Shown one piece after another: positions 1 through 64,000 of a stretch of DNA of 64,000 bases. Positions within the stretch are counted from its first letter, which is position 1. Each line of letters opens with the position of its first letter. Origin of the DNA: Verrucomicrobiota bacterium (GTDB lineage Bacteria > Verrucomicrobiota > Verrucomicrobiia > Limisphaerales > AAA164-E04); NCBI GenBank assembly GCA_047947115.1, contig CP170459.1:3552001-3616000 (forward strand), read 5' to 3'. The notes beneath the pieces were generated by a model. That model was given only the letters and a program-made list of their open reading frames with translations, was not told the DNA's origin and made no database searches. Made by a program: the position numbers and the translations under genes.

Positions 1-318
1 TACAAATCGGGCGGGTTCCCCGGAATGAAACTGACCGCCGTTTTTGAACCGTCGAGCACGATCCTGATCGGTGAACGAAAGGCTGATTCAAATGAAGATG
101 CCTACATGGATATTTGGCCTCCCGAATATGGGAGTGATCACTTGACCGAAGTGGCCCATGGAAAACACGGGGCTGATGCCTCAGGACGAGGGGGAGGATC
201 AAATTATGGTTTTGTGGATGGCAGCGCGAAATACCTCAAGTTTGGAGAGGCTTTCAGTCCCTTGAACCTTTGGGCGGTTACCGAAAGCTTTCGCCAAGCA
301 TCGCTGCCCGAGTTATAG
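1..318 (+). CDS. C-terminal fragment of a prepilin-type (DUF1559/H-X9-DG family) protein; 5' end lies outside the window
   Basis: Frame is open from base 1 (YKSGGFPGMK...) to TAG at 316-318. Contains TILIGER and H...GSNYGFVDGSAKYLK, the C-terminal processing-associated motif of PVC prepilin-like proteins. Confidence 0.8.
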   Translation, partial: YKSGGFPGMKLTAVFEPSSTILIGERKADSNEDAYMDIWPPEYGSDHLTEVAHGKHGADASGRGGGSNYGFVDGSAKYLKFGEAFSPLNLWAVTESFRQASLPEL

Positions 319-330
319 ATGGGTTTGCCT

Positions 331-933
331 CTCCGGTAGGGCCCGCTGCCGCGGGGCTGTGAGCGCGAAAGGGATATGGAGATGACGTTGGCGAGATGCG
401 GACGCGTTGGCGGACGCGCAGCAGCGCATCCCTACCGACGTCAGAGCCTCCGGCTCCGGTAGGGCCCCGCTGCTGCGGGGCTGTGAGCGCGAAAGGGGTA
501 TGGGGATGACGTTGGCGAGATGCGGACCCGTTGGCGGACGCGCAGCAGCGCATCCCTACCGACGTCAGAGCCTCCGGCTCCGGTAGGGCCCCGCTGCTGC
601 GGGGCTGTGAGCGCGAAAGGGGTATGGGGATGACATTGGCGAGATGCGGACCCGTTGGCGGACGCGCAGCAGCGCATCCCTACCGACGTCAGAGCCTCCG
701 GCTCCGGTAGGGCCCCGCTGCTGCGGGGCTGTGAGCGCGAAAGGGGTATGGGGATGACATTGGCGAGATGCGGACCCGTTGGCGGACGCGCAGCAGCGCA
801 TCCCTACCGATGTCAGAGCCTCAGGCTCCGGTAGGGCCCCGCTGCTGCGGGGCTGTGAGCGCGAAAGGGGTATGGGGATGACGTTGGCGAGATGCGGACC
901 CGTTGGCGGACGCGCAGCAGCGCATCCCTACCG
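331..933. repeat. Tandem array of 5 REP doublets (REPIN/BIME-like), period 124 bp
   Basis: Units start at 334, 457, 581, 705 and 829. Each ~105-bp core has inverted ends CGGTAGGG...CCCTACCG, i.e. a GTAG-led hairpin on each strand (GCCCCGC-TGCT-GCGGGGC on +, GGATGCGC-TGCT-GCGCGTCC on -). Cores are joined by a 19-bp linker containing GAGCC-N3-GGCTC. Confidence 0.92.
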
Positions 934-1017
934 ATCACGCTGTGTTTATTCTGGTCTGAATTATGGTCAGGAATTAATGTTACCGCCCTCGTTGGCATGG
1001 GAAGTAATGCTTTGAAA

Positions 1018-2229
1018 ATGTTAGATAACTTAAACAGAAACAAGATTTGGAATGAAAGTCGATGGCTTGGCCTGCTTGCCGTGCTTTTGGTGATGTTCTC
1101 ATCGGGCTGCGGTTCCGACAAAGAAGATAAAGCAAAAGAGGAAGCAGCCAAGGCCAAGGCGGCGAATGCGGCCAAGGTGAAACCGGTGTTGGTGGAATTG
1201 GCCGAGGTCAAGCGTGGCAAGATTGAGGAGATCCTCGAGCGTTCCGCCGCGTTGCAGGCCGAGGAACAGGTGCTGGTGTTGGCGCGAGCTCAGAATCCGG
1301 CGATCGAATTGTTGGCTGAGGAAGGGGATCTGGTGGAGAAAGATCAGGTGATTCTGAGGCTGGAGAATGACAGTCAACGCACCAATTATAACCAGGCAAA
1401 GAGCCAGTCCGATAAGGCGAAGATCGAGTTTGACCGCATTGAGAAGCTCTACAACCAAAGTCTCATCAGCGAATCGGAATACGTGAACGCCCGGTTTGCT
1501 CATGATCAGGCAAAACTGGCGGAAGAGGAAGCCAAGCGCCAGTTCGAATACACCGAAGTGAAGGCCCCCATCAAGGGGACGATCACCAGCCGAACCGTCA
1601 AGGTGGGAGACAAGGTGACCACGGGGACGCCGATCTTTGAGATCATTGATCTGGATTCCACGGTGGCGGTCATTCATGTGCCCGAACAGTATCTTCCAAA
1701 ACTGAAGCAGGGCATGTCGGCTCGATTGATCTCCAGCACACTGGGGGATGCCGTGTTCAAGGGATACGTGAAACGCATTTCTCCGGTGGTTGATGCGGAA
1801 GCCGGAACGGTGAAAGTCGTGGTGGGAGTCAAGAATCGTGGTGCTTTGTCGCCGGGAATGTGGGTCAATGTCGAGCTTGTGTTGGATGAAAATGAAAACG
1901 CCATCCTGATTCCCAAACGTGCCATCACCTATTCCGTCGACCAAACCTTTGCATTTACCATCTATACAGACACCAACGGAGTTCGCCGCGCCGAAAGAAA
2001 ACGAGTGGAACCCCGCAACGCGGACAAGGAAAACATCGAACCCATGAACGGGTTCAAGGAAGGGGACATCATTGTTGTGGCCGGTCAGGCGGGGCTCAAA
2101 GAAGACTCGCCGATACGTGAATTGGGTGAAAAGATAACTGAGACTTCAGAAGCAGTTTCACCGGAATCAGCAGATGCGCTTGCAAAGCAGGCATTCAAGT
2201 CAAAGGCCAAATCCAAAGCCTCCAAGTAA
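1018..2229 (+). CDS. RND efflux periplasmic adaptor (MFP), lipoprotein
   Basis: Lipobox-like LLVMFSSGC; EEGDLVEKDQVILRL and VKAPIKGTITSRTVKVGD lipoyl motifs; ISPVVDAEAGT; LSPGMWV. Start is uncertain (997 or 1018); the ORF-track start at 892 lies inside the repeat. Confidence 0.9.
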   Translation: MLDNLNRNKIWNESRWLGLLAVLLVMFSSGCGSDKEDKAKEEAAKAKAANAAKVKPVLVELAEVKRGKIEEILERSAALQAEEQVLVLARAQNPAIELLAEEGDLVEKDQVILRLENDSQRTNYNQAKSQSDKAKIEFDRIEKLYNQSLISESEYVNARFAHDQAKLAEEEAKRQFEYTEVKAPIKGTITSRTVKVGDKVTTGTPIFEIIDLDSTVAVIHVPEQYLPKLKQGMSARLISSTLGDAVFKGYVKRISPVVDAEAGTVKVVVGVKNRGALSPGMWVNVELVLDENENAILIPKRAITYSVDQTFAFTIYTDTNGVRRAERKRVEPRNADKENIEPMNGFKEGDIIVVAGQAGLKEDSPIRELGEKITETSEAVSPESADALAKQAFKSKAKSKASK

Positions 2230-2247
2230 ACGCCGTCATTCTTTCCC

Positions 2248-5200
2248 ATGGAGACGAAACCCCGTCAGCCTAATTTTACAACGGACCGTCCTGTTGCGGT
2301 GTTGATGGTGTTTCTTGCCGCGGTCGTGTTCGGCTATTTTTCGCTGGGACGTCTTCCGGTGACCTTGATGCCTGAGATGAGTTATCCCACCTTGACCGTC
2401 CGAACCGAATACCCCGGCGCGGCGCCTGAAGAAGTGGAAAATGACATCAGTCGGCGCATTGAAGAACAGTTGGGCGTGGTCAGCGGCTTGAATGAAATCA
2501 GCAGCATCAGCCGGGCGGGTGTGAGTGACGTGGTGCTGGAGTTCACGTGGGGCACCTCCATGGTGGATGCCATCCAAAACACGCTCGAGAAGCTGGACAC
2601 CGTGCGTTTGCCAAGAGGCGCGGAAAAGCCCTTGCTGCTTCATTATGATCCGTCACTGGATCCCGTGATGGAACTCAGTCTTTCAACAAGACTGACCGAT
2701 GAGACGTGTGATGCTTCAATTGATCAAAGTGCCACTGGCACCATTGATTTTTCCAGTGCAAGGAGATTACGTCGCATCGCCGAACTTCAGGTCAAGCGCG
2801 CGCTAGAACCGATCAAGGGAGTGGCCGCTGCCCGGGTTCGCGGAGGGTTGGAGGAGGAGATTCACGTGCTGGTTGATGCCGATCAATTGCAGCGAGCCAA
2901 CCTTTCCATCAACCAGGTCATCAATCGGCTCGGAGCGGAAAATATCAATGCCGCGGGTGGTCGCATTCGTGAGGGTGAGGCGGAATACATGATCCGAACC
3001 ATCAATGAATATCAGGATTTGGAGGAAATCGCTGACACCATTGTTCTCCGTCGCGAAGGAAAGGAAATCCGTTTGAAGGATATTGGCCAGGTTGTCTATG
3101 GACAACGCGATCGTGAGATGCTGACCCGTACCAATGGTGGGGAGAGTGTTCAGATCGATGTTTACAAGGAAGCGGATTCCAACATGGTGCAGGTGGCTGA
3201 ACGCATCAAGGCTGCCGTCGGGTCCGTCAAAGACGGAAGACGAAAGAGTATCTCCGGGAAGTTGGCGGCTGAAGAAGGTGTCGAACTTCAGGTGGTGGCC
3301 GATCGTTCCATCTTTATCGACAACAGTATCAATGAAGTCAAAAGCACCGCCATCATGGGCGGCTTCCTGGCGATCGTTGTTCTGTTGGTTTTTTTGAGAG
3401 ATCTGCGCACGACTTCCATCATCGCTGTCAGTATTCCGATTTCCATTTTCGTGACCTTTGCACCGCTCAATATTCTGGGTGTTTCGTTGAATATCATGTC
3501 CTTGGGCGGACTGGCTATGGGGATTGGGATGTTGGTGGACTCATCCATTGTGGTGCTGGAATCCATCTATCGCTGCCGAGAAGAAGGCGATGACATGCGC
3601 GCCGCAGCCATTCGCGGTACTCGTGAAGTCAGGGGGGCGGTCATTGCGTCCACTTTAACGTCCATTTGTGTCTTTTTTCCCATGGTGTTCGTGGAAGGGA
3701 TGGCGGGTCAGGTGTTCGGAGATCTTGGGTTGACTGTCGTGACTTCGCTCCTTGCTTCTTTGGTGGTCGCGGTGTTGTTCATTCCCATGTTGGCCAGTCG
3801 GACGGGCTTGAAGTTGAAGGAAGGCGTTGGTTTGGGTGAGCATCCATTGGGCGGTTTTGCCGGGAGGATTAGACTGATTTCCTTTTTGGTGCGTTTTTTG
3901 GTTCCTATGGTAGGATGGTTGATGGGGATGATTGGGGTGGCGATATTGATCGTTTTCATCACCCATTGGCTCGCCGACAACCCGGATCCCCAGGCGCGTC
4001 CTGACTACGTATCCGTTTCCTGGAGCGTTGCGAAATACTGGCTTTGGTTCAGTGTGCTGCCTTGCCTGGTGGCCTTGTCAAAGATCAGGATGAATCCCGA
4101 GCATCCGAAAGGGGAGACCTTGGCCGATTTATGGGGTGGTATTGGTTTGTTTCTAAAGGGGTGGCGACGAGGCGGGTTGCCGTTTTTCTTGTCCTTGCCT
4201 TATCAGTGTGTTCGATTGCCTTTGACCATGACATTGGAGGTGGTTGGTTTCAATCTGGTTTGGGTGATTCGTGCGTTGGCGGGTGCGTCTTGCCTGCTTT
4301 TCGCCTGCATAAACTGGCTCAGACATGTGTTTGAGAGGAAGTCTTCAGAAGGTGAGACTGATCATGCCAGAGGGTTTTACCCGAGCATCCTGCGCTGGGG
4401 ACTGGCTCATCCTCCTGCCATTTTGTTGTTGGCGTTGGGATGTTTTGTTCTGACTTGGGCTGTGGGGCGAACGCTTCAATCCGAACTCCTGCCGGAGGTG
4501 CATCAAAGTGAACTAACCTTTGAAGTCGCCCTTCCTGTTGGAACGCCTCTGGAAGAAACCATCACTACGCTGGATCATATCGAAGACGAAGTTTTGGAGC
4601 ATAAGGAAGATCTGGGGATTGAAACATTGCTGGTGATGTATGGATTCGATACGACCAACATGAAAAACTCCGATGAGGGGGAACACTCGGCCAAATTCAA
4701 AATATTGCTCAAGGCATCCGAACACCCCAAGCTAGCCGAGGAGAAGGTTGTGTCGCAGATGCGCGCGATGTTCGAAAATGTACCGGATATCAATACCCGG
4801 GTCACGCGGCCGGTGCTGTTCAGTTCCAAAAAACCTGTGGTCATTCAGATCAATGGAGAGGACTTGGTTGAATTGAAGCAGTATTCCGATGAAGCCACCG
4901 GATTGCTGGTGCAATCCCCTGAGCTGGCTGATGTGGAACCTACCTTGCGCAGTGGTGCTCCGGAGTTGCAGATCTCCTATGATCGGCATCAAATCATGCG
5001 GCACGGATTGACTATTCAATCCGTGGCAAATCAGGTGCGGGATATGGTCAAGGGATCCGAGGCCACCCGTCTCAATCGCAAGGACAAACGTGTGCCCATC
5101 GTTGTGCGGCTGGCTGAGGAGGACCGGCAGGCAGTGGATGATGTCAGTCAATTGATCGTGAACCCGGGGCGTCCCACTCCGATCCCCTTGAGCGCGGTGG

Positions 5201-5922
5201 CTCAGGTGCACGTCGGCGAGGGCCCCAGTGAGATTCGTCGCATCGACGGCAAACGGGTGGCGCTTGTCCAAGCCAATATCGGGGGAGGTTCGCTCGGGGC
5301 CGCCGTGGACACCGCCAAGTCGACCTTGAACACCCAGATGATCTGGCCGGATTACATGGACTTTCTCATCACAGGACAGAATCAGGAATGGGAACGCAGT
5401 CGGGCGAGCTTGTATCTGGCGCTGGGGTTGAGCCTGTTTCTTGTTTACGTGATCATGGCGTCGCAATTCGAATCCTTGCTCCAACCGTTCATCATCATGT
5501 TCACCATTCCGATGGCGTTTGTGGGAACGATCATCGGATTGAAAGCATTGGGGATGAATTTTTCTGTGGTGGTGTTTCTTGGATTGATCATGCTGGCGGG
5601 GATCGTGGTGAATAATGCCATTGTGTTGGTGGATTATACCAACACCTTGCGAGAGCGCGGTCTTTCCCTGGAGGAATCGATTGTAACGGCCTGCCATGTG
5701 CGGCTGCGTCCTATCTTGATGACCACGGCCACCACGGTGCTGGGTCTGTTTCCGATGGCACTGGGGCTGGGGGATGGTGCTGAGATTCGAACGCCGATGG
5801 CCATTACCGTGATCTGTGGACTTTTGACATCCACCTTGCTGACCCTTTTGATTATTCCAACCATTTATTACCTGATGGGGCAGGCTGGCGAACGGCTGTT
5901 TCACGCGACCGATCAATCATGA
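2248..5922 (+). CDS. RND (AcrB-family) efflux permease subunit 1, with a large TM6-TM7 insertion
   Basis: RPVAVLM, YPGAAPEEVE, TM4 GMLVDSSIVVLE, TM10 GIVVNNAIVLVD, RLRPILMT. 1224 aa. Confidence 0.95.
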   Translation: METKPRQPNFTTDRPVAVLMVFLAAVVFGYFSLGRLPVTLMPEMSYPTLTVRTEYPGAAPEEVENDISRRIEEQLGVVSGLNEISSISRAGVSDVVLEFTWGTSMVDAIQNTLEKLDTVRLPRGAEKPLLLHYDPSLDPVMELSLSTRLTDETCDASIDQSATGTIDFSSARRLRRIAELQVKRALEPIKGVAAARVRGGLEEEIHVLVDADQLQRANLSINQVINRLGAENINAAGGRIREGEAEYMIRTINEYQDLEEIADTIVLRREGKEIRLKDIGQVVYGQRDREMLTRTNGGESVQIDVYKEADSNMVQVAERIKAAVGSVKDGRRKSISGKLAAEEGVELQVVADRSIFIDNSINEVKSTAIMGGFLAIVVLLVFLRDLRTTSIIAVSIPISIFVTFAPLNILGVSLNIMSLGGLAMGIGMLVDSSIVVLESIYRCREEGDDMRAAAIRGTREVRGAVIASTLTSICVFFPMVFVEGMAGQVFGDLGLTVVTSLLASLVVAVLFIPMLASRTGLKLKEGVGLGEHPLGGFAGRIRLISFLVRFLVPMVGWLMGMIGVAILIVFITHWLADNPDPQARPDYVSVSWSVAKYWLWFSVLPCLVALSKIRMNPEHPKGETLADLWGGIGLFLKGWRRGGLPFFLSLPYQCVRLPLTMTLEVVGFNLVWVIRALAGASCLLFACINWLRHVFERKSSEGETDHARGFYPSILRWGLAHPPAILLLALGCFVLTWAVGRTLQSELLPEVHQSELTFEVALPVGTPLEETITTLDHIEDEVLEHKEDLGIETLLVMYGFDTTNMKNSDEGEHSAKFKILLKASEHPKLAEEKVVSQMRAMFENVPDINTRVTRPVLFSSKKPVVIQINGEDLVELKQYSDEATGLLVQSPELADVEPTLRSGAPELQISYDRHQIMRHGLTIQSVANQVRDMVKGSEATRLNRKDKRVPIVVRLAEEDRQAVDDVSQLIVNPGRPTPIPLSAVAQVHVGEGPSEIRRIDGKRVALVQANIGGGSLGAAVDTAKSTLNTQMIWPDYMDFLITGQNQEWERSRASLYLALGLSLFLVYVIMASQFESLLQPFIIMFTIPMAFVGTIIGLKALGMNFSVVVFLGLIMLAGIVVNNAIVLVDYTNTLRERGLSLEESIVTACHVRLRPILMTTATTVLGLFPMALGLGDGAEIRTPMAITVICGLLTSTLLTLLIIPTIYYLMGQAGERLFHATDQS

Positions 5923-8900
5923 TTTCGGACACGAACAATATGGTGGTCAAGATTGCCCGTTTTTCCATTCGGAGACGGATCACCATGTTCGTCATTTTTC
6001 TCACCATCATTGCCGTCGGGATGATCTCCGCCAACCGGCTTCCGCTTGAAATGAATCCGAGAGGGTTGGAGGGGCATTACATTTCGGTGAACGTGCGCTG
6101 GGATGTGGGTGTGCCTCCGGAAACGATGGACAAGATCGGGCTACCGCTTGAAGAGGAACTCAGTACGGTGCGTGGTCTGGATGAAATGACCACCCATGGT
6201 TACAAGTGGGGTTCCCGTGTGGAAATGAAGTTCAAACAGGGCACCGACATGGACGTGGCCTATCGTGAAGTGCGGGATCGTACTGAACGTGCCCGCCCCC
6301 TCTTCCCGGAGGGCGTGGAGGAACCTTACATCTACAAACACGAACCCGGAGCCGAGCCGGTTGTCAGTTTTCGCATCAGTTATGATCCGGAATCGGATTA
6401 CTACGATTTGATTTACAAATACGTCATCACCCCCATTCAGCGCATCATGGGGGTGGCGGATGTGGATTTCCGGATCTATCGACGTGAAATCAAGATCGAA
6501 GTCGACAAGGAACGGGCGGAAGCCTTTGGAATCAATATCCAGCAACTGGGGCGTGTCTTGCGGTCTGATAATTTCACTCTGGCGAGTGGTCATGTGATTG
6601 ATGGAGGGAAGAAATACACCCTCAAATCCAGCAGTGAATTCAAGACACTGGATCAGATCCGCAACATTCCTTTACAACCGGGTGTGTTCTTGAAGGATAT
6701 CGCATCCATTGTTTACGAACCACAGGAGGCGGAGCGTCTTTACCGCTACAATTCGCAACCAGCCAACGGAATTTCTGTCAAGCGGGAAGGGGAAGCCAAT
6801 ACTGTGGAGGTGAGTCGTTTGGTCAAGGAGACGGTCGAAGAAATTCAGCAGAATCCCAAGTTAGAGGGATTCGATATGAGCATCTACGAGAACCAGGGGG
6901 AAGAAATCATGCAACGCCTGGACAACTTGATCGATAACGGGCAGGTGGGAGCTTTGCTTGCGGCGATGGTGTTGTTTTTCTTTTTACGTCAGTTTCGCCT
7001 GACCGTGATCATTGCCATGGCCATTCCCTTATGTCTGTTGATTGCTTTGGCAGCGATGCATTTTGTGGGACAGACCTTGAACAGCATGACCATCATGGGA
7101 CTGGTAATTTGTGTTGGCTTGCTGGTCGACAACTCGGTGGTGATGGCTGAGAACATTCATCGCCATTACCAGGAAGGCATGTCCCGGATGGAAGCATGCA
7201 TGCGCGGAGTGAGTGAAATCGGATTTGCCATCACCATCGCCACCTTGACGACCCTGATCGTATTCAGTTCCACCCTGGTGGTGGAAGGGGAGATGCGGTT
7301 TTATGCGAAGAACATGACCTTGCCGGTGATCGTGTCCATTGCCGCCTCATTGGGTACGGCGCTGATGTTCATTCCTCTGTGTGTTTATATCACGCTTCCC
7401 AAAGAACGACATCGAGGCACAAGGGATAAGAAGCATTTGTCGGCTTTGCTTGGAAATGTTTTTTACCGGATCTATCATGCCACCTTTGATCGTTTGAATC
7501 ATGCCTACAACGCCGCGTTGAAGTTTTTTCTGACCCGGCGTCTGGATCTGGCGGTCATTTTGATCACTTTGCTTGCCGCTACGTTCACGGTGTCCAAATC
7601 GCTGAATTTCACCGATAAAAAATCCGAAGTGATGCGATATTTCCGCATCCGCGTGAATTTTCCAGACAAATACACGATGGATCAAAGGCTTGCCTATTTC
7701 CGGAAAGTGGAAGCCATTGCCGAGGAGAAAAAGGAGGCATACGGACTGAAGTCCCATGAGGTGCATTATGGGAAATGGTATGGCATGTTCGCCGGTTTTT
7801 TTGCGCCCGACCGGGTGAGTGATCTGACACGTGAGGAAGCGGTTTTCAAGTTGTTTGAAAGTTTCCCCGAGGAACCCGGAGTGAGCGTTCACTATCAGGG
7901 AAAACAGGGCGGAGAGAAGGGGGATAATCGAAAAGACAATCATTACATTCGATTGGTGGGGGATGACCCGGAACAGCTCAAGCAAGTTGCGGAAAGTTTG
8001 AAGCCTACGTTTGAAATGATTCCAGGAGTCGTTTCTCTGATGGCGGAGGATGTCGAGGAAAACGGTCCCAGCGAACTGGCATTGTTGGTGGATCGCAAGA
8101 AAGCCAGCTCACTCGGCGTCAATCCCAGTGTCTTGGCTGGTACCGTGGGAGCGGCGGTTCGAGGTGAAAACCTGCAGCGTTTCAATTACAAGGGTTTCCA
8201 GATCCCGATGCGATTGTTGTTCGAAGAGGAAGATCGGTCTGAATTGGCCGATCTGAACAATTTCCAGATTCCCACTGAGGACGGTCGAGTCAGCACGGTC
8301 GGAGCAGTTACACGATCAGCGTTCCTCGACAATGAAGATGATGCGATCACAAGGCGAAACAAGAAGGTCACCCACTGGTTTGGATTGAAACTCGAGCCCG
8401 GGCCAAACACATGGAAAACAAAGGGAGCGATCGAGCTTGCGAAGCAGGACATCAACCTTCCCGAAGGGGTGTCATTCGATGAAGATCCAAAAACATTCGA
8501 CGATGAAGATCGTAAACAAGGTTCGATGATGTTGATCTTGTCGATTGTGTTTGTGTATATGCTGATGGCCTTTTTCTTTGAAAGCATGTTGATACCTCTA
8601 TCCATCATTCTGACCATTCCTCTGGCGGCCATCGGAGCGGTGATCGCTTTGAAATGGTCCAATGTCTTTATCGACCAGATGGTTTATCTCGGAGCCATGT
8701 TTCTGGTGGGTATTGTGGTCAATAACGGCATTGTTCTTGTGGATTATGCCAACCGTCTTCGGCGCGAAGGGTTCCTTCGGTCGGAAGCGCTGCTCAAGGC
8801 TGCCCGAGATCGTTTTCGTCCGGTTATCATGACTGCCTTGACCACCATCAGCGGCATGATCCCGTTGACCTTTGGATCTTCCGTTGAAATGGGAGTCAAC

Positions 8901-9053
8901 TTCAAGAGCTTTGGATTGGTCCTGATAGGAGGGATGACTTCCGCCACTTTGTTTACCCTGCTGGCCGTGCCGGTGTTTTACACCTTGATTGAAGATGCGC
9001 GGGATGGATTCAATCATATTGTCGCCAGCGTATTTGCTGCCGGTAAAAAGTGA
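5919..9053 (+). CDS. RND (AcrB-family) efflux permease subunit 2
   Basis: ATGA overlap with the previous gene; GLLVDNSVVMAENI, GIVVNNGIVLVD, RFRPVIMT. Confidence 0.95.
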   Translation: MISDTNNMVVKIARFSIRRRITMFVIFLTIIAVGMISANRLPLEMNPRGLEGHYISVNVRWDVGVPPETMDKIGLPLEEELSTVRGLDEMTTHGYKWGSRVEMKFKQGTDMDVAYREVRDRTERARPLFPEGVEEPYIYKHEPGAEPVVSFRISYDPESDYYDLIYKYVITPIQRIMGVADVDFRIYRREIKIEVDKERAEAFGINIQQLGRVLRSDNFTLASGHVIDGGKKYTLKSSSEFKTLDQIRNIPLQPGVFLKDIASIVYEPQEAERLYRYNSQPANGISVKREGEANTVEVSRLVKETVEEIQQNPKLEGFDMSIYENQGEEIMQRLDNLIDNGQVGALLAAMVLFFFLRQFRLTVIIAMAIPLCLLIALAAMHFVGQTLNSMTIMGLVICVGLLVDNSVVMAENIHRHYQEGMSRMEACMRGVSEIGFAITIATLTTLIVFSSTLVVEGEMRFYAKNMTLPVIVSIAASLGTALMFIPLCVYITLPKERHRGTRDKKHLSALLGNVFYRIYHATFDRLNHAYNAALKFFLTRRLDLAVILITLLAATFTVSKSLNFTDKKSEVMRYFRIRVNFPDKYTMDQRLAYFRKVEAIAEEKKEAYGLKSHEVHYGKWYGMFAGFFAPDRVSDLTREEAVFKLFESFPEEPGVSVHYQGKQGGEKGDNRKDNHYIRLVGDDPEQLKQVAESLKPTFEMIPGVVSLMAEDVEENGPSELALLVDRKKASSLGVNPSVLAGTVGAAVRGENLQRFNYKGFQIPMRLLFEEEDRSELADLNNFQIPTEDGRVSTVGAVTRSAFLDNEDDAITRRNKKVTHWFGLKLEPGPNTWKTKGAIELAKQDINLPEGVSFDEDPKTFDDEDRKQGSMMLILSIVFVYMLMAFFFESMLIPLSIILTIPLAAIGAVIALKWSNVFIDQMVYLGAMFLVGIVVNNGIVLVDYANRLRREGFLRSEALLKAARDRFRPVIMTALTTISGMIPLTFGSSVEMGVNFKSFGLVLIGGMTSATLFTLLAVPVFYTLIEDARDGFNHIVASVFAAGKK

Positions 9054-9059
9054 GGTCCA

Positions 9060-12000
9060 TCAAACAGTCAGAGGCAGGCTTCGCGAAGCTTTCCAGTCTT
9101 CAATCAATGCCATGACGGCCGGTATGAAGGTCAGCACCAGCACCGCCGAAACCAGTGTGCCTACCCCCAGGGCAATGGCCATGGGGACCAGAAACAGTGC
9201 TTGGATGCTGGTTTCGAAAATCATCGGTCCCAAGCCCAGGAATGTGGTCAGGGCGGTCAGTAAAATGGGGCGAAAACGTCTCTGTGCCGCCAATACGATG
9301 GCGTCAATGGGGGCGTTGCCCGCTTTCAGGAATTGATCCCGCGTCAGTTCCAGCACAAAAGCCCCGTTCACGACCATCCCGCAAAGTGCGATCATGCCAA
9401 AAACACTGAACACACTGAGATCAAATCCCATCACCACATGCCCCATCACTGCTCCGGCCAGACTCCAGGGAAGCATGAGTAGAACGACCAGGGCCTGCAC
9501 ATAACTTCGGAGCAGGGAAGCCATGATGGCATAAATGGCGAACAGAGAAGCCAGCAAACCCCAGGACAGATTGGTCATGGCCTCTCGTTGTTCCCGCTGT
9601 TCGCCTTCAAAGGAGTAGCGCAGTTGGGGGTACCGTTTGAGAATGCGGGGCAGTTCGGATTTGTCGAACGAACCGAGTACCTTGTTGCCTGTCGTGATGC
9701 CGGGAACGACATTGGCGGTGACATTGATGACCCGGGCTCCATCGACTCGGGTGATGCGCGCCGGAGCATCGGTCAGTTCGATTTTGGCGGCCTGTCTCAG
9801 GGGGATTTCTCCGCCGTTTGGGACTCGTATCAGCAGGTTTTCGAGTCCACTCAACGTTCTGCGTTCGTTCTCGGGGAACTTAACCATGACACGGAGTTCC
9901 TCCCGGTCCATGGGCTGTCTCAATGCCTCCGCGCCATAAAAGGCGTGGCGGATCTGGCGGCCCAGTTCCCGGGCGGTGATCCCAAGACTTCTTCCATCGG
10001 GGGTGATCTCGAAATTAAACTGAGGCATCTCGCGGCCAAAACCTTTTCGGACGTCTTCCACGCCGGGGTATTTCCCGATGGCCGCAGCCACCTCGGTGGC
10101 GGCCTGGCGCAGCACTTCGATTTCAGGATGTGAAATCTGGATGTCAATTTCAGCCGATCCTCCGGGACCGAACAGGTAATCAAAGAACACGGATTCCACG
10201 TCCGGCAGCACGGGGAATTCCTCGCGCCAGAGGCGGGCAAACTCGGCGGAGGTCACCTTACGTTCACTCTGGGAGACAAGTCGTACGGACACCTCCCCGC
10301 CATTCGAACCGCGTTCGGCGACGGAAGTGGTGATGCCGATCAGTATGTTATCCTCGCCCAGCTTGTCTATGGTTCTGCGGGCGGCTTCTTCAATTTGAAA
10401 AGCGACTTGGCGTGTGCGATCGGTGGGCGTGCCTGCTGGCATTTCAATTTCAGCCTGTACAAACGGTGTTTCGATGGAGGGCCGAAACATGAAATCAATG
10501 CGTCCACTGAATGTGTATCCCAACACCCCGAGAAAGGCCGCCACGGCAATGGCGCAGGTGAGCATTCGATGTCTGACGACAGTGTGAATCACCGGGCTGT
10601 ACCACCGATCGATCGCGTTATCAATCCGGATTCGCAATCGTGTTTGCCAGGCATGGAATGATTCATAGAGCGCAAAAACGGGTGTTTGGCTTTGATGGGC
10701 CAGATGTGCCGGCAGGATGAATAGACACTCAAGCAAAGAAACCGTGAACACGGCAATCACCACCGCCGGCAACACGTAGAAAAATTGCCCGGTTTCACCT
10801 GGTACGAATAGAAGGGGGAGAAAGGCGATGATGTTGGTGCTGACGGCAAAGATGACAGGTGTGGCCATGAGTCTGACTCCCTTGACGGCGGCTTCCATTC
10901 GACTCATGCCCAGTGACATGTTATGGAAAATTTCCTCGCCAACCACAACCGCATCATCCACGACAATGCCCAGCGTGACAATGAATCCAAACAGGGAAAT
11001 CATGTTGATGCTTGCATCCATGGCAGGCAGGAGAAAGAGCGATCCTAATACCGAAACCGGGATGCCGACCGCCGTCCAGAACGCGACGCGCAGTTCAAGA
11101 AAAAGACCCAACGCCAGCACAACCAGCATGAGACCGAGGGCTCCGTTGGTCATGAGCATGTTGATCCGCTCTTCGTAATCATCAGAGCGATCAAAGGTGA
11201 CCACGATGCCGACCGATTCCGGAAGGTGCTTTTTCTCTTGTTCAATAAACTTTCGGACGGCTTTGGCGACCGTCAGGGGTGATTGCGATTCCGAACTGTA
11301 GACCGCCAGCCACACGGAAGGGCGTCCGTTGAAATAGGATTCGCGCTCTGACTCCTCAAAGTCGTCCTTGACGATGGCCACATCTTTCAGCCGCACTTTG
11401 GTTCCATCGGCTTTGCTGATGATGGGGATGTTTTCAAATTCTCTGGCAACTTCTTTACGTTCCTTCGTTTTCAGAAGGTAATCTCCGGCCGCGGTTTTGA
11501 TGGAGCCGGCGGGAACATCCAATGCGGCATCATCCACTGCTTCGGCAATGTCATTCAAACGAAGTCCCAGGGACCTTAATTTGGCCTGGGGAACTTCAAT
11601 ATGGACTTCGGGTCGGCGGATGCCTCGCAGTTCGACAAGTGAAATCTCCGGAAGCGACAAAAGCTTTTCTTCCATTTGACGCGCAAAGTCCACCAGTCCT
11701 TTTGCGTCCAGAGCACCATAAATCGACAAATACATCACGCCCCGGCGGCGTCCGTTGTCCAGTGCGATGACCGGTGGTTCAACATCGTCCGGAAACAGAT
11801 TGATGCGTTGCACTGCGGCCGTGATCTCCTGCAACCCGCGGTTGCGATCGGATCCCGGGATCAGTTCCGCAATGATGCGTGCGTTTCCTTCGCTGGCGGT
11901 GGCGGTGATTTTGCGAATAATTTCCATCGTCCGCAGTTCGGACTCGATGGGAAGGATGATGGATTGTTCGACTTCCTCCGGGCTTGCGCCACGGTATTCC

Positions 12001-12188
12001 ATCTGGATTTCGACCGCATCCAGGGTGAAGGTGGGGTAGATTTCCTGCCTAATATTGCGCGCCACCAGCAATCCTGTGCAGATGACTGCTATCATGAGCA
12101 GGTTGGCCGCCACATGATTGCGAGCAAACCAGGCGAGGATGCCGGGGTATCCTGACGATTGACTGGCTGATGGCTGGGCGGCGCTCAT
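9060..12188 (-). CDS. RND (AcrB-family) efflux permease
   Basis: WFARNHVAANLLM, YRGASPEEVE, GIVVDDAVVVGE, RRFRPILLT. Confidence 0.95.
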   Translation of the reverse strand: MSAAQPSASQSSGYPGILAWFARNHVAANLLMIAVICTGLLVARNIRQEIYPTFTLDAVEIQMEYRGASPEEVEQSIILPIESELRTMEIIRKITATASEGNARIIAELIPGSDRNRGLQEITAAVQRINLFPDDVEPPVIALDNGRRRGVMYLSIYGALDAKGLVDFARQMEEKLLSLPEISLVELRGIRRPEVHIEVPQAKLRSLGLRLNDIAEAVDDAALDVPAGSIKTAAGDYLLKTKERKEVAREFENIPIISKADGTKVRLKDVAIVKDDFEESERESYFNGRPSVWLAVYSSESQSPLTVAKAVRKFIEQEKKHLPESVGIVVTFDRSDDYEERINMLMTNGALGLMLVVLALGLFLELRVAFWTAVGIPVSVLGSLFLLPAMDASINMISLFGFIVTLGIVVDDAVVVGEEIFHNMSLGMSRMEAAVKGVRLMATPVIFAVSTNIIAFLPLLFVPGETGQFFYVLPAVVIAVFTVSLLECLFILPAHLAHQSQTPVFALYESFHAWQTRLRIRIDNAIDRWYSPVIHTVVRHRMLTCAIAVAAFLGVLGYTFSGRIDFMFRPSIETPFVQAEIEMPAGTPTDRTRQVAFQIEEAARRTIDKLGEDNILIGITTSVAERGSNGGEVSVRLVSQSERKVTSAEFARLWREEFPVLPDVESVFFDYLFGPGGSAEIDIQISHPEIEVLRQAATEVAAAIGKYPGVEDVRKGFGREMPQFNFEITPDGRSLGITARELGRQIRHAFYGAEALRQPMDREELRVMVKFPENERRTLSGLENLLIRVPNGGEIPLRQAAKIELTDAPARITRVDGARVINVTANVVPGITTGNKVLGSFDKSELPRILKRYPQLRYSFEGEQREQREAMTNLSWGLLASLFAIYAIMASLLRSYVQALVVLLMLPWSLAGAVMGHVVMGFDLSVFSVFGMIALCGMVVNGAFVLELTRDQFLKAGNAPIDAIVLAAQRRFRPILLTALTTFLGLGPMIFETSIQALFLVPMAIALGVGTLVSAVLVLTFIPAVMALIEDWKASRSLPLTV

Positions 12189-12194
12189 GATCGC

Positions 12195-13358
12195 TTAATT
12201 CTCTGACTGAGGGTTCAATTCTGTGCCGGGCACAGCGGATTTGAGCGGGCTGGTAATTAATTTGTCTCCCGGTTTCAGGCCGTTGGAAACATAGACCATG
12301 TCATCCATCTGCCAGAACACCTCGACGTCCCGAATCTGCAACTGATCGTTCGTGTCGACAACCCAGAGTTTGTCACCCGATCTGAGTGAAGATTGTTCGA
12401 TGGCCAGGCAATCCTCCAATTCCCCCGCTTCGATATCCACCCGGACATAACTGCCGATGAGCATGGGAATTTGGGTGGGTGATGGAGCATCCATGGCCTC
12501 ATTTTGAAAGGACACGATCAGCCGCGCCATTCGGCCTTCACGTTCCAGGTCTCCACGCAGTCCGATGACCTTGCCGTTTTTGAGGAACTGCTTTTTGCCT
12601 CCCGATTCATGATAAATGCTCGCTCTGGAACCTTCGTTTTCATCCGACGGAAGACGGATATGTTTGATTTGGTCCACGGGGAGTGAAACCTGAATCCAGA
12701 GTTCATCCGCACCGATCAAGATTGCAGCAGAAAATCCAGGGTCGATGCGTTGCCCCATATCCACGTCTTCATCGAGCACGATGGCGTTGAACGGGGCATA
12801 GAGGCTGTGTCGTTTCAGCATCTCCTCCGAGCGTTGCAGGCCGGCCTTGAGTCTTGCCAGTTCAGCATCCTGAAGCAGGGTTTCGGATTCGAGCATGGCC
12901 AGTTCCGTGTCGGGAATCAGGGAATCGTTGGCCAGGCGTTTGGCTTCGGCGAGCTTTCGTTGTGCTTCCTGGAGGTTGACCGTGGCGCGCGCGACGGCGG
13001 ACTTGGATTCCTGCAATGATATATCGGCGAGCGTGGGATCGATGGCAAAGAGTTCTTCGCCCTTGGCAACGCGTCCCCCGGGAGTCAGTTTGGGGTGGTG
13101 GCGGATGACGAGACCGGTGACTTCCGGTTCAATCGTGACCCGCTTGGCCGGCACGATGCTGCCGTAGGCTGAGACAAAGACGGGGTAGCGATCAGGGCGA
13201 ACTTCTCTTACCTTGACTATTTTTGCTACCGGAGTTTCTTCCTCGGTGGTGACTTGCGGACCTGTTTTGAACAGAAAATAGCTCAGGCAAACACCTCCTG
13301 CCAGTATGAGACATGTCAGGAAAACGCTGGACTTGCTTTGTGAGGAGCTTCGGGTCAT
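12195..13358 (-). CDS. RND periplasmic adaptor (MFP)
   Basis: N-terminal TM; PEVTG, GGRVAKGEELFAID and LYAPFNA motifs; directly upstream of an RND gene. Confidence 0.9.
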   Translation of the reverse strand: MTRSSSQSKSSVFLTCLILAGGVCLSYFLFKTGPQVTTEEETPVAKIVKVREVRPDRYPVFVSAYGSIVPAKRVTIEPEVTGLVIRHHPKLTPGGRVAKGEELFAIDPTLADISLQESKSAVARATVNLQEAQRKLAEAKRLANDSLIPDTELAMLESETLLQDAELARLKAGLQRSEEMLKRHSLYAPFNAIVLDEDVDMGQRIDPGFSAAILIGADELWIQVSLPVDQIKHIRLPSDENEGSRASIYHESGGKKQFLKNGKVIGLRGDLEREGRMARLIVSFQNEAMDAPSPTQIPMLIGSYVRVDIEAGELEDCLAIEQSSLRSGDKLWVVDTNDQLQIRDVEVFWQMDDMVYVSNGLKPGDKLITSPLKSAVPGTELNPQSEN

Positions 13359-14887
13359 GGCGCCTTGTTGAATGATTCCGCCAGCGCCACCGCCTTGAGC
13401 ATGGCCTTGGATTTATTGACTGTTTCCTGGTACTCGCTCTCCGGCACGGAGTCACTCACCCAGCCGCCACCCGCCTGCACATAAACTTTTTGGTCTTTGA
13501 TCAGGGCGGTGCGAATGGTGATGCAGCAATCCAGGTTGCCATTGAATGAAAAATACCCAACGCACCCTCCGTAGGGACCGCGGGCGGTTTGTTCCATCTC
13601 GGAGATGATCTGCATGGCGCGGATCTTTGGGGCACCGCTCAATGTGCCGGCAGGGAAAGTGGCACGGATCAGGTCATAGGGTGTTTTGCCTTCCGTTAAA
13701 TGACCTTCAACCTGCGAAACGATGTGCATGACATGGCTGTATCGTTCGATGATCATGAGGTCTTTGACTTCTACGGAACTGAAGTCGCATACCCGGCCAA
13801 TGTCATTACGGGCAAGATCGACCAGCATGACGTGTTCGGCTCGTTCTTTGGGATCGGCCAGCAGGTCCCGTTCGTTTTCGAGATCCTGCTTGCGGTTGGC
13901 TCCTCTTGGGCGGGTACCGGCTATCGGACGAATTTCCACTCGGCGTTCCTCGCAGCGAACATGGATTTCCGGTGAGGCGCCCACCAGGGAGAATCCTTCC
14001 AGTTCGAGCAGGAACATGTAGGGTGACGGGTTGATCGAGCGGGCCGCGCGGTATACATCCAGCGGCGATGCCTGGATCGGTGCGGAGAATCGCTGGGAAC
14101 CGACGACCTGGATGATGTCCCCAGCATTGATGTATTGCTTGGCTTTCTCCACGTTTTGCAGAAAACGATCCTTCTCCATGTTTGATTCAAAGGAAGTCGG
14201 TTCGGGCGCTTTCAGGAAAGCGGCCGGTTCATATTGGCATGGTTGCTCCAGCAGCGAAAGGAGGCGTTCGATTTCCTGACAGGCGTCCTCGTATTCCGAC
14301 AGGGCGTTTTGCGGATGTTTGACGTAGGCGTTGACGATCACTGTGATGGTCTGCGACACCCTATCAAAGACAAGCAACTGATCCGCGATGAGGAAATACA
14401 TCGTGGGAGTGTTGAGTTCGTCCTTGGGAGGGCGGGGGACCACGGGCTCGACATCATGGATGAACTCGTATCCCACAAAACCAACCGCTCCTCCTGAAAA
14501 ACGAACATCGGATTCGTCGGTCTGCACGGGATTGAATTGGGCAAGCGTCTTTTGAACTGCCTCCAAACCGTCTCGAACTTCCCCTTCGCCGGGGGTTGCC
14601 AGGGCTCCGACCACTTTGTAGCTCTGGATGGTTCTGCCGCCTTCCATGACTTCCACCTTGTCCCCTGTTTGACGGATGATGGATCTTGGGTTGCACCCCA
14701 CAAAGGAGTATCGACCGATGTGTTCCCCGCCTTCGACCGATTCGAAAAGGAAGGATTCGCCTTGTCCACGTAGCTTTTGGTAGGCCGATACAGGTGTGTC
14801 GAAATCTGCCAGCACGGTTCGCGTCACCGGGATCAGGTTCCCTTTCCCTGCCAGATCAATAAATGCCTTTGTGTCCGGATAAAACAT
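13355..14887 (-). CDS. trpE: Anthranilate synthase component I
   Basis: FLFESVEGG (Trp-feedback LLES-type motif), NPSPYM, PIAGTRPRG, KERAEHVMLVDLARND, FPAGTLSGAPKIRAM. Confidence 0.93.
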   Translation of the reverse strand: MFYPDTKAFIDLAGKGNLIPVTRTVLADFDTPVSAYQKLRGQGESFLFESVEGGEHIGRYSFVGCNPRSIIRQTGDKVEVMEGGRTIQSYKVVGALATPGEGEVRDGLEAVQKTLAQFNPVQTDESDVRFSGGAVGFVGYEFIHDVEPVVPRPPKDELNTPTMYFLIADQLLVFDRVSQTITVIVNAYVKHPQNALSEYEDACQEIERLLSLLEQPCQYEPAAFLKAPEPTSFESNMEKDRFLQNVEKAKQYINAGDIIQVVGSQRFSAPIQASPLDVYRAARSINPSPYMFLLELEGFSLVGASPEIHVRCEERRVEIRPIAGTRPRGANRKQDLENERDLLADPKERAEHVMLVDLARNDIGRVCDFSSVEVKDLMIIERYSHVMHIVSQVEGHLTEGKTPYDLIRATFPAGTLSGAPKIRAMQIISEMEQTARGPYGGCVGYFSFNGNLDCCITIRTALIKDQKVYVQAGGGWVSDSVPESEYQETVNKSKAMLKAVALAESFNKAP

Positions 14888-15036
14888 TGTTTGCGACAGT
14901 TAATCGACAAATTTGCTCAACATCCAGCAGTAAAATTCGAAAGGTGAGACTTCTTGCTGGACCTTGATACGAGGTTTGAACGCTTGATTCCCTTTTCGCG
15001 TCGTAATCTTGGCAGGGTTTATGTAAAAGGAATAAT

Positions 15037-15927
15037 ATGAGCAAAGCTTCCATAGTCGTTTTATTTGATGAACGATGTGCATTGTACTCCATGCCCGGAC
15101 ACCCCGAACGTCCCTTCCGGGTCACCAGCACGGCGGAACGCTTGAAGAAACAGCAACATCTTGCTTTGGATTGGAGGAAACCAAACGAAGCGACGGTGGA
15201 AGCACTTCAGCGGGCACATGCGAAGGGGCATGTGGAACACGTGCGTGATGCCACTTCCGATTTTGATGGGGATACTCCTTGTTATCCAGATATTTATCAT
15301 CACGCCTTAAGGGCGTCCGGTGCCGCGTTGGATGCCATGAGATTGGCGTTGAAAGGGGAGTCAGCCTTTAGCCTGATGCGTCCGCCGGGGCACCATGCGA
15401 TGCGGGAGAGGGCCATGGGTTTCTGTTACTTCAGTTCGATGGCTGTGGCTACGTTGGAGGCCGCGCAGGTTCATGGGAAGCGAGTGGCGGTGCTGGATTT
15501 TGATGTGCATCATGGCAATGGGACGGAGGATGTTCTGCTTCGCAAGGAGAACGTGATGTTTGCTTCCATACACCAATCACCATGCTATCCGGGTACCGGG
15601 CGGGAGCATCGTCCTCCGAATGTGCGGAATTATCCTGTTCCCCCGGAAACACCTCCGCAACGTTATCGTGAATACATCGAGGCTGCCTTGCGGGACATCC
15701 GGGGTTTTAAACCGGATTTGCTGGGAGTGTCGGCGGGGTTTGATGCATACGTGGGCGACCCCATAGCCCAGGAGCGGCTTGAGATCGAGGATTTTGAGTG
15801 GATCGGCCGAAGGGTTGCCGAGTTGAAGGTGCCCGCCTTTCATTTGCTGGAGGGGGGATACAGTGACCGCTTATCCGAGTTGGTGGAGTCTTATTTGTAT
15901 GGGCTTCATGGCGTATCTGTTGGATAA
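15037..15927 (+). CDS. Histone deacetylase-family (Zn-dependent) amidohydrolase
   Basis: HPERP, RPPGHH, GFC, DFDVHHGNGT, SAGFD and LEGGY are all intact. Confidence 0.93.
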   Translation: MSKASIVVLFDERCALYSMPGHPERPFRVTSTAERLKKQQHLALDWRKPNEATVEALQRAHAKGHVEHVRDATSDFDGDTPCYPDIYHHALRASGAALDAMRLALKGESAFSLMRPPGHHAMRERAMGFCYFSSMAVATLEAAQVHGKRVAVLDFDVHHGNGTEDVLLRKENVMFASIHQSPCYPGTGREHRPPNVRNYPVPPETPPQRYREYIEAALRDIRGFKPDLLGVSAGFDAYVGDPIAQERLEIEDFEWIGRRVAELKVPAFHLLEGGYSDRLSELVESYLYGLHGVSVG

Positions 15928-16034
15928 ATGTAACAGAGTGGATGCCGTTTTGAACAATAGAAACAGTTACTTTTCCAAGCAAGATAGCCTTGCCAAGACG
16001 GATCGCTTGGTTTCTTCTAGTTACATTATCAGTT

Positions 16035-18917
16035 ATGGATGAGCCAGAATCAACGCCCATGAGTTATGTACAGCGGTTGCTACCTTGTGTTTTGGGAGCG
16101 GTTTCGCTGGTGCTTTTTTTCCTGACGATGAGCCATTCGGCGACCTTTGCCAGTTTGTCGGAAGTTGGAAAAGTGACCGGTTGGGATTGGTCACCCAAGG
16201 TCAACGGGCCCGTCTTCTATCTGCTGACCTTGCCCGTCACCTTTTTGGCCGAAGGCTCCAGAATGTTTGCCATGAACGCTCTGACAGTGGTGCTGGCCGC
16301 GCTCACCTTATTCAATCTGGCCAGGTCGGTTTCCCTGTTGCCGCATGATCGAACCAGAGATCAGCGGATTCGTGAGCAGAGCGATTTTTCACTCTTGAGC
16401 ATTCCTCTGGCCTGGGTGCCCCCGGTGTTCGCCGTTTTGGTTTGTGGTTTGCAACTCAGTTTCTGGGAGCATGCAACTGCGGCAACAGGTCAGATGATTG
16501 ATTTGCTGATGTTTGCCTACTTGATCCGATGTTTGTTGGAATATCGTATTGGCGAAGAAGAGAAATGGATGACCCGTTTTGCCCTTGTTTATGGGATTTC
16601 CATCACCAACAACTGGGCAATGATCGGCTATTTTCCCCTGTTTTTGGGGGCGCTTATCTGGATCAAGGGATTAAGCTTTTTCAACGGACGATTTCTGTTG
16701 AAGTCTGCCGGTTTGGTATTGCTTGGATTGTTGCTTTATTTTCTCCTTCCTTTGGTGGTCTCTTCGCAGCATCCGGAATCCGCCGGTATGATGGATTTTT
16801 TGAAACTCCAACTCGGAAATCAGAAGGCCATCATCGTCGGGTTCAGGAAGAATGTCGTGATGGTGCTTGCATTGACCTCGATCATTCCGGTCATGGCTAT
16901 TGGAGTCAGGTGGCCTTCTTCCTTCGGGGACACGAGTGCCGCCGGAGCCATGCTGACCAATTTCATGTTCCGACTCATTCACTTGGTTTTTCTGGCCGCC
17001 TGCCTATGGGTGGCTTTTGATCCTCCTTTCAGTCCGCGAGTTCGAGGCTTTGGGGTGCCTTTCCTGTCCTTCTATTATCTGGGAGCTCTTGCTGTGGGAT
17101 ATTACAGTGGATATGCACTGCTGGTGTTCAATGATGCCGCATTGCGCAGTCGGTCGCGCCGAAACCATTCAAAGGGCGGCGGGAAACTTGCTGGAATGCT
17201 TGGCCAGGGTCTCGTTTTGTTGACGGCTGTCGGCGTTCCTGCTGGTTTGGTTTTCAAGAATTATCCATCCATCCGTCTGACGAACAGCGACCTGCTGCCT
17301 CGATTCGCCAACGCAATGCTGAGTGGGATTCCCAAGGAAAAATCTTTTCTCATCACCGATACCGGCATGAGAGCGCTTCTGGTTAAAATGGGGCTTTCAT
17401 TGGACGCGGAGCGTAACGCCGGCAATTATACCGTGGTGGACACTTCGGTGCTGTCCAATGGGTTTTATCGAAACCACATTCGCAAGACCATTCTTAGAGA
17501 TTGGGGACAGGTCGTGGCTGCCGATAAAATTCCTGAGCAAATCAATATCGGATCTGTGATGAATGTAGTGGCTCTGATCTACCGTGATTATCCAATCTAC
17601 TATCTGCAAACCAGTTTTGGTGCATACTTCGAATACGTTTACCCGGAAAGCAAGGGTCTTGTCATGCAGTTGAATGCCTATGAAAGTGACAGTCCCAGTC
17701 CTTTCCCTCCAGCCATGACCGCTGGCAAACTGGATGCCACCGAGGCCTTCTGGAGCGGGTTGGATCAAGCGTTTGCCGATCTGATAGATGGTGTGCGCAT
17801 GGAGGTGCCTGATTGCAAGGCTTTGGGCCAGATGATAGGGCGGGAACGGAATAATTGGGGGATCACCTTGCAGCAGCACGGACGGCTTGAGGAAGCCAAA
17901 GCCAGCTTTGAAAAAGCGGCGGTTTACGCTCCGGACATTATGACACCCGAACTGAATTTGATGTCCAATGCCAAGCTGCAGGCTGGTGACAAAGTTGTCG
18001 GTCTGGTGTCGGATCAGCAATGGGAGGATTGGATCAACAAATTCAGATCCATCGATGGTCTTGTCAGCGTCAACGGAGAACTTGATGAACCTCGTTATCA
18101 GTATGATTTGGGCGCTCAGTTTTTTACGGGAGGTAATTACCGGCAAGCTGCGTTGCGATTCAAACGTTCGGTTGAGCTGGATCCGGACAACCTGACTTAT
18201 CGGTTTGCCGAGGCCAATGCCCTCCTGAATCTGGCTTACCCGGACATCCTGTTGCAGGTGCTGGATGCATTGGAAGAAACGTCCCTGCCTTTGGACGAAT
18301 CACAGGAGGCCGAGGTCACACGCCTGACCGCATTGGCTCACTACGGAAAGGGAAATCGATACTTCACCATCAAAAATGATGAAGAGGGGAAAAAGGAGTT
18401 CGAACTTGCAGAGGGATTATTGAAAAAAGCGATGGTAAACTTTCCCCGGTCTGAGGCCATTGTCGAGACCTTGGCTCAGGTCTATTTCTTTACCGAACGC
18501 TACGACGAGGCTGTTGCCATGTGTGACAAACATCTGAAACTGAATAACCATTCAGTCAGTGCGCGCCAGACCAAGTCCGTTTCTCTTATGCGATCGGGCA
18601 ATTTTGCGGACGCTGTCACCACCTTGAACGAAGCTTTGGAAAAAAATCCTTCCAATTTCATCGCCTTGCAGAACAGGGCAATCTGTTATCTCCAGCTGAA
18701 ACAACTGGAGGAATCACTGGCGGATTATCAAGCACTGGATGCTGCATATCCTGATGAGCACCCTGCCATTCACTACGGTCTGGCCGAGATCGCCCGCCAG
18801 CAGGGAAGGAAGAATGAGGCTATCGCCCGCTTTGAGGCTTATTTGAAACTGGCACCCGCCGGTACTGCAGAATACGAAAAAGTCACCCAACTGTTGTCGG
18901 AATTGAAATCCCAGTAG
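16035..18917 (+). CDS. Multi-TM DUF2723/TMEM260-like (GT-C type) membrane protein with C-terminal TPR repeats
   Basis: About 11-13 hydrophobic segments with FWEHATAAT..MIDLL and YGISITNN matching the DUF2723 pattern; TPR-like helices in the last ~350 aa. Start placed at ATG 16035 rather than TTG 15990. Confidence 0.7.
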   Translation: MDEPESTPMSYVQRLLPCVLGAVSLVLFFLTMSHSATFASLSEVGKVTGWDWSPKVNGPVFYLLTLPVTFLAEGSRMFAMNALTVVLAALTLFNLARSVSLLPHDRTRDQRIREQSDFSLLSIPLAWVPPVFAVLVCGLQLSFWEHATAATGQMIDLLMFAYLIRCLLEYRIGEEEKWMTRFALVYGISITNNWAMIGYFPLFLGALIWIKGLSFFNGRFLLKSAGLVLLGLLLYFLLPLVVSSQHPESAGMMDFLKLQLGNQKAIIVGFRKNVVMVLALTSIIPVMAIGVRWPSSFGDTSAAGAMLTNFMFRLIHLVFLAACLWVAFDPPFSPRVRGFGVPFLSFYYLGALAVGYYSGYALLVFNDAALRSRSRRNHSKGGGKLAGMLGQGLVLLTAVGVPAGLVFKNYPSIRLTNSDLLPRFANAMLSGIPKEKSFLITDTGMRALLVKMGLSLDAERNAGNYTVVDTSVLSNGFYRNHIRKTILRDWGQVVAADKIPEQINIGSVMNVVALIYRDYPIYYLQTSFGAYFEYVYPESKGLVMQLNAYESDSPSPFPPAMTAGKLDATEAFWSGLDQAFADLIDGVRMEVPDCKALGQMIGRERNNWGITLQQHGRLEEAKASFEKAAVYAPDIMTPELNLMSNAKLQAGDKVVGLVSDQQWEDWINKFRSIDGLVSVNGELDEPRYQYDLGAQFFTGGNYRQAALRFKRSVELDPDNLTYRFAEANALLNLAYPDILLQVLDALEETSLPLDESQEAEVTRLTALAHYGKGNRYFTIKNDEEGKKEFELAEGLLKKAMVNFPRSEAIVETLAQVYFFTERYDEAVAMCDKHLKLNNHSVSARQTKSVSLMRSGNFADAVTTLNEALEKNPSNFIALQNRAICYLQLKQLEESLADYQALDAAYPDEHPAIHYGLAEIARQQGRKNEAIARFEAYLKLAPAGTAEYEKVTQLLSELKSQ

Positions 18918-18942
18918 TTCAAGTGATCGATTTGTTGTTCGA

Positions 18943-20118
18943 ATGTATGTCACTCATGTCATCACTCGCCTGATTGTCGGTGGCGCACAGGAAAATACGA
19001 TCTCCACGGTACTTGGCTTGAAGGAAAAGCCTGGTATTCAAGTGGACCTGATCTCCGGGCCAACCTCCACCACATCGCCGGAAGGATCGCTGGAACGAAC
19101 TCTTGACGTTGTTCCCGGCATCCTGCATATCGAACCCCACCTGGTAAGGCAGGTTTCTCCCTGGCGCGAGGTTTTGGCTTTCCGTAATCTCAAGCGGCGA
19201 TTTAAAGAAACCCGGCCCGACATTGTTCATACCCATAGTGGCAAAGCTGGTATCATTGGTCGCATGGCCGCCAACGCCGCAGGGGTCCCTTGTATCATTC
19301 ATGGCATCCATGGTCCGTCCTTTGGGCCATTTCAGGGAGCCATTTCCAATAAGGTGTTCCTCACCGCCGAAAGAATGGCGGGCCAGGTGACGGATCATTT
19401 CGTGGGGGTGGCGGATGCCATGTGTCGACAATATCTGGATGCCGGCATCGGGACACCGGATCAATACAGCACCGTTTACAGCGGATTTGATTTAAGCGCC
19501 TTTCTTGCCTCAGAACCGTCCCCTGAACTGAAGTCCAAATACGGGATCAAACCGGACGACTTTGTCGTAGGAAAAATAGCCCGGCTATTTGAACTCAAAG
19601 GGCATGATCAGATCTTTGAAGTGTTTCCGGAAATGGTGAAACAGATTCCCAATATCAAACTTTTGCTGGTCGGGGGAGGGCCGTTTCGAGAACGGTTTGA
19701 AACCCAGTTGGAAGAGATGGGATTGAGAGATCGTGTTGTATTTACCGGTCTTGTACCTCCGTGTGAAGTTCCAGGATTGGTGGGCATCATGGATGCGTTG
19801 GTGCACCTCTCCCAACGTGAGGGTCTGCCGCGAGCACTTCCGCAGGCCATGGCCGCGGGTAAGCCTGTCATTTCCCTCAATCTGGACGGTGCCCCCGAAG
19901 TCTGTATCACAGGGACGACAGGCTACTTGCTTAAGGAACATATTCACGACCATTTGATCCAGTCCCTGGTTGAGCTACAGCAAAACCCGGAACTCAGAAG
20001 AAATCTGGGGGAGCAGGGGCGTGAGTTGGTCAGGAAGAGATTTGCCATCAGCACCATGGTGGATGAAATTGAATCACTCTACTGGCAATTGAATGAGCGT
20101 AAGAAATCCAAGAAATGA
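18943..20118 (+). CDS. Glycosyltransferase family 4
   Basis: GGAQEN, HTHSGKAG, ARLFELKGH, REGLPRALPQAMAAG. Confidence 0.92.
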   Translation: MYVTHVITRLIVGGAQENTISTVLGLKEKPGIQVDLISGPTSTTSPEGSLERTLDVVPGILHIEPHLVRQVSPWREVLAFRNLKRRFKETRPDIVHTHSGKAGIIGRMAANAAGVPCIIHGIHGPSFGPFQGAISNKVFLTAERMAGQVTDHFVGVADAMCRQYLDAGIGTPDQYSTVYSGFDLSAFLASEPSPELKSKYGIKPDDFVVGKIARLFELKGHDQIFEVFPEMVKQIPNIKLLLVGGGPFRERFETQLEEMGLRDRVVFTGLVPPCEVPGLVGIMDALVHLSQREGLPRALPQAMAAGKPVISLNLDGAPEVCITGTTGYLLKEHIHDHLIQSLVELQQNPELRRNLGEQGRELVRKRFAISTMVDEIESLYWQLNERKKSKK

Positions 20119-20531
20119 AGTGGCAAATTTCACGGACTGTCGAATTGAACCTCCAAAAATCCCGAAAGTTTGAATCGCGTCTGTTTATTCTTTCAAAGCC
20201 GGCCAAAAGTTTTAAGGAACGTCAACCAAATCCGAGAAACTGACAAAAGCCAAAAACCCGCAACCAAACCGCCTTCCGGATGTTCTATCAAATCACGACC
20301 ATTCGATTATATCGCAAAAAAATCCACTGATGCCCTGGAATCATGGGGCATCCCATGCTGCGAGTTTCATAGGTGTGTATCTTTGTGGGGATTTGGATGG
20401 TATCGCCGAAGTCCATTCCCGGATGGTTTGGGAGTCGGGGGGGTGAAATGAAAAAGATCGCCGTGAAAAAAGGCGAGAGCATGTTCCACCTTGCTGTTGA
20501 AGATTTGGTTGGGATTGGGTAGTTCTAGGGG

Positions 20532-21626
20532 ATGCGGTTTATCGGTACCATCATTGAAAAGCTACAGCGGCATCCCAAACGGATTGTTTTTCCGGAAGGG
20601 CATGAGCCTCGGGTGTTGCAGACCGCGAGACAATTTCACGCATTACGGCTCGGGGTGCCTATTCTTCTGGGGGATCGGACGCGGATCAAGGAGGCTGCTT
20701 CCGCACTGGGACTTGGGCTGGAGGGGATTCGCATCATTAACCCTGAAACCAGCGAGGATCTTGAGAATTTTGCCGATCGTTATCTCAAGCTCAGGCAGGG
20801 TAAAGGTGTCACGGAAGAGGCCGCTCATCAGGCCATGTTGCAGCCAAATTATTACGGTTCCATGATGGTGGCCATGCATCAGGCAGACGGTCTGATCTCC
20901 GGTACGGCCGAGTATTCGGGGAGTGTGCTGCGCCCGTTGTTTCGCATCATCAAGGTGGCTCCGAATACTTCGACGGCTTCCAGTTGTATGATCATGGAGG
21001 TTGAGGATACGCGGTTTGGCGATAATGGGGTGTTGTTTTTTGCAGATTGTGGTGTGATCCCGGATCCAAGCGCCGAGCAACTGGCTGATATCGCCTTTTC
21101 GACTGCCAATCTGGCAAAACATTTGCTTGGTACCCGGCCTCGTGTGGCCATGCTTTCCTATTCCACAAAAGGGAGCGCCGATCATCCAAGTATTCTCAAG
21201 ATTCGGGCGGCCACCCAGTTAGCCACCCAGAAAGCGGCGGCTTGTGGTTTGGTGGCTGATTTCGACGGTGAAATTCAGGTGGATGCAGCACTGGTGGCTG
21301 ATGTTGCCAAGGTGAAATCCCAGGATTCGCTGGTTGCGGGACAGGCCAATGTCCTGATTTTTCCGGATCTCAATTCGGGTAATATTGCCAGCAAGCTGTT
21401 GAAACACATTTCGCGGGCCAATGCCTACGGTCAGATCCTGCTGGGCCTGGATCGTCCGGCAGCGGATGTGTCGCGCGGGTCGAATGCACACGATATATTG
21501 GGTGTATCGGCGATCGTTGGCCTGCAGTCGATTGAATACAACGCGCTGTTTCCTGGCGCCGGTCAGGTTTTGCCGGGAGAGAAGTCCGGTAACAGTTCCA
21601 TCTCGATCCCGGATGCATCTCACTGA
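20532..21626 (+). CDS. pta: Phosphate acetyltransferase, catalytic domain only (class I)
   Basis: RIVFPEG, FADC, VAMLSYSTKGS, DGEIQVDAA, FPDLNSGNI, and DVSRG...HDI carrying the catalytic Ser/Arg/Asp. Confidence 0.88.
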   Translation: MRFIGTIIEKLQRHPKRIVFPEGHEPRVLQTARQFHALRLGVPILLGDRTRIKEAASALGLGLEGIRIINPETSEDLENFADRYLKLRQGKGVTEEAAHQAMLQPNYYGSMMVAMHQADGLISGTAEYSGSVLRPLFRIIKVAPNTSTASSCMIMEVEDTRFGDNGVLFFADCGVIPDPSAEQLADIAFSTANLAKHLLGTRPRVAMLSYSTKGSADHPSILKIRAATQLATQKAAACGLVADFDGEIQVDAALVADVAKVKSQDSLVAGQANVLIFPDLNSGNIASKLLKHISRANAYGQILLGLDRPAADVSRGSNAHDILGVSAIVGLQSIEYNALFPGAGQVLPGEKSGNSSISIPDASH

Positions 21627-21646
21627 TTAAACGACTTGGATTCCAT

Positions 21647-22756
21647 ATGAAGAATATTGTCACTCCGCGCGTTTTCATTGCTGCCACGCGTCAAAATGAC
21701 GGCAAAACGACCACCTCTCTGGGGTTGCTTTCGGCACTCAAAAAGTATTATCCCAGAATTGGCTACATCAAGCCCGTGGGGCAGCGTTTTGTTGAGGTGA
21801 AGGAGCACAAGATCGATGAGGATTCGTTTCTGATGGACAAGGTTTACAGCTTGAACTGTCCATTGCCTGAAATGAGTCCCATTGCCGTGGCATCCGATTT
21901 TACCAGGAATTACCTCAAATCAGCGAATCAGGAACAATTGGTCAAGAGGGTATGGCAGGCATTCGATCGTGTGGCGTGGGAGAAGGATTTTGTGTTGTGC
22001 GAAGGCACGGGACACGCCGGGGTTGGATCGGTTTTTGATCTCTCCAATGCCACCGTAGCGCGCATCCTTAATGCCAAGGTCGTTTTGGTAACCCAGGGTG
22101 GTATCGGGCGGCCCATTGATGAGGTGGCCTTGAATCAGGCGCTTTTTGAAAAAGATGGGGTGGAGATCATAGGAGTGATCCTGAACAAGGTGAGGCAGGA
22201 CAAGGTGGAATACATTACCGAATTTGCCAGGAAAGGCCTGGAACGAAAAGGGCTTCGCCTGCTTGGGGTGATTCCGCATCAACGCATGCTTTCGAGTCCC
22301 ACCATGGAATTGATCCGCGACGAACTGAAAGCCCAGGCAATCAACAAATCCACCCAGATTCACAATATTGTGGACAACGTCGTGGTGGCCGCCATGAGTG
22401 CCCCAAATGCCCGTAAATTTTTCAAGCCCGGCTCTCTCATGATCATGCCCGCCGACAGGGAGGATCTTATAGAGACAGCAGCCATCCCTTTTGAAAACGG
22501 GATCCCGACAAAGTTGTCCGGCATCGTCCTGACCGATGATATTGAACCATCCAAACGAGTGATGGACATTCTCCGCAAGATGCCTTATCCGATCCTGATC
22601 ACCAAGGAGGACAGCTACCAGGTGGCCTCAACCGTGCATGATTTGATTGTAAAAACCCGTCCTGGTGACGGTGCCAAGATTGCTTTGATTCGTGACCTGG
22701 TGAAGACTCATGTCGATGTCAGCAGCATTGTTGATCGCACGGTTCGTTCTTACTAA
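21647..22756 (+). CDS. Stand-alone BioD-like (AAA_26) plus DRTGG domain protein, equivalent to the N-terminal module of class II Pta
   Basis: P-loop-like NDGKTT, GYIKPVG, LCEGTG, GVILNKV, LGVIP, and DRTGG-like MPADRED. Confidence 0.85.
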   Translation: MKNIVTPRVFIAATRQNDGKTTTSLGLLSALKKYYPRIGYIKPVGQRFVEVKEHKIDEDSFLMDKVYSLNCPLPEMSPIAVASDFTRNYLKSANQEQLVKRVWQAFDRVAWEKDFVLCEGTGHAGVGSVFDLSNATVARILNAKVVLVTQGGIGRPIDEVALNQALFEKDGVEIIGVILNKVRQDKVEYITEFARKGLERKGLRLLGVIPHQRMLSSPTMELIRDELKAQAINKSTQIHNIVDNVVVAAMSAPNARKFFKPGSLMIMPADREDLIETAAIPFENGIPTKLSGIVLTDDIEPSKRVMDILRKMPYPILITKEDSYQVASTVHDLIVKTRPGDGAKIALIRDLVKTHVDVSSIVDRTVRSY

Positions 22757-22768
22757 ATCCATTTTCAA

Positions 22769-23878
22769 ATGAAATCATTTCAAGTTCCAACGCAGGGACA
22801 TTTAAATTCCCTGCCTGTTTATCAACCCGGTCGTCCCATTGAAGAAGTGGCCCGTGAGCTGGGTATTCCGTTTGGCGACATCATCAAGCTGGCATCCAAT
22901 GAAAATCCATTGGGCCCCTCCGAGAAGGCGCTGCAGGCTATTCAGAAAGCGGCCAGGCAGGTGCATCTATATCCTGATGGAAATGCGTTTTATCTAAAGC
23001 AATGCATGTCCGAATGCCTGGGTATCCCCCAGGAATCCATCATTTTCAGCAATGGTTCCAACGAGTTGATAGAATGGATCGGGCATTTGTTATTGGATGC
23101 AGATTCCAATATCGTGGTGTCGCAATATTGTTTTGCCATCTATCCCATTGTTGCCGCCATGTTTGGGGCGAAGACAAATACCGTGCCGGCGGTCGATTAT
23201 GGGCACGATTTGAGAGCCATGGCCGATGCGGTGGACGAACGAACGAAAGCCGTCTTTGTGGCCAACCCCAATAATCCAACCGGGACCCTGGCATCAAGCG
23301 AAGAAGTGATGGCTTTTCTGGACCGCATTCCGGATCATGTGTTGATCGTCATGGATGAAGCCTACTACGAATTCCTGCCCCAACCCACTGATTTGCTGCC
23401 CTTGCTGAGGGACGGTGGCAAACCTAATCTGTTTTTGATGAGGACGTTTTCGAAGATTCATGGGTTGGCTGGGTTGCGGGTCGGCTACGGGATCGGGCAT
23501 CGTGATTTCATTCAAGTGATGGAGAAGGTCAGGCAACCCTTTAATGTGAACGCCTTGGCCCAAGCTGGAGCTCTTGCTGCTTTGGGGGATGTGGATCATG
23601 TTCAGCGGACCAGGGAGATTAATCAGGAAGGGATTGAATTTTTTCAAAACCAATTCGATACGCATGGGCTTGAGTATGTGCCGTCTCATGCCAATTTCGT
23701 ACTGGTCAAAGTGGGTGAGGGGAAACGGGTGTTCGAGGAGTTGCAAAAACAGGGAGTCATCACACGTCCCATGGCGGGGTATCAATTGCCGGAATGGATT
23801 CGTATCAGTATCGGGACTTCGTCGGAAAACGAGCGTTGCATGAATGCTTTGACCAAGGCACTGGGCTTGGTGGGCTAA
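22769..23878 (+). CDS. hisC: Histidinol-phosphate aminotransferase
   Basis: YQPG, KLASNENP, NPNNPTG, DEAY, RTFSK..GLAGLRVGY. Confidence 0.93.
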   Translation: MKSFQVPTQGHLNSLPVYQPGRPIEEVARELGIPFGDIIKLASNENPLGPSEKALQAIQKAARQVHLYPDGNAFYLKQCMSECLGIPQESIIFSNGSNELIEWIGHLLLDADSNIVVSQYCFAIYPIVAAMFGAKTNTVPAVDYGHDLRAMADAVDERTKAVFVANPNNPTGTLASSEEVMAFLDRIPDHVLIVMDEAYYEFLPQPTDLLPLLRDGGKPNLFLMRTFSKIHGLAGLRVGYGIGHRDFIQVMEKVRQPFNVNALAQAGALAALGDVDHVQRTREINQEGIEFFQNQFDTHGLEYVPSHANFVLVKVGEGKRVFEELQKQGVITRPMAGYQLPEWIRISIGTSSENERCMNALTKALGLVG

Positions 23879-23887
23879 TATTAAATC

Positions 23888-25069
23888 TCAGTTCGCCCTG
23901 GGCCGGTAGTTGAAAAAAGCTTTAGGAAACCATCGGCGTAGAACCGCGAAGGGCAGGTGATCTGTCCAACACCGGGCTCTTGCCGGGACGGGGTGTCTGG
24001 AAATGCGGGGCAGTTCCTGGATACGGTTCAAGAAGGACATGAATTTATAATGATATTTGTCCTCCGCATACTCGTTGCTGATGGAAATGCCTTTGCCCCG
24101 TGCTTCTTCCACCTGCTCTGGTGGAAGTTCCTGCCATGCTTTCAAAGTGCTCGCGATGGATGCGTAGTCTTCGGGTTGATAGAGAAGGTCTGGATGAATG
24201 TTCTCCACCACTTTATCTCCGCCGCATTGGATGCGGGGAAAGATCGGGATACATCCCGCATTCAGGGCTTCCTGCATTGCCAGAGGTGATCCTTCAAAAT
24301 CGCTGGTGTATATCACGAAATCCCACGAAGACAGGATGCGCCAGTAATCCGATCCGGATTGTCTGCCGTGGAAGTGGATATGTTTCTTGTCCCTGAATGC
24401 CTGTTTCAACTCTGGTTCGGCGGTGCCGCTGCCCAGGAATTCCAGTTCGAAAGGGATCTTTTGCGTTTCAAGAACCTTCACCAGGGGAATGAAACGTTCC
24501 ACTCTCTTTTGCAGGTGATCCACCCTGCCGACAAATCCCAGGCGGAGTGGACGTACCCCCAGTGGAGGGCGCTTTGATTGAAGGTCGGGCGGGCATGTTT
24601 TGATGGGGACAGGAAGATGAATGGCGCGTTCCGGGCTGAGCGAAGGCATGTGCTTTTGAGCGAGGTCCGCGATGGCCTGGCTGTCGCAGAAGACCCCGTC
24701 CAGAAATCCGTCCAGTTGACTCAACTGATGTTCCAGGTGCGGCCAATGAGAATGGATTGCGCCCAACCTGAGTGAACAAGAATCCAGGTCTGCCAGAAAA
24801 GCCATGCCCCAGAGATCATGGTAAACACAGCAGTCATGCGTGACGCCACACTCACTGCTTTTGAATGCCTTTCTTGCTTTCAGGATGTTGGTTCGTCCGT
24901 TCCAGTTTAAACCTTGGACAGAGTAGGGGGTGTCGGGTTCTTCCTGGTCGAAAAACGCCAATAGGGATGAGCGCAGGCCGGCTTTAACGTCGTGATTGAG
25001 GTGCGTGGTCAGGATGGACTGAACGCCCCCCAGACTGGAAAAATGGGTGAAATAATGACGTATGTTCAT
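23888..25069 (-). CDS. Glycosyltransferase family 4-like
   Basis: LGGVQ, FVGRV..QKRV, SDFEGSPLAMQEAL (E-X7-E). Start placed at ATG 25069. Confidence 0.85.
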   Translation of the reverse strand: MNIRHYFTHFSSLGGVQSILTTHLNHDVKAGLRSSLLAFFDQEEPDTPYSVQGLNWNGRTNILKARKAFKSSECGVTHDCCVYHDLWGMAFLADLDSCSLRLGAIHSHWPHLEHQLSQLDGFLDGVFCDSQAIADLAQKHMPSLSPERAIHLPVPIKTCPPDLQSKRPPLGVRPLRLGFVGRVDHLQKRVERFIPLVKVLETQKIPFELEFLGSGTAEPELKQAFRDKKHIHFHGRQSGSDYWRILSSWDFVIYTSDFEGSPLAMQEALNAGCIPIFPRIQCGGDKVVENIHPDLLYQPEDYASIASTLKAWQELPPEQVEEARGKGISISNEYAEDKYHYKFMSFLNRIQELPRISRHPVPARARCWTDHLPFAVLRRWFPKAFFNYRPRAN

Positions 25070-25194
25070 CGATCCAGCAGGATTCAGGTCACAACCCAAG
25101 GGAGGGCTGCTCCGAAAACGAAACACCCCGGAGCGATGTGCGTCCTGAGACGATATCACGATCCGGGGTGTGTGAAATCATGATCCAGAGACCA

Positions 25195-27336
25195 TTAAAC
25201 GGCTGCGTCCGATTCCAGGAAGCCCTGCAACTGGCGTATACGGGTCGGGTGACGCAGTTTGCGCAGACCTTTGGCCTCGATCTGTCGGATACGTTCGCGG
25301 GTGACCTTGAATTGTTTGCCGACTTCTTCGAGGGTGCGTGCATACCCGTCGTGGAGACCGAAGCGCAGCTCCAGAATCTTGCGTTCGCGTTCGGTGAGCG
25401 TCGTCAGGACGTCATTCAAACGTTCGCGCAGCAGGAGGTGGCTGGTCATGTCCGATGGGTTTTCAGCAGATTTGTCCTCAATGAAATCACCGAAATTGGC
25501 ATCACCGCTGTCCCCCACGGGAGATTCCAGGGAGATGGGCTGCTGGGCCATTTTGAGAACCGCACTGACACGATCGACCGGCAGGTTCATTTCATCGGCG
25601 ATTTCCTCAGCGGTAGGCTCGCGGCCGAATTCCTGCAACAACTGCTTCTGCACACGCATCAGCTTGTTGATGATTTCGATCATGTGGACCGGAATACGGA
25701 TGGTGCGCGCCTGGTCGGCGACGGATCGGGTGATGGCCTGGCGGATCCACCAGGTGGCGTAGGTCGAGAATTTGTAACCCCTGCGGTATTCGAACTTCTC
25801 AACACCTTTCATCAAGCCCATGTTCCCTTCCTGGATCAGGTCGAGGAAGGACAATCCACGGTTGGTATATTTCTTGGCGATGGAGATCACCAGACGCAGG
25901 TTGGCTTCCACCATTTCCGTCTTGGCCTGGTGAGCTTTGGCTGCGAATTCCTTCAACTGTTCATATGCCTCGAGGTAATCCGCGTGCGGCATGCGAACAA
26001 AAGCTTCGAGCGCCTGGATTTTCTGCTCCTCCATCTGGATGTAAGATTGCTGGTGCGTGGAGGATTTTTGACGGTTGAGATCGCTGATCAGGTCCAGGCT
26101 GGCGTGTATCTTTTCGAAAATGTTTTCGGTCACAAGCGTCATTTCCTCAATGACCTTTTGCTTGTAGTAAAACTTGCCGAACATGTTCTGCAGTTTTTTG
26201 TCCGCCTTCAGAAATTCGTCGTGATACTTTTCCTGTGTTTTCTTGCTGCCTGCCTTCTGCCATGCGGCATATTTTTCGTCGACCACCTGATCCTGTTCCC
26301 GTACCTGTTTCACCAGTCGGCGCAGGTATTTCAGGTGTTTGTCCCGGCTGTCGATCTTTTTATCCAGAATGACGCGGTCAAATCGTTCTTTCGGGGGTTC
26401 GGCGATGAGTTTTTCAGCCAGGGCAATATGTTCCTTTCCGGCAAAGCCCATGCTGTAAACGATTTTACGCTGAGCGATTTCGGCGTCTTCGATGCGTTTG
26501 CAGATTTCGACTTCCTGTTCGCGGGTGAGCAGAGGCACTTTACCCATCTGCTTCATATACATGCGAACGGGATCATCGAGGATGTCCAGACGGCCGGCAT
26601 CTTCCTCGTCGTTCTGGTCGTTTTTCTTGATGCGTTCGACTTCAGCTTGATCGACGATTTCGACGTCCAGATTACGCAGGCGATTGTAAACCTCTTCCAA
26701 GTCCTCCGGCGTAATGACCTCCTCGGGGAGCACTTCGTTGATGTCTCCATAGGTCAAATAACCCTGTTCCTGAGCGAGGCTGAGGAGTTCTTTGACGTAT
26801 TCGGTCAGGTTGACGCCTGATTTGCCGGATGGCGGGTTTAATTCTTCCAATTCCTCTTCGGTTTTGGATTTATTCTTGGATTTGTCTTTGGCCTTGGCTT
26901 TGGCCTGGCGCTGGATTTCTTCCAGAATGGATTTTGTGCGAGCGACTGCTTCTTTATTTTTTTTCGCTTTGCCGGCGTCATCACTTATGGCCTTTTTTTT
27001 GGTTGCTTTGGATTCCTTGCTGGCCGTCGCAGAGGGCGCTGCAGCTTTATTGCCAGCCGCCGCTTTGTCGCCAGCTTTGGTTTTGGCCGGTTTATTGGTG
27101 GTGACTTTGGCTGATTTTGTTGATTTGGGCTTTGCTGCAGCTTTTTTTGGCAAACTCTTTGATGCCGTGCTGGTTTTTGACTTGCTGCTGGTAGGGGCTT
27201 TGGCCGAATTAACTTTTCTTTTTTCGGTGTCGGCAGCTTTTTCTGGCTTGGTGGCTTTTTTGGTTACAGTGCTTGCCTTCGCCTTTTGAGGGGCGGATTT
27301 GGACTTGGCGGTTGTTGCCTTTGATTTTTTGACCAT
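25195..27336 (-). CDS. rpoD: Primary sigma-70 factor with a long Lys/Ala-rich N-terminal extension
   Basis: Region 1.1 [13 protein letters not shown], region 1.2 [12 protein letters not shown], region 2 [28 protein letters not shown], region 4 [20 protein letters not shown]. Confidence 0.97.
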
Positions 27337-27731
27337 ATGGATTAACTGATAAAACTCATTCCCGCTCTTTATACTCTGCGGGTGATTTACGGGTTATTTG
27401 GCGCCTTGATCTAGGTTTTGTTGCGAATATAAGCAAAAATTTCCGCCCAACAAGGGACGAAAATCAAAACTTTAAATTAGGTCAAAGGCTGCGGACAGGT
27501 AATCCCGTTAATAGGGGGTATTGCGGCTTGTGTGTTTGATGCAGTTAAAATTTGCATGCGTCGCCGCCTCATTTGATTATGCCATTCCCATCGCCTTGGA
27601 CGCTTTCCGTTTGTTTCTATCGTCATCATGACAACGATTTTCAGCAAACGAAACACCTATACTTACCTTGTTGATCTTTCAAAATCAAGTTTTAGATTCG
27701 AAAAAATTAGCCACTCATCGGGGGCGCCGAG

Positions 27732-30700
27732 TTAATCTGACGGTGGCAGGGTTTTCAGTTTAATCTCCCGATTTGGAAAACGCTCCCTCAGAGACAAGTG
27801 AAATTGGTCTGCCCAGTAGGTCCAGTTCATGGATTGAAACAGTTCTATTCTCTGGCAAAGAAGCGAAAGGTCCTGGTCATCTTCCTTGATCAGTGGGCTG
27901 AGTCGATCCAGTGCTTTACCGAAGGAAGCTTCTCTCTGTGCCTCCCAAACCTCAAGAAGTCTGTAAACCCCTTCACTGGTGTCCACCCACGTTCGCAATT
28001 CGTCCAATGCCTCTTCAAATGCGGATGATCTTTCGTCCAAGCTCGATTCCAGCTGAGACAGGGAGCGGGCTTTGCGGTGCAGCAGGTCGAGGAAGTGTTC
28101 TCGATTTTCCTGCATTTGTTGATGCAATTCCTTTTCTGCGTGATTTTTCAGTTGGTGGCGCATGGAAAAGTAATTTCGAATGCTCCGGGTATCGATACCG
28201 GCAAGCATCTTATTCAAGTGCAGAATGAGCGAATCCAGGCCTGAGCTTTGGTTTTTTCCATCCAGGTGGGTCAACATGATGTCTTCCAGTTCTTTGGAAA
28301 AGGGACGCTTGGTAGTCAGGTTTTCGTACAGTGCATTGAATGTTTCAATGGATGCCGGGTTGCTGCTCATGTTTCTCAGATGGCGCACCTGGGTGTTCCA
28401 TAGCATCTCTTCCAAATCCTTACCTTGATCCGGAAGTGTGGTCGGATCTTCCTTGGCCGAGGGGATACCCGGTGTTGGGATCCAGGTGATCCTGGTGTTC
28501 AATTTGGCACCATGGTGTCGGTCGCTATCCAGCCATTGAAGGTCTCCTGTCAATGCGGAAACATGATTCTGTTGTGATTGGGCGTCCACCGAGTCACTTG
28601 GCACAAATAGCCAGAGGTTCTCCGTTTCGCCTCGATCAAAGGTGCGCCAGGGACTGTCTCCTTTCCTCAGAGCTGCGGCGCTGGATAAGGAGGTATTGAT
28701 CTGGATGGCGAGCGGGGAGGCGAGATTTTGATGGAGTACCAGCGGCATGTTTTTGATCCTTTCCAATAAGTCTCGGTCGTCATGCCAGATTTGCAAGGTG
28801 AGTGAGAGTGGGCCTTTGGGGACTGAAATCGGGTCTGTCCAGGCATCGTCCTGAACCAACAAACGTCCATGCTGATCCTCCAGCCTCCAAAGCAGTGAGC
28901 TGTAAGGGGAATCATATAGTAATTCTGACAGGCCGTGCCATTGCGGTGTGATGGGTTGATCTGTTGTGTTCTCCCAATGATAGACCATTTTCAGCACAGA
29001 CAAAGGTTCGTCGTTGACCAGCGGGTCTCTTGGGTCCTTGGACGCCTCAATGGCATGCTTGTGTGGGATCAACGAAAGCAGTCTTCCGGTCAGGTTTCCT
29101 CTGGGTTTGAGGTGGATTTGATCTTGAATGCCCTGGGCAGAGAGGGGAACGATCGTGTTCCCTGCCGGTATGACGAGCGATTCCTGAAACCGTCCTGTTC
29201 CCCTGAACCGAACATGCACCTTGAGATTCATCTCGCTTCGATTGGACCAATAGGAGGCAAAGGCCCATTCCATCGTACGATTGCCCGTTACAGGGATGCT
29301 TCCATGGTATTCAGAAAGCTCCTCGGCCCGGATATATTTTTTCCATTCATGTTCATTGAAACGCTTTTCGGGTTCCAGTTGCGTCGTATGGAGCGCCAGT
29401 CTGTCAAGGGGAGCCAACGATTCGCCTTCAATCGAGAACTCCGCCCATTGGGCCCAGGCTGGGGGGCTGAGAAAGAATCTGGAAACATCCCCCGGTTCAA
29501 GGGAAATTTCCTGTTGCCAGGTCTGCGAGGCGGAATCGTTTGTTGGATGTGGGACCATGGCGTGCACCGGGATGCGGAATAAGGGTTTGCCGGAATGCAT
29601 GTCTTTGCCCTGTATGTAGGATGCATAAGCTCCTGGTGACAAATGTCGGGTGTCCACCAGCACACTGATTTTTCCTTGCGTCCGGTGAATCAGCACGGAA
29701 TCAGGAAATTCAATCCAGTCCGCATCGGATTCAAGTGAAGCCCACACTTCGAATTCGGCTTTTTGTGACGGGGATATCTCCTCAGGAAAAATCGGTTCGA
29801 TGCTGATGCTGTGACGTGTGGGAACTTCGAGGTCTGCCCGTTCTCTGAGCAGGATTCCCCGGCCGGATGATTGACTTGAATTGCGAATTTCGTAACCCCG
29901 AATCACGGTGTCCTGTGCATCCTGGCAAAGTGCTTCAAACGCCGCTTCAACCCGGATCAGCCCAGCTCCCTGTGAAAAACGATCTATTTCCGGCATGAAC
30001 AGGGCGGCATTCTCGAGAGCCATCCGCACCTGATAGGGTTGCCAGTCGATGTGTTTCTGTTTCAGCCCGGAGAGAATCAGGGAGATGGAACCGCAAGCAT
30101 AGGGTGAAGCCATGGAGGTCCCATTCATCTGCATGGCGGGTTGCAGACTGGAGGTGGGTACCGGGGCAATCGCTCCTCCTGGCGCGCAAAGATTGACCCC
30201 CAGATCTCCGTCCAGAGTGGGGCCGCGCGAGGACCAGGTATAAAGGGTGTTTTGAGGTGCGTGTGAGATTCCGTACTGCAGCGGCATCATGGAACGATGC
30301 ACGTAAGCACCGATGGCCAGGATGGCCGAGGTGGTTCCTCCGGGGGCTCCGACGGTTGACAACGCCGGCCCCTCATTGCCGGCCGAGGCGACATAGATGA
30401 CATTGTGTTCATTGACCAGATGGTTCACCTGGTCGATGAACCATCCTTTGTTGGGGGTGGACGATGGTTCCCCGTAGCTCATGTTGATCAAATCACAATC
30501 CAGATCTCTGACCATTCTCAGGGCTCGTTGCAGGGCGATGCCCGTTTCCATGCCGTCGAGGTGGGTGTCGCCTATTTTGATGGAGACAATCTGAACTCCT
30601 GGCGCTATGCCGTTTCTTTCGGGGGCATCCGGGTAATAGGCACCGATCATGCCGGCAACATGTGTTCCGTGGGCACTCGATGGAACAACGATGGATAGCA

Positions 30701-31538
30701 GGTTGCCGTCATTGTAAACATGGACGCCGAAATGTACCAGATTGTCCGGTCCGAAACCCGCGTAGGATTGATTCACCGAGTATTCGCCCAGCAATGTTTC
30801 ATCCGAAAGATCGCCATTCGAATTGGTGTCGACCACTGCTTGCCACAGGTTGTCTGATTTGAAGACCACGCAGTCGAAGACCGGTGACGCCGGAGAAAAA
30901 TCTTTTTCCAGTTTCTCAAGAAGGTCCATGCGTTTTTCGAGATCTGCTTCCCTCGATGTTCTTTGATCTTCCGGCAGGTCTTGATCAGACCTAAGCCTTA
31001 CGAGCTCGGACTCTATGGAAGCTTTGTATGTCTCATTGGTTTTGAGCATTTCCTTTCGTAGTTCTGCTTCATAAAGATTCCACACCGATCCACCCATCAG
31101 ATCCTTTGCACGTGTCATGCCCAGATGGAAGATTCGATCCGGCAACAACCAGTCCGGATGCAGTTTCAATTCACGACCGGAAAGTCCCACGAGCGTGCCT
31201 TCATCGGATGCCTTGGCTATTTTGCTCGTGTCCACGTCGCCACTGCCGGTAGCGTCCAGAATGTCCACTATCTTGGGCAACCCCAGGGTTGTCCCTGCCA
31301 GTCCATGCGCTCCCGGATCCACGCCCGAGTCAAGGACGGCAACTCGAATCCCGCGTCCATCGTAATCCGCATGTTGCTCAAGAAAGGATCGCACCCCGGT
31401 GATCTGTTTGGGAAGAAAACCTTCATGAGAGGAGGTATCTGCTCCCATCGCCGAACACATCGGGATCAGGATGGCCAGAATAGTCCGTTGCAAACGTTGG
31501 TGTATGACCGGTATTTGGGATGGAATTGTTAGCGGCAT
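27732..31538 (-). CDS. Tripeptidyl-peptidase II homologue (S8 subtilase)
   Basis: LPK..TG...F....YDGRG, LDSGVDPGA, DATGSGDVDTS, HGTHVAG, GMETG, MSYGE, SAGNEGPALSTVGAPGG, YTWSSRGP, MNGTSMASP, followed by a long C-terminal region. Start is ATG 31538 or TTG 31574. Confidence 0.92.
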   Translation of the reverse strand: MPLTIPSQIPVIHQRLQRTILAILIPMCSAMGADTSSHEGFLPKQITGVRSFLEQHADYDGRGIRVAVLDSGVDPGAHGLAGTTLGLPKIVDILDATGSGDVDTSKIAKASDEGTLVGLSGRELKLHPDWLLPDRIFHLGMTRAKDLMGGSVWNLYEAELRKEMLKTNETYKASIESELVRLRSDQDLPEDQRTSREADLEKRMDLLEKLEKDFSPASPVFDCVVFKSDNLWQAVVDTNSNGDLSDETLLGEYSVNQSYAGFGPDNLVHFGVHVYNDGNLLSIVVPSSAHGTHVAGMIGAYYPDAPERNGIAPGVQIVSIKIGDTHLDGMETGIALQRALRMVRDLDCDLINMSYGEPSSTPNKGWFIDQVNHLVNEHNVIYVASAGNEGPALSTVGAPGGTTSAILAIGAYVHRSMMPLQYGISHAPQNTLYTWSSRGPTLDGDLGVNLCAPGGAIAPVPTSSLQPAMQMNGTSMASPYACGSISLILSGLKQKHIDWQPYQVRMALENAALFMPEIDRFSQGAGLIRVEAAFEALCQDAQDTVIRGYEIRNSSQSSGRGILLRERADLEVPTRHSISIEPIFPEEISPSQKAEFEVWASLESDADWIEFPDSVLIHRTQGKISVLVDTRHLSPGAYASYIQGKDMHSGKPLFRIPVHAMVPHPTNDSASQTWQQEISLEPGDVSRFFLSPPAWAQWAEFSIEGESLAPLDRLALHTTQLEPEKRFNEHEWKKYIRAEELSEYHGSIPVTGNRTMEWAFASYWSNRSEMNLKVHVRFRGTGRFQESLVIPAGNTIVPLSAQGIQDQIHLKPRGNLTGRLLSLIPHKHAIEASKDPRDPLVNDEPLSVLKMVYHWENTTDQPITPQWHGLSELLYDSPYSSLLWRLEDQHGRLLVQDDAWTDPISVPKGPLSLTLQIWHDDRDLLERIKNMPLVLHQNLASPLAIQINTSLSSAAALRKGDSPWRTFDRGETENLWLFVPSDSVDAQSQQNHVSALTGDLQWLDSDRHHGAKLNTRITWIPTPGIPSAKEDPTTLPDQGKDLEEMLWNTQVRHLRNMSSNPASIETFNALYENLTTKRPFSKELEDIMLTHLDGKNQSSGLDSLILHLNKMLAGIDTRSIRNYFSMRHQLKNHAEKELHQQMQENREHFLDLLHRKARSLSQLESSLDERSSAFEEALDELRTWVDTSEGVYRLLEVWEAQREASFGKALDRLSPLIKEDDQDLSLLCQRIELFQSMNWTYWADQFHLSLRERFPNREIKLKTLPPSD

Positions 31539-31578
31539 TGTTCTGGTAATAAATGATGGATGTTTAATAAGCAACTGC

Positions 31579-32880
31579 TTACTTGGTTGCTGTGTCCGGA
31601 TGAATCCACGGCTTTTTCTGTAGGGTTCTCATTGTTTGAAGGAGTTGAGAGTCATCCCGCTCCTGAATGTCTGCGTTGGTGGGGTCCATTGCCTTCAACA
31701 AGTGATGGGTTGCCGTTCGAACCTCCATCTCACCATGAAACTGATCTCTGAGGAAATGAATGCATTTCATGCATTGGAAGCCGTCGAACCATTGAAAGAA
31801 ACGGCGTTGATAAGCTTCGAACCCGGCTGTGCCTCTGAAGCATGATGTCCAACTGTTCCAACCATCCGTCGCATCCAGGAAATCTCCAATCCGGCTTGAA
31901 ACCTGATCCTTGGGGAGGAAAGTTTCATCCTTATTGGCGAAAGGATCATGAGCGCGTGCCAGTTGGAAAAACGACTTAAGATCCATGAAGGCCTCCCAGG
32001 GATAAGTGGGAAAATTCTTTTGCCCCAGATGTTTGGAAACAGCTCTTCCAGTGCCGAAAGGAACTCGGTCCGATGGTCGCGGTGAGGGGAATACAGTTGT
32101 GTCCGTTAATTCCGTGAAATGTCCCAATGGGATGATTTTGTGCAGAAAGTAAAAATCTTCTCCGGCTTTGCGTCGGTTCATACCGCCCTGAGCCATATAG
32201 ACCGGGGCTCTCACTCCCATCGATGATCCAATGGTATGGAAGGCATGAGGGAAACCTGCATGCCGCAGTGCCTGCACATAATACCTTAGATGCAATTCGT
32301 AGAGTCCGGCCGTTTCATAAATGTCCGGTGCAAGGTTGCCGGAGAGGGGATGTTCAAAGTGAAGGCTGCATCCTGGCGTTTTGGGATGTGTTTGAAAATG
32401 AGATTCGAGCGCGGTCAGATAGTTGCTTTCGCAGATGCTGTCTGCATCCAGACCGACGATAAACCCGTCGTTCAGAAAACCTGATTGATCCAATCGGTGC
32501 AGCGCCTCATCCATTCCGATCTTTCGAGCCAAACCCACACCGGCGTTTTTTGGGGGGAGATTCATGGCATCGATGACATGCATGTTCAGTTTGGATGTGC
32601 TGTGCTGTTTCGTGAATGCAGTGATTTCCTCATATGCATGCGTTTGTTCCGTGCGTATGTTTTCGGCAGCCGAAGCACTGGCATTCACCACCACAAGCAC
32701 TTCAAACGAACCATTTGGGGGATCGCATTGCATGAGGGAAATCAGCGTGTCCTTCCAATCCGGTTCCAGGTAGCAGGGTATGACGATGACACCCACCAAC
32801 GCTTCGGCTGGCGGAGTGACGATGACGGGTGCATTACCCTGAAAGCGGGTGATGTATCGGTCCAACCTTTTCTCAGTCAT
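31579..32880 (-). CDS. Glycosyltransferase family 2-like protein
   Basis: VIVIPC, GVGLARKIGMD, DxD (LDADS), GGM...AGEDFYF. Confidence 0.8.
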   Translation of the reverse strand: MTEKRLDRYITRFQGNAPVIVTPPAEALVGVIVIPCYLEPDWKDTLISLMQCDPPNGSFEVLVVVNASASAAENIRTEQTHAYEEITAFTKQHSTSKLNMHVIDAMNLPPKNAGVGLARKIGMDEALHRLDQSGFLNDGFIVGLDADSICESNYLTALESHFQTHPKTPGCSLHFEHPLSGNLAPDIYETAGLYELHLRYYVQALRHAGFPHAFHTIGSSMGVRAPVYMAQGGMNRRKAGEDFYFLHKIIPLGHFTELTDTTVFPSPRPSDRVPFGTGRAVSKHLGQKNFPTYPWEAFMDLKSFFQLARAHDPFANKDETFLPKDQVSSRIGDFLDATDGWNSWTSCFRGTAGFEAYQRRFFQWFDGFQCMKCIHFLRDQFHGEMEVRTATHHLLKAMDPTNADIQERDDSQLLQTMRTLQKKPWIHPDTATK

Positions 32881-33022
32881 GGATCTTTTGATGGATAACC
32901 ATCGGTTTTTGAATGTCGAATCTCAGATGGGTTCATGCTATCCAGATACCATCTACCTTCAAAATGATAATCCTTTATTTTTTCCAATTGTTGTTTGGTG
33001 TGTCCTGTGGATAATGCCCCTC

Positions 33023-33721
33023 ATGAAACCACGTTTGTTTGCATGGCTTGCTCATTGGGGAAATGGTTGGAGTTTTGCCGCTCTCTTGTTGTTTTTGTTT
33101 GGATTGAATGCCGGAATGGCGGCAAACGGACAGGATTTTTCAAAATGGGAAGAAGCTATTTCAAAATTTGAAGCGGCCGATAAGGAGCAGGAACCTGCCA
33201 GTAAAGGAGTACTTTTTCTGGGCAGCTCGAGTATCCGGATGTGGAAGAAGGTGGCGGAGGATTTTCCAAAGCACCAGGTGATCAACCGGGGTTTCGGAGG
33301 GTCGACCTTGCCGGATTGTATTCATTTCTTTGATCGACTCGTGTTGCCTTACAAGCCTTCGACCATTGTCTTTTACGAAGGAGACAACGACATTGGCCGC
33401 GGAGATACAGCTCGGACGGTCTATGAACATTTCAAAACCTTTGCCGCGATGGTGAAGGAGCAGTTGCCGGGGACCAGGTTGATCTTCATTGCCATCAAAC
33501 CGAGCATCAAGCGCTGGGATCAGGCTCCGGAAATGAAAAAGGCCAACCGCATGATTCAACATTACGTTTGGTTGAACAATGATCTCGGTTTTGCCGATAT
33601 CTGGGATCCCATGCTGGGTGAAGATGGCAAGCCGCGCCCGGAATTGTTTCTGAAAGACGGACTGCACATGACCCCGAAAGGGTATGAAATCTGGACCCGG
33701 ATTGTTGCGGCGGAACTTTGA
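33023..33721 (+). CDS. SGNH/GDSL hydrolase, exported
   Basis: FLGSSSI, NRGFGG, YEGDND, DGLH; signal-like N-terminus. Start is uncertain (33014 or 33023). Confidence 0.88.
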   Translation: MKPRLFAWLAHWGNGWSFAALLLFLFGLNAGMAANGQDFSKWEEAISKFEAADKEQEPASKGVLFLGSSSIRMWKKVAEDFPKHQVINRGFGGSTLPDCIHFFDRLVLPYKPSTIVFYEGDNDIGRGDTARTVYEHFKTFAAMVKEQLPGTRLIFIAIKPSIKRWDQAPEMKKANRMIQHYVWLNNDLGFADIWDPMLGEDGKPRPELFLKDGLHMTPKGYEIWTRIVAAEL

Positions 33722-33770
33722 GGTTCTACCGTGGTTCCGATGCATGAGGAGGCTCTGCCTGAAATTTGGT

Positions 33771-36314
33771 TCAGGGGCCGACGGTGGCCACCGTCATCCG
33801 ATCGCTGACAAAGTAAGTCTGTGCCGCTCGCTGGATGTCCTCCAGCGTGACCGCTTGGATGGCCTTGTCTTCGCTCAGGTGGTTTTCGTAGCCCAGACCA
33901 TATAGCTCATCCAAAGCCGTGTTCATGGCGAGGTTCCCCAGATCTTGCCGGGCGATTTGTTTCTGACCAAGCAGCTTGGCCTTGGATCGGTCGAGTTCTT
34001 TGCGAGTGATGCCTTCAATTTTGATCTTGTCAAATTGTGCCAGGAACTCTGCTTTGACCTGTTCTACATGTTCGGGGGAGGTGCCTGCATAAAAACCGAA
34101 ATATCCGGGCACCAATCCGGGCATGTGCTGCGCTCCAACGTAATAGGCCAGCCCCAGTTCATCCCTGATGCGCATGAACAGTCTGGACCCCAGGTCACTG
34201 CATGTTTCTTGAATCAAATCCAGAGCGTAGCGATCTTTGTCAAAGAAGGTGGTTCCTTTGAAGCCAAACACCACCACGGCTTGCTTCTTGTCGCACTTTT
34301 CAGAGACCTCCTGTTGCTGGATGGCGGCTTCGGGTGTTTCGGACGGCAAACGTACCGGCTCGGACTTGGGGGCGTTCTCCCACCATTTCATGAGAGAATC
34401 CTTCATTTGATTCACATCAATGTCTCCGAAAACGGCGGTCACCTGATTGCCGGGAACGACCAGTTTGCTGAAATGGGCCTGGACTTTGTCGAGTTGCAGT
34501 GATTGGACCGACCCTTCCTCTCCGGATGTGCTCAGGCCGTACTGAGCTTCTCCGAACAATCCACGACGCATGATTCGAAAACACCGACTAAGGAGGTGAT
34601 CTTTTTGAGATCGGATCCCGGCCAGTTGAACCTGTCGTTCACGTTCCATTTCCTGCTCGGGAAAGGTACTGTGTCGTAGGATGTCCTGAAGCGTTTCCAT
34701 TCCAAAAACGGCATCCTGGTTCAATACTTCAATATTCAACCCGAAACTGTTATTTCCTGCGTAAGATTCGATGCTGCCACCGACGGATTCGACGGACTCC
34801 ATGAGCTGGACCGCCGTGTGGTGGGCGGTGCCTTTAAGAAGACCTTGTCCCATCCATTGGGTGATGCCACTGTTTTGTGGGGTTTCCTCCAGCACTCCGC
34901 CATAGAAAACCGATCGAACCTCCACAAAAGGCAGGCGTTTGTCGTCCATGAAAAGGACGCGCATGCCGTTACCGGGTTCCCATTTTTCAATCTCAGATTT
35001 TCGGGCGGTTGTGGTGCGAGCTGATTTCCTGGGAGTGCATCCTTCGGGAAGCAGAGCAAATAGAGAGCGGTTATCCGAAACCAGATATCGTTTGGCCGCA
35101 TCAATGACCTGGGCGGGTGTCAGGGATTGGACTTCCTTCAGGTATCGGTCTGAAAAATTCAAATCACGGGCCGCCATCCAGGCGCTTCCGAGGTCCTGTG
35201 CCTGGCCCTGCATCGTTTTGCGAGAGGACAAGGTGGCGGAGGTGAATTGCTTGATGGTTTTGGAGAGTTCCGATTCTGAAATGCCTTTTTCAAGCGTGCG
35301 GTCGATTTCCGCCTGCAACGCCTCCATGACCGGGGTGAACTGATCTCCATCAAAAACGGCGCTGGCGCCAAATAACCCCGGCTTTCCCGGATTATAGGTC
35401 CAGGCATCGATGGCGTGCACGATGCCGAGTTCTTCGCGCAAACGTCGGTAAAGACGGGAACTTCGTCCTCCACCCATCAGAATGGAAAAGGCTTCCAGGG
35501 CGGGGAGATCCTGATGACGCACGTCCGGTATGTGCCAGGACACATGGGCGTGTCCCAGTTCAATGGGGGACTCTTCGATGCGTTGTCTGGGGGAAAGCTG
35601 ACGTGGTTCCGGAAGGATATAGGGAGGTTCCAGCGGACGAAAGCGAGCGTCCTGATACGCTTCACACATTTGCGCCATGATCTCTTCGGTGTTCATGTCG
35701 CCCACCACCACGAAAAACTGGTTCGAAGGGGTGTACATGGTCTGATAGTATTCAAACACGTCCTCCCTTCGAATACGATCAAAGACATCCGGATACCCGA
35801 TGACCGTGTAACGATAGGGAGAATGGAGGTAGGCCGTTTCGAACAAACCGCGTCCGGAGCGTCTTGATGGATCGTCGTGGTTCATGTCCATCTCTCTGCG
35901 GATGACATCCAGTTCACTGACCAATTCATCCTCCGGCAGGGTGGCGTTTTGCATGATGTCCGTGAGGATGTCCACAGCCACTCCGGCACCGGAGGACGGG
36001 GCATTGATGTAATAAACGGTTCGGTCGAACGAGGTGTAGGCGTTCATGTAACCGCCTGCTTCCTGCACTTCCTGGTCGATGCGGCCTTTGCCTCTTGTCT
36101 TGGTGCCCTTGAAAAGCATGTGTTCCAGCACATGCGACAAACCAGCCCCCAACCATTTTCCCTCGTGAATGCTTCCTGCTTCGCACCAGGCCTGGACGGA
36201 AACGACGGAACTACTCCTGTCTTCGAGCAGGATGACGGTCAGTCCGTTGGGGAGTGTGCAGAGTTGGGCGCCGGATGGCTGGATGGAGCGTGAGTAGGCT
36301 GCTGAGCTGGACAT
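33771..36314 (-). CDS. M16 (insulinase/pitrilysin family) zinc peptidase, two-module fusion
   Basis: LPNGL, HVLEH inverted zinc motif, MNAYTSFDRT; the second module lacks HxxEH. Confidence 0.93.
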   Translation of the reverse strand: MSSSAAYSRSIQPSGAQLCTLPNGLTVILLEDRSSSVVSVQAWCEAGSIHEGKWLGAGLSHVLEHMLFKGTKTRGKGRIDQEVQEAGGYMNAYTSFDRTVYYINAPSSGAGVAVDILTDIMQNATLPEDELVSELDVIRREMDMNHDDPSRRSGRGLFETAYLHSPYRYTVIGYPDVFDRIRREDVFEYYQTMYTPSNQFFVVVGDMNTEEIMAQMCEAYQDARFRPLEPPYILPEPRQLSPRQRIEESPIELGHAHVSWHIPDVRHQDLPALEAFSILMGGGRSSRLYRRLREELGIVHAIDAWTYNPGKPGLFGASAVFDGDQFTPVMEALQAEIDRTLEKGISESELSKTIKQFTSATLSSRKTMQGQAQDLGSAWMAARDLNFSDRYLKEVQSLTPAQVIDAAKRYLVSDNRSLFALLPEGCTPRKSARTTTARKSEIEKWEPGNGMRVLFMDDKRLPFVEVRSVFYGGVLEETPQNSGITQWMGQGLLKGTAHHTAVQLMESVESVGGSIESYAGNNSFGLNIEVLNQDAVFGMETLQDILRHSTFPEQEMERERQVQLAGIRSQKDHLLSRCFRIMRRGLFGEAQYGLSTSGEEGSVQSLQLDKVQAHFSKLVVPGNQVTAVFGDIDVNQMKDSLMKWWENAPKSEPVRLPSETPEAAIQQQEVSEKCDKKQAVVVFGFKGTTFFDKDRYALDLIQETCSDLGSRLFMRIRDELGLAYYVGAQHMPGLVPGYFGFYAGTSPEHVEQVKAEFLAQFDKIKIEGITRKELDRSKAKLLGQKQIARQDLGNLAMNTALDELYGLGYENHLSEDKAIQAVTLEDIQRAAQTYFVSDRMTVATVGP

Positions 36315-36394
36315 GTCAAGTGATTCATTGGATCATCCACTCTATCGGGACATGGGGGCATGTTCGGGCAGAGGCGGATGATTGTAAGCAGGGG

Positions 36395-36844
36395 TCAGGC
36401 CCTGTCCTTTTGTGTTTGGTTTGATCTTGGTTTTTCCGGGGAAAAGGGAAGCCGCATGCGGGGAAGGAAAGGTTTGCGAAAAGCTTCCTCAAAGTCATAA
36501 ATGGATTTGAAATCTTCGCGGGTATCGTCCGCAGTCTTTGAAAGCAGTTTGCTGTCAACCATGTTGAACACAATCTCCCCGAAATCTTCGCACCTGGTAA
36601 CGCCCCAATCGTTGAGGACGGTCAAGGCCATGGGGCCGAACTGTTCAATGGCGAGATCACGAATGCCCTCCAGCAATTCTTTGCCGCTGACGTGTTGGGG
36701 TTGCTTGCGCCCCGAGCTTGGTTTTCTGAGCTGGGCCTGGGTATGGTCCAGCGCGTCCCTGAGGAAATAATAGGCGTCTGCCGCAAACCGTGGATCGGTC
36801 TGCGAAATCTGCTCAATAGTCTGGTCAAAGTCTAGTGTCTGCAT
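36395..36844 (-). CDS. Minf_1886-family (Verrucomicrobia/Planctomycetes-conserved) protein
   Basis: DPRF..DAY.F, HVSGKELLEG, FGPMA..VL..WG...EDFGEIVFNMV, DTREDF. Confidence 0.85.
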   Translation of the reverse strand: MQTLDFDQTIEQISQTDPRFAADAYYFLRDALDHTQAQLRKPSSGRKQPQHVSGKELLEGIRDLAIEQFGPMALTVLNDWGVTRCEDFGEIVFNMVDSKLLSKTADDTREDFKSIYDFEEAFRKPFLPRMRLPFSPEKPRSNQTQKDRA

Positions 36845-36852
36845 CGTTCACC

Positions 36853-36984
36853 TCAAGGCGCCGACTGGATTTGCCCTGCCTGCTGGGGGCGGGAGGCACG
36901 ATGGTGTTTGACACCATACCCGACCATCAACAGAACCAGGATCCAAAATACCGCCCATTGTTCCTTCTGGGTAAGAAAAGGCAC
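36853..36984 (-). CDS. Small single-TM membrane protein (43 aa), below the ORF-track cutoff
   Basis: GTG...TGA: MPFLTQKEQWAVFWILVLLMVGYGVKHHRASRPQQAGQIQSAP. The stop overlaps the GAGGTG SD-like sequence of the next gene (8-nt gap). Confidence 0.6.
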   Translation of the reverse strand: MPFLTQKEQWAVFWILVLLMVGYGVKHHRASRPQQAGQIQSAP

Positions 36985-37092
36985 CTCCTTTCGTTACCCT
37001 TAAAACGGTGATCTGACAACAACTTCATGAAAGTTTTTCTGGTCTTGGCCGCCTCCTTGCGGTCTGGTGGGGGTAGGTCATGTTGTTTGAGT

Positions 37093-37581
37093 ATGTTTGT
37101 TCAGTTTAATTGGAACAGTCAACGGAGGGTGAAACCTGGAGGACTGTGGAAGTGGTTGCTCTTGTTTGTGGGGTTCCCATTGCTTGAACTGTGGCTGATC
37201 TTGAAGCTAGGGGCGGTCATGGGATGGGGGGTGACCTTGTGGTTGATCCTGATGACGGGCGTGATTGGCGGCACCCTGGCGCATCGGCAGGGATTTGCCA
37301 CCATTCAGAAAATCCAAATCGAGTTAAGCCAGGGAAGGATGCCTGCCGGGGCTCTTTTCGAGGGTTTGTTGATTTTGGTTGCGGGGCTGGTCTTGATCAC
37401 ACCCGGTATCCTGACCGATTCGATCGGCTTCTGTCTGCTCATTCCCCCCGTACGCGCGCTGATTTGCCGTCGATTGATCAAATCGGTAGGAAGCAAATTT
37501 CAAGGTGCTCCCGGATCCGCGCCCTCCACTGGCGCGCGTCCGGCACAAAACCTTGATGGGGATGATGTGATCGATGTTTGA
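37093..37581 (+). CDS. fxsA: FxsA family membrane protein
   Basis: LLFVGFPLLELWLIL, QG, LITPGILTDSIG..L.IP. Start is uncertain (37093 or 37129). Confidence 0.85.
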   Translation: MFVQFNWNSQRRVKPGGLWKWLLLFVGFPLLELWLILKLGAVMGWGVTLWLILMTGVIGGTLAHRQGFATIQKIQIELSQGRMPAGALFEGLLILVAGLVLITPGILTDSIGFCLLIPPVRALICRRLIKSVGSKFQGAPGSAPSTGARPAQNLDGDDVIDV

Positions 37582-37634
37582 GAGGTGATGGAACACCATT
37601 GCCAGCTTGGTCCTGCCTTGTTAAGGTGTTCGGC

Positions 37635-37838
37635 ATGTTCAAAACCGAATATATGAATTTGCAGCCCACCGAAATCGCCATCCTGACCAGTGCGTCCGCG
37701 ATTTTTGCCGCCAAGGTTTCGTCCGGGCGCGTGGATGCCGATAATGAGGATCAGGCCGTGGAGGAATGCGTCGACCAAGCCATCAAGTTGGCCAAACGCG
37801 TTGAAAGCCTTGTGAAGACTCAAGGTGAAATGGGGTGA
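37635..37838 (+). CDS. Small hypothetical helical protein
   Basis: LQPTEIAILTSASAIFAA...AIKLAKRVESLV reads as a folded protein and fills the gap after fxsA. Confidence 0.6.
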   Translation: MFKTEYMNLQPTEIAILTSASAIFAAKVSSGRVDADNEDQAVEECVDQAIKLAKRVESLVKTQGEMG

Positions 37839-37866
37839 TTTCAAATTCGAAGGGAACCACCCGGTT

Positions 37867-39441
<1,575 letters not shown>

Positions 39442-39808
39442 CTTTGCTTGAGATACTTTGGTTTTCAAAAAAATGAAACTCAAAAGCGGTTTTGACCCGA
39501 TTGCAGTCTGCGGATGTTCAAGTTGAGAAGGTCATCCAAACTTTCCCTCCCTCGAAGATATTCTTGAGCAAAAGAATGGGAACGTGGGTAGACAGAGCTT
39601 TGTCGAGTAACTGTGTTGTTTCCATTGCAGCGTGAAAAGGGATCCAAAGCTCTGAGGTTTGAAATGGCTGCAAGACGGCGCTTTCCCCTCCGAAAATGGA
39701 TTTATATTTATTGATCTCCGTCCAGAGGTGGGCAGAGAAATGCTTGCCGATTCGTATAAATCCGCGATGATGTCGCGAGTTCATGGATTTTCAAACATGT
39801 TGCCAGTT

Positions 39809-42466
39809 ATGAATACCATCAGGAATCAATTCTGCCCTTTCGTCTTCAGAATCACCCTTTGTTTTTTCTTTACCTGCTTTGCGGGTTTTTCTGCCGAAAT
39901 CCCAGCGGGGCCAAATCCCCAAATTCCGGATGATCCCGAAGCCATTGCTCCGGGGCCGTATCCTAATGACAGCGTGACAGCGGTTAGTTACATCATTGAC
40001 GCCTCACAGGTAACTCAACACAACAGCGCCGAGAGAGATGATATCATCTTTTCCATGGAAGGGCAGGGGCCCATCCCTTGGACATTGACCAGCTATGGCC
40101 GCGCCCAGGTGGCTCCCCGTATTGGAGCCCCAAGTGAGGAAGCCAGTAACAGTAATCTCGGTGTGATTCCCTTCGATATCATTGTGCAAGGGAGGCGATA
40201 TGAGTGGAATAATGATCTTTCTTTCTGGGCCCCGTCGGGAGCAGCTTGGAGACCGCATCCTTCCAAAGGGGTCATGTTGGGAACGATTCGTAAGAATGGC
40301 GAGGAATGGGATGATCAGGCATCTCATTTTTACGGAGTTTTGAGTGTGCCTGCAAGTGGTTCGGATGGAGAGGGCTACAGTATGGTGGACGGGGCTTTCG
40401 GGCCCGGGGATATGGATGTTGTCACGGACAAGGTTGGGATAGAATCCTTTGCGGCCATTGATTTCAGTCTGGCATGGTTCCCGTTTGATCAAGGGTGGAC
40501 AGGTGGTTTTATCTCCTCGCCCAGCCCCGATTTTCAGGAAGGAGAATGGCTGGCTCCGGGATATCATAGCAGTGATTTGCCGGATGACGCCGCAAGCTTG
40601 ATTCAGTGGACTCGTGCCTTTGCCACGTGGGCGGTCCCCGGAGCCCTCAAGTTGCCTGGAGTGAACTCCAAAACCGATGGCATGCTTTTCATGACCTCGG
40701 TCGCTCCTTCATCTGCCAGTGGAATGATCCTTTCGCCAGCCGCAAAGGACGATGGCTCTGGCTGGGATGTCTGGGGGCGATTCAACACCGAATCCGATCC
40801 TCTTTTCCAAGAGGAATCCAATCTTGATTTTTCCTTCCTCTTCGTGCCCTACAATACTGATCGATTGATCGGTGCCCATATACGTGGTACGGACGGCGCT
40901 GTCATCAACGGACGAGGCAACTTCATCATGAAACGTTTAGGGACCGGTCAATATGAACTGTCCATTCCAAACAAAACGGGCAAAAACGGTATGGTGATTC
41001 TTCAAGCCACCGGAAGGCATCGACAGAATGGTCGTGATACAGAGGCTGCGTCACGTGATTTTCTGTCCTATGAAGAGACCGAACCAGGCAAATTTGTCAT
41101 CGAATCGCGTTATTATCAGAACGACTCGAGTTTTCCTCTGGAAGACACTGAATTCTATTTTGCCTGGGTAGATTTTATCGCACCTTTGGCTCCTGCCGGC
41201 TCGACTCCATTACCCGATCCGCCAGTGATCAGTCAGCAGCCTGCCAATGTGGAAGCACAGCAGGGGGAATCCGCCACGTTCACAGTGAAGGCATCCGGAG
41301 AGGGGCCTTTCGAATACCAATGGCAATTGAATGAAACGGACATTCCCGATGCCAATACCGACACTTTCACCATCGCATCTGCTTCTACAACCGATAGCGG
41401 TACCTATCGAGTTTTGGTGAGCAATTTGGGTGGATTGACTACCAGCTCGACAGCTACCCTGACGGTGCACACGCCGCCCGTCATTACCCAGCAACCTTCC
41501 AACCGTTCCATCAAGGCGGGAGAGACCTTTTCCCTGAGCGTAGGAGTGCAGGGGACCGGCAATCTTCAATATCAATGGCAATTCAATCAGCAGAACCTTT
41601 CGGATCAGACGCGGCAAACGTTGACGATTTCTTCCGTTCAACTTTCCCATGCAGGGCAATACCGGGTGATTGTCACCTCTCCGGGAGGGCAGGTTTTCAG
41701 TGAGTCGGCAGTGGTGACAGTGGATGCCTCTGTCGCGGCTCAAGCCCCTCAGATCACCCGGCAACCACAAAGCCAGACCGTTGCGGTTGGCGCTGAAGTG
41801 CGCTTGTCGGTTCAGGCAACCGGGAGTGACCCTCTGAGTTACCGATGGCAGATCAGTAACTTCAACATACCTGGTGCATCCGGACCGGAGTTTGTCATTT
41901 CAGACGCTCAACCGGGTGATTCCGGTGAGTATAAAGTGGTGGTATCCAATGAAGCCGGTAGCGTGATCAGTCAGATTGCATTGGTGACTGTCACCCAGGC
42001 TCCAGTGATTACCCGCCAGCCTCAATCCGTGATCGCGCAGTCCGGTCAGGACATTGCTTTCACAGTGGAAGCCACTGGATTGGCTCCGTTGACATTTCAG
42101 TGGCGTTTCAGCGGGTTCAATATACCTGGAGCGCGAAGCGCACAATTTGCAATCAGCAATATACAACCTGCCGATTCAGGCAGTTACAGTGTGATCGTTT
42201 CCGATGCAAGCGGAGCTCAAACGATCAGTCAGGAAGCCATCCTGACAGTTTCTGAAGACCCGGTCGTGCAGCTTTCCATCGCATCTGCTTCACTTTCAGG
42301 CGGTGGTATCTTGATTGAGTGGGAAGGCGGAGAGGGTATCGTGCTTCAAGCAAAAGCAGCGTTGAGTGATAGTGTCTGGCGTGATGTCCCTGGTACCGAA
42401 GGGCAGAATCAGACCTTGCAGGCTTTGATTGGACAATCCGCTTTTTATCGTCTCATTCAACGGTGA
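39809..42466 (+). CDS. Exported protein: unknown N-terminal region, four Ig (I-set-like) repeats and a C-terminal FYRL-type domain
   Basis: Signal-like N-terminus; four P.I..QP...G....V...G..P..YQW...D.G.Y.V.V repeats at about 41215-42250; ends W....LQ....L...W..V...AFYRLIQR. Confidence 0.85.
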   Translation: MNTIRNQFCPFVFRITLCFFFTCFAGFSAEIPAGPNPQIPDDPEAIAPGPYPNDSVTAVSYIIDASQVTQHNSAERDDIIFSMEGQGPIPWTLTSYGRAQVAPRIGAPSEEASNSNLGVIPFDIIVQGRRYEWNNDLSFWAPSGAAWRPHPSKGVMLGTIRKNGEEWDDQASHFYGVLSVPASGSDGEGYSMVDGAFGPGDMDVVTDKVGIESFAAIDFSLAWFPFDQGWTGGFISSPSPDFQEGEWLAPGYHSSDLPDDAASLIQWTRAFATWAVPGALKLPGVNSKTDGMLFMTSVAPSSASGMILSPAAKDDGSGWDVWGRFNTESDPLFQEESNLDFSFLFVPYNTDRLIGAHIRGTDGAVINGRGNFIMKRLGTGQYELSIPNKTGKNGMVILQATGRHRQNGRDTEAASRDFLSYEETEPGKFVIESRYYQNDSSFPLEDTEFYFAWVDFIAPLAPAGSTPLPDPPVISQQPANVEAQQGESATFTVKASGEGPFEYQWQLNETDIPDANTDTFTIASASTTDSGTYRVLVSNLGGLTTSSTATLTVHTPPVITQQPSNRSIKAGETFSLSVGVQGTGNLQYQWQFNQQNLSDQTRQTLTISSVQLSHAGQYRVIVTSPGGQVFSESAVVTVDASVAAQAPQITRQPQSQTVAVGAEVRLSVQATGSDPLSYRWQISNFNIPGASGPEFVISDAQPGDSGEYKVVVSNEAGSVISQIALVTVTQAPVITRQPQSVIAQSGQDIAFTVEATGLAPLTFQWRFSGFNIPGARSAQFAISNIQPADSGSYSVIVSDASGAQTISQEAILTVSEDPVVQLSIASASLSGGGILIEWEGGEGIVLQAKAALSDSVWRDVPGTEGQNQTLQALIGQSAFYRLIQR

Positions 42467-42652
42467 ATCATTCCAGAGTGATGAGTGATGAGGGTGCTTC
42501 GGGTAAGTCGGAACCTTCTGTATTAGGGAAATGTTTCTATTGTGATTTGAGTATAAGATATTCTAATAATTTGAAAAATCATTTATTACATATTTGACGA
42601 AATATTATCAATTTGCTGGACTCTCCCTGATACAACCTGAACAAAATCCATT

Positions 42653-43504
42653 ATGAATAACCGTTTCATTTCAAAGTTTAAATCAAGCAAGGGGTTTACC
42701 TTGATTGAGTTGTTGGTCGTGATTGCGATCATCGCGATTCTGGCTGGCATGTTGCTGCCAGCACTGAGCAAGGCTAAAGACAAAGCTCAGAACACGCTTG
42801 ATTTCAACAATGTCAAGCAGATCATGTTGGCAACCCAGATGTACACGGGTGACAACGAAGAGTATATGCCGCATCCAAGTTGGGGTGGTAACGGTGGTGG
42901 TCCTGACAACTGGGCTTACGACACATCCATCATGCCGACCTACGCCAGCACCGCAACTGCGGCCACGCTGGAAGCGCAACTGGTCGGGCAGCGTGAGGCT
43001 TTCCTGAACGGTCAATTGGCCGATTATCTTGGTGGTGCTGAAAAAATCATGATCTGCCCCAAGGATGCTGTTGAATCCCGTGGCTCCAAAAAGGCCAAAT
43101 ATCTGGCCCGCCCGATCAAAGTGACCAGTTACACATGGAACGGATCGATCAGCGGATTGACTGCTCAATTGCCAAATGGAAGAACTTACAAGGTTACCGA
43201 TTTCCGCCCCACAAACATTCTTCAATGGGAAACGGACGAAAATGATCCTTTCTACTTCAATGACGCAGGTAACCAGCCTCATGAAGGTATCTCCCAGCGT
43301 CACGCTGGTGGTCGTTCCGACGATACAACCACCAACGTTGGCGGACGTTCAGCAGTTGGTAACATCATGGGAGCTGCCGAGAACCTGACCTTCCTCAAGT
43401 TTTATCAAATGGTAGGCCCTCGCAGCGGATCAAACATCCCCTTGGCCATCGAACCTCCCAATGATCTCTACTGTGTTCCGGGCAAGCCACAAGGTGGATT
43501 TTAA
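42653..43504 (+). CDS. Prepilin-type N-terminal cleavage/methylation domain protein (DUF1559-like)
   Basis: [44 protein letters not shown]. Confidence 0.93.
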
Positions 43505-43545
43505 TCTTGGCATACACTCAAGGTTTTCAGTTTGATTCGAAGATA

Positions 43546-43971
43546 ATGTTTTACTCGCTTAAAAACCTGCTCGCGCTGCCTTTGGTGGTTTCAGCTCTTT
43601 GGTTGACCGGCTGTGGCGGTGATGACGAAGCCTCCGCTCCTGTGGCATCCGATGTGGATGTTTCCGTTGGGGAAGCTGAGACCCAAGAGAAGAAAACTTC
43701 CGTCAGGCGCACCTCCAGTGGAGGGGGCGGTACCGCCAGCAATCCTGCTGTCCAATCTGCCCTCAACAAAGTTGAAGACGCGTTGGATGCCGGTAACTAC
43801 ACACTGGCTGTTGACCTCGTGCTCAAGACCAAGATGGATCCGGCTGACCAGAATGTTGCCTATCGCATGGTGACGGATGAAATCACCGAAGCCATGGCTC
43901 GAGGCGATCAGAATGCTGTTAAAGCATACAACACCATGAACCAAGTCCGATTGATGCGGCGGGGACGGTAA
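43546..43971 (+). CDS. Hypothetical lipoprotein
   Basis: Lipobox LWLTGC, a low-complexity linker, then a helical C-domain; followed by a terminator. Confidence 0.8.
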   Translation: MFYSLKNLLALPLVVSALWLTGCGGDDEASAPVASDVDVSVGEAETQEKKTSVRRTSSGGGGTASNPAVQSALNKVEDALDAGNYTLAVDLVLKTKMDPADQNVAYRMVTDEITEAMARGDQNAVKAYNTMNQVRLMRRGR

Positions 43972-43989
43972 TTAACATTTTTTTTCACG

Positions 43990-44021
43990 GAGGGCAGTCG
44001 ATACCGACTGCCCTCTTTTTT
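43990..44021 (+). terminator. Rho-independent terminator
   Basis: Perfect 11-bp stem GAGGGCAGTCG-ATAC-CGACTGCCCTC followed by TTTTTT. Confidence 0.9.
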
Positions 44022-44074
44022 ATGTGACGGGCAGGGTTCGTTCGTTATACATTCATCAACATCCAATCCAATCC

Positions 44075-46048
44075 GTGAAAATTGATCAACAGCCTGATAA
44101 AAGCAGACAGAAAGGTCCCTGGATCATTTTGGTGACATTGCTTGCAGGAATACTTGTCTTTCAGTTCGACCGGAATACAGAAGATGTGCCCGATCAGGAG
44201 TCGGAGCTTCTTGACTGGAAACCCACAGAGATCGTTCAGGAACCCGGACCGCCCGCGCAGGCTGCCCTGAACCAGGCGGAAATGTTTCACAGTACGTTGC
44301 CGGTGAATCAGGGGCCTGATGGATATGTTGGAGGTGCTTCCTGCAGGGATTGCCATGAAACGGAGTTCGACAGTTGGCACGACACCTATCATCGTTCCAT
44401 GACCCAGGTGGTCAGTCCTGAAACGGTTGTAGCTGACTTTGATCAGGTGCGATTGGAACACAACGAAGAGGTTTTCAATCTCTTCAAACGCAACGACGAA
44501 TATTGGGTAAGGATAACGAGTCGACAACCGGTGGTGGTCGGAGATGGTCAGGGTTTGTATGAGCAGGGCGTTGAATTGAGGCTGAGCCTGGTGACCGGTT
44601 CTCATCACATGCAGGTGTTTTGGTTGCCTGCGTTTCATGGGAACATGCAGATTGGTTTTCCTTTTACCTGGCTGATCAAAGACCAGAAATGGGTTCCTCG
44701 TGAATCGGCCTTTATACGTGATCCCCACGCCGTATCACAACCGGAGATTTGGAACTTGTCCTGCATCCGTTGTCATGTCACTGCCGGAAATCCGGGGCAG
44801 GATCTGGAACATGACTTATTGATGTCCAGTTCGGCCGATCTCGGTATTTCATGCGAGGCCTGCCACGGTCCGGGAGAAGCCCATATTGCCTGGCACAAGG
44901 AATGGGAACGTTCCAAAACGCATGCAAGCGCCGCTCCAAAAGGGGAGGATCCGATCATTCATCCTGAACATCTGGATCACGAACGATCGACTCAACTTTG
45001 TGGGCAATGTCATGGCATGAAATGGTGGGATGAAAGGGAAAACTGGCGACAAACCGGATTCGACTATCGTCCCGGTGACGATCTCACTGAGACAACACCG
45101 ATCATTCAGCCCTCCAAGATGGCTGAACAGCCCTGGCTTCAGGAAATTGTGAATAAAAACCCCAGCATTCTGCGTGATTTTTTCTGGTCCGACGGGATGA
45201 TCCGTGTTTCCGGCCGTGAATACAACGGACTGCTTGAATCTGCGTGTCATGTGAACGGAAAAATGTCCTGTATTTCATGCCATTCGATGCATGACAGTGC
45301 TCCGAATGACATGCTTGCGAAGGGAATGGACGGTAATGAGGCCTGTATCCAATGCCATTCCGGGTTTGAAGAAAACCTCACAGCACACACATTTCATGCG
45401 GCCGATTCGGAAGGGAGCAAGTGTTATAACTGTCACATGCCGCACACGACCTATTCGCTTTTGACGGCGATTCGCAGTCATGAAATAGACAGTCCCAATG
45501 CCGCGGTCAGTCACCAAACAGGAAGACCGAGCGCTTGTAATCTGTGCCACACGGATCGCACTCTGAGTTGGACAGCGAAACATTTGCAAACAAGGTATGG
45601 CCACGAGGCTCCTGATTTGGGGGGGGCGGATCAGCAGGTGTCCTCCGTATTGCTGAATCTTCTAAAGGGAGATGCCGGGCAGAGAGCACTGGCAGCATGG
45701 CATCTCGGGTGGGATGCATCGGTTCAGATTGCCGGGAGCGAGTGGCAACCCCGATTTCTTGCCGAACTGCTGGATGACCCATATTCGGCGGTGAGATATG
45801 TGGCACATCAAGCTTTGCAACGATTTGCTGGTTACGAGCATTTTGACTATGATTTTGTGGCCAGGGCCGAATTCTTGGAACAGGCACAGGTCAAAGCCAT
45901 TCAAATTTGGGATCAGCAACAGCAGATCCGTCGCGAGCAGCACGTGGGGCCCGCATTACTGTTGGATTCTCAAGGCGCGGTGATGCAACAAACCTATGAC
46001 GAGCTGATTTCGGCCAGAGATGACGCTCCTATTCGTCTGCGAGAATAG
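44075..46048 (+). CDS. Membrane-anchored multiheme cytochrome c (8 CxxCH) with a C-terminal HEAT-like region
   Basis: CRDCH, CIRCH, CEACH, CGQCH, CISCH, CIQCH, CYNCH, CNLCH; N-terminal TM; LLDDPYSAVRY. Start is uncertain (GTG 44024 or 44075). Confidence 0.88.
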   Translation: MKIDQQPDKSRQKGPWIILVTLLAGILVFQFDRNTEDVPDQESELLDWKPTEIVQEPGPPAQAALNQAEMFHSTLPVNQGPDGYVGGASCRDCHETEFDSWHDTYHRSMTQVVSPETVVADFDQVRLEHNEEVFNLFKRNDEYWVRITSRQPVVVGDGQGLYEQGVELRLSLVTGSHHMQVFWLPAFHGNMQIGFPFTWLIKDQKWVPRESAFIRDPHAVSQPEIWNLSCIRCHVTAGNPGQDLEHDLLMSSSADLGISCEACHGPGEAHIAWHKEWERSKTHASAAPKGEDPIIHPEHLDHERSTQLCGQCHGMKWWDERENWRQTGFDYRPGDDLTETTPIIQPSKMAEQPWLQEIVNKNPSILRDFFWSDGMIRVSGREYNGLLESACHVNGKMSCISCHSMHDSAPNDMLAKGMDGNEACIQCHSGFEENLTAHTFHAADSEGSKCYNCHMPHTTYSLLTAIRSHEIDSPNAAVSHQTGRPSACNLCHTDRTLSWTAKHLQTRYGHEAPDLGGADQQVSSVLLNLLKGDAGQRALAAWHLGWDASVQIAGSEWQPRFLAELLDDPYSAVRYVAHQALQRFAGYEHFDYDFVARAEFLEQAQVKAIQIWDQQQQIRREQHVGPALLLDSQGAVMQQTYDELISARDDAPIRLRE

Positions 46049-46152
46049 AGAGGGAGGTTTCTCCAAATGCCTAAACTCATGGCTTTGTTTGGCCGATAAC
46101 CGGGTATGATGTGGGCCGGGGATGTATGTGGTCGGCATACAACAGCAGAACC

Positions 46153-47547
46153 ATGAGTGTCATCAAAACTGAATATTTCGATTCGACATTTGACCTGGAG
46201 AAAAGTTCAATTGATTCAGTGAAACAGCTTCTCCTACAGGGAGAGCTGCTAATGGCGGAGCAAATGGCCCGCCACTTGATCCGATTAGATTCGGACAATG
46301 CACAAGCGCTTGAATTGCTGGGACTGTGCATGCTTCAACAGGGTAACGCATCTTCTGCGACGCCCTTTTTGGAGGAAGCGCTGGAACTACAACCTTTCAA
46401 TCCGGATCTGGCCTACAACCTCGCCGGAGCGTATTACTCCACACAGGAGTGGGAGAAGGCCTGTGCCTCGTATCGCTACGTCATCAAATTCTCGCCCAAC
46501 TCCGGGGACGCCCTCAAAGGCCTGGGTGCTTCGCTTTATCGAATGGGTCGATTGGTTGAAGCGGAAGAAGTTTACTGGAAGGCCCTTTCGATCGATCCAA
46601 AACAGATTTTCATCTACCTCGAATTGGCCGACTTGCACGATGAACTCGGGCATCCCACCAGGTCGATTGAAATTCTGCAAAAGGGACTTCGGCATGCTCC
46701 TGCCGACCAGGATCTCCATCGAGCGTTGGGAGATCGATTCGTGAAGAAGGGAGATCGGCGCAATGCGGGGACTGCTTTTTATAATCTGGGAGTCTGTCTC
46801 CAGCGTCAAAAGCTCCTGTCGCAGGCTGTCGTCGAGTTCAAGAAAAGCCTGGAACTGAATCCATGTCATGCCAAGGCCCGTTATTCTTTGGCCATGTTAA
46901 CTGGCGAAAACCTTTCCTCACCTCCTCCCGAGTATGTGGTGGATCTGTTCAATGAATACGCTGGGCGCTTTGATAAACACCTCGATCAACTTTACTATAA
47001 AGTTCCTCAAAACCTCTTTGATTTGATCATGCGCTTGCATTCGAAACAGCCTCATTTCAAACGCGTGTTGGATCTGGGGTGTGGAACAGGAAAATGTGGT
47101 GTGCTTTTCAAATACTTCTCAGCGTCCATGACCGGGGTCGATATTGCTCCCAGAATGTTGGAGTTGGCCAGATTGAAGAATGTTTATGACGACCTTGTGG
47201 AAGCGGATGGGACAGCGTTTCTTGCCGAATCGAGGCAACGTTACGATCTGGTGATTGCCGCGGATGTTTTTATTTATGTGGGCAGATTGGACGAGCTGTT
47301 TCAAGTCCTCGGTCAGCGTATGGCTCAGGATGGATTGCTGGCTTTCTCAACCGAATCATGGGACGAATCGGGTTTTAGATTACGTTCTACAGGACGCTAT
47401 GCCCATTCGGACTGTTACATCGATGACCTGGCTAAATCCTGTGGATTTGTGCAGAAAAGTCACAGCAAAACCACTATCCGCATGCAAAGCCGCGAACCGA
47501 TACCAGGGTCGCTCTTCGTCTATTCCTTTGTGGGGAAACCGCATTAA
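46153..47547 (+). CDS. TPR-repeat class I SAM-dependent methyltransferase (COG4976-type)
   Basis: N-terminal TPRs, YVVDLFNEYAGRFD, VLDLGCGTG, AADVFIYVG, GRYAHS. Confidence 0.9.
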   Translation: MSVIKTEYFDSTFDLEKSSIDSVKQLLLQGELLMAEQMARHLIRLDSDNAQALELLGLCMLQQGNASSATPFLEEALELQPFNPDLAYNLAGAYYSTQEWEKACASYRYVIKFSPNSGDALKGLGASLYRMGRLVEAEEVYWKALSIDPKQIFIYLELADLHDELGHPTRSIEILQKGLRHAPADQDLHRALGDRFVKKGDRRNAGTAFYNLGVCLQRQKLLSQAVVEFKKSLELNPCHAKARYSLAMLTGENLSSPPPEYVVDLFNEYAGRFDKHLDQLYYKVPQNLFDLIMRLHSKQPHFKRVLDLGCGTGKCGVLFKYFSASMTGVDIAPRMLELARLKNVYDDLVEADGTAFLAESRQRYDLVIAADVFIYVGRLDELFQVLGQRMAQDGLLAFSTESWDESGFRLRSTGRYAHSDCYIDDLAKSCGFVQKSHSKTTIRMQSREPIPGSLFVYSFVGKPH

Positions 47548-47785
47548 GGTAACAGGTGGTGTCCATTCCAACATGCACCCACCAGAACCGTCGGATCATT
47601 GAAAATGACTTCTGGACTCGCTGGCACGCTGCCGATTTCCGAAAGGATTCGACTTTCTGCGCCCTTTTTTGCCCGATCGAACTTCCTCTGAATTTTCATT
47701 TCCTATTTCGTCATTGAAGGTTAGTGTCTCCCGGACCGGGTTTGGGAAGGATCCCCATCCCCTTAAAACACATCATTCATCGAAC

Positions 47786-49012
47786 ATGGAATCAGCAGCC
47801 AACGTGATTGAATCAATGGATTGGAATCAACCTGACGACAAGGGCCATTTCGGCCCTTATGGTGGAAGGTATGTTCCGGAAACACTCATGCACCCGTTGA
47901 TGGAACTGGAGCAGGAGTATTTCAGGGCGCAGACGGATCAGCAGTTTCAGGAAGAATTGAACTATTATCTGAAAGAATTCGTCGGGCGTCCTACGCCATT
48001 ATACTTTGCGGAGCGATTGACGAAGGCCCTTGGTGGCGCGAAGATTTACCTCAAACGCGAAGATTTGCTTCACACCGGCGCCCACAAGATCAACAATTCC
48101 ATGGGACAGATCCTGTTGGCCAAGCGCATGGGCAAAACGCGGATCATTGCTGAAACAGGCGCCGGGCAGCATGGTGTTGCAACCGCCACCGTCGCCGCCA
48201 TGTTCGGCATGGAATGTGTGATTTACATGGGCGAAGTGGACTGTGACCGTCAGGCTTTGAATGTTTTTCGCATGAGGATGCTTGGCGCCGAGGTGCGCCC
48301 CGTCAAGGCAGGACAACGCACCCTCAAGGAAGCCGTGAATGAAGCCATGCGCGATTGGGTTACGAATGTTCGCAACACCCATTACATTCTGGGTACCGCC
48401 TACGGTGCTCATCCTTACCCGGTGATGGTTCGGAATTTTCAGCGCATCATCGGAGACGAAGCTCGCGAACAGATTCTTCAAAAGGAATCCCGGCTGCCCG
48501 ATCTGTTGGTGGCATGCGTCGGTGGTGGAAGCAATTCGATAGGACTGTTCTATCCGTTTCTTCAAGACAAGGATGTCAAAATGCTGGGCGTTGAGGCAGG
48601 TGGGGAGGGAATACTTCCCGAGAAACATGCAGCGCGTTTCCAAGGTGGGTCTTTGGGTGTCTTACAGGGAACCCGTTCCTACATTCTTCAGGACGAACAC
48701 GGCCAGATCCAGCTCACCCATAGTGTGTCGGCCGGTCTTGATTACGCAGCGGTGGGCCCCGAACACGCCTGGTTGAAGGATCATGATCGGGTGGAGTATG
48801 GTTATGCTACGGATGAAAAGGCTTTGGAAGCTTTCATGAAGTTGGCTCGGTTGGAAGGCATCATTCCGGCCTTGGAGTCCAGTCATGCCCTGGCTGCCGT
48901 GATTGAACGTGCTCCGCAAATGTCCGCCGACAAAATGATCATTGCCAATCTGTCCGGGCGGGGAGACAAAGACGTGCAGCAAGTGGCTGATCGGCTGAAC
49001 ATGAATGCCTAA
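47786..49012 (+). CDS. trpB: Tryptophan synthase beta chain
   Basis: [26 protein letters not shown] (PLP Lys), [27 protein letters not shown]. Confidence 0.97.
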
Positions 49013-49054
49013 GATCCTGTTCGAGCTTTCGCGGTGAATTAAAACTTTCATAAT

Positions 49055-50455
49055 ATGTCGAACTTTTCTGAATTTGCAGCCAACCAAGCCAGACACATGA
49101 TGCAGTGCTGGTCCAGTCAGGAAGGTTACGATCCGATTGCCGTTGACCGGACCGAAGGATGCTGGATTCATACCAGTGACGGACGTCGCATCTTTGATCT
49201 GCGAAGCGCTCATGAGTGCATCAATCTGGGGTTTAACCATCCCAAGGTCATTGCTGCTCTCAAACGCCAATTGGAGCAGGTGATTTATGTTACCGATGAT
49301 TTTGCGACCGAACCGACCGGTGCACTGGCCCGCCGGTTGGCCGAGTTGACGCCCGGTTCCTCCAACAAGCGAGTCTATTTCGCCCAAAGCGGTGCCGCTG
49401 CGGTGGAGGCGGCCATCAAGGGCGCGCGATTGTTCCAATACAACCGCATGTTTCATGAAGGAGGCATCCGACATGCTGATGCGCCTGGGCAATATCCGTA
49501 TCCTTATAAAATCATTTCGCGTTACAAATCCTGGCATGGATCCACCGCTTCAGCATCATCCGTCAGCGGTGATCCACGGCGATGGTTTCAGGAACCATTG
49601 ACCGTTCCCGGTGTCGTGTTTGCGCCGGAAGCGAACGCTTTTCGTCCTCCCTTTGGTACCCCTGAGAATTACGTCGAGGAGAACCTGAATTATCTGGAAT
49701 ACATCATCGAAAATGAAGGTGGGTCCAACAAGGTTGCCGCCGTCATTTTGGAGCCGGTTGTCGGCAGTAACGGCATCATTCCCGCGCCTCCGGGGTATTT
49801 GCGAGGCGTGCGCGACATCTGTGATCGCTGGGGATTATTGATGATTGTGGACGAAACCATGACCGGGATGGGGCGCACAGGCAAACTGCTGGCCATCGAG
49901 CATAGCGATGTGGAACCGGATATCATCATCATGGGCAAAGCGCTGGGCGCTTATTGTCCACTGACGGCTACTGTCTTTTCTGAAAAGGTGTCCGCATCCT
50001 TTGATAAACATATTTTCGGGCACGGACAAAGCTATTCCGGTCATGCTCTGGGCTGTGCCGGCGCTTTGGCTGCTTTGGATGTGCTTCTTGAGGACGGTGT
50101 CCTGAATGATGTTGAGAGAAAGGGACAATACCTCGAATCAAAACTGCGCGAACTGGCTGAAAAACATTCGTGCGTCGGAAATGTTCGTGGAATTGGTTTG
50201 TTTTTTACCATGGAGCTGGTGGCGGATCGACAGACTAAAGAACCGCTCCGAAAAACAACCGAAAAATATTCCAGGACCATCGTTAAAGACGTTTCCGAAT
50301 TTTTGTTCAAAGAGAAAAATATCTATGTGCCATCCGATAAATTCGGGATTTGGGTGGTTCCTCCTCTGATTGTTACCGAACAGGAGATCGATTGGTTCTG
50401 TGCCGGGATCGACGAGGCTTTGGACATGGTTGATCAACGGTTGTGTTCGCGCTGA
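49055..50455 (+). CDS. Class III PLP-dependent aminotransferase (omega-amine type)
   Basis: SGAAAVEAAIK, SWHGST, EPVVGSNG, DETMTGMGRTG, IMGK, RGIGL. Confidence 0.9.
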   Translation: MSNFSEFAANQARHMMQCWSSQEGYDPIAVDRTEGCWIHTSDGRRIFDLRSAHECINLGFNHPKVIAALKRQLEQVIYVTDDFATEPTGALARRLAELTPGSSNKRVYFAQSGAAAVEAAIKGARLFQYNRMFHEGGIRHADAPGQYPYPYKIISRYKSWHGSTASASSVSGDPRRWFQEPLTVPGVVFAPEANAFRPPFGTPENYVEENLNYLEYIIENEGGSNKVAAVILEPVVGSNGIIPAPPGYLRGVRDICDRWGLLMIVDETMTGMGRTGKLLAIEHSDVEPDIIIMGKALGAYCPLTATVFSEKVSASFDKHIFGHGQSYSGHALGCAGALAALDVLLEDGVLNDVERKGQYLESKLRELAEKHSCVGNVRGIGLFFTMELVADRQTKEPLRKTTEKYSRTIVKDVSEFLFKEKNIYVPSDKFGIWVVPPLIVTEQEIDWFCAGIDEALDMVDQRLCSR

Positions 50456-50514
50456 TATAATCGACCAGGAACAGTGAAGGCCGCGGATAGTTGGGGTGCC
50501 TTTCGAACTCTGTC

Positions 50515-51657
50515 TTACTTCAACGGATTCTCATACCACGCCACATTCCGTGTTCCGCGGCCGGCGTTCAGGAGGTCCAGGTCTCCGTCCCCGTCCATGT
50601 CGATGGATCTTAAATCATAGCTTTGCTGCCCCGAATCAAGAGTGTGGGTTTTAAAGACTCCTTTACCGGTGTTTTCATACCATCGAACCCATTCGCTTCC
50701 ATAGCCACAACTGGCAACATCCAGATCACCGTCCTGATCGTGATCCGCCACGGTCAGGCTATGCGGGGATTGGATTTCGCCATCAATTGTGTGCATCTGC
50801 CAACCGGGATTCTCGAACCACAGGACACCGGCTCCGTGCCCCCTCGATGCCACCCAATCGACTTTGCCGTCACCGTTGACGTCTCCGGGAAGCACGCTGG
50901 TCGCGCCAGTTTGATTTTCAGCCAGTATGGTTTTTTTCCAGGGGCCCTTGACACCATTCACGCCCGGATGGGTCCAATAGGCGAACCAGTTTCCGTCAGC
51001 GAATGGTGCTCCTTTTGCTCCAACCGCTATCTCCTTCCACCCGTCTCCATCGATATCTCCTGCTCCCATGTAGTGGCTTCCACCTCTTGCATCACCTTGC
51101 GCAAAGATATGCCGATCCCACTGCTTGGCTGTCAGTGGTTCTTTTGGGATGCTGAACCATGCCATGGAATCGTAGAGGCCTCGGGCGGGTTCGAAGTTGT
51201 TGATGATCAAATCTTCCTTTCCATCGTTGTCGATGTCGGACGTCAGCAGGCAATGGATGCCGGTAATGTCATGATCGATCATGCGAGGGGTCCAGGCCCC
51301 CTTCAGAGCTTCATCTTTTCCCGGATTTTCCAGCCAGAAGGGATTGCCTGTTGACAATGAGCCCGCCCAATCCTGATCGCCATCTCCGTCCACATCCAGA
51401 ACCGCGCTATGGATACATCCGCCGGTTCCCCCCATGAAACGATACAGAATAATTTCCTGTTTCCAGTCCGGAGCTATGAAAAGGCTGATCTTTCCGTTGA
51501 AACTGGCAATGACATCCAGCGATTTGTCATTGTTGACATCCAGGGCCACCGCCGTATTGCAGTGACCTTGTTCCATGACGACATGTTTCTTCCAGGTTTG
51601 AGCTTGAGTGGAAGAAAGCAAGGCAGTTGATATCACCGCACAAAGGAACTGTTTCAT
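50515..51657 (-). CDS. FG-GAP/VCBS repeat beta-propeller protein, exported
   Basis: About 7 D-x-[DN]-x-DG-x-x-D...W.EN repeats; signal peptide; ATGA overlap with the upstream peptidase. Confidence 0.9.
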   Translation of the reverse strand: MKQFLCAVISTALLSSTQAQTWKKHVVMEQGHCNTAVALDVNNDKSLDVIASFNGKISLFIAPDWKQEIILYRFMGGTGGCIHSAVLDVDGDGDQDWAGSLSTGNPFWLENPGKDEALKGAWTPRMIDHDITGIHCLLTSDIDNDGKEDLIINNFEPARGLYDSMAWFSIPKEPLTAKQWDRHIFAQGDARGGSHYMGAGDIDGDGWKEIAVGAKGAPFADGNWFAYWTHPGVNGVKGPWKKTILAENQTGATSVLPGDVNGDGKVDWVASRGHGAGVLWFENPGWQMHTIDGEIQSPHSLTVADHDQDGDLDVASCGYGSEWVRWYENTGKGVFKTHTLDSGQQSYDLRSIDMDGDGDLDLLNAGRGTRNVAWYENPLK

Positions 51658-53534
51658 TGTTCGTCTTTCATTTGAAAAGCTTCTTCCAGAGTTTGACTGC
51701 CACCCACCACCGGAATAGTGATGGAGGTGGCCTCCAGGTCGATTGTTAATTGAGTGCCGGGATCTGGCCAAAGGGTGTAGTCATGGTCGCTGGAGAAAAT
51801 CATCAAACCAATCTGTTGGCCTTTGGGTATGATTTGGTCGTCCGGTTGCAGGTCGAAGCTTAGTTCGTAAAACTCTCCTGGAACCAAAGGTTCGCTATGG
51901 CGCAGGGAATGCCGGTTCTGTGGATCCGCCCAACCGCGTGTGATGATGTTGTCGGTGATCTTGGCATTCTTGTTATCGTTCCAGGGAAGGGAGACCATCC
52001 AGACCGACAGGTTCGCTGCCGGTTTGCTGCTTGAAAGGCGGATATGCATCTTTGAAGTGCCGGATAAATGGATGTCATGGGTCAGCGTGGGGGTGGCATA
52101 AATCAGTCTGTGTTCGGTCCATTCCGCCTGAGCCAGGGCGTCTCCCTTGAACGAGAAATTGTCAACCAGGGTTTCGGTGCCCGGTTCGTTTGCTGGTTGT
52201 AGGGACAGGCTGCCGGTTTCCGGTGCTCCGGGACTTAAATGCAAGCTGACGGGATACGCAGCGGGGTTGGGGTAGTCATAGTAGGAAGTTGGTTTGTCGC
52301 GCTCCGCATCTTCTCGAACGATCCAGGCCCTTGGTTCGTTTTCCACATGGTTCTGAATGCCGTGAAGATAGCGTGTGAACCAGCGGTTCATTTGTTTCAA
52401 TGGAGGTTCACCTCCATGCCCCCCTTGATGAAAGTAGGATTGGACCGGAACTCCTTTCTCCTTCAATGCCTGGTAAATACGGACACTGTGTTCGGGCATG
52501 ACATTCCAGTCATTGAAAGCATGGGCCATGAGGGTCGCAGCCGTCATTGGACCAAGATCGTTCAGGTAATCCCTTCCGGCCCAGAAATCGTTGTAATCCC
52601 CTGTGATCCGGTCAAATCCCTGTGCCATTTCCTTGTCACGCACCTCACAGTCGCAGTACTCGTTTTTCTCCTGATTGCCGCTGTGGATGAAATCGTAGAG
52701 AATGTCGATATCTTCACCGATGAATCCGCCCGGGTGCCTGATCAGTCCATTGGAACGATAGTAGTGATAATAGGACGTGTTCGGCGCGATGGGGATGATG
52801 GCTTTCAATCCCCTGACCCCGGTGGTGGCCGCCGCCAGCGGAAGTGTGCCGTTGTAGGAGGTTCCGGTCATGCCTACCTTTCCTGTTGACCAGTAAGCTT
52901 CGACGGTCGTGTCTCCGTCCGGGGTGGTGTAACCTTTGGCGTCACCGGTCAGCCATTGGACGACTGCTTTGGGGGCGAGAGATTCATTGTCGCCACCTAC
53001 CGTAGGACAACCTTGGGAAAGTCCGGTGCCAGGGGAGGAGGAATGGACGACGATGTAGCCGCGCGGAACCCAGGTTTTGGTGTGGCTTTTTGAAATGATC
53101 GGCCGCTCTCCGCTACGGGTAATGTCCGGGGCGACTTTTCTCTCAGGAGGAGGTGTTCCCACTTCGTGTCTGGGATCCCAGAAATACTCCCTGCCAGCCC
53201 CCGCCGTTCCTGCAAAGTAAGGGCTGGTGACGTAAATGACGGGTAGTTTCAGTCCTTCGGTATCCGTCTGCCTGGGGCGGGTCACATCGACATGCATGCG
53301 ATCCAGTTTTCCGTCACCATCGGAATCAAATTCCGTCTCCACCCAGAGATCGTGCCGAATCCACATGTCCGGATCATTGAAACGATCAACTACCTGCGCC
53401 TCGCCGTCCTTGAAGACCGGGACAGCAGGTTCGGGACGTCCGGATTCAGCAGCCAGATGCAGTGATACTGAAAGGACAATCAGTGCGGAAGTGATCGGAA
53501 ATCTTGTGGAGATGAGTCTAGTCAATTTGTTCAT
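51654..53534 (-). CDS. Xaa-Pro dipeptidyl-peptidase (S15, PepX/CocE-like), exported
   Basis: DSDGDGKLD, GTGLSQGCPT, WSTGKVGMTGTSYNG (GxSYxG nucleophile), DWNV, HQGGH. Confidence 0.88.
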   Translation of the reverse strand: MNKLTRLISTRFPITSALIVLSVSLHLAAESGRPEPAVPVFKDGEAQVVDRFNDPDMWIRHDLWVETEFDSDGDGKLDRMHVDVTRPRQTDTEGLKLPVIYVTSPYFAGTAGAGREYFWDPRHEVGTPPPERKVAPDITRSGERPIISKSHTKTWVPRGYIVVHSSSPGTGLSQGCPTVGGDNESLAPKAVVQWLTGDAKGYTTPDGDTTVEAYWSTGKVGMTGTSYNGTLPLAAATTGVRGLKAIIPIAPNTSYYHYYRSNGLIRHPGGFIGEDIDILYDFIHSGNQEKNEYCDCEVRDKEMAQGFDRITGDYNDFWAGRDYLNDLGPMTAATLMAHAFNDWNVMPEHSVRIYQALKEKGVPVQSYFHQGGHGGEPPLKQMNRWFTRYLHGIQNHVENEPRAWIVREDAERDKPTSYYDYPNPAAYPVSLHLSPGAPETGSLSLQPANEPGTETLVDNFSFKGDALAQAEWTEHRLIYATPTLTHDIHLSGTSKMHIRLSSSKPAANLSVWMVSLPWNDNKNAKITDNIITRGWADPQNRHSLRHSEPLVPGEFYELSFDLQPDDQIIPKGQQIGLMIFSSDHDYTLWPDPGTQLTIDLEATSITIPVVGGSQTLEEAFQMKDEQ

Positions 53535-53646
53535 GGAAATATGAGCCCTACGGTAAGAACATCCGCATCGTACGTCAAGTTGAGCCACACCCAGTGTGTC
53601 TTTTGTGTTTGGGGATTTCGAAGGGGACGATATGAGCTTCAAAAAC

Positions 53647-56600
53647 TTATTCCCCCCGCAAATACGACAGTAAATCCGCCACTTGCTGCAAGCTCAGTGC
53701 ATCGATGATTCCTTCCGGCATGAAAGAGAAGGGGAGGTTGCGGAGAAAACCACCTTCATTGCGCTGAAAGCTGCGCTCTATGCCGTTGGGTAGTTTCAGG
53801 GTGAGTTGATCCATGTTTTCGAAACTGAGGAGTCCCACGTAGGCTTCTTCGGTTTCCGTGGTCCATTCCACTCCTTCGAATCCCGAGGCAATTTCACGAT
53901 TGGGATCGACGATGTGAAGGAGGATGCTTTCCTTGGCTTGATTGCGTATGCCGAACAGATCGGGTCCCAGCGCGTAACCTTCCTGATCAAGCCGATGGCA
54001 CGAACTGCACATGGTGGTGAACAGGACTTTGCCAATGGCGGGATTGCCTTCCAATTTCGCCGCTGGCTTGTATCGCTGATAGGAAGCAGCCGCATCCGGA
54101 GAAGCTTGTTTTCCCAGTATGTCTTCCAGACGTTGTTGTTGTGCATCGGTAAGCTGACGCTTCCACTGGTTGCGTAAATTGACGTTAAGCATGCCGGGCG
54201 GAATCACGGAGTCTTCCAGCGCTTGTATCACCAGGTCGGCATGGACACGATCAGAACAAGCGGATTGAATGAAACGATTGCGTGCATCGTGGGGAAGTCG
54301 GTTCCAGATGGTCGGATCCAGCGCGGCCTCGATGATTTCCTTTCCTTGATTCGATGTGGCGGCATTCAACACCAGATCCAGCAAAGCATTATCATGAAGA
54401 TCGACCGCCTGATGGAGATTCCAAACCCATCGATCCATACCGGCCAATACTCGAAAACGCTGTAGGACTGAAATTTCTTCATGGTTCAAATGCTCCATCG
54501 GATATTCTTCCAAGCGCTGTCGTACCGATGGCCAAGCGGCCGCTTGTTCTGGGGATCCCCACCCAAGCCAGGGCAGGTCCGGGTTTGCTGCGGGTAGTTT
54601 GCCGGAACCATCCATGCCAAGCAGGAGCGCTGCGAAAAGTATGGCACTGTTTGCCGGCTGGTCATATTGTTCGAAAAATTTTCGACTATTGAGATCATTT
54701 GCGCTAGATCGCAATCCGAATCCGGAGGCTGGTTTTCGCCGTATCAAGTCGGATATGAGTTCGTTCGAATGGGAACCATCCAGAACGGCCATCCTGGAAA
54801 GATCTTCCACCGATGTCAAAGCTCCAACTTTGTTGAAGACCGCGAAAGAAGCTTTTAGATGATCAGTTATGTAATCATCGGTATGGGGGAAACGGTATAT
54901 TTCTTTCAAGATATCTCGGTTATAACCGGAAGAAGCATTGAAGCAAGCGGCTCGGATCCATTCGGAATCACAGTGCTGAACCAGGAGCCTTCCCAGAAAA
55001 ACCGAACGCAGGGGATGATCCCAGAAGCGTGAAGCCATGCCGAGCTGGAACAAATACCCTAAATTGTCAGATAAGTGTGGATTGGGTTCCCGAGGAATGT
55101 AGGGGAAATGCGAATTGTAAAAAATGATTTCAAAATTCGTAAGCTTTGGAAATCCTGAGTCCGGTTCTGTTTCAATAAAACCAAATTTTCGTGAGGAGGC
55201 TTCCAGGGCAGCATCATATTCCGATTGAGTGAGTTGGATGTTGATCGAGGTGTTTGTCAAATCGTTTGGCGTAGTCCAGCACTTGTCGCTCTCATCAATC
55301 AGATGTGCGTTTTCACGGAAAAGGAGCCACATGTAGCCATCTTCATGCAAGGCGAGGGTATGGTTGTCTTCAATTTCAAGTAGAACGGCTTTACCAATTT
55401 TCTCATCGTTCAGTCCTTTCACGATTTCCCTGAATTTGGTTTCCTTGGCCCATTGGTTTTTGGCTTTAAGGGCTGATTTTATTTCTGATACAGCTGGGTA
55501 AAAATCGTTTGTTTTAAAGTCGATGATTTGACGCTCAAATGTTTCCTTTGCCCGTATCCGATAAATCCGCCCCATACTCTTACCAGATTCAAAATCCGTT
55601 CGCTTTCTTACTTCCTGAGGAAGGTAGTCCGGGTGCTCGATGGTTTTGCGTCGCATGTCGCAGACGTATAATGCCCCGTCGGGCCCCGTTGTGAGAAAGA
55701 CAGGTCGAAACCAGTGGTCCGTGGACGCCACGAATTCTGTCCGGGTGTTTTCGCGGCGGGCTGCAAAGCTTGGGCCTTTCGGAATCAATTCATCAAAATG
55801 AATCAGGTTGCCGGTTGGGTCACAGGAAAACACGTGGCCAAAGTAACGCTCGGGAAGTCCGTTGCTTTCATAGATCGTCACGGCGCAGGCTGCAGTAAAG
55901 GTTCCTGCATGCGAATCCGCGGTGGTGAGGTGTTGTGTCAACGGGTAAATGCGCGCGCCGGCGTTATAGCCTTTAAGCAGATCATCCAGTCTTTCTTCAG
56001 GGAGGTTCTCCGCCGTTTTGTTGAAATGGAAATGCGGGTTGGCTCCCCAGGTGGTGTCTTCGGTCATGACTTGCTGGACCTGAATGCGGTTCATGCAGAT
56101 GAAACGGTTGCCGAAACGATCGAAATCCAGTCCGAACTGTGATTTGCCTGTGGTGGGTTTCAGGCGCCAATCGTAGGGATGGAAACGCAAGTCATGTCGG
56201 CGCATGTCCACGGTGTACTCCTCTTTTTGCCAGGGCGCTTTGACGCGTCCTCCGCTCAGTCCGCCTGCCAGATAGATCCAACCGTCCGGCCCGAGCGTTG
56301 GATCGTTGACGCGCAGTTGGGTTGATCTGGAAGTGTCGAATCCGGTCAACAGGACCTGCCTGAGGTCGCAGATCCCGTCTCCATCGGTGTCTTTCATGAA
56401 GAGGACATCGGGCGCATCGGTGACGATCACACCATTTTCCCAGGGCAGGACGCCGTTTGGATAGTTGAGGTGGGAGGCAAACGTGGATCGGTTTTCGTAG
56501 TAGCCGTCCCCATCCAGATCCTGCAACAACGCGATAGTGCCTGCTTTGCCGCCTTCGATGGTTTGTGGGTAGCCACGGTTTTCCGCTACCCACATGCGTT

Positions 56601-56790
56601 GATGTTCGTCGAAAGCCATGGCCACTGGATCGATCACCAGTGGTTCTGCAGCGACGCATTCAATGGCAACATCGGAGTTCGTTCGGAATTCGGACAGGTC
56701 AATGAAGTTTTGTGCATAAAGTGCAACACTATAAAAAAGTTGCAGTCCGCAAGCCAAAGTTTTCGCAACTGATTGAAACCGAATCTTCAT
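53647..56790 (-). CDS. PVC-type membrane-bound dehydrogenase-domain protein with a C-terminal CxxCH heme site
   Basis: AAEPLVIDPVAMAFD, WFRPV...GPDGALYVCDM, GRIYRI, CSSCH..GPDL, SFMPEG. Confidence 0.9.
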   Translation of the reverse strand: MKIRFQSVAKTLACGLQLFYSVALYAQNFIDLSEFRTNSDVAIECVAAEPLVIDPVAMAFDEHQRMWVAENRGYPQTIEGGKAGTIALLQDLDGDGYYENRSTFASHLNYPNGVLPWENGVIVTDAPDVLFMKDTDGDGICDLRQVLLTGFDTSRSTQLRVNDPTLGPDGWIYLAGGLSGGRVKAPWQKEEYTVDMRRHDLRFHPYDWRLKPTTGKSQFGLDFDRFGNRFICMNRIQVQQVMTEDTTWGANPHFHFNKTAENLPEERLDDLLKGYNAGARIYPLTQHLTTADSHAGTFTAACAVTIYESNGLPERYFGHVFSCDPTGNLIHFDELIPKGPSFAARRENTRTEFVASTDHWFRPVFLTTGPDGALYVCDMRRKTIEHPDYLPQEVRKRTDFESGKSMGRIYRIRAKETFERQIIDFKTNDFYPAVSEIKSALKAKNQWAKETKFREIVKGLNDEKIGKAVLLEIEDNHTLALHEDGYMWLLFRENAHLIDESDKCWTTPNDLTNTSINIQLTQSEYDAALEASSRKFGFIETEPDSGFPKLTNFEIIFYNSHFPYIPREPNPHLSDNLGYLFQLGMASRFWDHPLRSVFLGRLLVQHCDSEWIRAACFNASSGYNRDILKEIYRFPHTDDYITDHLKASFAVFNKVGALTSVEDLSRMAVLDGSHSNELISDLIRRKPASGFGLRSSANDLNSRKFFEQYDQPANSAILFAALLLGMDGSGKLPAANPDLPWLGWGSPEQAAAWPSVRQRLEEYPMEHLNHEEISVLQRFRVLAGMDRWVWNLHQAVDLHDNALLDLVLNAATSNQGKEIIEAALDPTIWNRLPHDARNRFIQSACSDRVHADLVIQALEDSVIPPGMLNVNLRNQWKRQLTDAQQQRLEDILGKQASPDAAASYQRYKPAAKLEGNPAIGKVLFTTMCSSCHRLDQEGYALGPDLFGIRNQAKESILLHIVDPNREIASGFEGVEWTTETEEAYVGLLSFENMDQLTLKLPNGIERSFQRNEGGFLRNLPFSFMPEGIIDALSLQQVADLLSYLRGE

Positions 56791-56821
56791 AAAATGCATG
56801 CGCCTCAAAGTGATTCCCGGC

Positions 56822-58309
56822 TCATCGTGCTTCCTGATCCAACTCGCTCAACATTTCCTGAAGGTTTCTTACGATCTTCAGCGATGCATCCTCTTCAAGA
56901 TAACTGCTGCGAGCCCGCCATGTTTCGTATCCGCCCCAGGCATGTTGTTGGGGTGTGGGTAGGTAGCCGTTGTAACCGTTGGCAAGTTCCACCACCATTT
57001 GTTGCGGAAAGGGGGATGAGTGCTTCAATTGCAAACCAATCTCGACAAAGGTTTCCGCAGGCAGGGATACGATTCCAAAACTGCCGAGTCGAATGGCTTG
57101 CAACTTGACAGCGACTTTGTCAGGGAAATCACGCAGCAAAAGGGATTCGCGTGCGTAGATTTCCGCTTGCGACCATTGGCTCATGTCCTTTTCTTGTGCC
57201 TCCTTCAGGATTCGGTGGATGCGATCCCATTCGTGATCGGCCGCCTTTCGCACCCTTAATTGTATTTCCCGCTCTCGTATGGAAATGGGCAAAGAGTCCT
57301 TCCATTCCATCTTGCGAAATCCTTCATTCACCGAATGGGCTACGTCCTTGGCGACAAATCTGATTTGTTCGTACAGATCCTTGCGCGGCGGGGCCGTTGT
57401 CAGTCCGTAGTTCAAATTGTTGATATCTCCGCTCGCCCCATTGGAGAGTATGCCGACAAAAGGTTGATCTCCGTATGTCTCCTTCAACATGCCGGCAAGT
57501 TCATTGGCAAAGGCGCCAAAGTAATCTCCAGATAATCCTCGAACGCCTCCCACGTAGTGCAGACTGTAGTTTGCGTAGATACATAAGGGGGAACCATTCT
57601 TTCGTAAAGCAGCCAGGATATTGATTTCCGGGTCACGCGGTCCGGCCGGGCGTTCAATGTCCGGGTTTCCATAACCAGGATTCATACGCACGGTGTCGGC
57701 TTCGGAGCCAAAGGGGTTTTCGTAGGATGTGCCACCTTTCAGATGCCAGCGGCGGTTGAACACATGGCGATCGTTTTCAATGGAGAACCATCCGATCCGG
57801 GCGGGCTCGAGTTGATGAAAGGCCTGAATGATGCCCTGGGCTGTCTTTTCCACGAGTTCGGGGATGTATTCCGATTCCGGATCATTGAGGAAGAGTCCGG
57901 TCAATGGTGGTGCCGAATGCGTGTGGGTGGCTGAAAGCAGCATGTGAGAGGTTGGGATGCCTGTTGCTGTGGACGCCTTGGTCTTGATCGCGTCAAATAC
58001 TTCCCTAGGTATCACACAGTTGTCGATCGTTCCGATGACAAAGGTTGTTGCATCGTTTTCGATGATCATCAGACGTGCCTTGAGGGGATCATGGATGTCG
58101 GTTGCCTGATTCGGGCGCATCGATCCGGCCATGCGTATGGGTAAATACGAGGGGGTGACATCCATCGCAACGGCCGAGGCTTTCAAGGAGGCTTCCATTG
58201 TTTGAGTTGCCGACAAGATACCCAAAAGAGAGAGCATCCAGAATAATGAACATGGCAAAAGGCTGGCCCTGTCGGGAGCCGGATGCGTTTTTAGGTCTTG
58301 TGCATTCAT
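56822..58309 (-). CDS. Neutral/alkaline ceramidase-like amidohydrolase family protein, exported
   Basis: HDPLKAR, SATHTHSAP, NRR, NYSLH, GASGDIN, PAETF, ELANGYNGYLPT...GGYE. Confidence 0.8.
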   Translation of the reverse strand: MNAQDLKTHPAPDRASLLPCSLFWMLSLLGILSATQTMEASLKASAVAMDVTPSYLPIRMAGSMRPNQATDIHDPLKARLMIIENDATTFVIGTIDNCVIPREVFDAIKTKASTATGIPTSHMLLSATHTHSAPPLTGLFLNDPESEYIPELVEKTAQGIIQAFHQLEPARIGWFSIENDRHVFNRRWHLKGGTSYENPFGSEADTVRMNPGYGNPDIERPAGPRDPEINILAALRKNGSPLCIYANYSLHYVGGVRGLSGDYFGAFANELAGMLKETYGDQPFVGILSNGASGDINNLNYGLTTAPPRKDLYEQIRFVAKDVAHSVNEGFRKMEWKDSLPISIREREIQLRVRKAADHEWDRIHRILKEAQEKDMSQWSQAEIYARESLLLRDFPDKVAVKLQAIRLGSFGIVSLPAETFVEIGLQLKHSSPFPQQMVVELANGYNGYLPTPQQHAWGGYETWRARSSYLEEDASLKIVRNLQEMLSELDQEAR

Positions 58310-58312
58310 AAT

Positions 58313-60004
58313 CTAAGATTCGATTTTCTTGTCATCCTGTTCTTTTTGTGGATCGGGTTTTGGCCGGGGTGGAACGGTCAACCATAAATGGTCGATCTTT
58401 CGATAAACCTGGTCCATGTAACCATTGGGCACTCCGTTATTGACGGATGTGGTGACGGTGATTTTACCTGCTGGATACCGGTTATTGGATTGATCAACAT
58501 CGACGCCTACGATCTGCAGCTCACCCTGGAAAGGTTGGCTGGAAGGTGAGGCGTGCAGGAACAACTTGATGCTTTTCTTGGTTTTGTCCGCAAAGACGGG
58601 AGAACAGGACACTCCGGGCGGCAGTAATCTAGCTTGAACCTTGATGTCCGCATCATGATTGAAATCACGCTGGATGGTTACTTTGATTTCCGTTGATTCC
58701 CCTGGTTTCAAGGTGAATTCCGAGGCGTCAACACTGAGTTCACAACTCGGTGATTTTGTTTCTCGAATCAAACGGTAAAAATGATCCTTGCCCCCGTCAT
58801 GTGTCAGTGAGGTGACTTGCAGATAACAGGTTTCTGCTGCCGGGGCTTTCCAGTCGATGCGTGGATCGCCCAAGGTGGCGCTATCGTCATCGGATTTGAG
58901 TTCCTTTTGATCCTTGTCAAAAAGTTTCAGAGTCAGATCACAGGGGTAACCCAGGCGGGCGGATTGGATCTCGAATCGATACCAACGATCCTTTTCGGCT
59001 TTGAAAGCAAACCAGTCCACATCTCCCGGATGCTGCAGGATCCCACTTCCATGTGACACCAGAAAGGTGGCCGTTTCCGCCGATTGATTGGGTTCCTGTT
59101 CCAGAGAGACTCCGGTTGCCTTGATGAGGCTTTGTTGCAGATCTGTGGTTAATTCCAGGCTGGAGAGCCAAGCGTTGTCACCCTGGATTTTGTTCAAATT
59201 CCAGCCATGCAAGTGAAGTGATTGGTTGGGATCATTACCCGGTAGATCCATTGTGCGCACATAGGCCTGATGCGTCAACAACAGGCGGTAGATGTATCCA
59301 CTGCCACCGCCCAGGCGTTCACTTGAGGTGGCGGGGTAGGGGAATCCCATGATTTGAATCCAATAGTTGCCGGTTTTGGGAGCTTGAAAAGCAATTCTTG
59401 GGTCCAGGTAATAACTGTCATGATTCCAAGCCAGCACCCGATTGACATCGTCCAGGACACGTATCAAAGGATCGGTGGTGGAACCCAGCACGTAGGCGTC
59501 CATGCGGGCCACCAGAGTTTCTCCCTCGTTCAGGTGCACTTTGAACGTATCGACATCCTGGCCGCGCTCCATCTGGCCGTGAATAAGGCAGGGGAGCCGG
59601 GGGATTTGGGTAGATTCCCCAATATGGTCATTGGGTTCCGTCTCAAGATAACCGGTTGTTTGGCTGACAATGAAATAACGTGGAATCGAAGCACCATCTT
59701 CATTGAAGAAACGAACCAGCCTGGGACCCTGTTTGGCATCCGAAGCCACTTCCACGTTCCATTCCCCTTTCTTTTCAGTGGGCGAAAATACAACACCATC
59801 ACCGGAAACCCAGCATTGTGGTGGCCAAGGTTCAGCTTTACCGATCGCCTTGACCGTGACCGTCTGGCCGATGCCTGCACCAACAGGAAACAAATGATCC
59901 AAAACGGGTGCCTCAGCTTGTGGTGAGTTTGTCAGGAAGACGTTCAAAGCCAGGGCAAAGGCCAGGTAGCTCCGCAAACAGTCAAATTGGCTATTGAAAA
60001 ACAT
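58313..60004 (-). CDS. PPC (pre-peptidase C-terminal) repeat protein, PVC type, exported
   Basis: LDHLFPVG, two E.EPN..DVD.F...DP repeats, signal peptide; no catalytic domain recognised. Confidence 0.82.
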   Translation of the reverse strand: MFFNSQFDCLRSYLAFALALNVFLTNSPQAEAPVLDHLFPVGAGIGQTVTVKAIGKAEPWPPQCWVSGDGVVFSPTEKKGEWNVEVASDAKQGPRLVRFFNEDGASIPRYFIVSQTTGYLETEPNDHIGESTQIPRLPCLIHGQMERGQDVDTFKVHLNEGETLVARMDAYVLGSTTDPLIRVLDDVNRVLAWNHDSYYLDPRIAFQAPKTGNYWIQIMGFPYPATSSERLGGGSGYIYRLLLTHQAYVRTMDLPGNDPNQSLHLHGWNLNKIQGDNAWLSSLELTTDLQQSLIKATGVSLEQEPNQSAETATFLVSHGSGILQHPGDVDWFAFKAEKDRWYRFEIQSARLGYPCDLTLKLFDKDQKELKSDDDSATLGDPRIDWKAPAAETCYLQVTSLTHDGGKDHFYRLIRETKSPSCELSVDASEFTLKPGESTEIKVTIQRDFNHDADIKVQARLLPPGVSCSPVFADKTKKSIKLFLHASPSSQPFQGELQIVGVDVDQSNNRYPAGKITVTTSVNNGVPNGYMDQVYRKIDHLWLTVPPRPKPDPQKEQDDKKIES

Positions 60005-60021
60005 AGATCGGGTATGGACGC

Positions 60022-60051
60022 ATCATAGACCCAGCCCGATACATGCATCAA
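60022..60051 (-). promoter_or_regulatory. Putative sigma-70 promoter for the 60004-50515 operon
   Basis: TTGATG-N18-TATGAT on the minus strand, ending 17 nt before the ATG. Confidence 0.5.
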
Positions 60052-60229
60052 GTCGTGAGTTGGCTGGTTTTTTGAAGGATGCGAGCTTGGGACGATGTTT
60101 CATTTGAGGCCCCCGTGCTTTGTTCCTTCTTCGCTTGCCTTTGCGTCATGAAATAGGAACAATAGCCGTTCTCGGGTGGTCCCAGGGATCATCCGTTGAA
60201 CCGTGAACCTGAAATTGAATATATAATCT

Positions 60230-61222
60230 ATGAACACAACTCCCATTCGTGTTGCGGTGACTGGTGCCGCTGGTCAGATTGGTTACTCACTCCTTTTCCG
60301 GATTGCTTCCGGTGCGATGTTTGGCCCCAAACAACCCGTTATACTCCACTTGCTTGAAATTGAACCGGCACTTCCTGCTTTGCAAGGTGTTTGTATGGAA
60401 CTGGAAGACTGTGCATTCCCCCTCTTGAAGGGCATTGTTCCCACATCGGATCTCAATCAAGGTTTCAGTGGTGTCAATTGGGCACTCCTGGTGGGCAGTG
60501 TGCCTCGCAAGCAGGGCATGGAACGCCAGGATCTCCTGGGCATCAACGGTAAGATTTTCATTGGTCAGGGACAGGCCATTCAGAACAACGCTGCTTCGGA
60601 TGTCAGGACGGTTGTGGTTGGGAATCCTTGTAACACCAACTGCCTGATTGCCATGAACAATGCCCCCGATGTGCCTCGTGACCGTTGGTTTGCCATGACA
60701 CGCCTGGATGAAAACCGTGGCAAATCCCAGTTGGCCAAAAAAGCAGGCGTGGATGTGACGGATGTTTCCAACCTGGCTGTCTGGGGAAATCACTCTGCGA
60801 CCCAGTATCCTGATTTTACCAACGCACGGATTCAGGGCAAACCCGTGATCGATGTCATTTCGGACCACGCCTGGTTGGAGGGTGAATTTCTCTCCACCGT
60901 TCAGCAGCGTGGCGCGGCGATCATCAAGGCGCGCGGGGCATCCAGTGCCGCCAGCGCGGCCAACGCCGTGGTGGATACCGTGGCATCCATCATCAATCCG
61001 ACATTGAACGGGGATTGGCACAGCGTATGCCTTTGTTCAGATGGTAGTTATGGGGTTGAGAAAGGTCTGATCAGTTCCTTTCCTGTGCGCAGCCGCGACC
61101 AAAAAATCGATGTGGTCACCGGCCTGGAAATCAATGCCTTCAGCCAGTCCAAAATTGATGCCACCGTCAATGAACTGAAGGAAGAGAAGGCGATGGTGGC
61201 CGATCTTCTGCCCGGAGCTTGA
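60230..61222 (+). CDS. mdh: Malate dehydrogenase (type 2)
   Basis: [55 protein letters not shown]. Confidence 0.97.
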
Positions 61223-61224
61223 GC

Positions 61225-61929
61225 ATGTCCGAATTTGACGCCCCTGTTTCCGAACTGGCGAAGCATCTGGATTACACATTGCTGAAACCGGATGCCACCC
61301 TTGAGGAAATCCGAGCCCGCTGTCAGGAGGCAGCGGAGCTTGGGGTTTATGGTGTCACCGTACACAGCTCGAGGGTTGTAGCGGCCTCCATGGTTTTGGA
61401 AGAAACTCCGGTGAAGGTGACGTGCGTGATCGGTTTCCCGTTTGGAGCCATGGATTCGGATGTCAAACGCTACGAAACCGAAGCCGCCGCCGACATGGGA
61501 GCACAGGAGTTTGCGCTGGTGATCAATCCCGCCATGCTCAAAGATGGCCGGCCAAAAGTGTTTTTCCGGGAATTGCGTGATGTGGTGGAAGCGGCTGAAG
61601 TGTGTCCGGTGAAGGCCGTGTTTTGTCAGGGGTTGTTCAGCGAACAGGAGGCACAGGATGCGGTCGAAATGGTCAGGGAAGCCGGGGTGCGAACGATCGA
61701 GCTGTTGGGCGGCGTACGGCCCGAGCCACTGGTTCCTGAAGAATTCCTCAAACTGAAGAAACATTGCCCAGAGGGTATGCAGTTCAAGGTGACCGGTCCG
61801 TTTGTGCGCCAGAGCGAGGTGTTGGGATTCCTCAAAGCAGGTGTCAACTGGGTAGGCACGCCGGAAGCTCGCTTGGTTCTGGAAAACGACGAATTGGACG
61901 AACCGGAGCATACTCCTTTTCGGTCCTGA
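61225..61929 (+). CDS. Deoxyribose-phosphate aldolase-fold protein lacking the catalytic residues
   Basis: LDYTLLKP, VIGFPFGA and K..E....GA.E match DeoC, but EIDMV reads EFALV and FVKTSTG reads TIELLGG. Confidence 0.8.
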   Translation: MSEFDAPVSELAKHLDYTLLKPDATLEEIRARCQEAAELGVYGVTVHSSRVVAASMVLEETPVKVTCVIGFPFGAMDSDVKRYETEAAADMGAQEFALVINPAMLKDGRPKVFFRELRDVVEAAEVCPVKAVFCQGLFSEQEAQDAVEMVREAGVRTIELLGGVRPEPLVPEEFLKLKKHCPEGMQFKVTGPFVRQSEVLGFLKAGVNWVGTPEARLVLENDELDEPEHTPFRS

Positions 61930-62006
61930 CAAAAAAATAGACAGGCCCTCTTTGGGTGTTAGGGTTCTCCTTTCCGAACAAGACAGTTAGAGAAAAGAAC
62001 CGGCAT

Positions 62007-64000
62007 ATGAAAGAAACAGGTTACAAAGACTATTTGTGGAAGGATTTAACGGCGGGGTTGGTGGTGTTTTTGGTGGCTCTACCCCTGTGCCTCGGGATTG
62101 CGCTGGCTTCCAATGCGCCATTGATCAGCGGACTGGTGGCCGGGATTGTGGGCGGCTTGCTTGTTTCCTGGTTGAGCGGATCGCACACCAGTGTCAGCGG
62201 CCCCGCCGCGGGCCTGACGGCGATCGTGTTTGCCCAGATCACCAAACTTGGATCTTACGAAACGTTTTTGTGTGCCGTGGTGTTGGCCGGGGTCTTTCAA
62301 GTCTTTCTCGGTTGGATCAAGGCTGGTTCACTTGCAGCTTTCTTTCCGTCCAGTGTCATCAAGGGTTTGTTGGCTGCGATCGGGATTATTCTCATATTGA
62401 AACAAATACCGCATCTCTTTGGGCATGATCCCGATTGGATGGGGGATATGTCTTTTATCCAGGACGACGGCAAAAACACTTTTTCCGAAATTCTCGCAAC
62501 GACTTTCGATATTCACCCGGGGGCGACGGCAGTTGGGTTGTTGTCACTGATCCTGCTGGTGGTATGGGACAAAACCCCGCTCAAAAAAATTCCCGTTCCT
62601 GCGCCCTTGGCGGTTGTTGTGTTTGGCACTCTCCTGTCGAAGTTGATATCGCCGATGGGAGGGCTGATGAGCATCGGCGCCAGTCATCTGGTTCAGGTGC
62701 CGGTTTCAGATTCTCTGGGAGCGGTGATGGATTCTCTTGCTTTTCCGAATTACAAGGCATTGTTGAGCGCCAATGTGTTGGTCGCGGCTTTGACCATTGC
62801 TGTTGTTGCCACTTTGGAAACCTTGCTCAATCTTGAGGCTGTCGACAAGTTGGATTCCAAGCAACGTGTTTCACCTCCGAATCGTGAATTGATGGCGCAA
62901 GGGGCTGGCAACATGGTTTCGGGTTTGCTAGGAGGCCTGCCCATCACATCGGTGATCATTCGCAGTTCCGTCAATATCGCCTCAGGGGGACAGACACGCC
63001 TGTCCTGCTTTTTCCATGGTGTCTTCCTGTGCCTGACGGTGTTGTTTGTTCCGTCCGTTTTGAATCAAATTCCACTTTCCTGCCTCGCGGCCATTTTGAT
63101 GGTGACCGGATTCAAATTGGCAAACCCACAATTGTTCCGGCGAATGTGGAAAGAAGGGGTTCTCCAGTTTACCCCGTTTCTGATCACCATCATCGCCATC
63201 GTGCTGACAGACTTATTGATCGGTATTGTTGTAGGGATGGTGATTTCGATTTGTTTCATTTTGAACAGCAATTTGAAGCGTCCTTTGAGGAAGATTCATG
63301 AAAAACACGTGGGCGGAGAGGTTCTGCGTATTCAGCTTTCGAACCAGGTGAGTTTTCTTAATCGAGCTTCACTTCTAAGGACCTTGAACGAAATTCCGAA
63401 CGGCAGTCAGGTGGTGATTGATGCGCGGGACTCGGATTATGTGGACCCGGACATTTTAGATCTGCTGTCGGATTTTGAACAGCAAACCGCTCCCGCGCAT
63501 GATTTGAAACTGAGTTTGATCGGGTTCAAGGACCGGTACAAGCTGGAAGACAAGGAGCATCACATTGATGTTTCGACGCGTGATATTCAGGAGAAAGCCA
63601 CACCTCAGCAGATCTTGAATCTTTTGAGAGAAGGCAATAAACGCTTTGCGCGCGGAGAGAAGTTGTCACGCGATCTCATCAAACAGAGAGACGCCACTTC
63701 CCAAGGACAGTTTCCGCTGGCAACGGTGCTAGCATGCATGGATTCTCGAGTGCCGACCGAACTGGTGTTCGATCTGGGGATTGGAGATCTGTTCAGTGTT
63801 CGTGTCGCTGGAAACATTGCCTTCAACAAATCGATCGGCAGTTTGGAATTCGGTTGCGCTGTTGCCGGAGCCAAAGTGCTTGTCGTTCTCGGTCACACCA
63901 AATGTGGGGCCGTGAAAGCCACCATTGATTTGGTTGACCAGGGTAAAACCGCGTTGCAGGCCACTGGGTGCGAGAACCTGGATTCCGTCACAGATGTGAT
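62007..64000 (+). CDS. SulP anion permease-STAS-beta-carbonic anhydrase fusion, 3'-truncated by the window
   Basis: Absent from the ORF track because it has no stop. Translates MKETGYKDYLWKDLTAGLVVFLVALPLCLGIALAS..SGPAAG..NRELMAQGAGN, with in-frame CMDSR (63735) and GHTKCGAV zinc ligands. Confidence 0.92.
   Translation, partial: MKETGYKDYLWKDLTAGLVVFLVALPLCLGIALASNAPLISGLVAGIVGGLLVSWLSGSHTSVSGPAAGLTAIVFAQITKLGSYETFLCAVVLAGVFQVFLGWIKAGSLAAFFPSSVIKGLLAAIGIILILKQIPHLFGHDPDWMGDMSFIQDDGKNTFSEILATTFDIHPGATAVGLLSLILLVVWDKTPLKKIPVPAPLAVVVFGTLLSKLISPMGGLMSIGASHLVQVPVSDSLGAVMDSLAFPNYKALLSANVLVAALTIAVVATLETLLNLEAVDKLDSKQRVSPPNRELMAQGAGNMVSGLLGGLPITSVIIRSSVNIASGGQTRLSCFFHGVFLCLTVLFVPSVLNQIPLSCLAAILMVTGFKLANPQLFRRMWKEGVLQFTPFLITIIAIVLTDLLIGIVVGMVISICFILNSNLKRPLRKIHEKHVGGEVLRIQLSNQVSFLNRASLLRTLNEIPNGSQVVIDARDSDYVDPDILDLLSDFEQQTAPAHDLKLSLIGFKDRYKLEDKEHHIDVSTRDIQEKATPQQILNLLREGNKRFARGEKLSRDLIKQRDATSQGQFPLATVLACMDSRVPTELVFDLGIGDLFSVRVAGNIAFNKSIGSLEFGCAVAGAKVLVVLGHTKCGAVKATIDLVDQGKTALQATGCENLDSVTDV

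Follow-up and report, generated by a model that had tools for sequence, protein, structure and literature searches.

What is a tripeptidyl-peptidase II (TPPII) doing in a bacterium of the Verrucomicrobiota, and where did it come from? According to the available passages of PMC6713707, the prevailing view is that TPPII is eukaryotic and cytosolic, with two bacterial oddities that arose by transfer. The window analyzed here, a stretch of 64,000 nucleotides, contains a TPPII gene on the minus strand (27732..31574) that is open over 1280 codons and would encode 1280 aa from the first possible start codon, a TTG. Translation probably starts at the ATG at 31538, which gives 1268 aa. The records of this protein in two databases begin at this codon (residue 13), and the closest relative (L002) has an ATG at the equivalent place. 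Residue numbers below count from the TTG at 31574, and all features lie on the minus strand. The gene is present in a single copy per genome.

The sequence-only reading had described a full-length TPPII and had proposed a search for TPPII-specific Pfam domains. This search supports the claim. The subtilase domain PF00082 (residues 73–538, 29961..31358, E 5.3e-45), which scores over cut-off and includes the D-H insert, is followed by three TPPII-specific domains over their curated cut-offs: the first Ig-like domain PF21223 (residues 567–670, 29565..29876; 61.4 bits, cut-off 27), the galactose-binding-like domain PF21316 (residues 693–778, 29241..29498; 47.3 bits, cut-off 27.3) and PF12580 (residues 821–990, 28605..29114; 96.3 bits, cut-off 29.7). 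The Pfam search gave no match to the C-terminal family PF12583. The helical domain at this end (residues 1006–1268, 27771..28559) is homologous to the eukaryotic TPPII C-terminus: a profile built from 63 C-termini of the eukaryote side gives it 123.7 bits, while the best of 200 shuffles reaches 2.8. A phmmer alignment to Drosophila TPPII (3LXU) has an E value of 5.6e-147, and the AlphaFold2 model of the protein (pLDDT 90.8) matches the same structure end to end, as far as 3LXU residue 1326 (TM 0.80/0.78; Z 44.2; rmsd 4.3 over 1111 residues; 26% structural identity). Alignment and model together place the D-H insert, which in TPPII has about 200 residues, at residues 83–301 (30672..31328). In the model it forms a long helical hairpin with helices at residues 162–196 and 202–224. 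Gly290 of the insert aligns with Drosophila Gly260, and glycine occupies this column in 78/80 eukaryote-side, 84/86 double-Glu and 60/60 Ser/Gly rows.

The catalytic triad and the oxyanion asparagine are intact. In eukaryotic TPPII two glutamates form the tripeptide ruler, which binds the free amino group of the substrate. All six catalytic and ruler residues occur where the sequence-only reading had placed them: Asp82 (31329..31331), His302 (30669..30671), Glu343 in GMETG (30546..30548), Glu369 in MSYGE (30468..30470), the oxyanion-hole Asn400 (30375..30377, assigned by position and row alignment) and Ser487 (30114..30116). Counted along the phmmer alignment, Asp82, His302, Glu343, Glu369 and Ser487 pair with Drosophila D44, H272, E312, E343 and S462, which confirms that the double-Glu ruler is intact. 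We take human E305, E331 and N362 to be the counterparts of the ruler pair and the oxyanion asparagine. The human triad is D44/H264/S449 (PMC2933905, as far as available). The constant offset of +38 from the mammalian enzyme, claimed from the letters, holds when counting from the TTG; counted from the ATG at 31538 the offset is +26. The exact spacing was also given too much weight. The gaps of 220, 41, 26, 31 and 87 residues are real, but all five occur together in only 8/81 double-Glu bacterial rows, 2/58 Ser/Gly rows and 3/73 eukaryote-side rows, so that the match is partly chance. The last four gaps are typical of the family (77/81 double-Glu rows). The Asp-His gap is variable, with a mode of 219 overall and values of 216 or 220 (range 216–220) within the genus, and the value of 220 has no special meaning.

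Both ruler glutamates are present in 80/80 eukaryote-side rows and in 86/147 bacterial rows. Another 60 of the 147 have Ser/Gly at the two positions, and one further row has a gap and Gly. A single glutamate occurs in none of these 147 bacterial and 80 eukaryote-side rows, which indicates that the pair acts as one unit. Bacterial TPPII thus comes in two types, double-Glu (the protein here) and Ser/Gly, that are never mixed. By alignment, Glu343 and Glu369 correspond to Tyr104 and Gly128 of subtilisin BPN', which line the S4 pocket. From this position the glutamates would close S4 and bind the free amino group of the substrate, holding it three residues from the cut, if the mechanism of eukaryotic TPPII applies. 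One could argue that the exported protein is mainly an endopeptidase or a small oligomer, and that glutamates and insert are kept for other reasons. The 60 bacterial rows without glutamates fit this idea, and Eriksson in 2009 reportedly described a planctomycete homologue that had not kept TPPII function. Also, the protein here and 55/86 double-Glu rows have Gln at position 482 instead of the Leu found in 63/80 eukaryote-side rows; given this difference, the activation loop may differ from the eukaryotic one. However, the two glutamates occur as an unvarying pair in 166 rows from both domains of life, and the Blastopirellula and Bremerella loci that we fetched (other loci than the two species of PMC6713707) are of the Ser/Gly type, unlike the protein here. 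We therefore regard this explanation as quite improbable.

The N-terminus raises the question as to where the enzyme works. A signal-like stretch noticed in the letters alone coincides with a predicted Sec signal peptide (residues 13–45, 31440..31538). At widths of 9, 11, 15 and 19 residues, no other window of the protein is as hydrophobic. The predicted signal comprises an n-region ending in HQRLQR and an h-region TILAILIPM, with likely cleavage after A42 or A45 as judged from sequence. The prediction comes from a home-made signal rule, not SignalP. The rule is positive for 124/135 testable bacterial homologues and 0/68 eukaryote-side rows (counts after three rows were moved to the eukaryote side), and for 92/99 rows of a largely separate hit set, which makes the predicted export signal a family-wide bacterial trait. 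In genus relatives the n-h-c pattern is conserved although the letters are unrelated. The signal of the protein itself is weaker than those of its relatives, with an n-region of 18 residues, a Pro in the h-region and Met at –3 of one candidate cleavage site. The rule is also permissive: on the genome's own long-ORF starts it is positive for 1209/2718. Mean cysteine counts are 5–6 in bacterial rows and 18 in eukaryote-side rows, although bacterial proteins in general may be low in cysteine.

Two other locations have to be weighed. A start at Met39 or Met43, both in-frame ATGs, or a signal that does not work would leave the enzyme in the cytoplasm for intracellular peptide turnover, as in eukaryotes. 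Neighboring genes, rpoD among them, have housekeeping functions in the cytoplasm, and the rule's false-positive rate of 10–18% (207/1994 internal windows; 32/174 Walker-A non-membrane ORFs) leaves some room for this view. Against it, five relatives (L003, L005, L006, L007 and L010) have no ATG past the hydrophobic stretch, and a hydrophobic window is present in 57/62 database proteins from bacteria that have a start Met but in 2/68 on the eukaryote side. We regard a cytoplasmic enzyme as quite improbable. Alternatively, the same exopeptidase may leave the cell across the outer membrane, or stay at the surface or the inner membrane through an uncleaved anchor. A complex of more than 5 MDa (PMC2933905, in the part available) fits poorly in an ordinary periplasm, the cleavage site is ambiguous, and 7/60 bacterial rows contain a lipobox-like motif. 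Yet the hydrophobic run is short for an anchor (best 19-residue mean 1.24), Cys40 occurs in only 1% of double-Glu rows, so the protein is not a lipoprotein, and the Pfam search found no secretion-specific domain in it. We consider release or anchoring unlikely.

Predicted export is thus a property that the protein shares with most of its bacterial relatives. We consider it likely that this full-length TPPII, directed to the periplasm by a predicted Sec signal, clips N-terminal tripeptides from imported oligopeptides as food. Signal peptidase I would remove about 30–33 residues. No propeptide follows the signal: the Pfam search gave no inhibitor-I9 match, and the region aligned with 3LXU begins about 7–10 residues past the predicted cleavage site. 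Since a propeptide is absent, the enzyme would be activated when it self-associates by means of the D-H insert, which it has retained, by analogy with the eukaryotic enzymes. Whether the protein assembles to a multi-MDa spindle is about an even call. The available text of PMC5394234 describes macromolecules gathered in an enlarged periplasm of Planctomycetes, a lineage other than that of the host.

The released tripeptides could enter the cell by POT symporters or an Opp/Dpp-type system; POT and SBP_bac_5 genes are present elsewhere in the host genome. Whether they have TPPII or not, nearly all genomes of these lineages encode POT transporters (38/41 and 38/39), so their presence shows availability only. 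Among 33 Planctomycetota genomes POT occurs in 9/9 double-Glu carriers, 1/4 Ser/Gly carriers and 3/20 non-carriers. We rejected a coupling of POT with TPPII, because one family has POT in 38/39 genomes and TPPII in 14/39, which points to kinship. The host genome (95.8% complete) contains no match to the proteasome/HslV family, so that the eukaryotic role downstream of the proteasome would lack a partner. The gene lies between a glycosyltransferase-like gene and rpoD. This position is conserved across the genus but not beyond, and the neighbors suggest no shared pathway, so we discarded an operon-based reading. Twenty RNA runs contain part of the gene; they were not taken as expression, as contigs from four of them span 28–30 of the 30 bins of an 18 kb stretch, neighbors included. 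No sigma-70-like promoter was found on the gene strand; the other strand has two sites, with 4.8 expected.

We then come to the origin of the gene. Recent transfer into the host genome was rejected, as the GC content of the gene (0.526, genome 0.511) and genus-wide synteny speak against it. The sequence-only reading had also called bacterial TPPII rare. This no longer stands, because homologues occur in 7/7 genus relatives searched, in 14/39 genomes of one planctomycete family and in 122 related stretches of a genome-collection scan, the named ones almost all Planctomycetota or Verrucomicrobiota. An earlier genome scan with the single protein as query gave no matches, and PF12580 alone is insensitive to bacterial TPPII (2/301).

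The phylogeny with eukaryotic and PVC homologues, proposed at the outset, bears on the direction of transfer. In rooted trees eukaryotic TPPII is one clade (SH-aLRT 97–99) within exported PVC subtilases. The protein here falls inside the TPPII core clade (support 99–100), and two successive PVC groups branch outside this core (support 96–100). AU tests reject a eukaryote-first root, in which the PVC rows would all form a single clade (p 0.012), as well as core bacteria joined to a plant (p 0.014), to opisthokont-side rows (p 0.020) or to rows P0043/P0038 (p 0.027). Finally, the Ser/Gly state at the ruler positions is that of the outgroup. The trees are quick, with a risk of long-branch artifacts, and all supports are SH-aLRT or SH-like. 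The host genus sits on a long branch. Row P0091, eukaryotic by tree only, falls outside the eukaryote clade in one tree and was omitted from the 35-row set. A sister relation of eukaryotes to double-Glu bacteria (support 93) vanished once the Glu columns were dropped, leaving no fixed order inside the core. Independently of function, bacterial TPPII could instead have come from a eukaryote, as hypothesized in the available part of PMC6713707 for two planctomycetes. The distribution of TPPII in bacteria is indeed patchy (300 Verrucomicrobiota genomes gave 0 core-type and 3 divergent matches; 19 of 300 Planctomycetota genomes gave a match), a distant outgroup could attract fast-evolving PVC copies, the donor could be a stem eukaryote or belong to a lineage not sampled here, and core bacteria as one sister clade are not rejected (p 0.19). 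In light of the outer PVC groups, the rejected donors and the outgroup-like Ser/Gly state, we find a eukaryotic donor rather unlikely. The trees favor a family that arose in bacteria. The gene is resident in its host and belongs to an old PVC family, from which eukaryotic TPPII likely derives by loss of the signal peptide. A fuller history is conceivable but tentative: an exported PVC subtilase may have gained extra domains and then the double-Glu ruler, become a digestive machine that forms giant spindles in an enlarged periplasm, and been handed on to the eukaryote stem. There, signal loss would have made it a cytosolic partner of the proteasome.

These data point to TPPII as a PVC family that is large and mostly exported. 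It has natural types with and without the ruler, and its simpler relatives resemble stages in the way it was put together. How a tripeptidyl exopeptidase evolved from an endopeptidase, and when spindle assembly arose, are questions that can be asked in cultured bacteria, which include double-Glu (Planctomicrobium loci L049 and L057) and Ser/Gly carriers (Bremerella cremea locus L077). TPPII may also exemplify the contribution of planctomycete genes to the ancestor of eukaryotes, put at 2.24% of the ancestral proteome (PMC13468126); the text and four supplementary files of that paper do not contain TPPII by name.

The protein resembles eukaryotic TPPII (3LXU; human TPP2; MEROPS S08.090, subfamily S8A) in domain order, whole-length fold, triad, oxyanion Asn, double Glu, D-H insert with its conserved Gly, helical C-terminal domain and absence of a propeptide. 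It differs in its predicted signal-like N-terminal extension (the canonical enzyme is cytosolic and has no signal peptide), in a host without a proteasome match, in Gln instead of Leu at 482, in fewer cysteines and in the undetected PF12583. Classical secreted subtilisins, in contrast, have a propeptide between signal and catalytic domain. Streptomyces lividans tripeptidyl peptidase S (MEROPS S08.091) is likewise a tripeptide-releasing bacterial subtilase, but it is grouped apart from TPPII in the available part of PMC9549277. The homologues in Blastopirellula marina and Rubinisphaera brasiliensis are also full-length TPPIIs of PVC bacteria; the gene described here is from Verrucomicrobiota and of the double-Glu type, and the available passages on those homologues mention neither signal peptides nor two subtypes, and the transfer that they propose runs the other way (PMC6713707). 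Simpler in plan are PVC subtilases with only the first TPPII Ig-like domain (L114–L120 and related matches). They share with TPPII the D-H insert, PF21223, a His-Ser gap of 184–185 and a hydrophobic N-terminus (102/109 rows), but have no PF12580 or PF21316 match in six loci scanned, carry Gly in place of Glu369 in 117/119 rows and branch outside the TPPII core.

The tripeptidyl-peptidase II (TPPII) frame at 27732-31574 (minus strand) comprises 1280 codons without a stop. Counted from the TTG at 31574, Asp82, His302, Glu343, Glu369, Asn400 and Ser487 are all located where a sequence-only reading had placed them. The same reading had proposed a full-length TPPII, with TPPII-specific Pfam domains as a check, and this claim is borne out. 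In a Pfam scan, the subtilase domain scored above its cut-off, as did three domains specific to TPPII; PF12583 gave no match. The closest solved structure is Drosophila TPPII (3LXU, E 5.6e-147; runner-up 1.4e-15), with D82, H302, E343, E369 and S487 paired with D44, H272, E312, E343 and S462 in the 3LXU alignment count and Gly290 aligned with Gly260. For residues 50-1245, an AlphaFold2 model (60-row alignment, pLDDT 90.8) superposes on 3LXU along its whole length with TM 0.80/0.78; a second superposition gave Z 44.2 and rmsd 4.3 over 1111 residues. Residues 1006-1268 score 123.7 bits against a profile of 63 C-termini from the eukaryote side of our tree, the best of 200 shuffles reaching 2.8. 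The protein is a complete TPPII.

Human TPPII has E305, E331 and N362, and the reading had noted a constant +38 offset from the human numbers. The residues are in place, but the value hinges on the TTG numbering, and the exact match is partly chance. Both database records of the protein (Atlas and protein collection) begin at ATG 31538. Within the genus, the catalytic Asp and His are 216 or 220 residues apart; across bacteria, 219 is the commonest gap. All five gaps equal the human values in 8/81 double-Glu, 2/58 Ser/Gly and 3/73 eukaryote-side rows. Judged from these alignments, the exact spacing is a family trait plus chance. The human triad numbers that had been cited are confirmed in a passage of PMC2933905.

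A FastTree of 227 rows splits (support 99) into 80 rows, 14 of which were looked up and gave seven eukaryote sources or names and no bacterial one, and 147 rows that include every genome locus. Positions 343/369 are Glu/Glu in all 80 eukaryote-side rows and in 86 bacterial rows; the remaining bacterial rows have Ser/Gly (60) or gap/Gly (one). A single ruler glutamate occurs in none of the 80 eukaryote-side and 147 bacterial rows. Bacterial TPPII is strictly split into these two types, Glu/Glu and Ser/Gly, a division newly established here. With E343 and E369 both present, the protein studied here is of the ruler-bearing type, and the double-Glu motif described from the sequence is intact. The two positions align with Tyr104 and Gly128 of subtilisin BPN', which line the S4 pocket. 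With both ruler glutamates in place, S4 would be closed and the substrate's free amino group held three residues from the cut; in the Ser/Gly type, S4 would stay open. The Blastopirellula and Bremerella loci are of the Ser/Gly type, which fits the verdict reportedly reached by Eriksson in 2009 that the B. marina protein does not keep TPPII function.

From Met13, the protein begins with an n-region with two terminal arginines, followed by a hydrophobic run, the strongest anywhere in the sequence, and small residues up to Ala42 or Ala45. Some 7-10 residues further on, with no propeptide between, the conserved region begins. Genus relatives have the same layout built from unrelated residues; in five genus loci no ATG follows the hydrophobic run. 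We scored N-termini by a home-made rule that asks for a hydrophobic window, Lys/Arg upstream of it and a small-residue site; for genome loci, the in-frame stretch upstream was used. The rule was positive in 124/135 testable bacterial rows (12 without a start excluded, near-duplicates and the present protein included) vs 0/68 eukaryote-side rows, and in 92/99 testable rows of another hit list. The signal-like N-terminus suspected earlier is a feature of the bacterial family as a whole by this rule, but the rule is loose (positive in 207/1994 internal windows, 32/174 Walker-A non-membrane ORFs and 1209/2718 long-ORF starts), and export itself stands as a prediction: a strong one for the bacterial family, a reasonable one for this copy. 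C235, C360 and C494 are conserved in 83-97% of bacterial vs 54-68% of eukaryote-side rows and could possibly form disulfides in an oxidising compartment. Passages on organisms other than this genus describe macromolecules accumulating in an enlarged periplasm of Planctomycetes (PMC5394234) and, in an older study of four Verrucomicrobia (PMC2647929), a comparable compartment.

Most likely, Sec would export the protein, the signal would be removed, and the mature enzyme would self-associate and trim peptides to tripeptides for uptake. In the host genome, two POT genes and a gene for one family-5 solute-binding protein are present, and nothing matches proteasome or HslV. Coupling of POT presence to TPPII was rejected, as the two do not track once kinship is controlled. 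Eukaryotic TPPII is activated by complex formation, according to a passage of PMC2933905. Although Gly290 and the insert between catalytic Asp and His (D-H insert) with its helical hairpin are kept, we consider the chances of spindle formation about evenly balanced, because the glycine is also present in divergent relatives and one activation-loop position, Gln482, differs. RNA-library contigs contain the TPPII gene but were ruled out as proof of its transcription, since they carry neighbours too.

The gene is present in one copy with ordinary GC content. It is flanked by a glycosyltransferase-like gene and rpoD, an arrangement confined to the genus. The former (31579-32880, minus) encodes 433 residues with glycosyltransferase family 2 matches all below threshold, ends 4 bases short of the TPPII frame, and is kept beside TPPII in six genus loci. 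RpoD (25195-27336, minus) has a Lys/Ala-rich N-terminal extension of ~175 residues, and its gene has a 12-base deletion in one RNA-run contig. Elsewhere in the window lie an 847-residue two-domain M16 peptidase (33771-36844, minus), adjoining a gene of the Minf_1886 family (TIGR04138, a Planctomycetes/Verrucomicrobia family); a 935-residue protein (39659-42466, plus) that has four immunoglobulin I-set repeats and matches no Pfam family in its N-terminal region; an S15-family (X-Pro dipeptidyl-peptidase/CocE) hydrolase (51654-53642, minus) 20 kb from the TPPII gene; and a convergent cluster (892-13358) of three AcrB-family RND transporter genes, one encoding 1224 residues, above the usual length, and two membrane-fusion genes.

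TPPII had been regarded as rare in bacteria. This is not borne out: when the genome collection was scanned by pattern, 158 stretches matched and 122 of them were confirmed, and the gene occurs in 7/7 genus relatives searched. It was found in 0/14 further genomes of the family and in 2/19 other families of the order. The scan returned 79 loci; without the frameshifted L026, the 78 analysed comprise 47 from Planctomycetota, 29 from Verrucomicrobiota, one from Latescibacterota and one unassigned, and other phyla may be under-seen by patterns derived from Verrucomicrobiota sequences. Even samples gave TPPII-like genes in 3/300 Verrucomicrobiota, all divergent, and 19/300 Planctomycetota (12 core, 7 divergent), where no more than two candidates per genome were given a score; one planctomycete family has TPPII in 14/39 genomes. 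In genus relative G005 (G005:C57:27331-31026; L010, L012-L015) the gene is split among several frames with stops, by decay or assembly error. In another genome (G002:C102; L007, L011) a single scaffold carries the gene as two parts on opposite strands, with 27 kb between them; the first part runs to the scaffold end, and this split is probably an assembly artefact. A search of the open literature turned up no publication on a TPPII that is exported or comes from Verrucomicrobiota.

Two groups from the Planctomycetota/Verrucomicrobiota (PVC) group lie further out. Verrucomicrobial TPPII-like proteins of 1300-1400 codons (L098-L100 from G177, G253 and G220; P0144) carry SSYG/SWGG without glutamates at the ruler positions and branch just outside the core of eukaryotic and bacterial TPPII; PF12580 is weak or absent in L098-L100. 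In a large planctomycete subtilase group (L114-L120, P0171-P0289), the D-H insert is accompanied by only the first of the TPPII Ig-like domains, and 102/109 rows have a hydrophobic N-terminus; some members have a TPR-like C-terminus and a signal peptide that is unusually short and contains no basic residues. By its sequences, this family resembles a forerunner of TPPII.

Rooted with D-H-insert subtilases, mostly named Actinomycetota or Chloroflexota, an IQ-TREE LG+C20 tree of 73 rows places the two distant PVC groups as successive branches outside the core (supports 97, 100) and groups the eukaryotes with support 99. With the Glu columns removed, PVC nesting persists (96, 99) and the branching order within the core dissolves. 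In five uncorrected AU tests on a 35-row set, picked after earlier trees were known, one clade of all PVC rows was rejected (p 0.012), as was joining core bacteria to a plant (p 0.014), to rows P0043/P0038 (p 0.027) or to opisthokont-side rows (p 0.020); core bacteria as a single sister clade were not rejected (p 0.19). The trees were quick, without bootstrap or archaeal rows, on ~490 columns with a distant outgroup, and several rows were assigned to a side by tree alone. A bacterial origin of TPPII appears fairly probable from these trees; this rooted, AU-tested case and the prevalence figures are new here. Such an origin would be in keeping with what parts of PMC13468126 describe, a contribution of planctomycetes to the eukaryote ancestor; TPPII terms had no match in that paper's text and four supplementary files, and data deposited elsewhere could list the enzyme.

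The S8 tripeptidyl exopeptidases are TPPII and Streptomyces TPPS, in separate groups, according to a passage of PMC9549277, and S449 of TPPII is described as required for activity in part of PMC10879859. A term search of PMC6244017 gave no matches; PMC9581967 also belongs to the related literature. By its sequence, the present TPPII is real, complete and ruler-bearing, comes from a Verrucomicrobiota genus of marine or estuarine type, and is predicted to be exported. As such, it is a variant of a known enzyme and not a new system.
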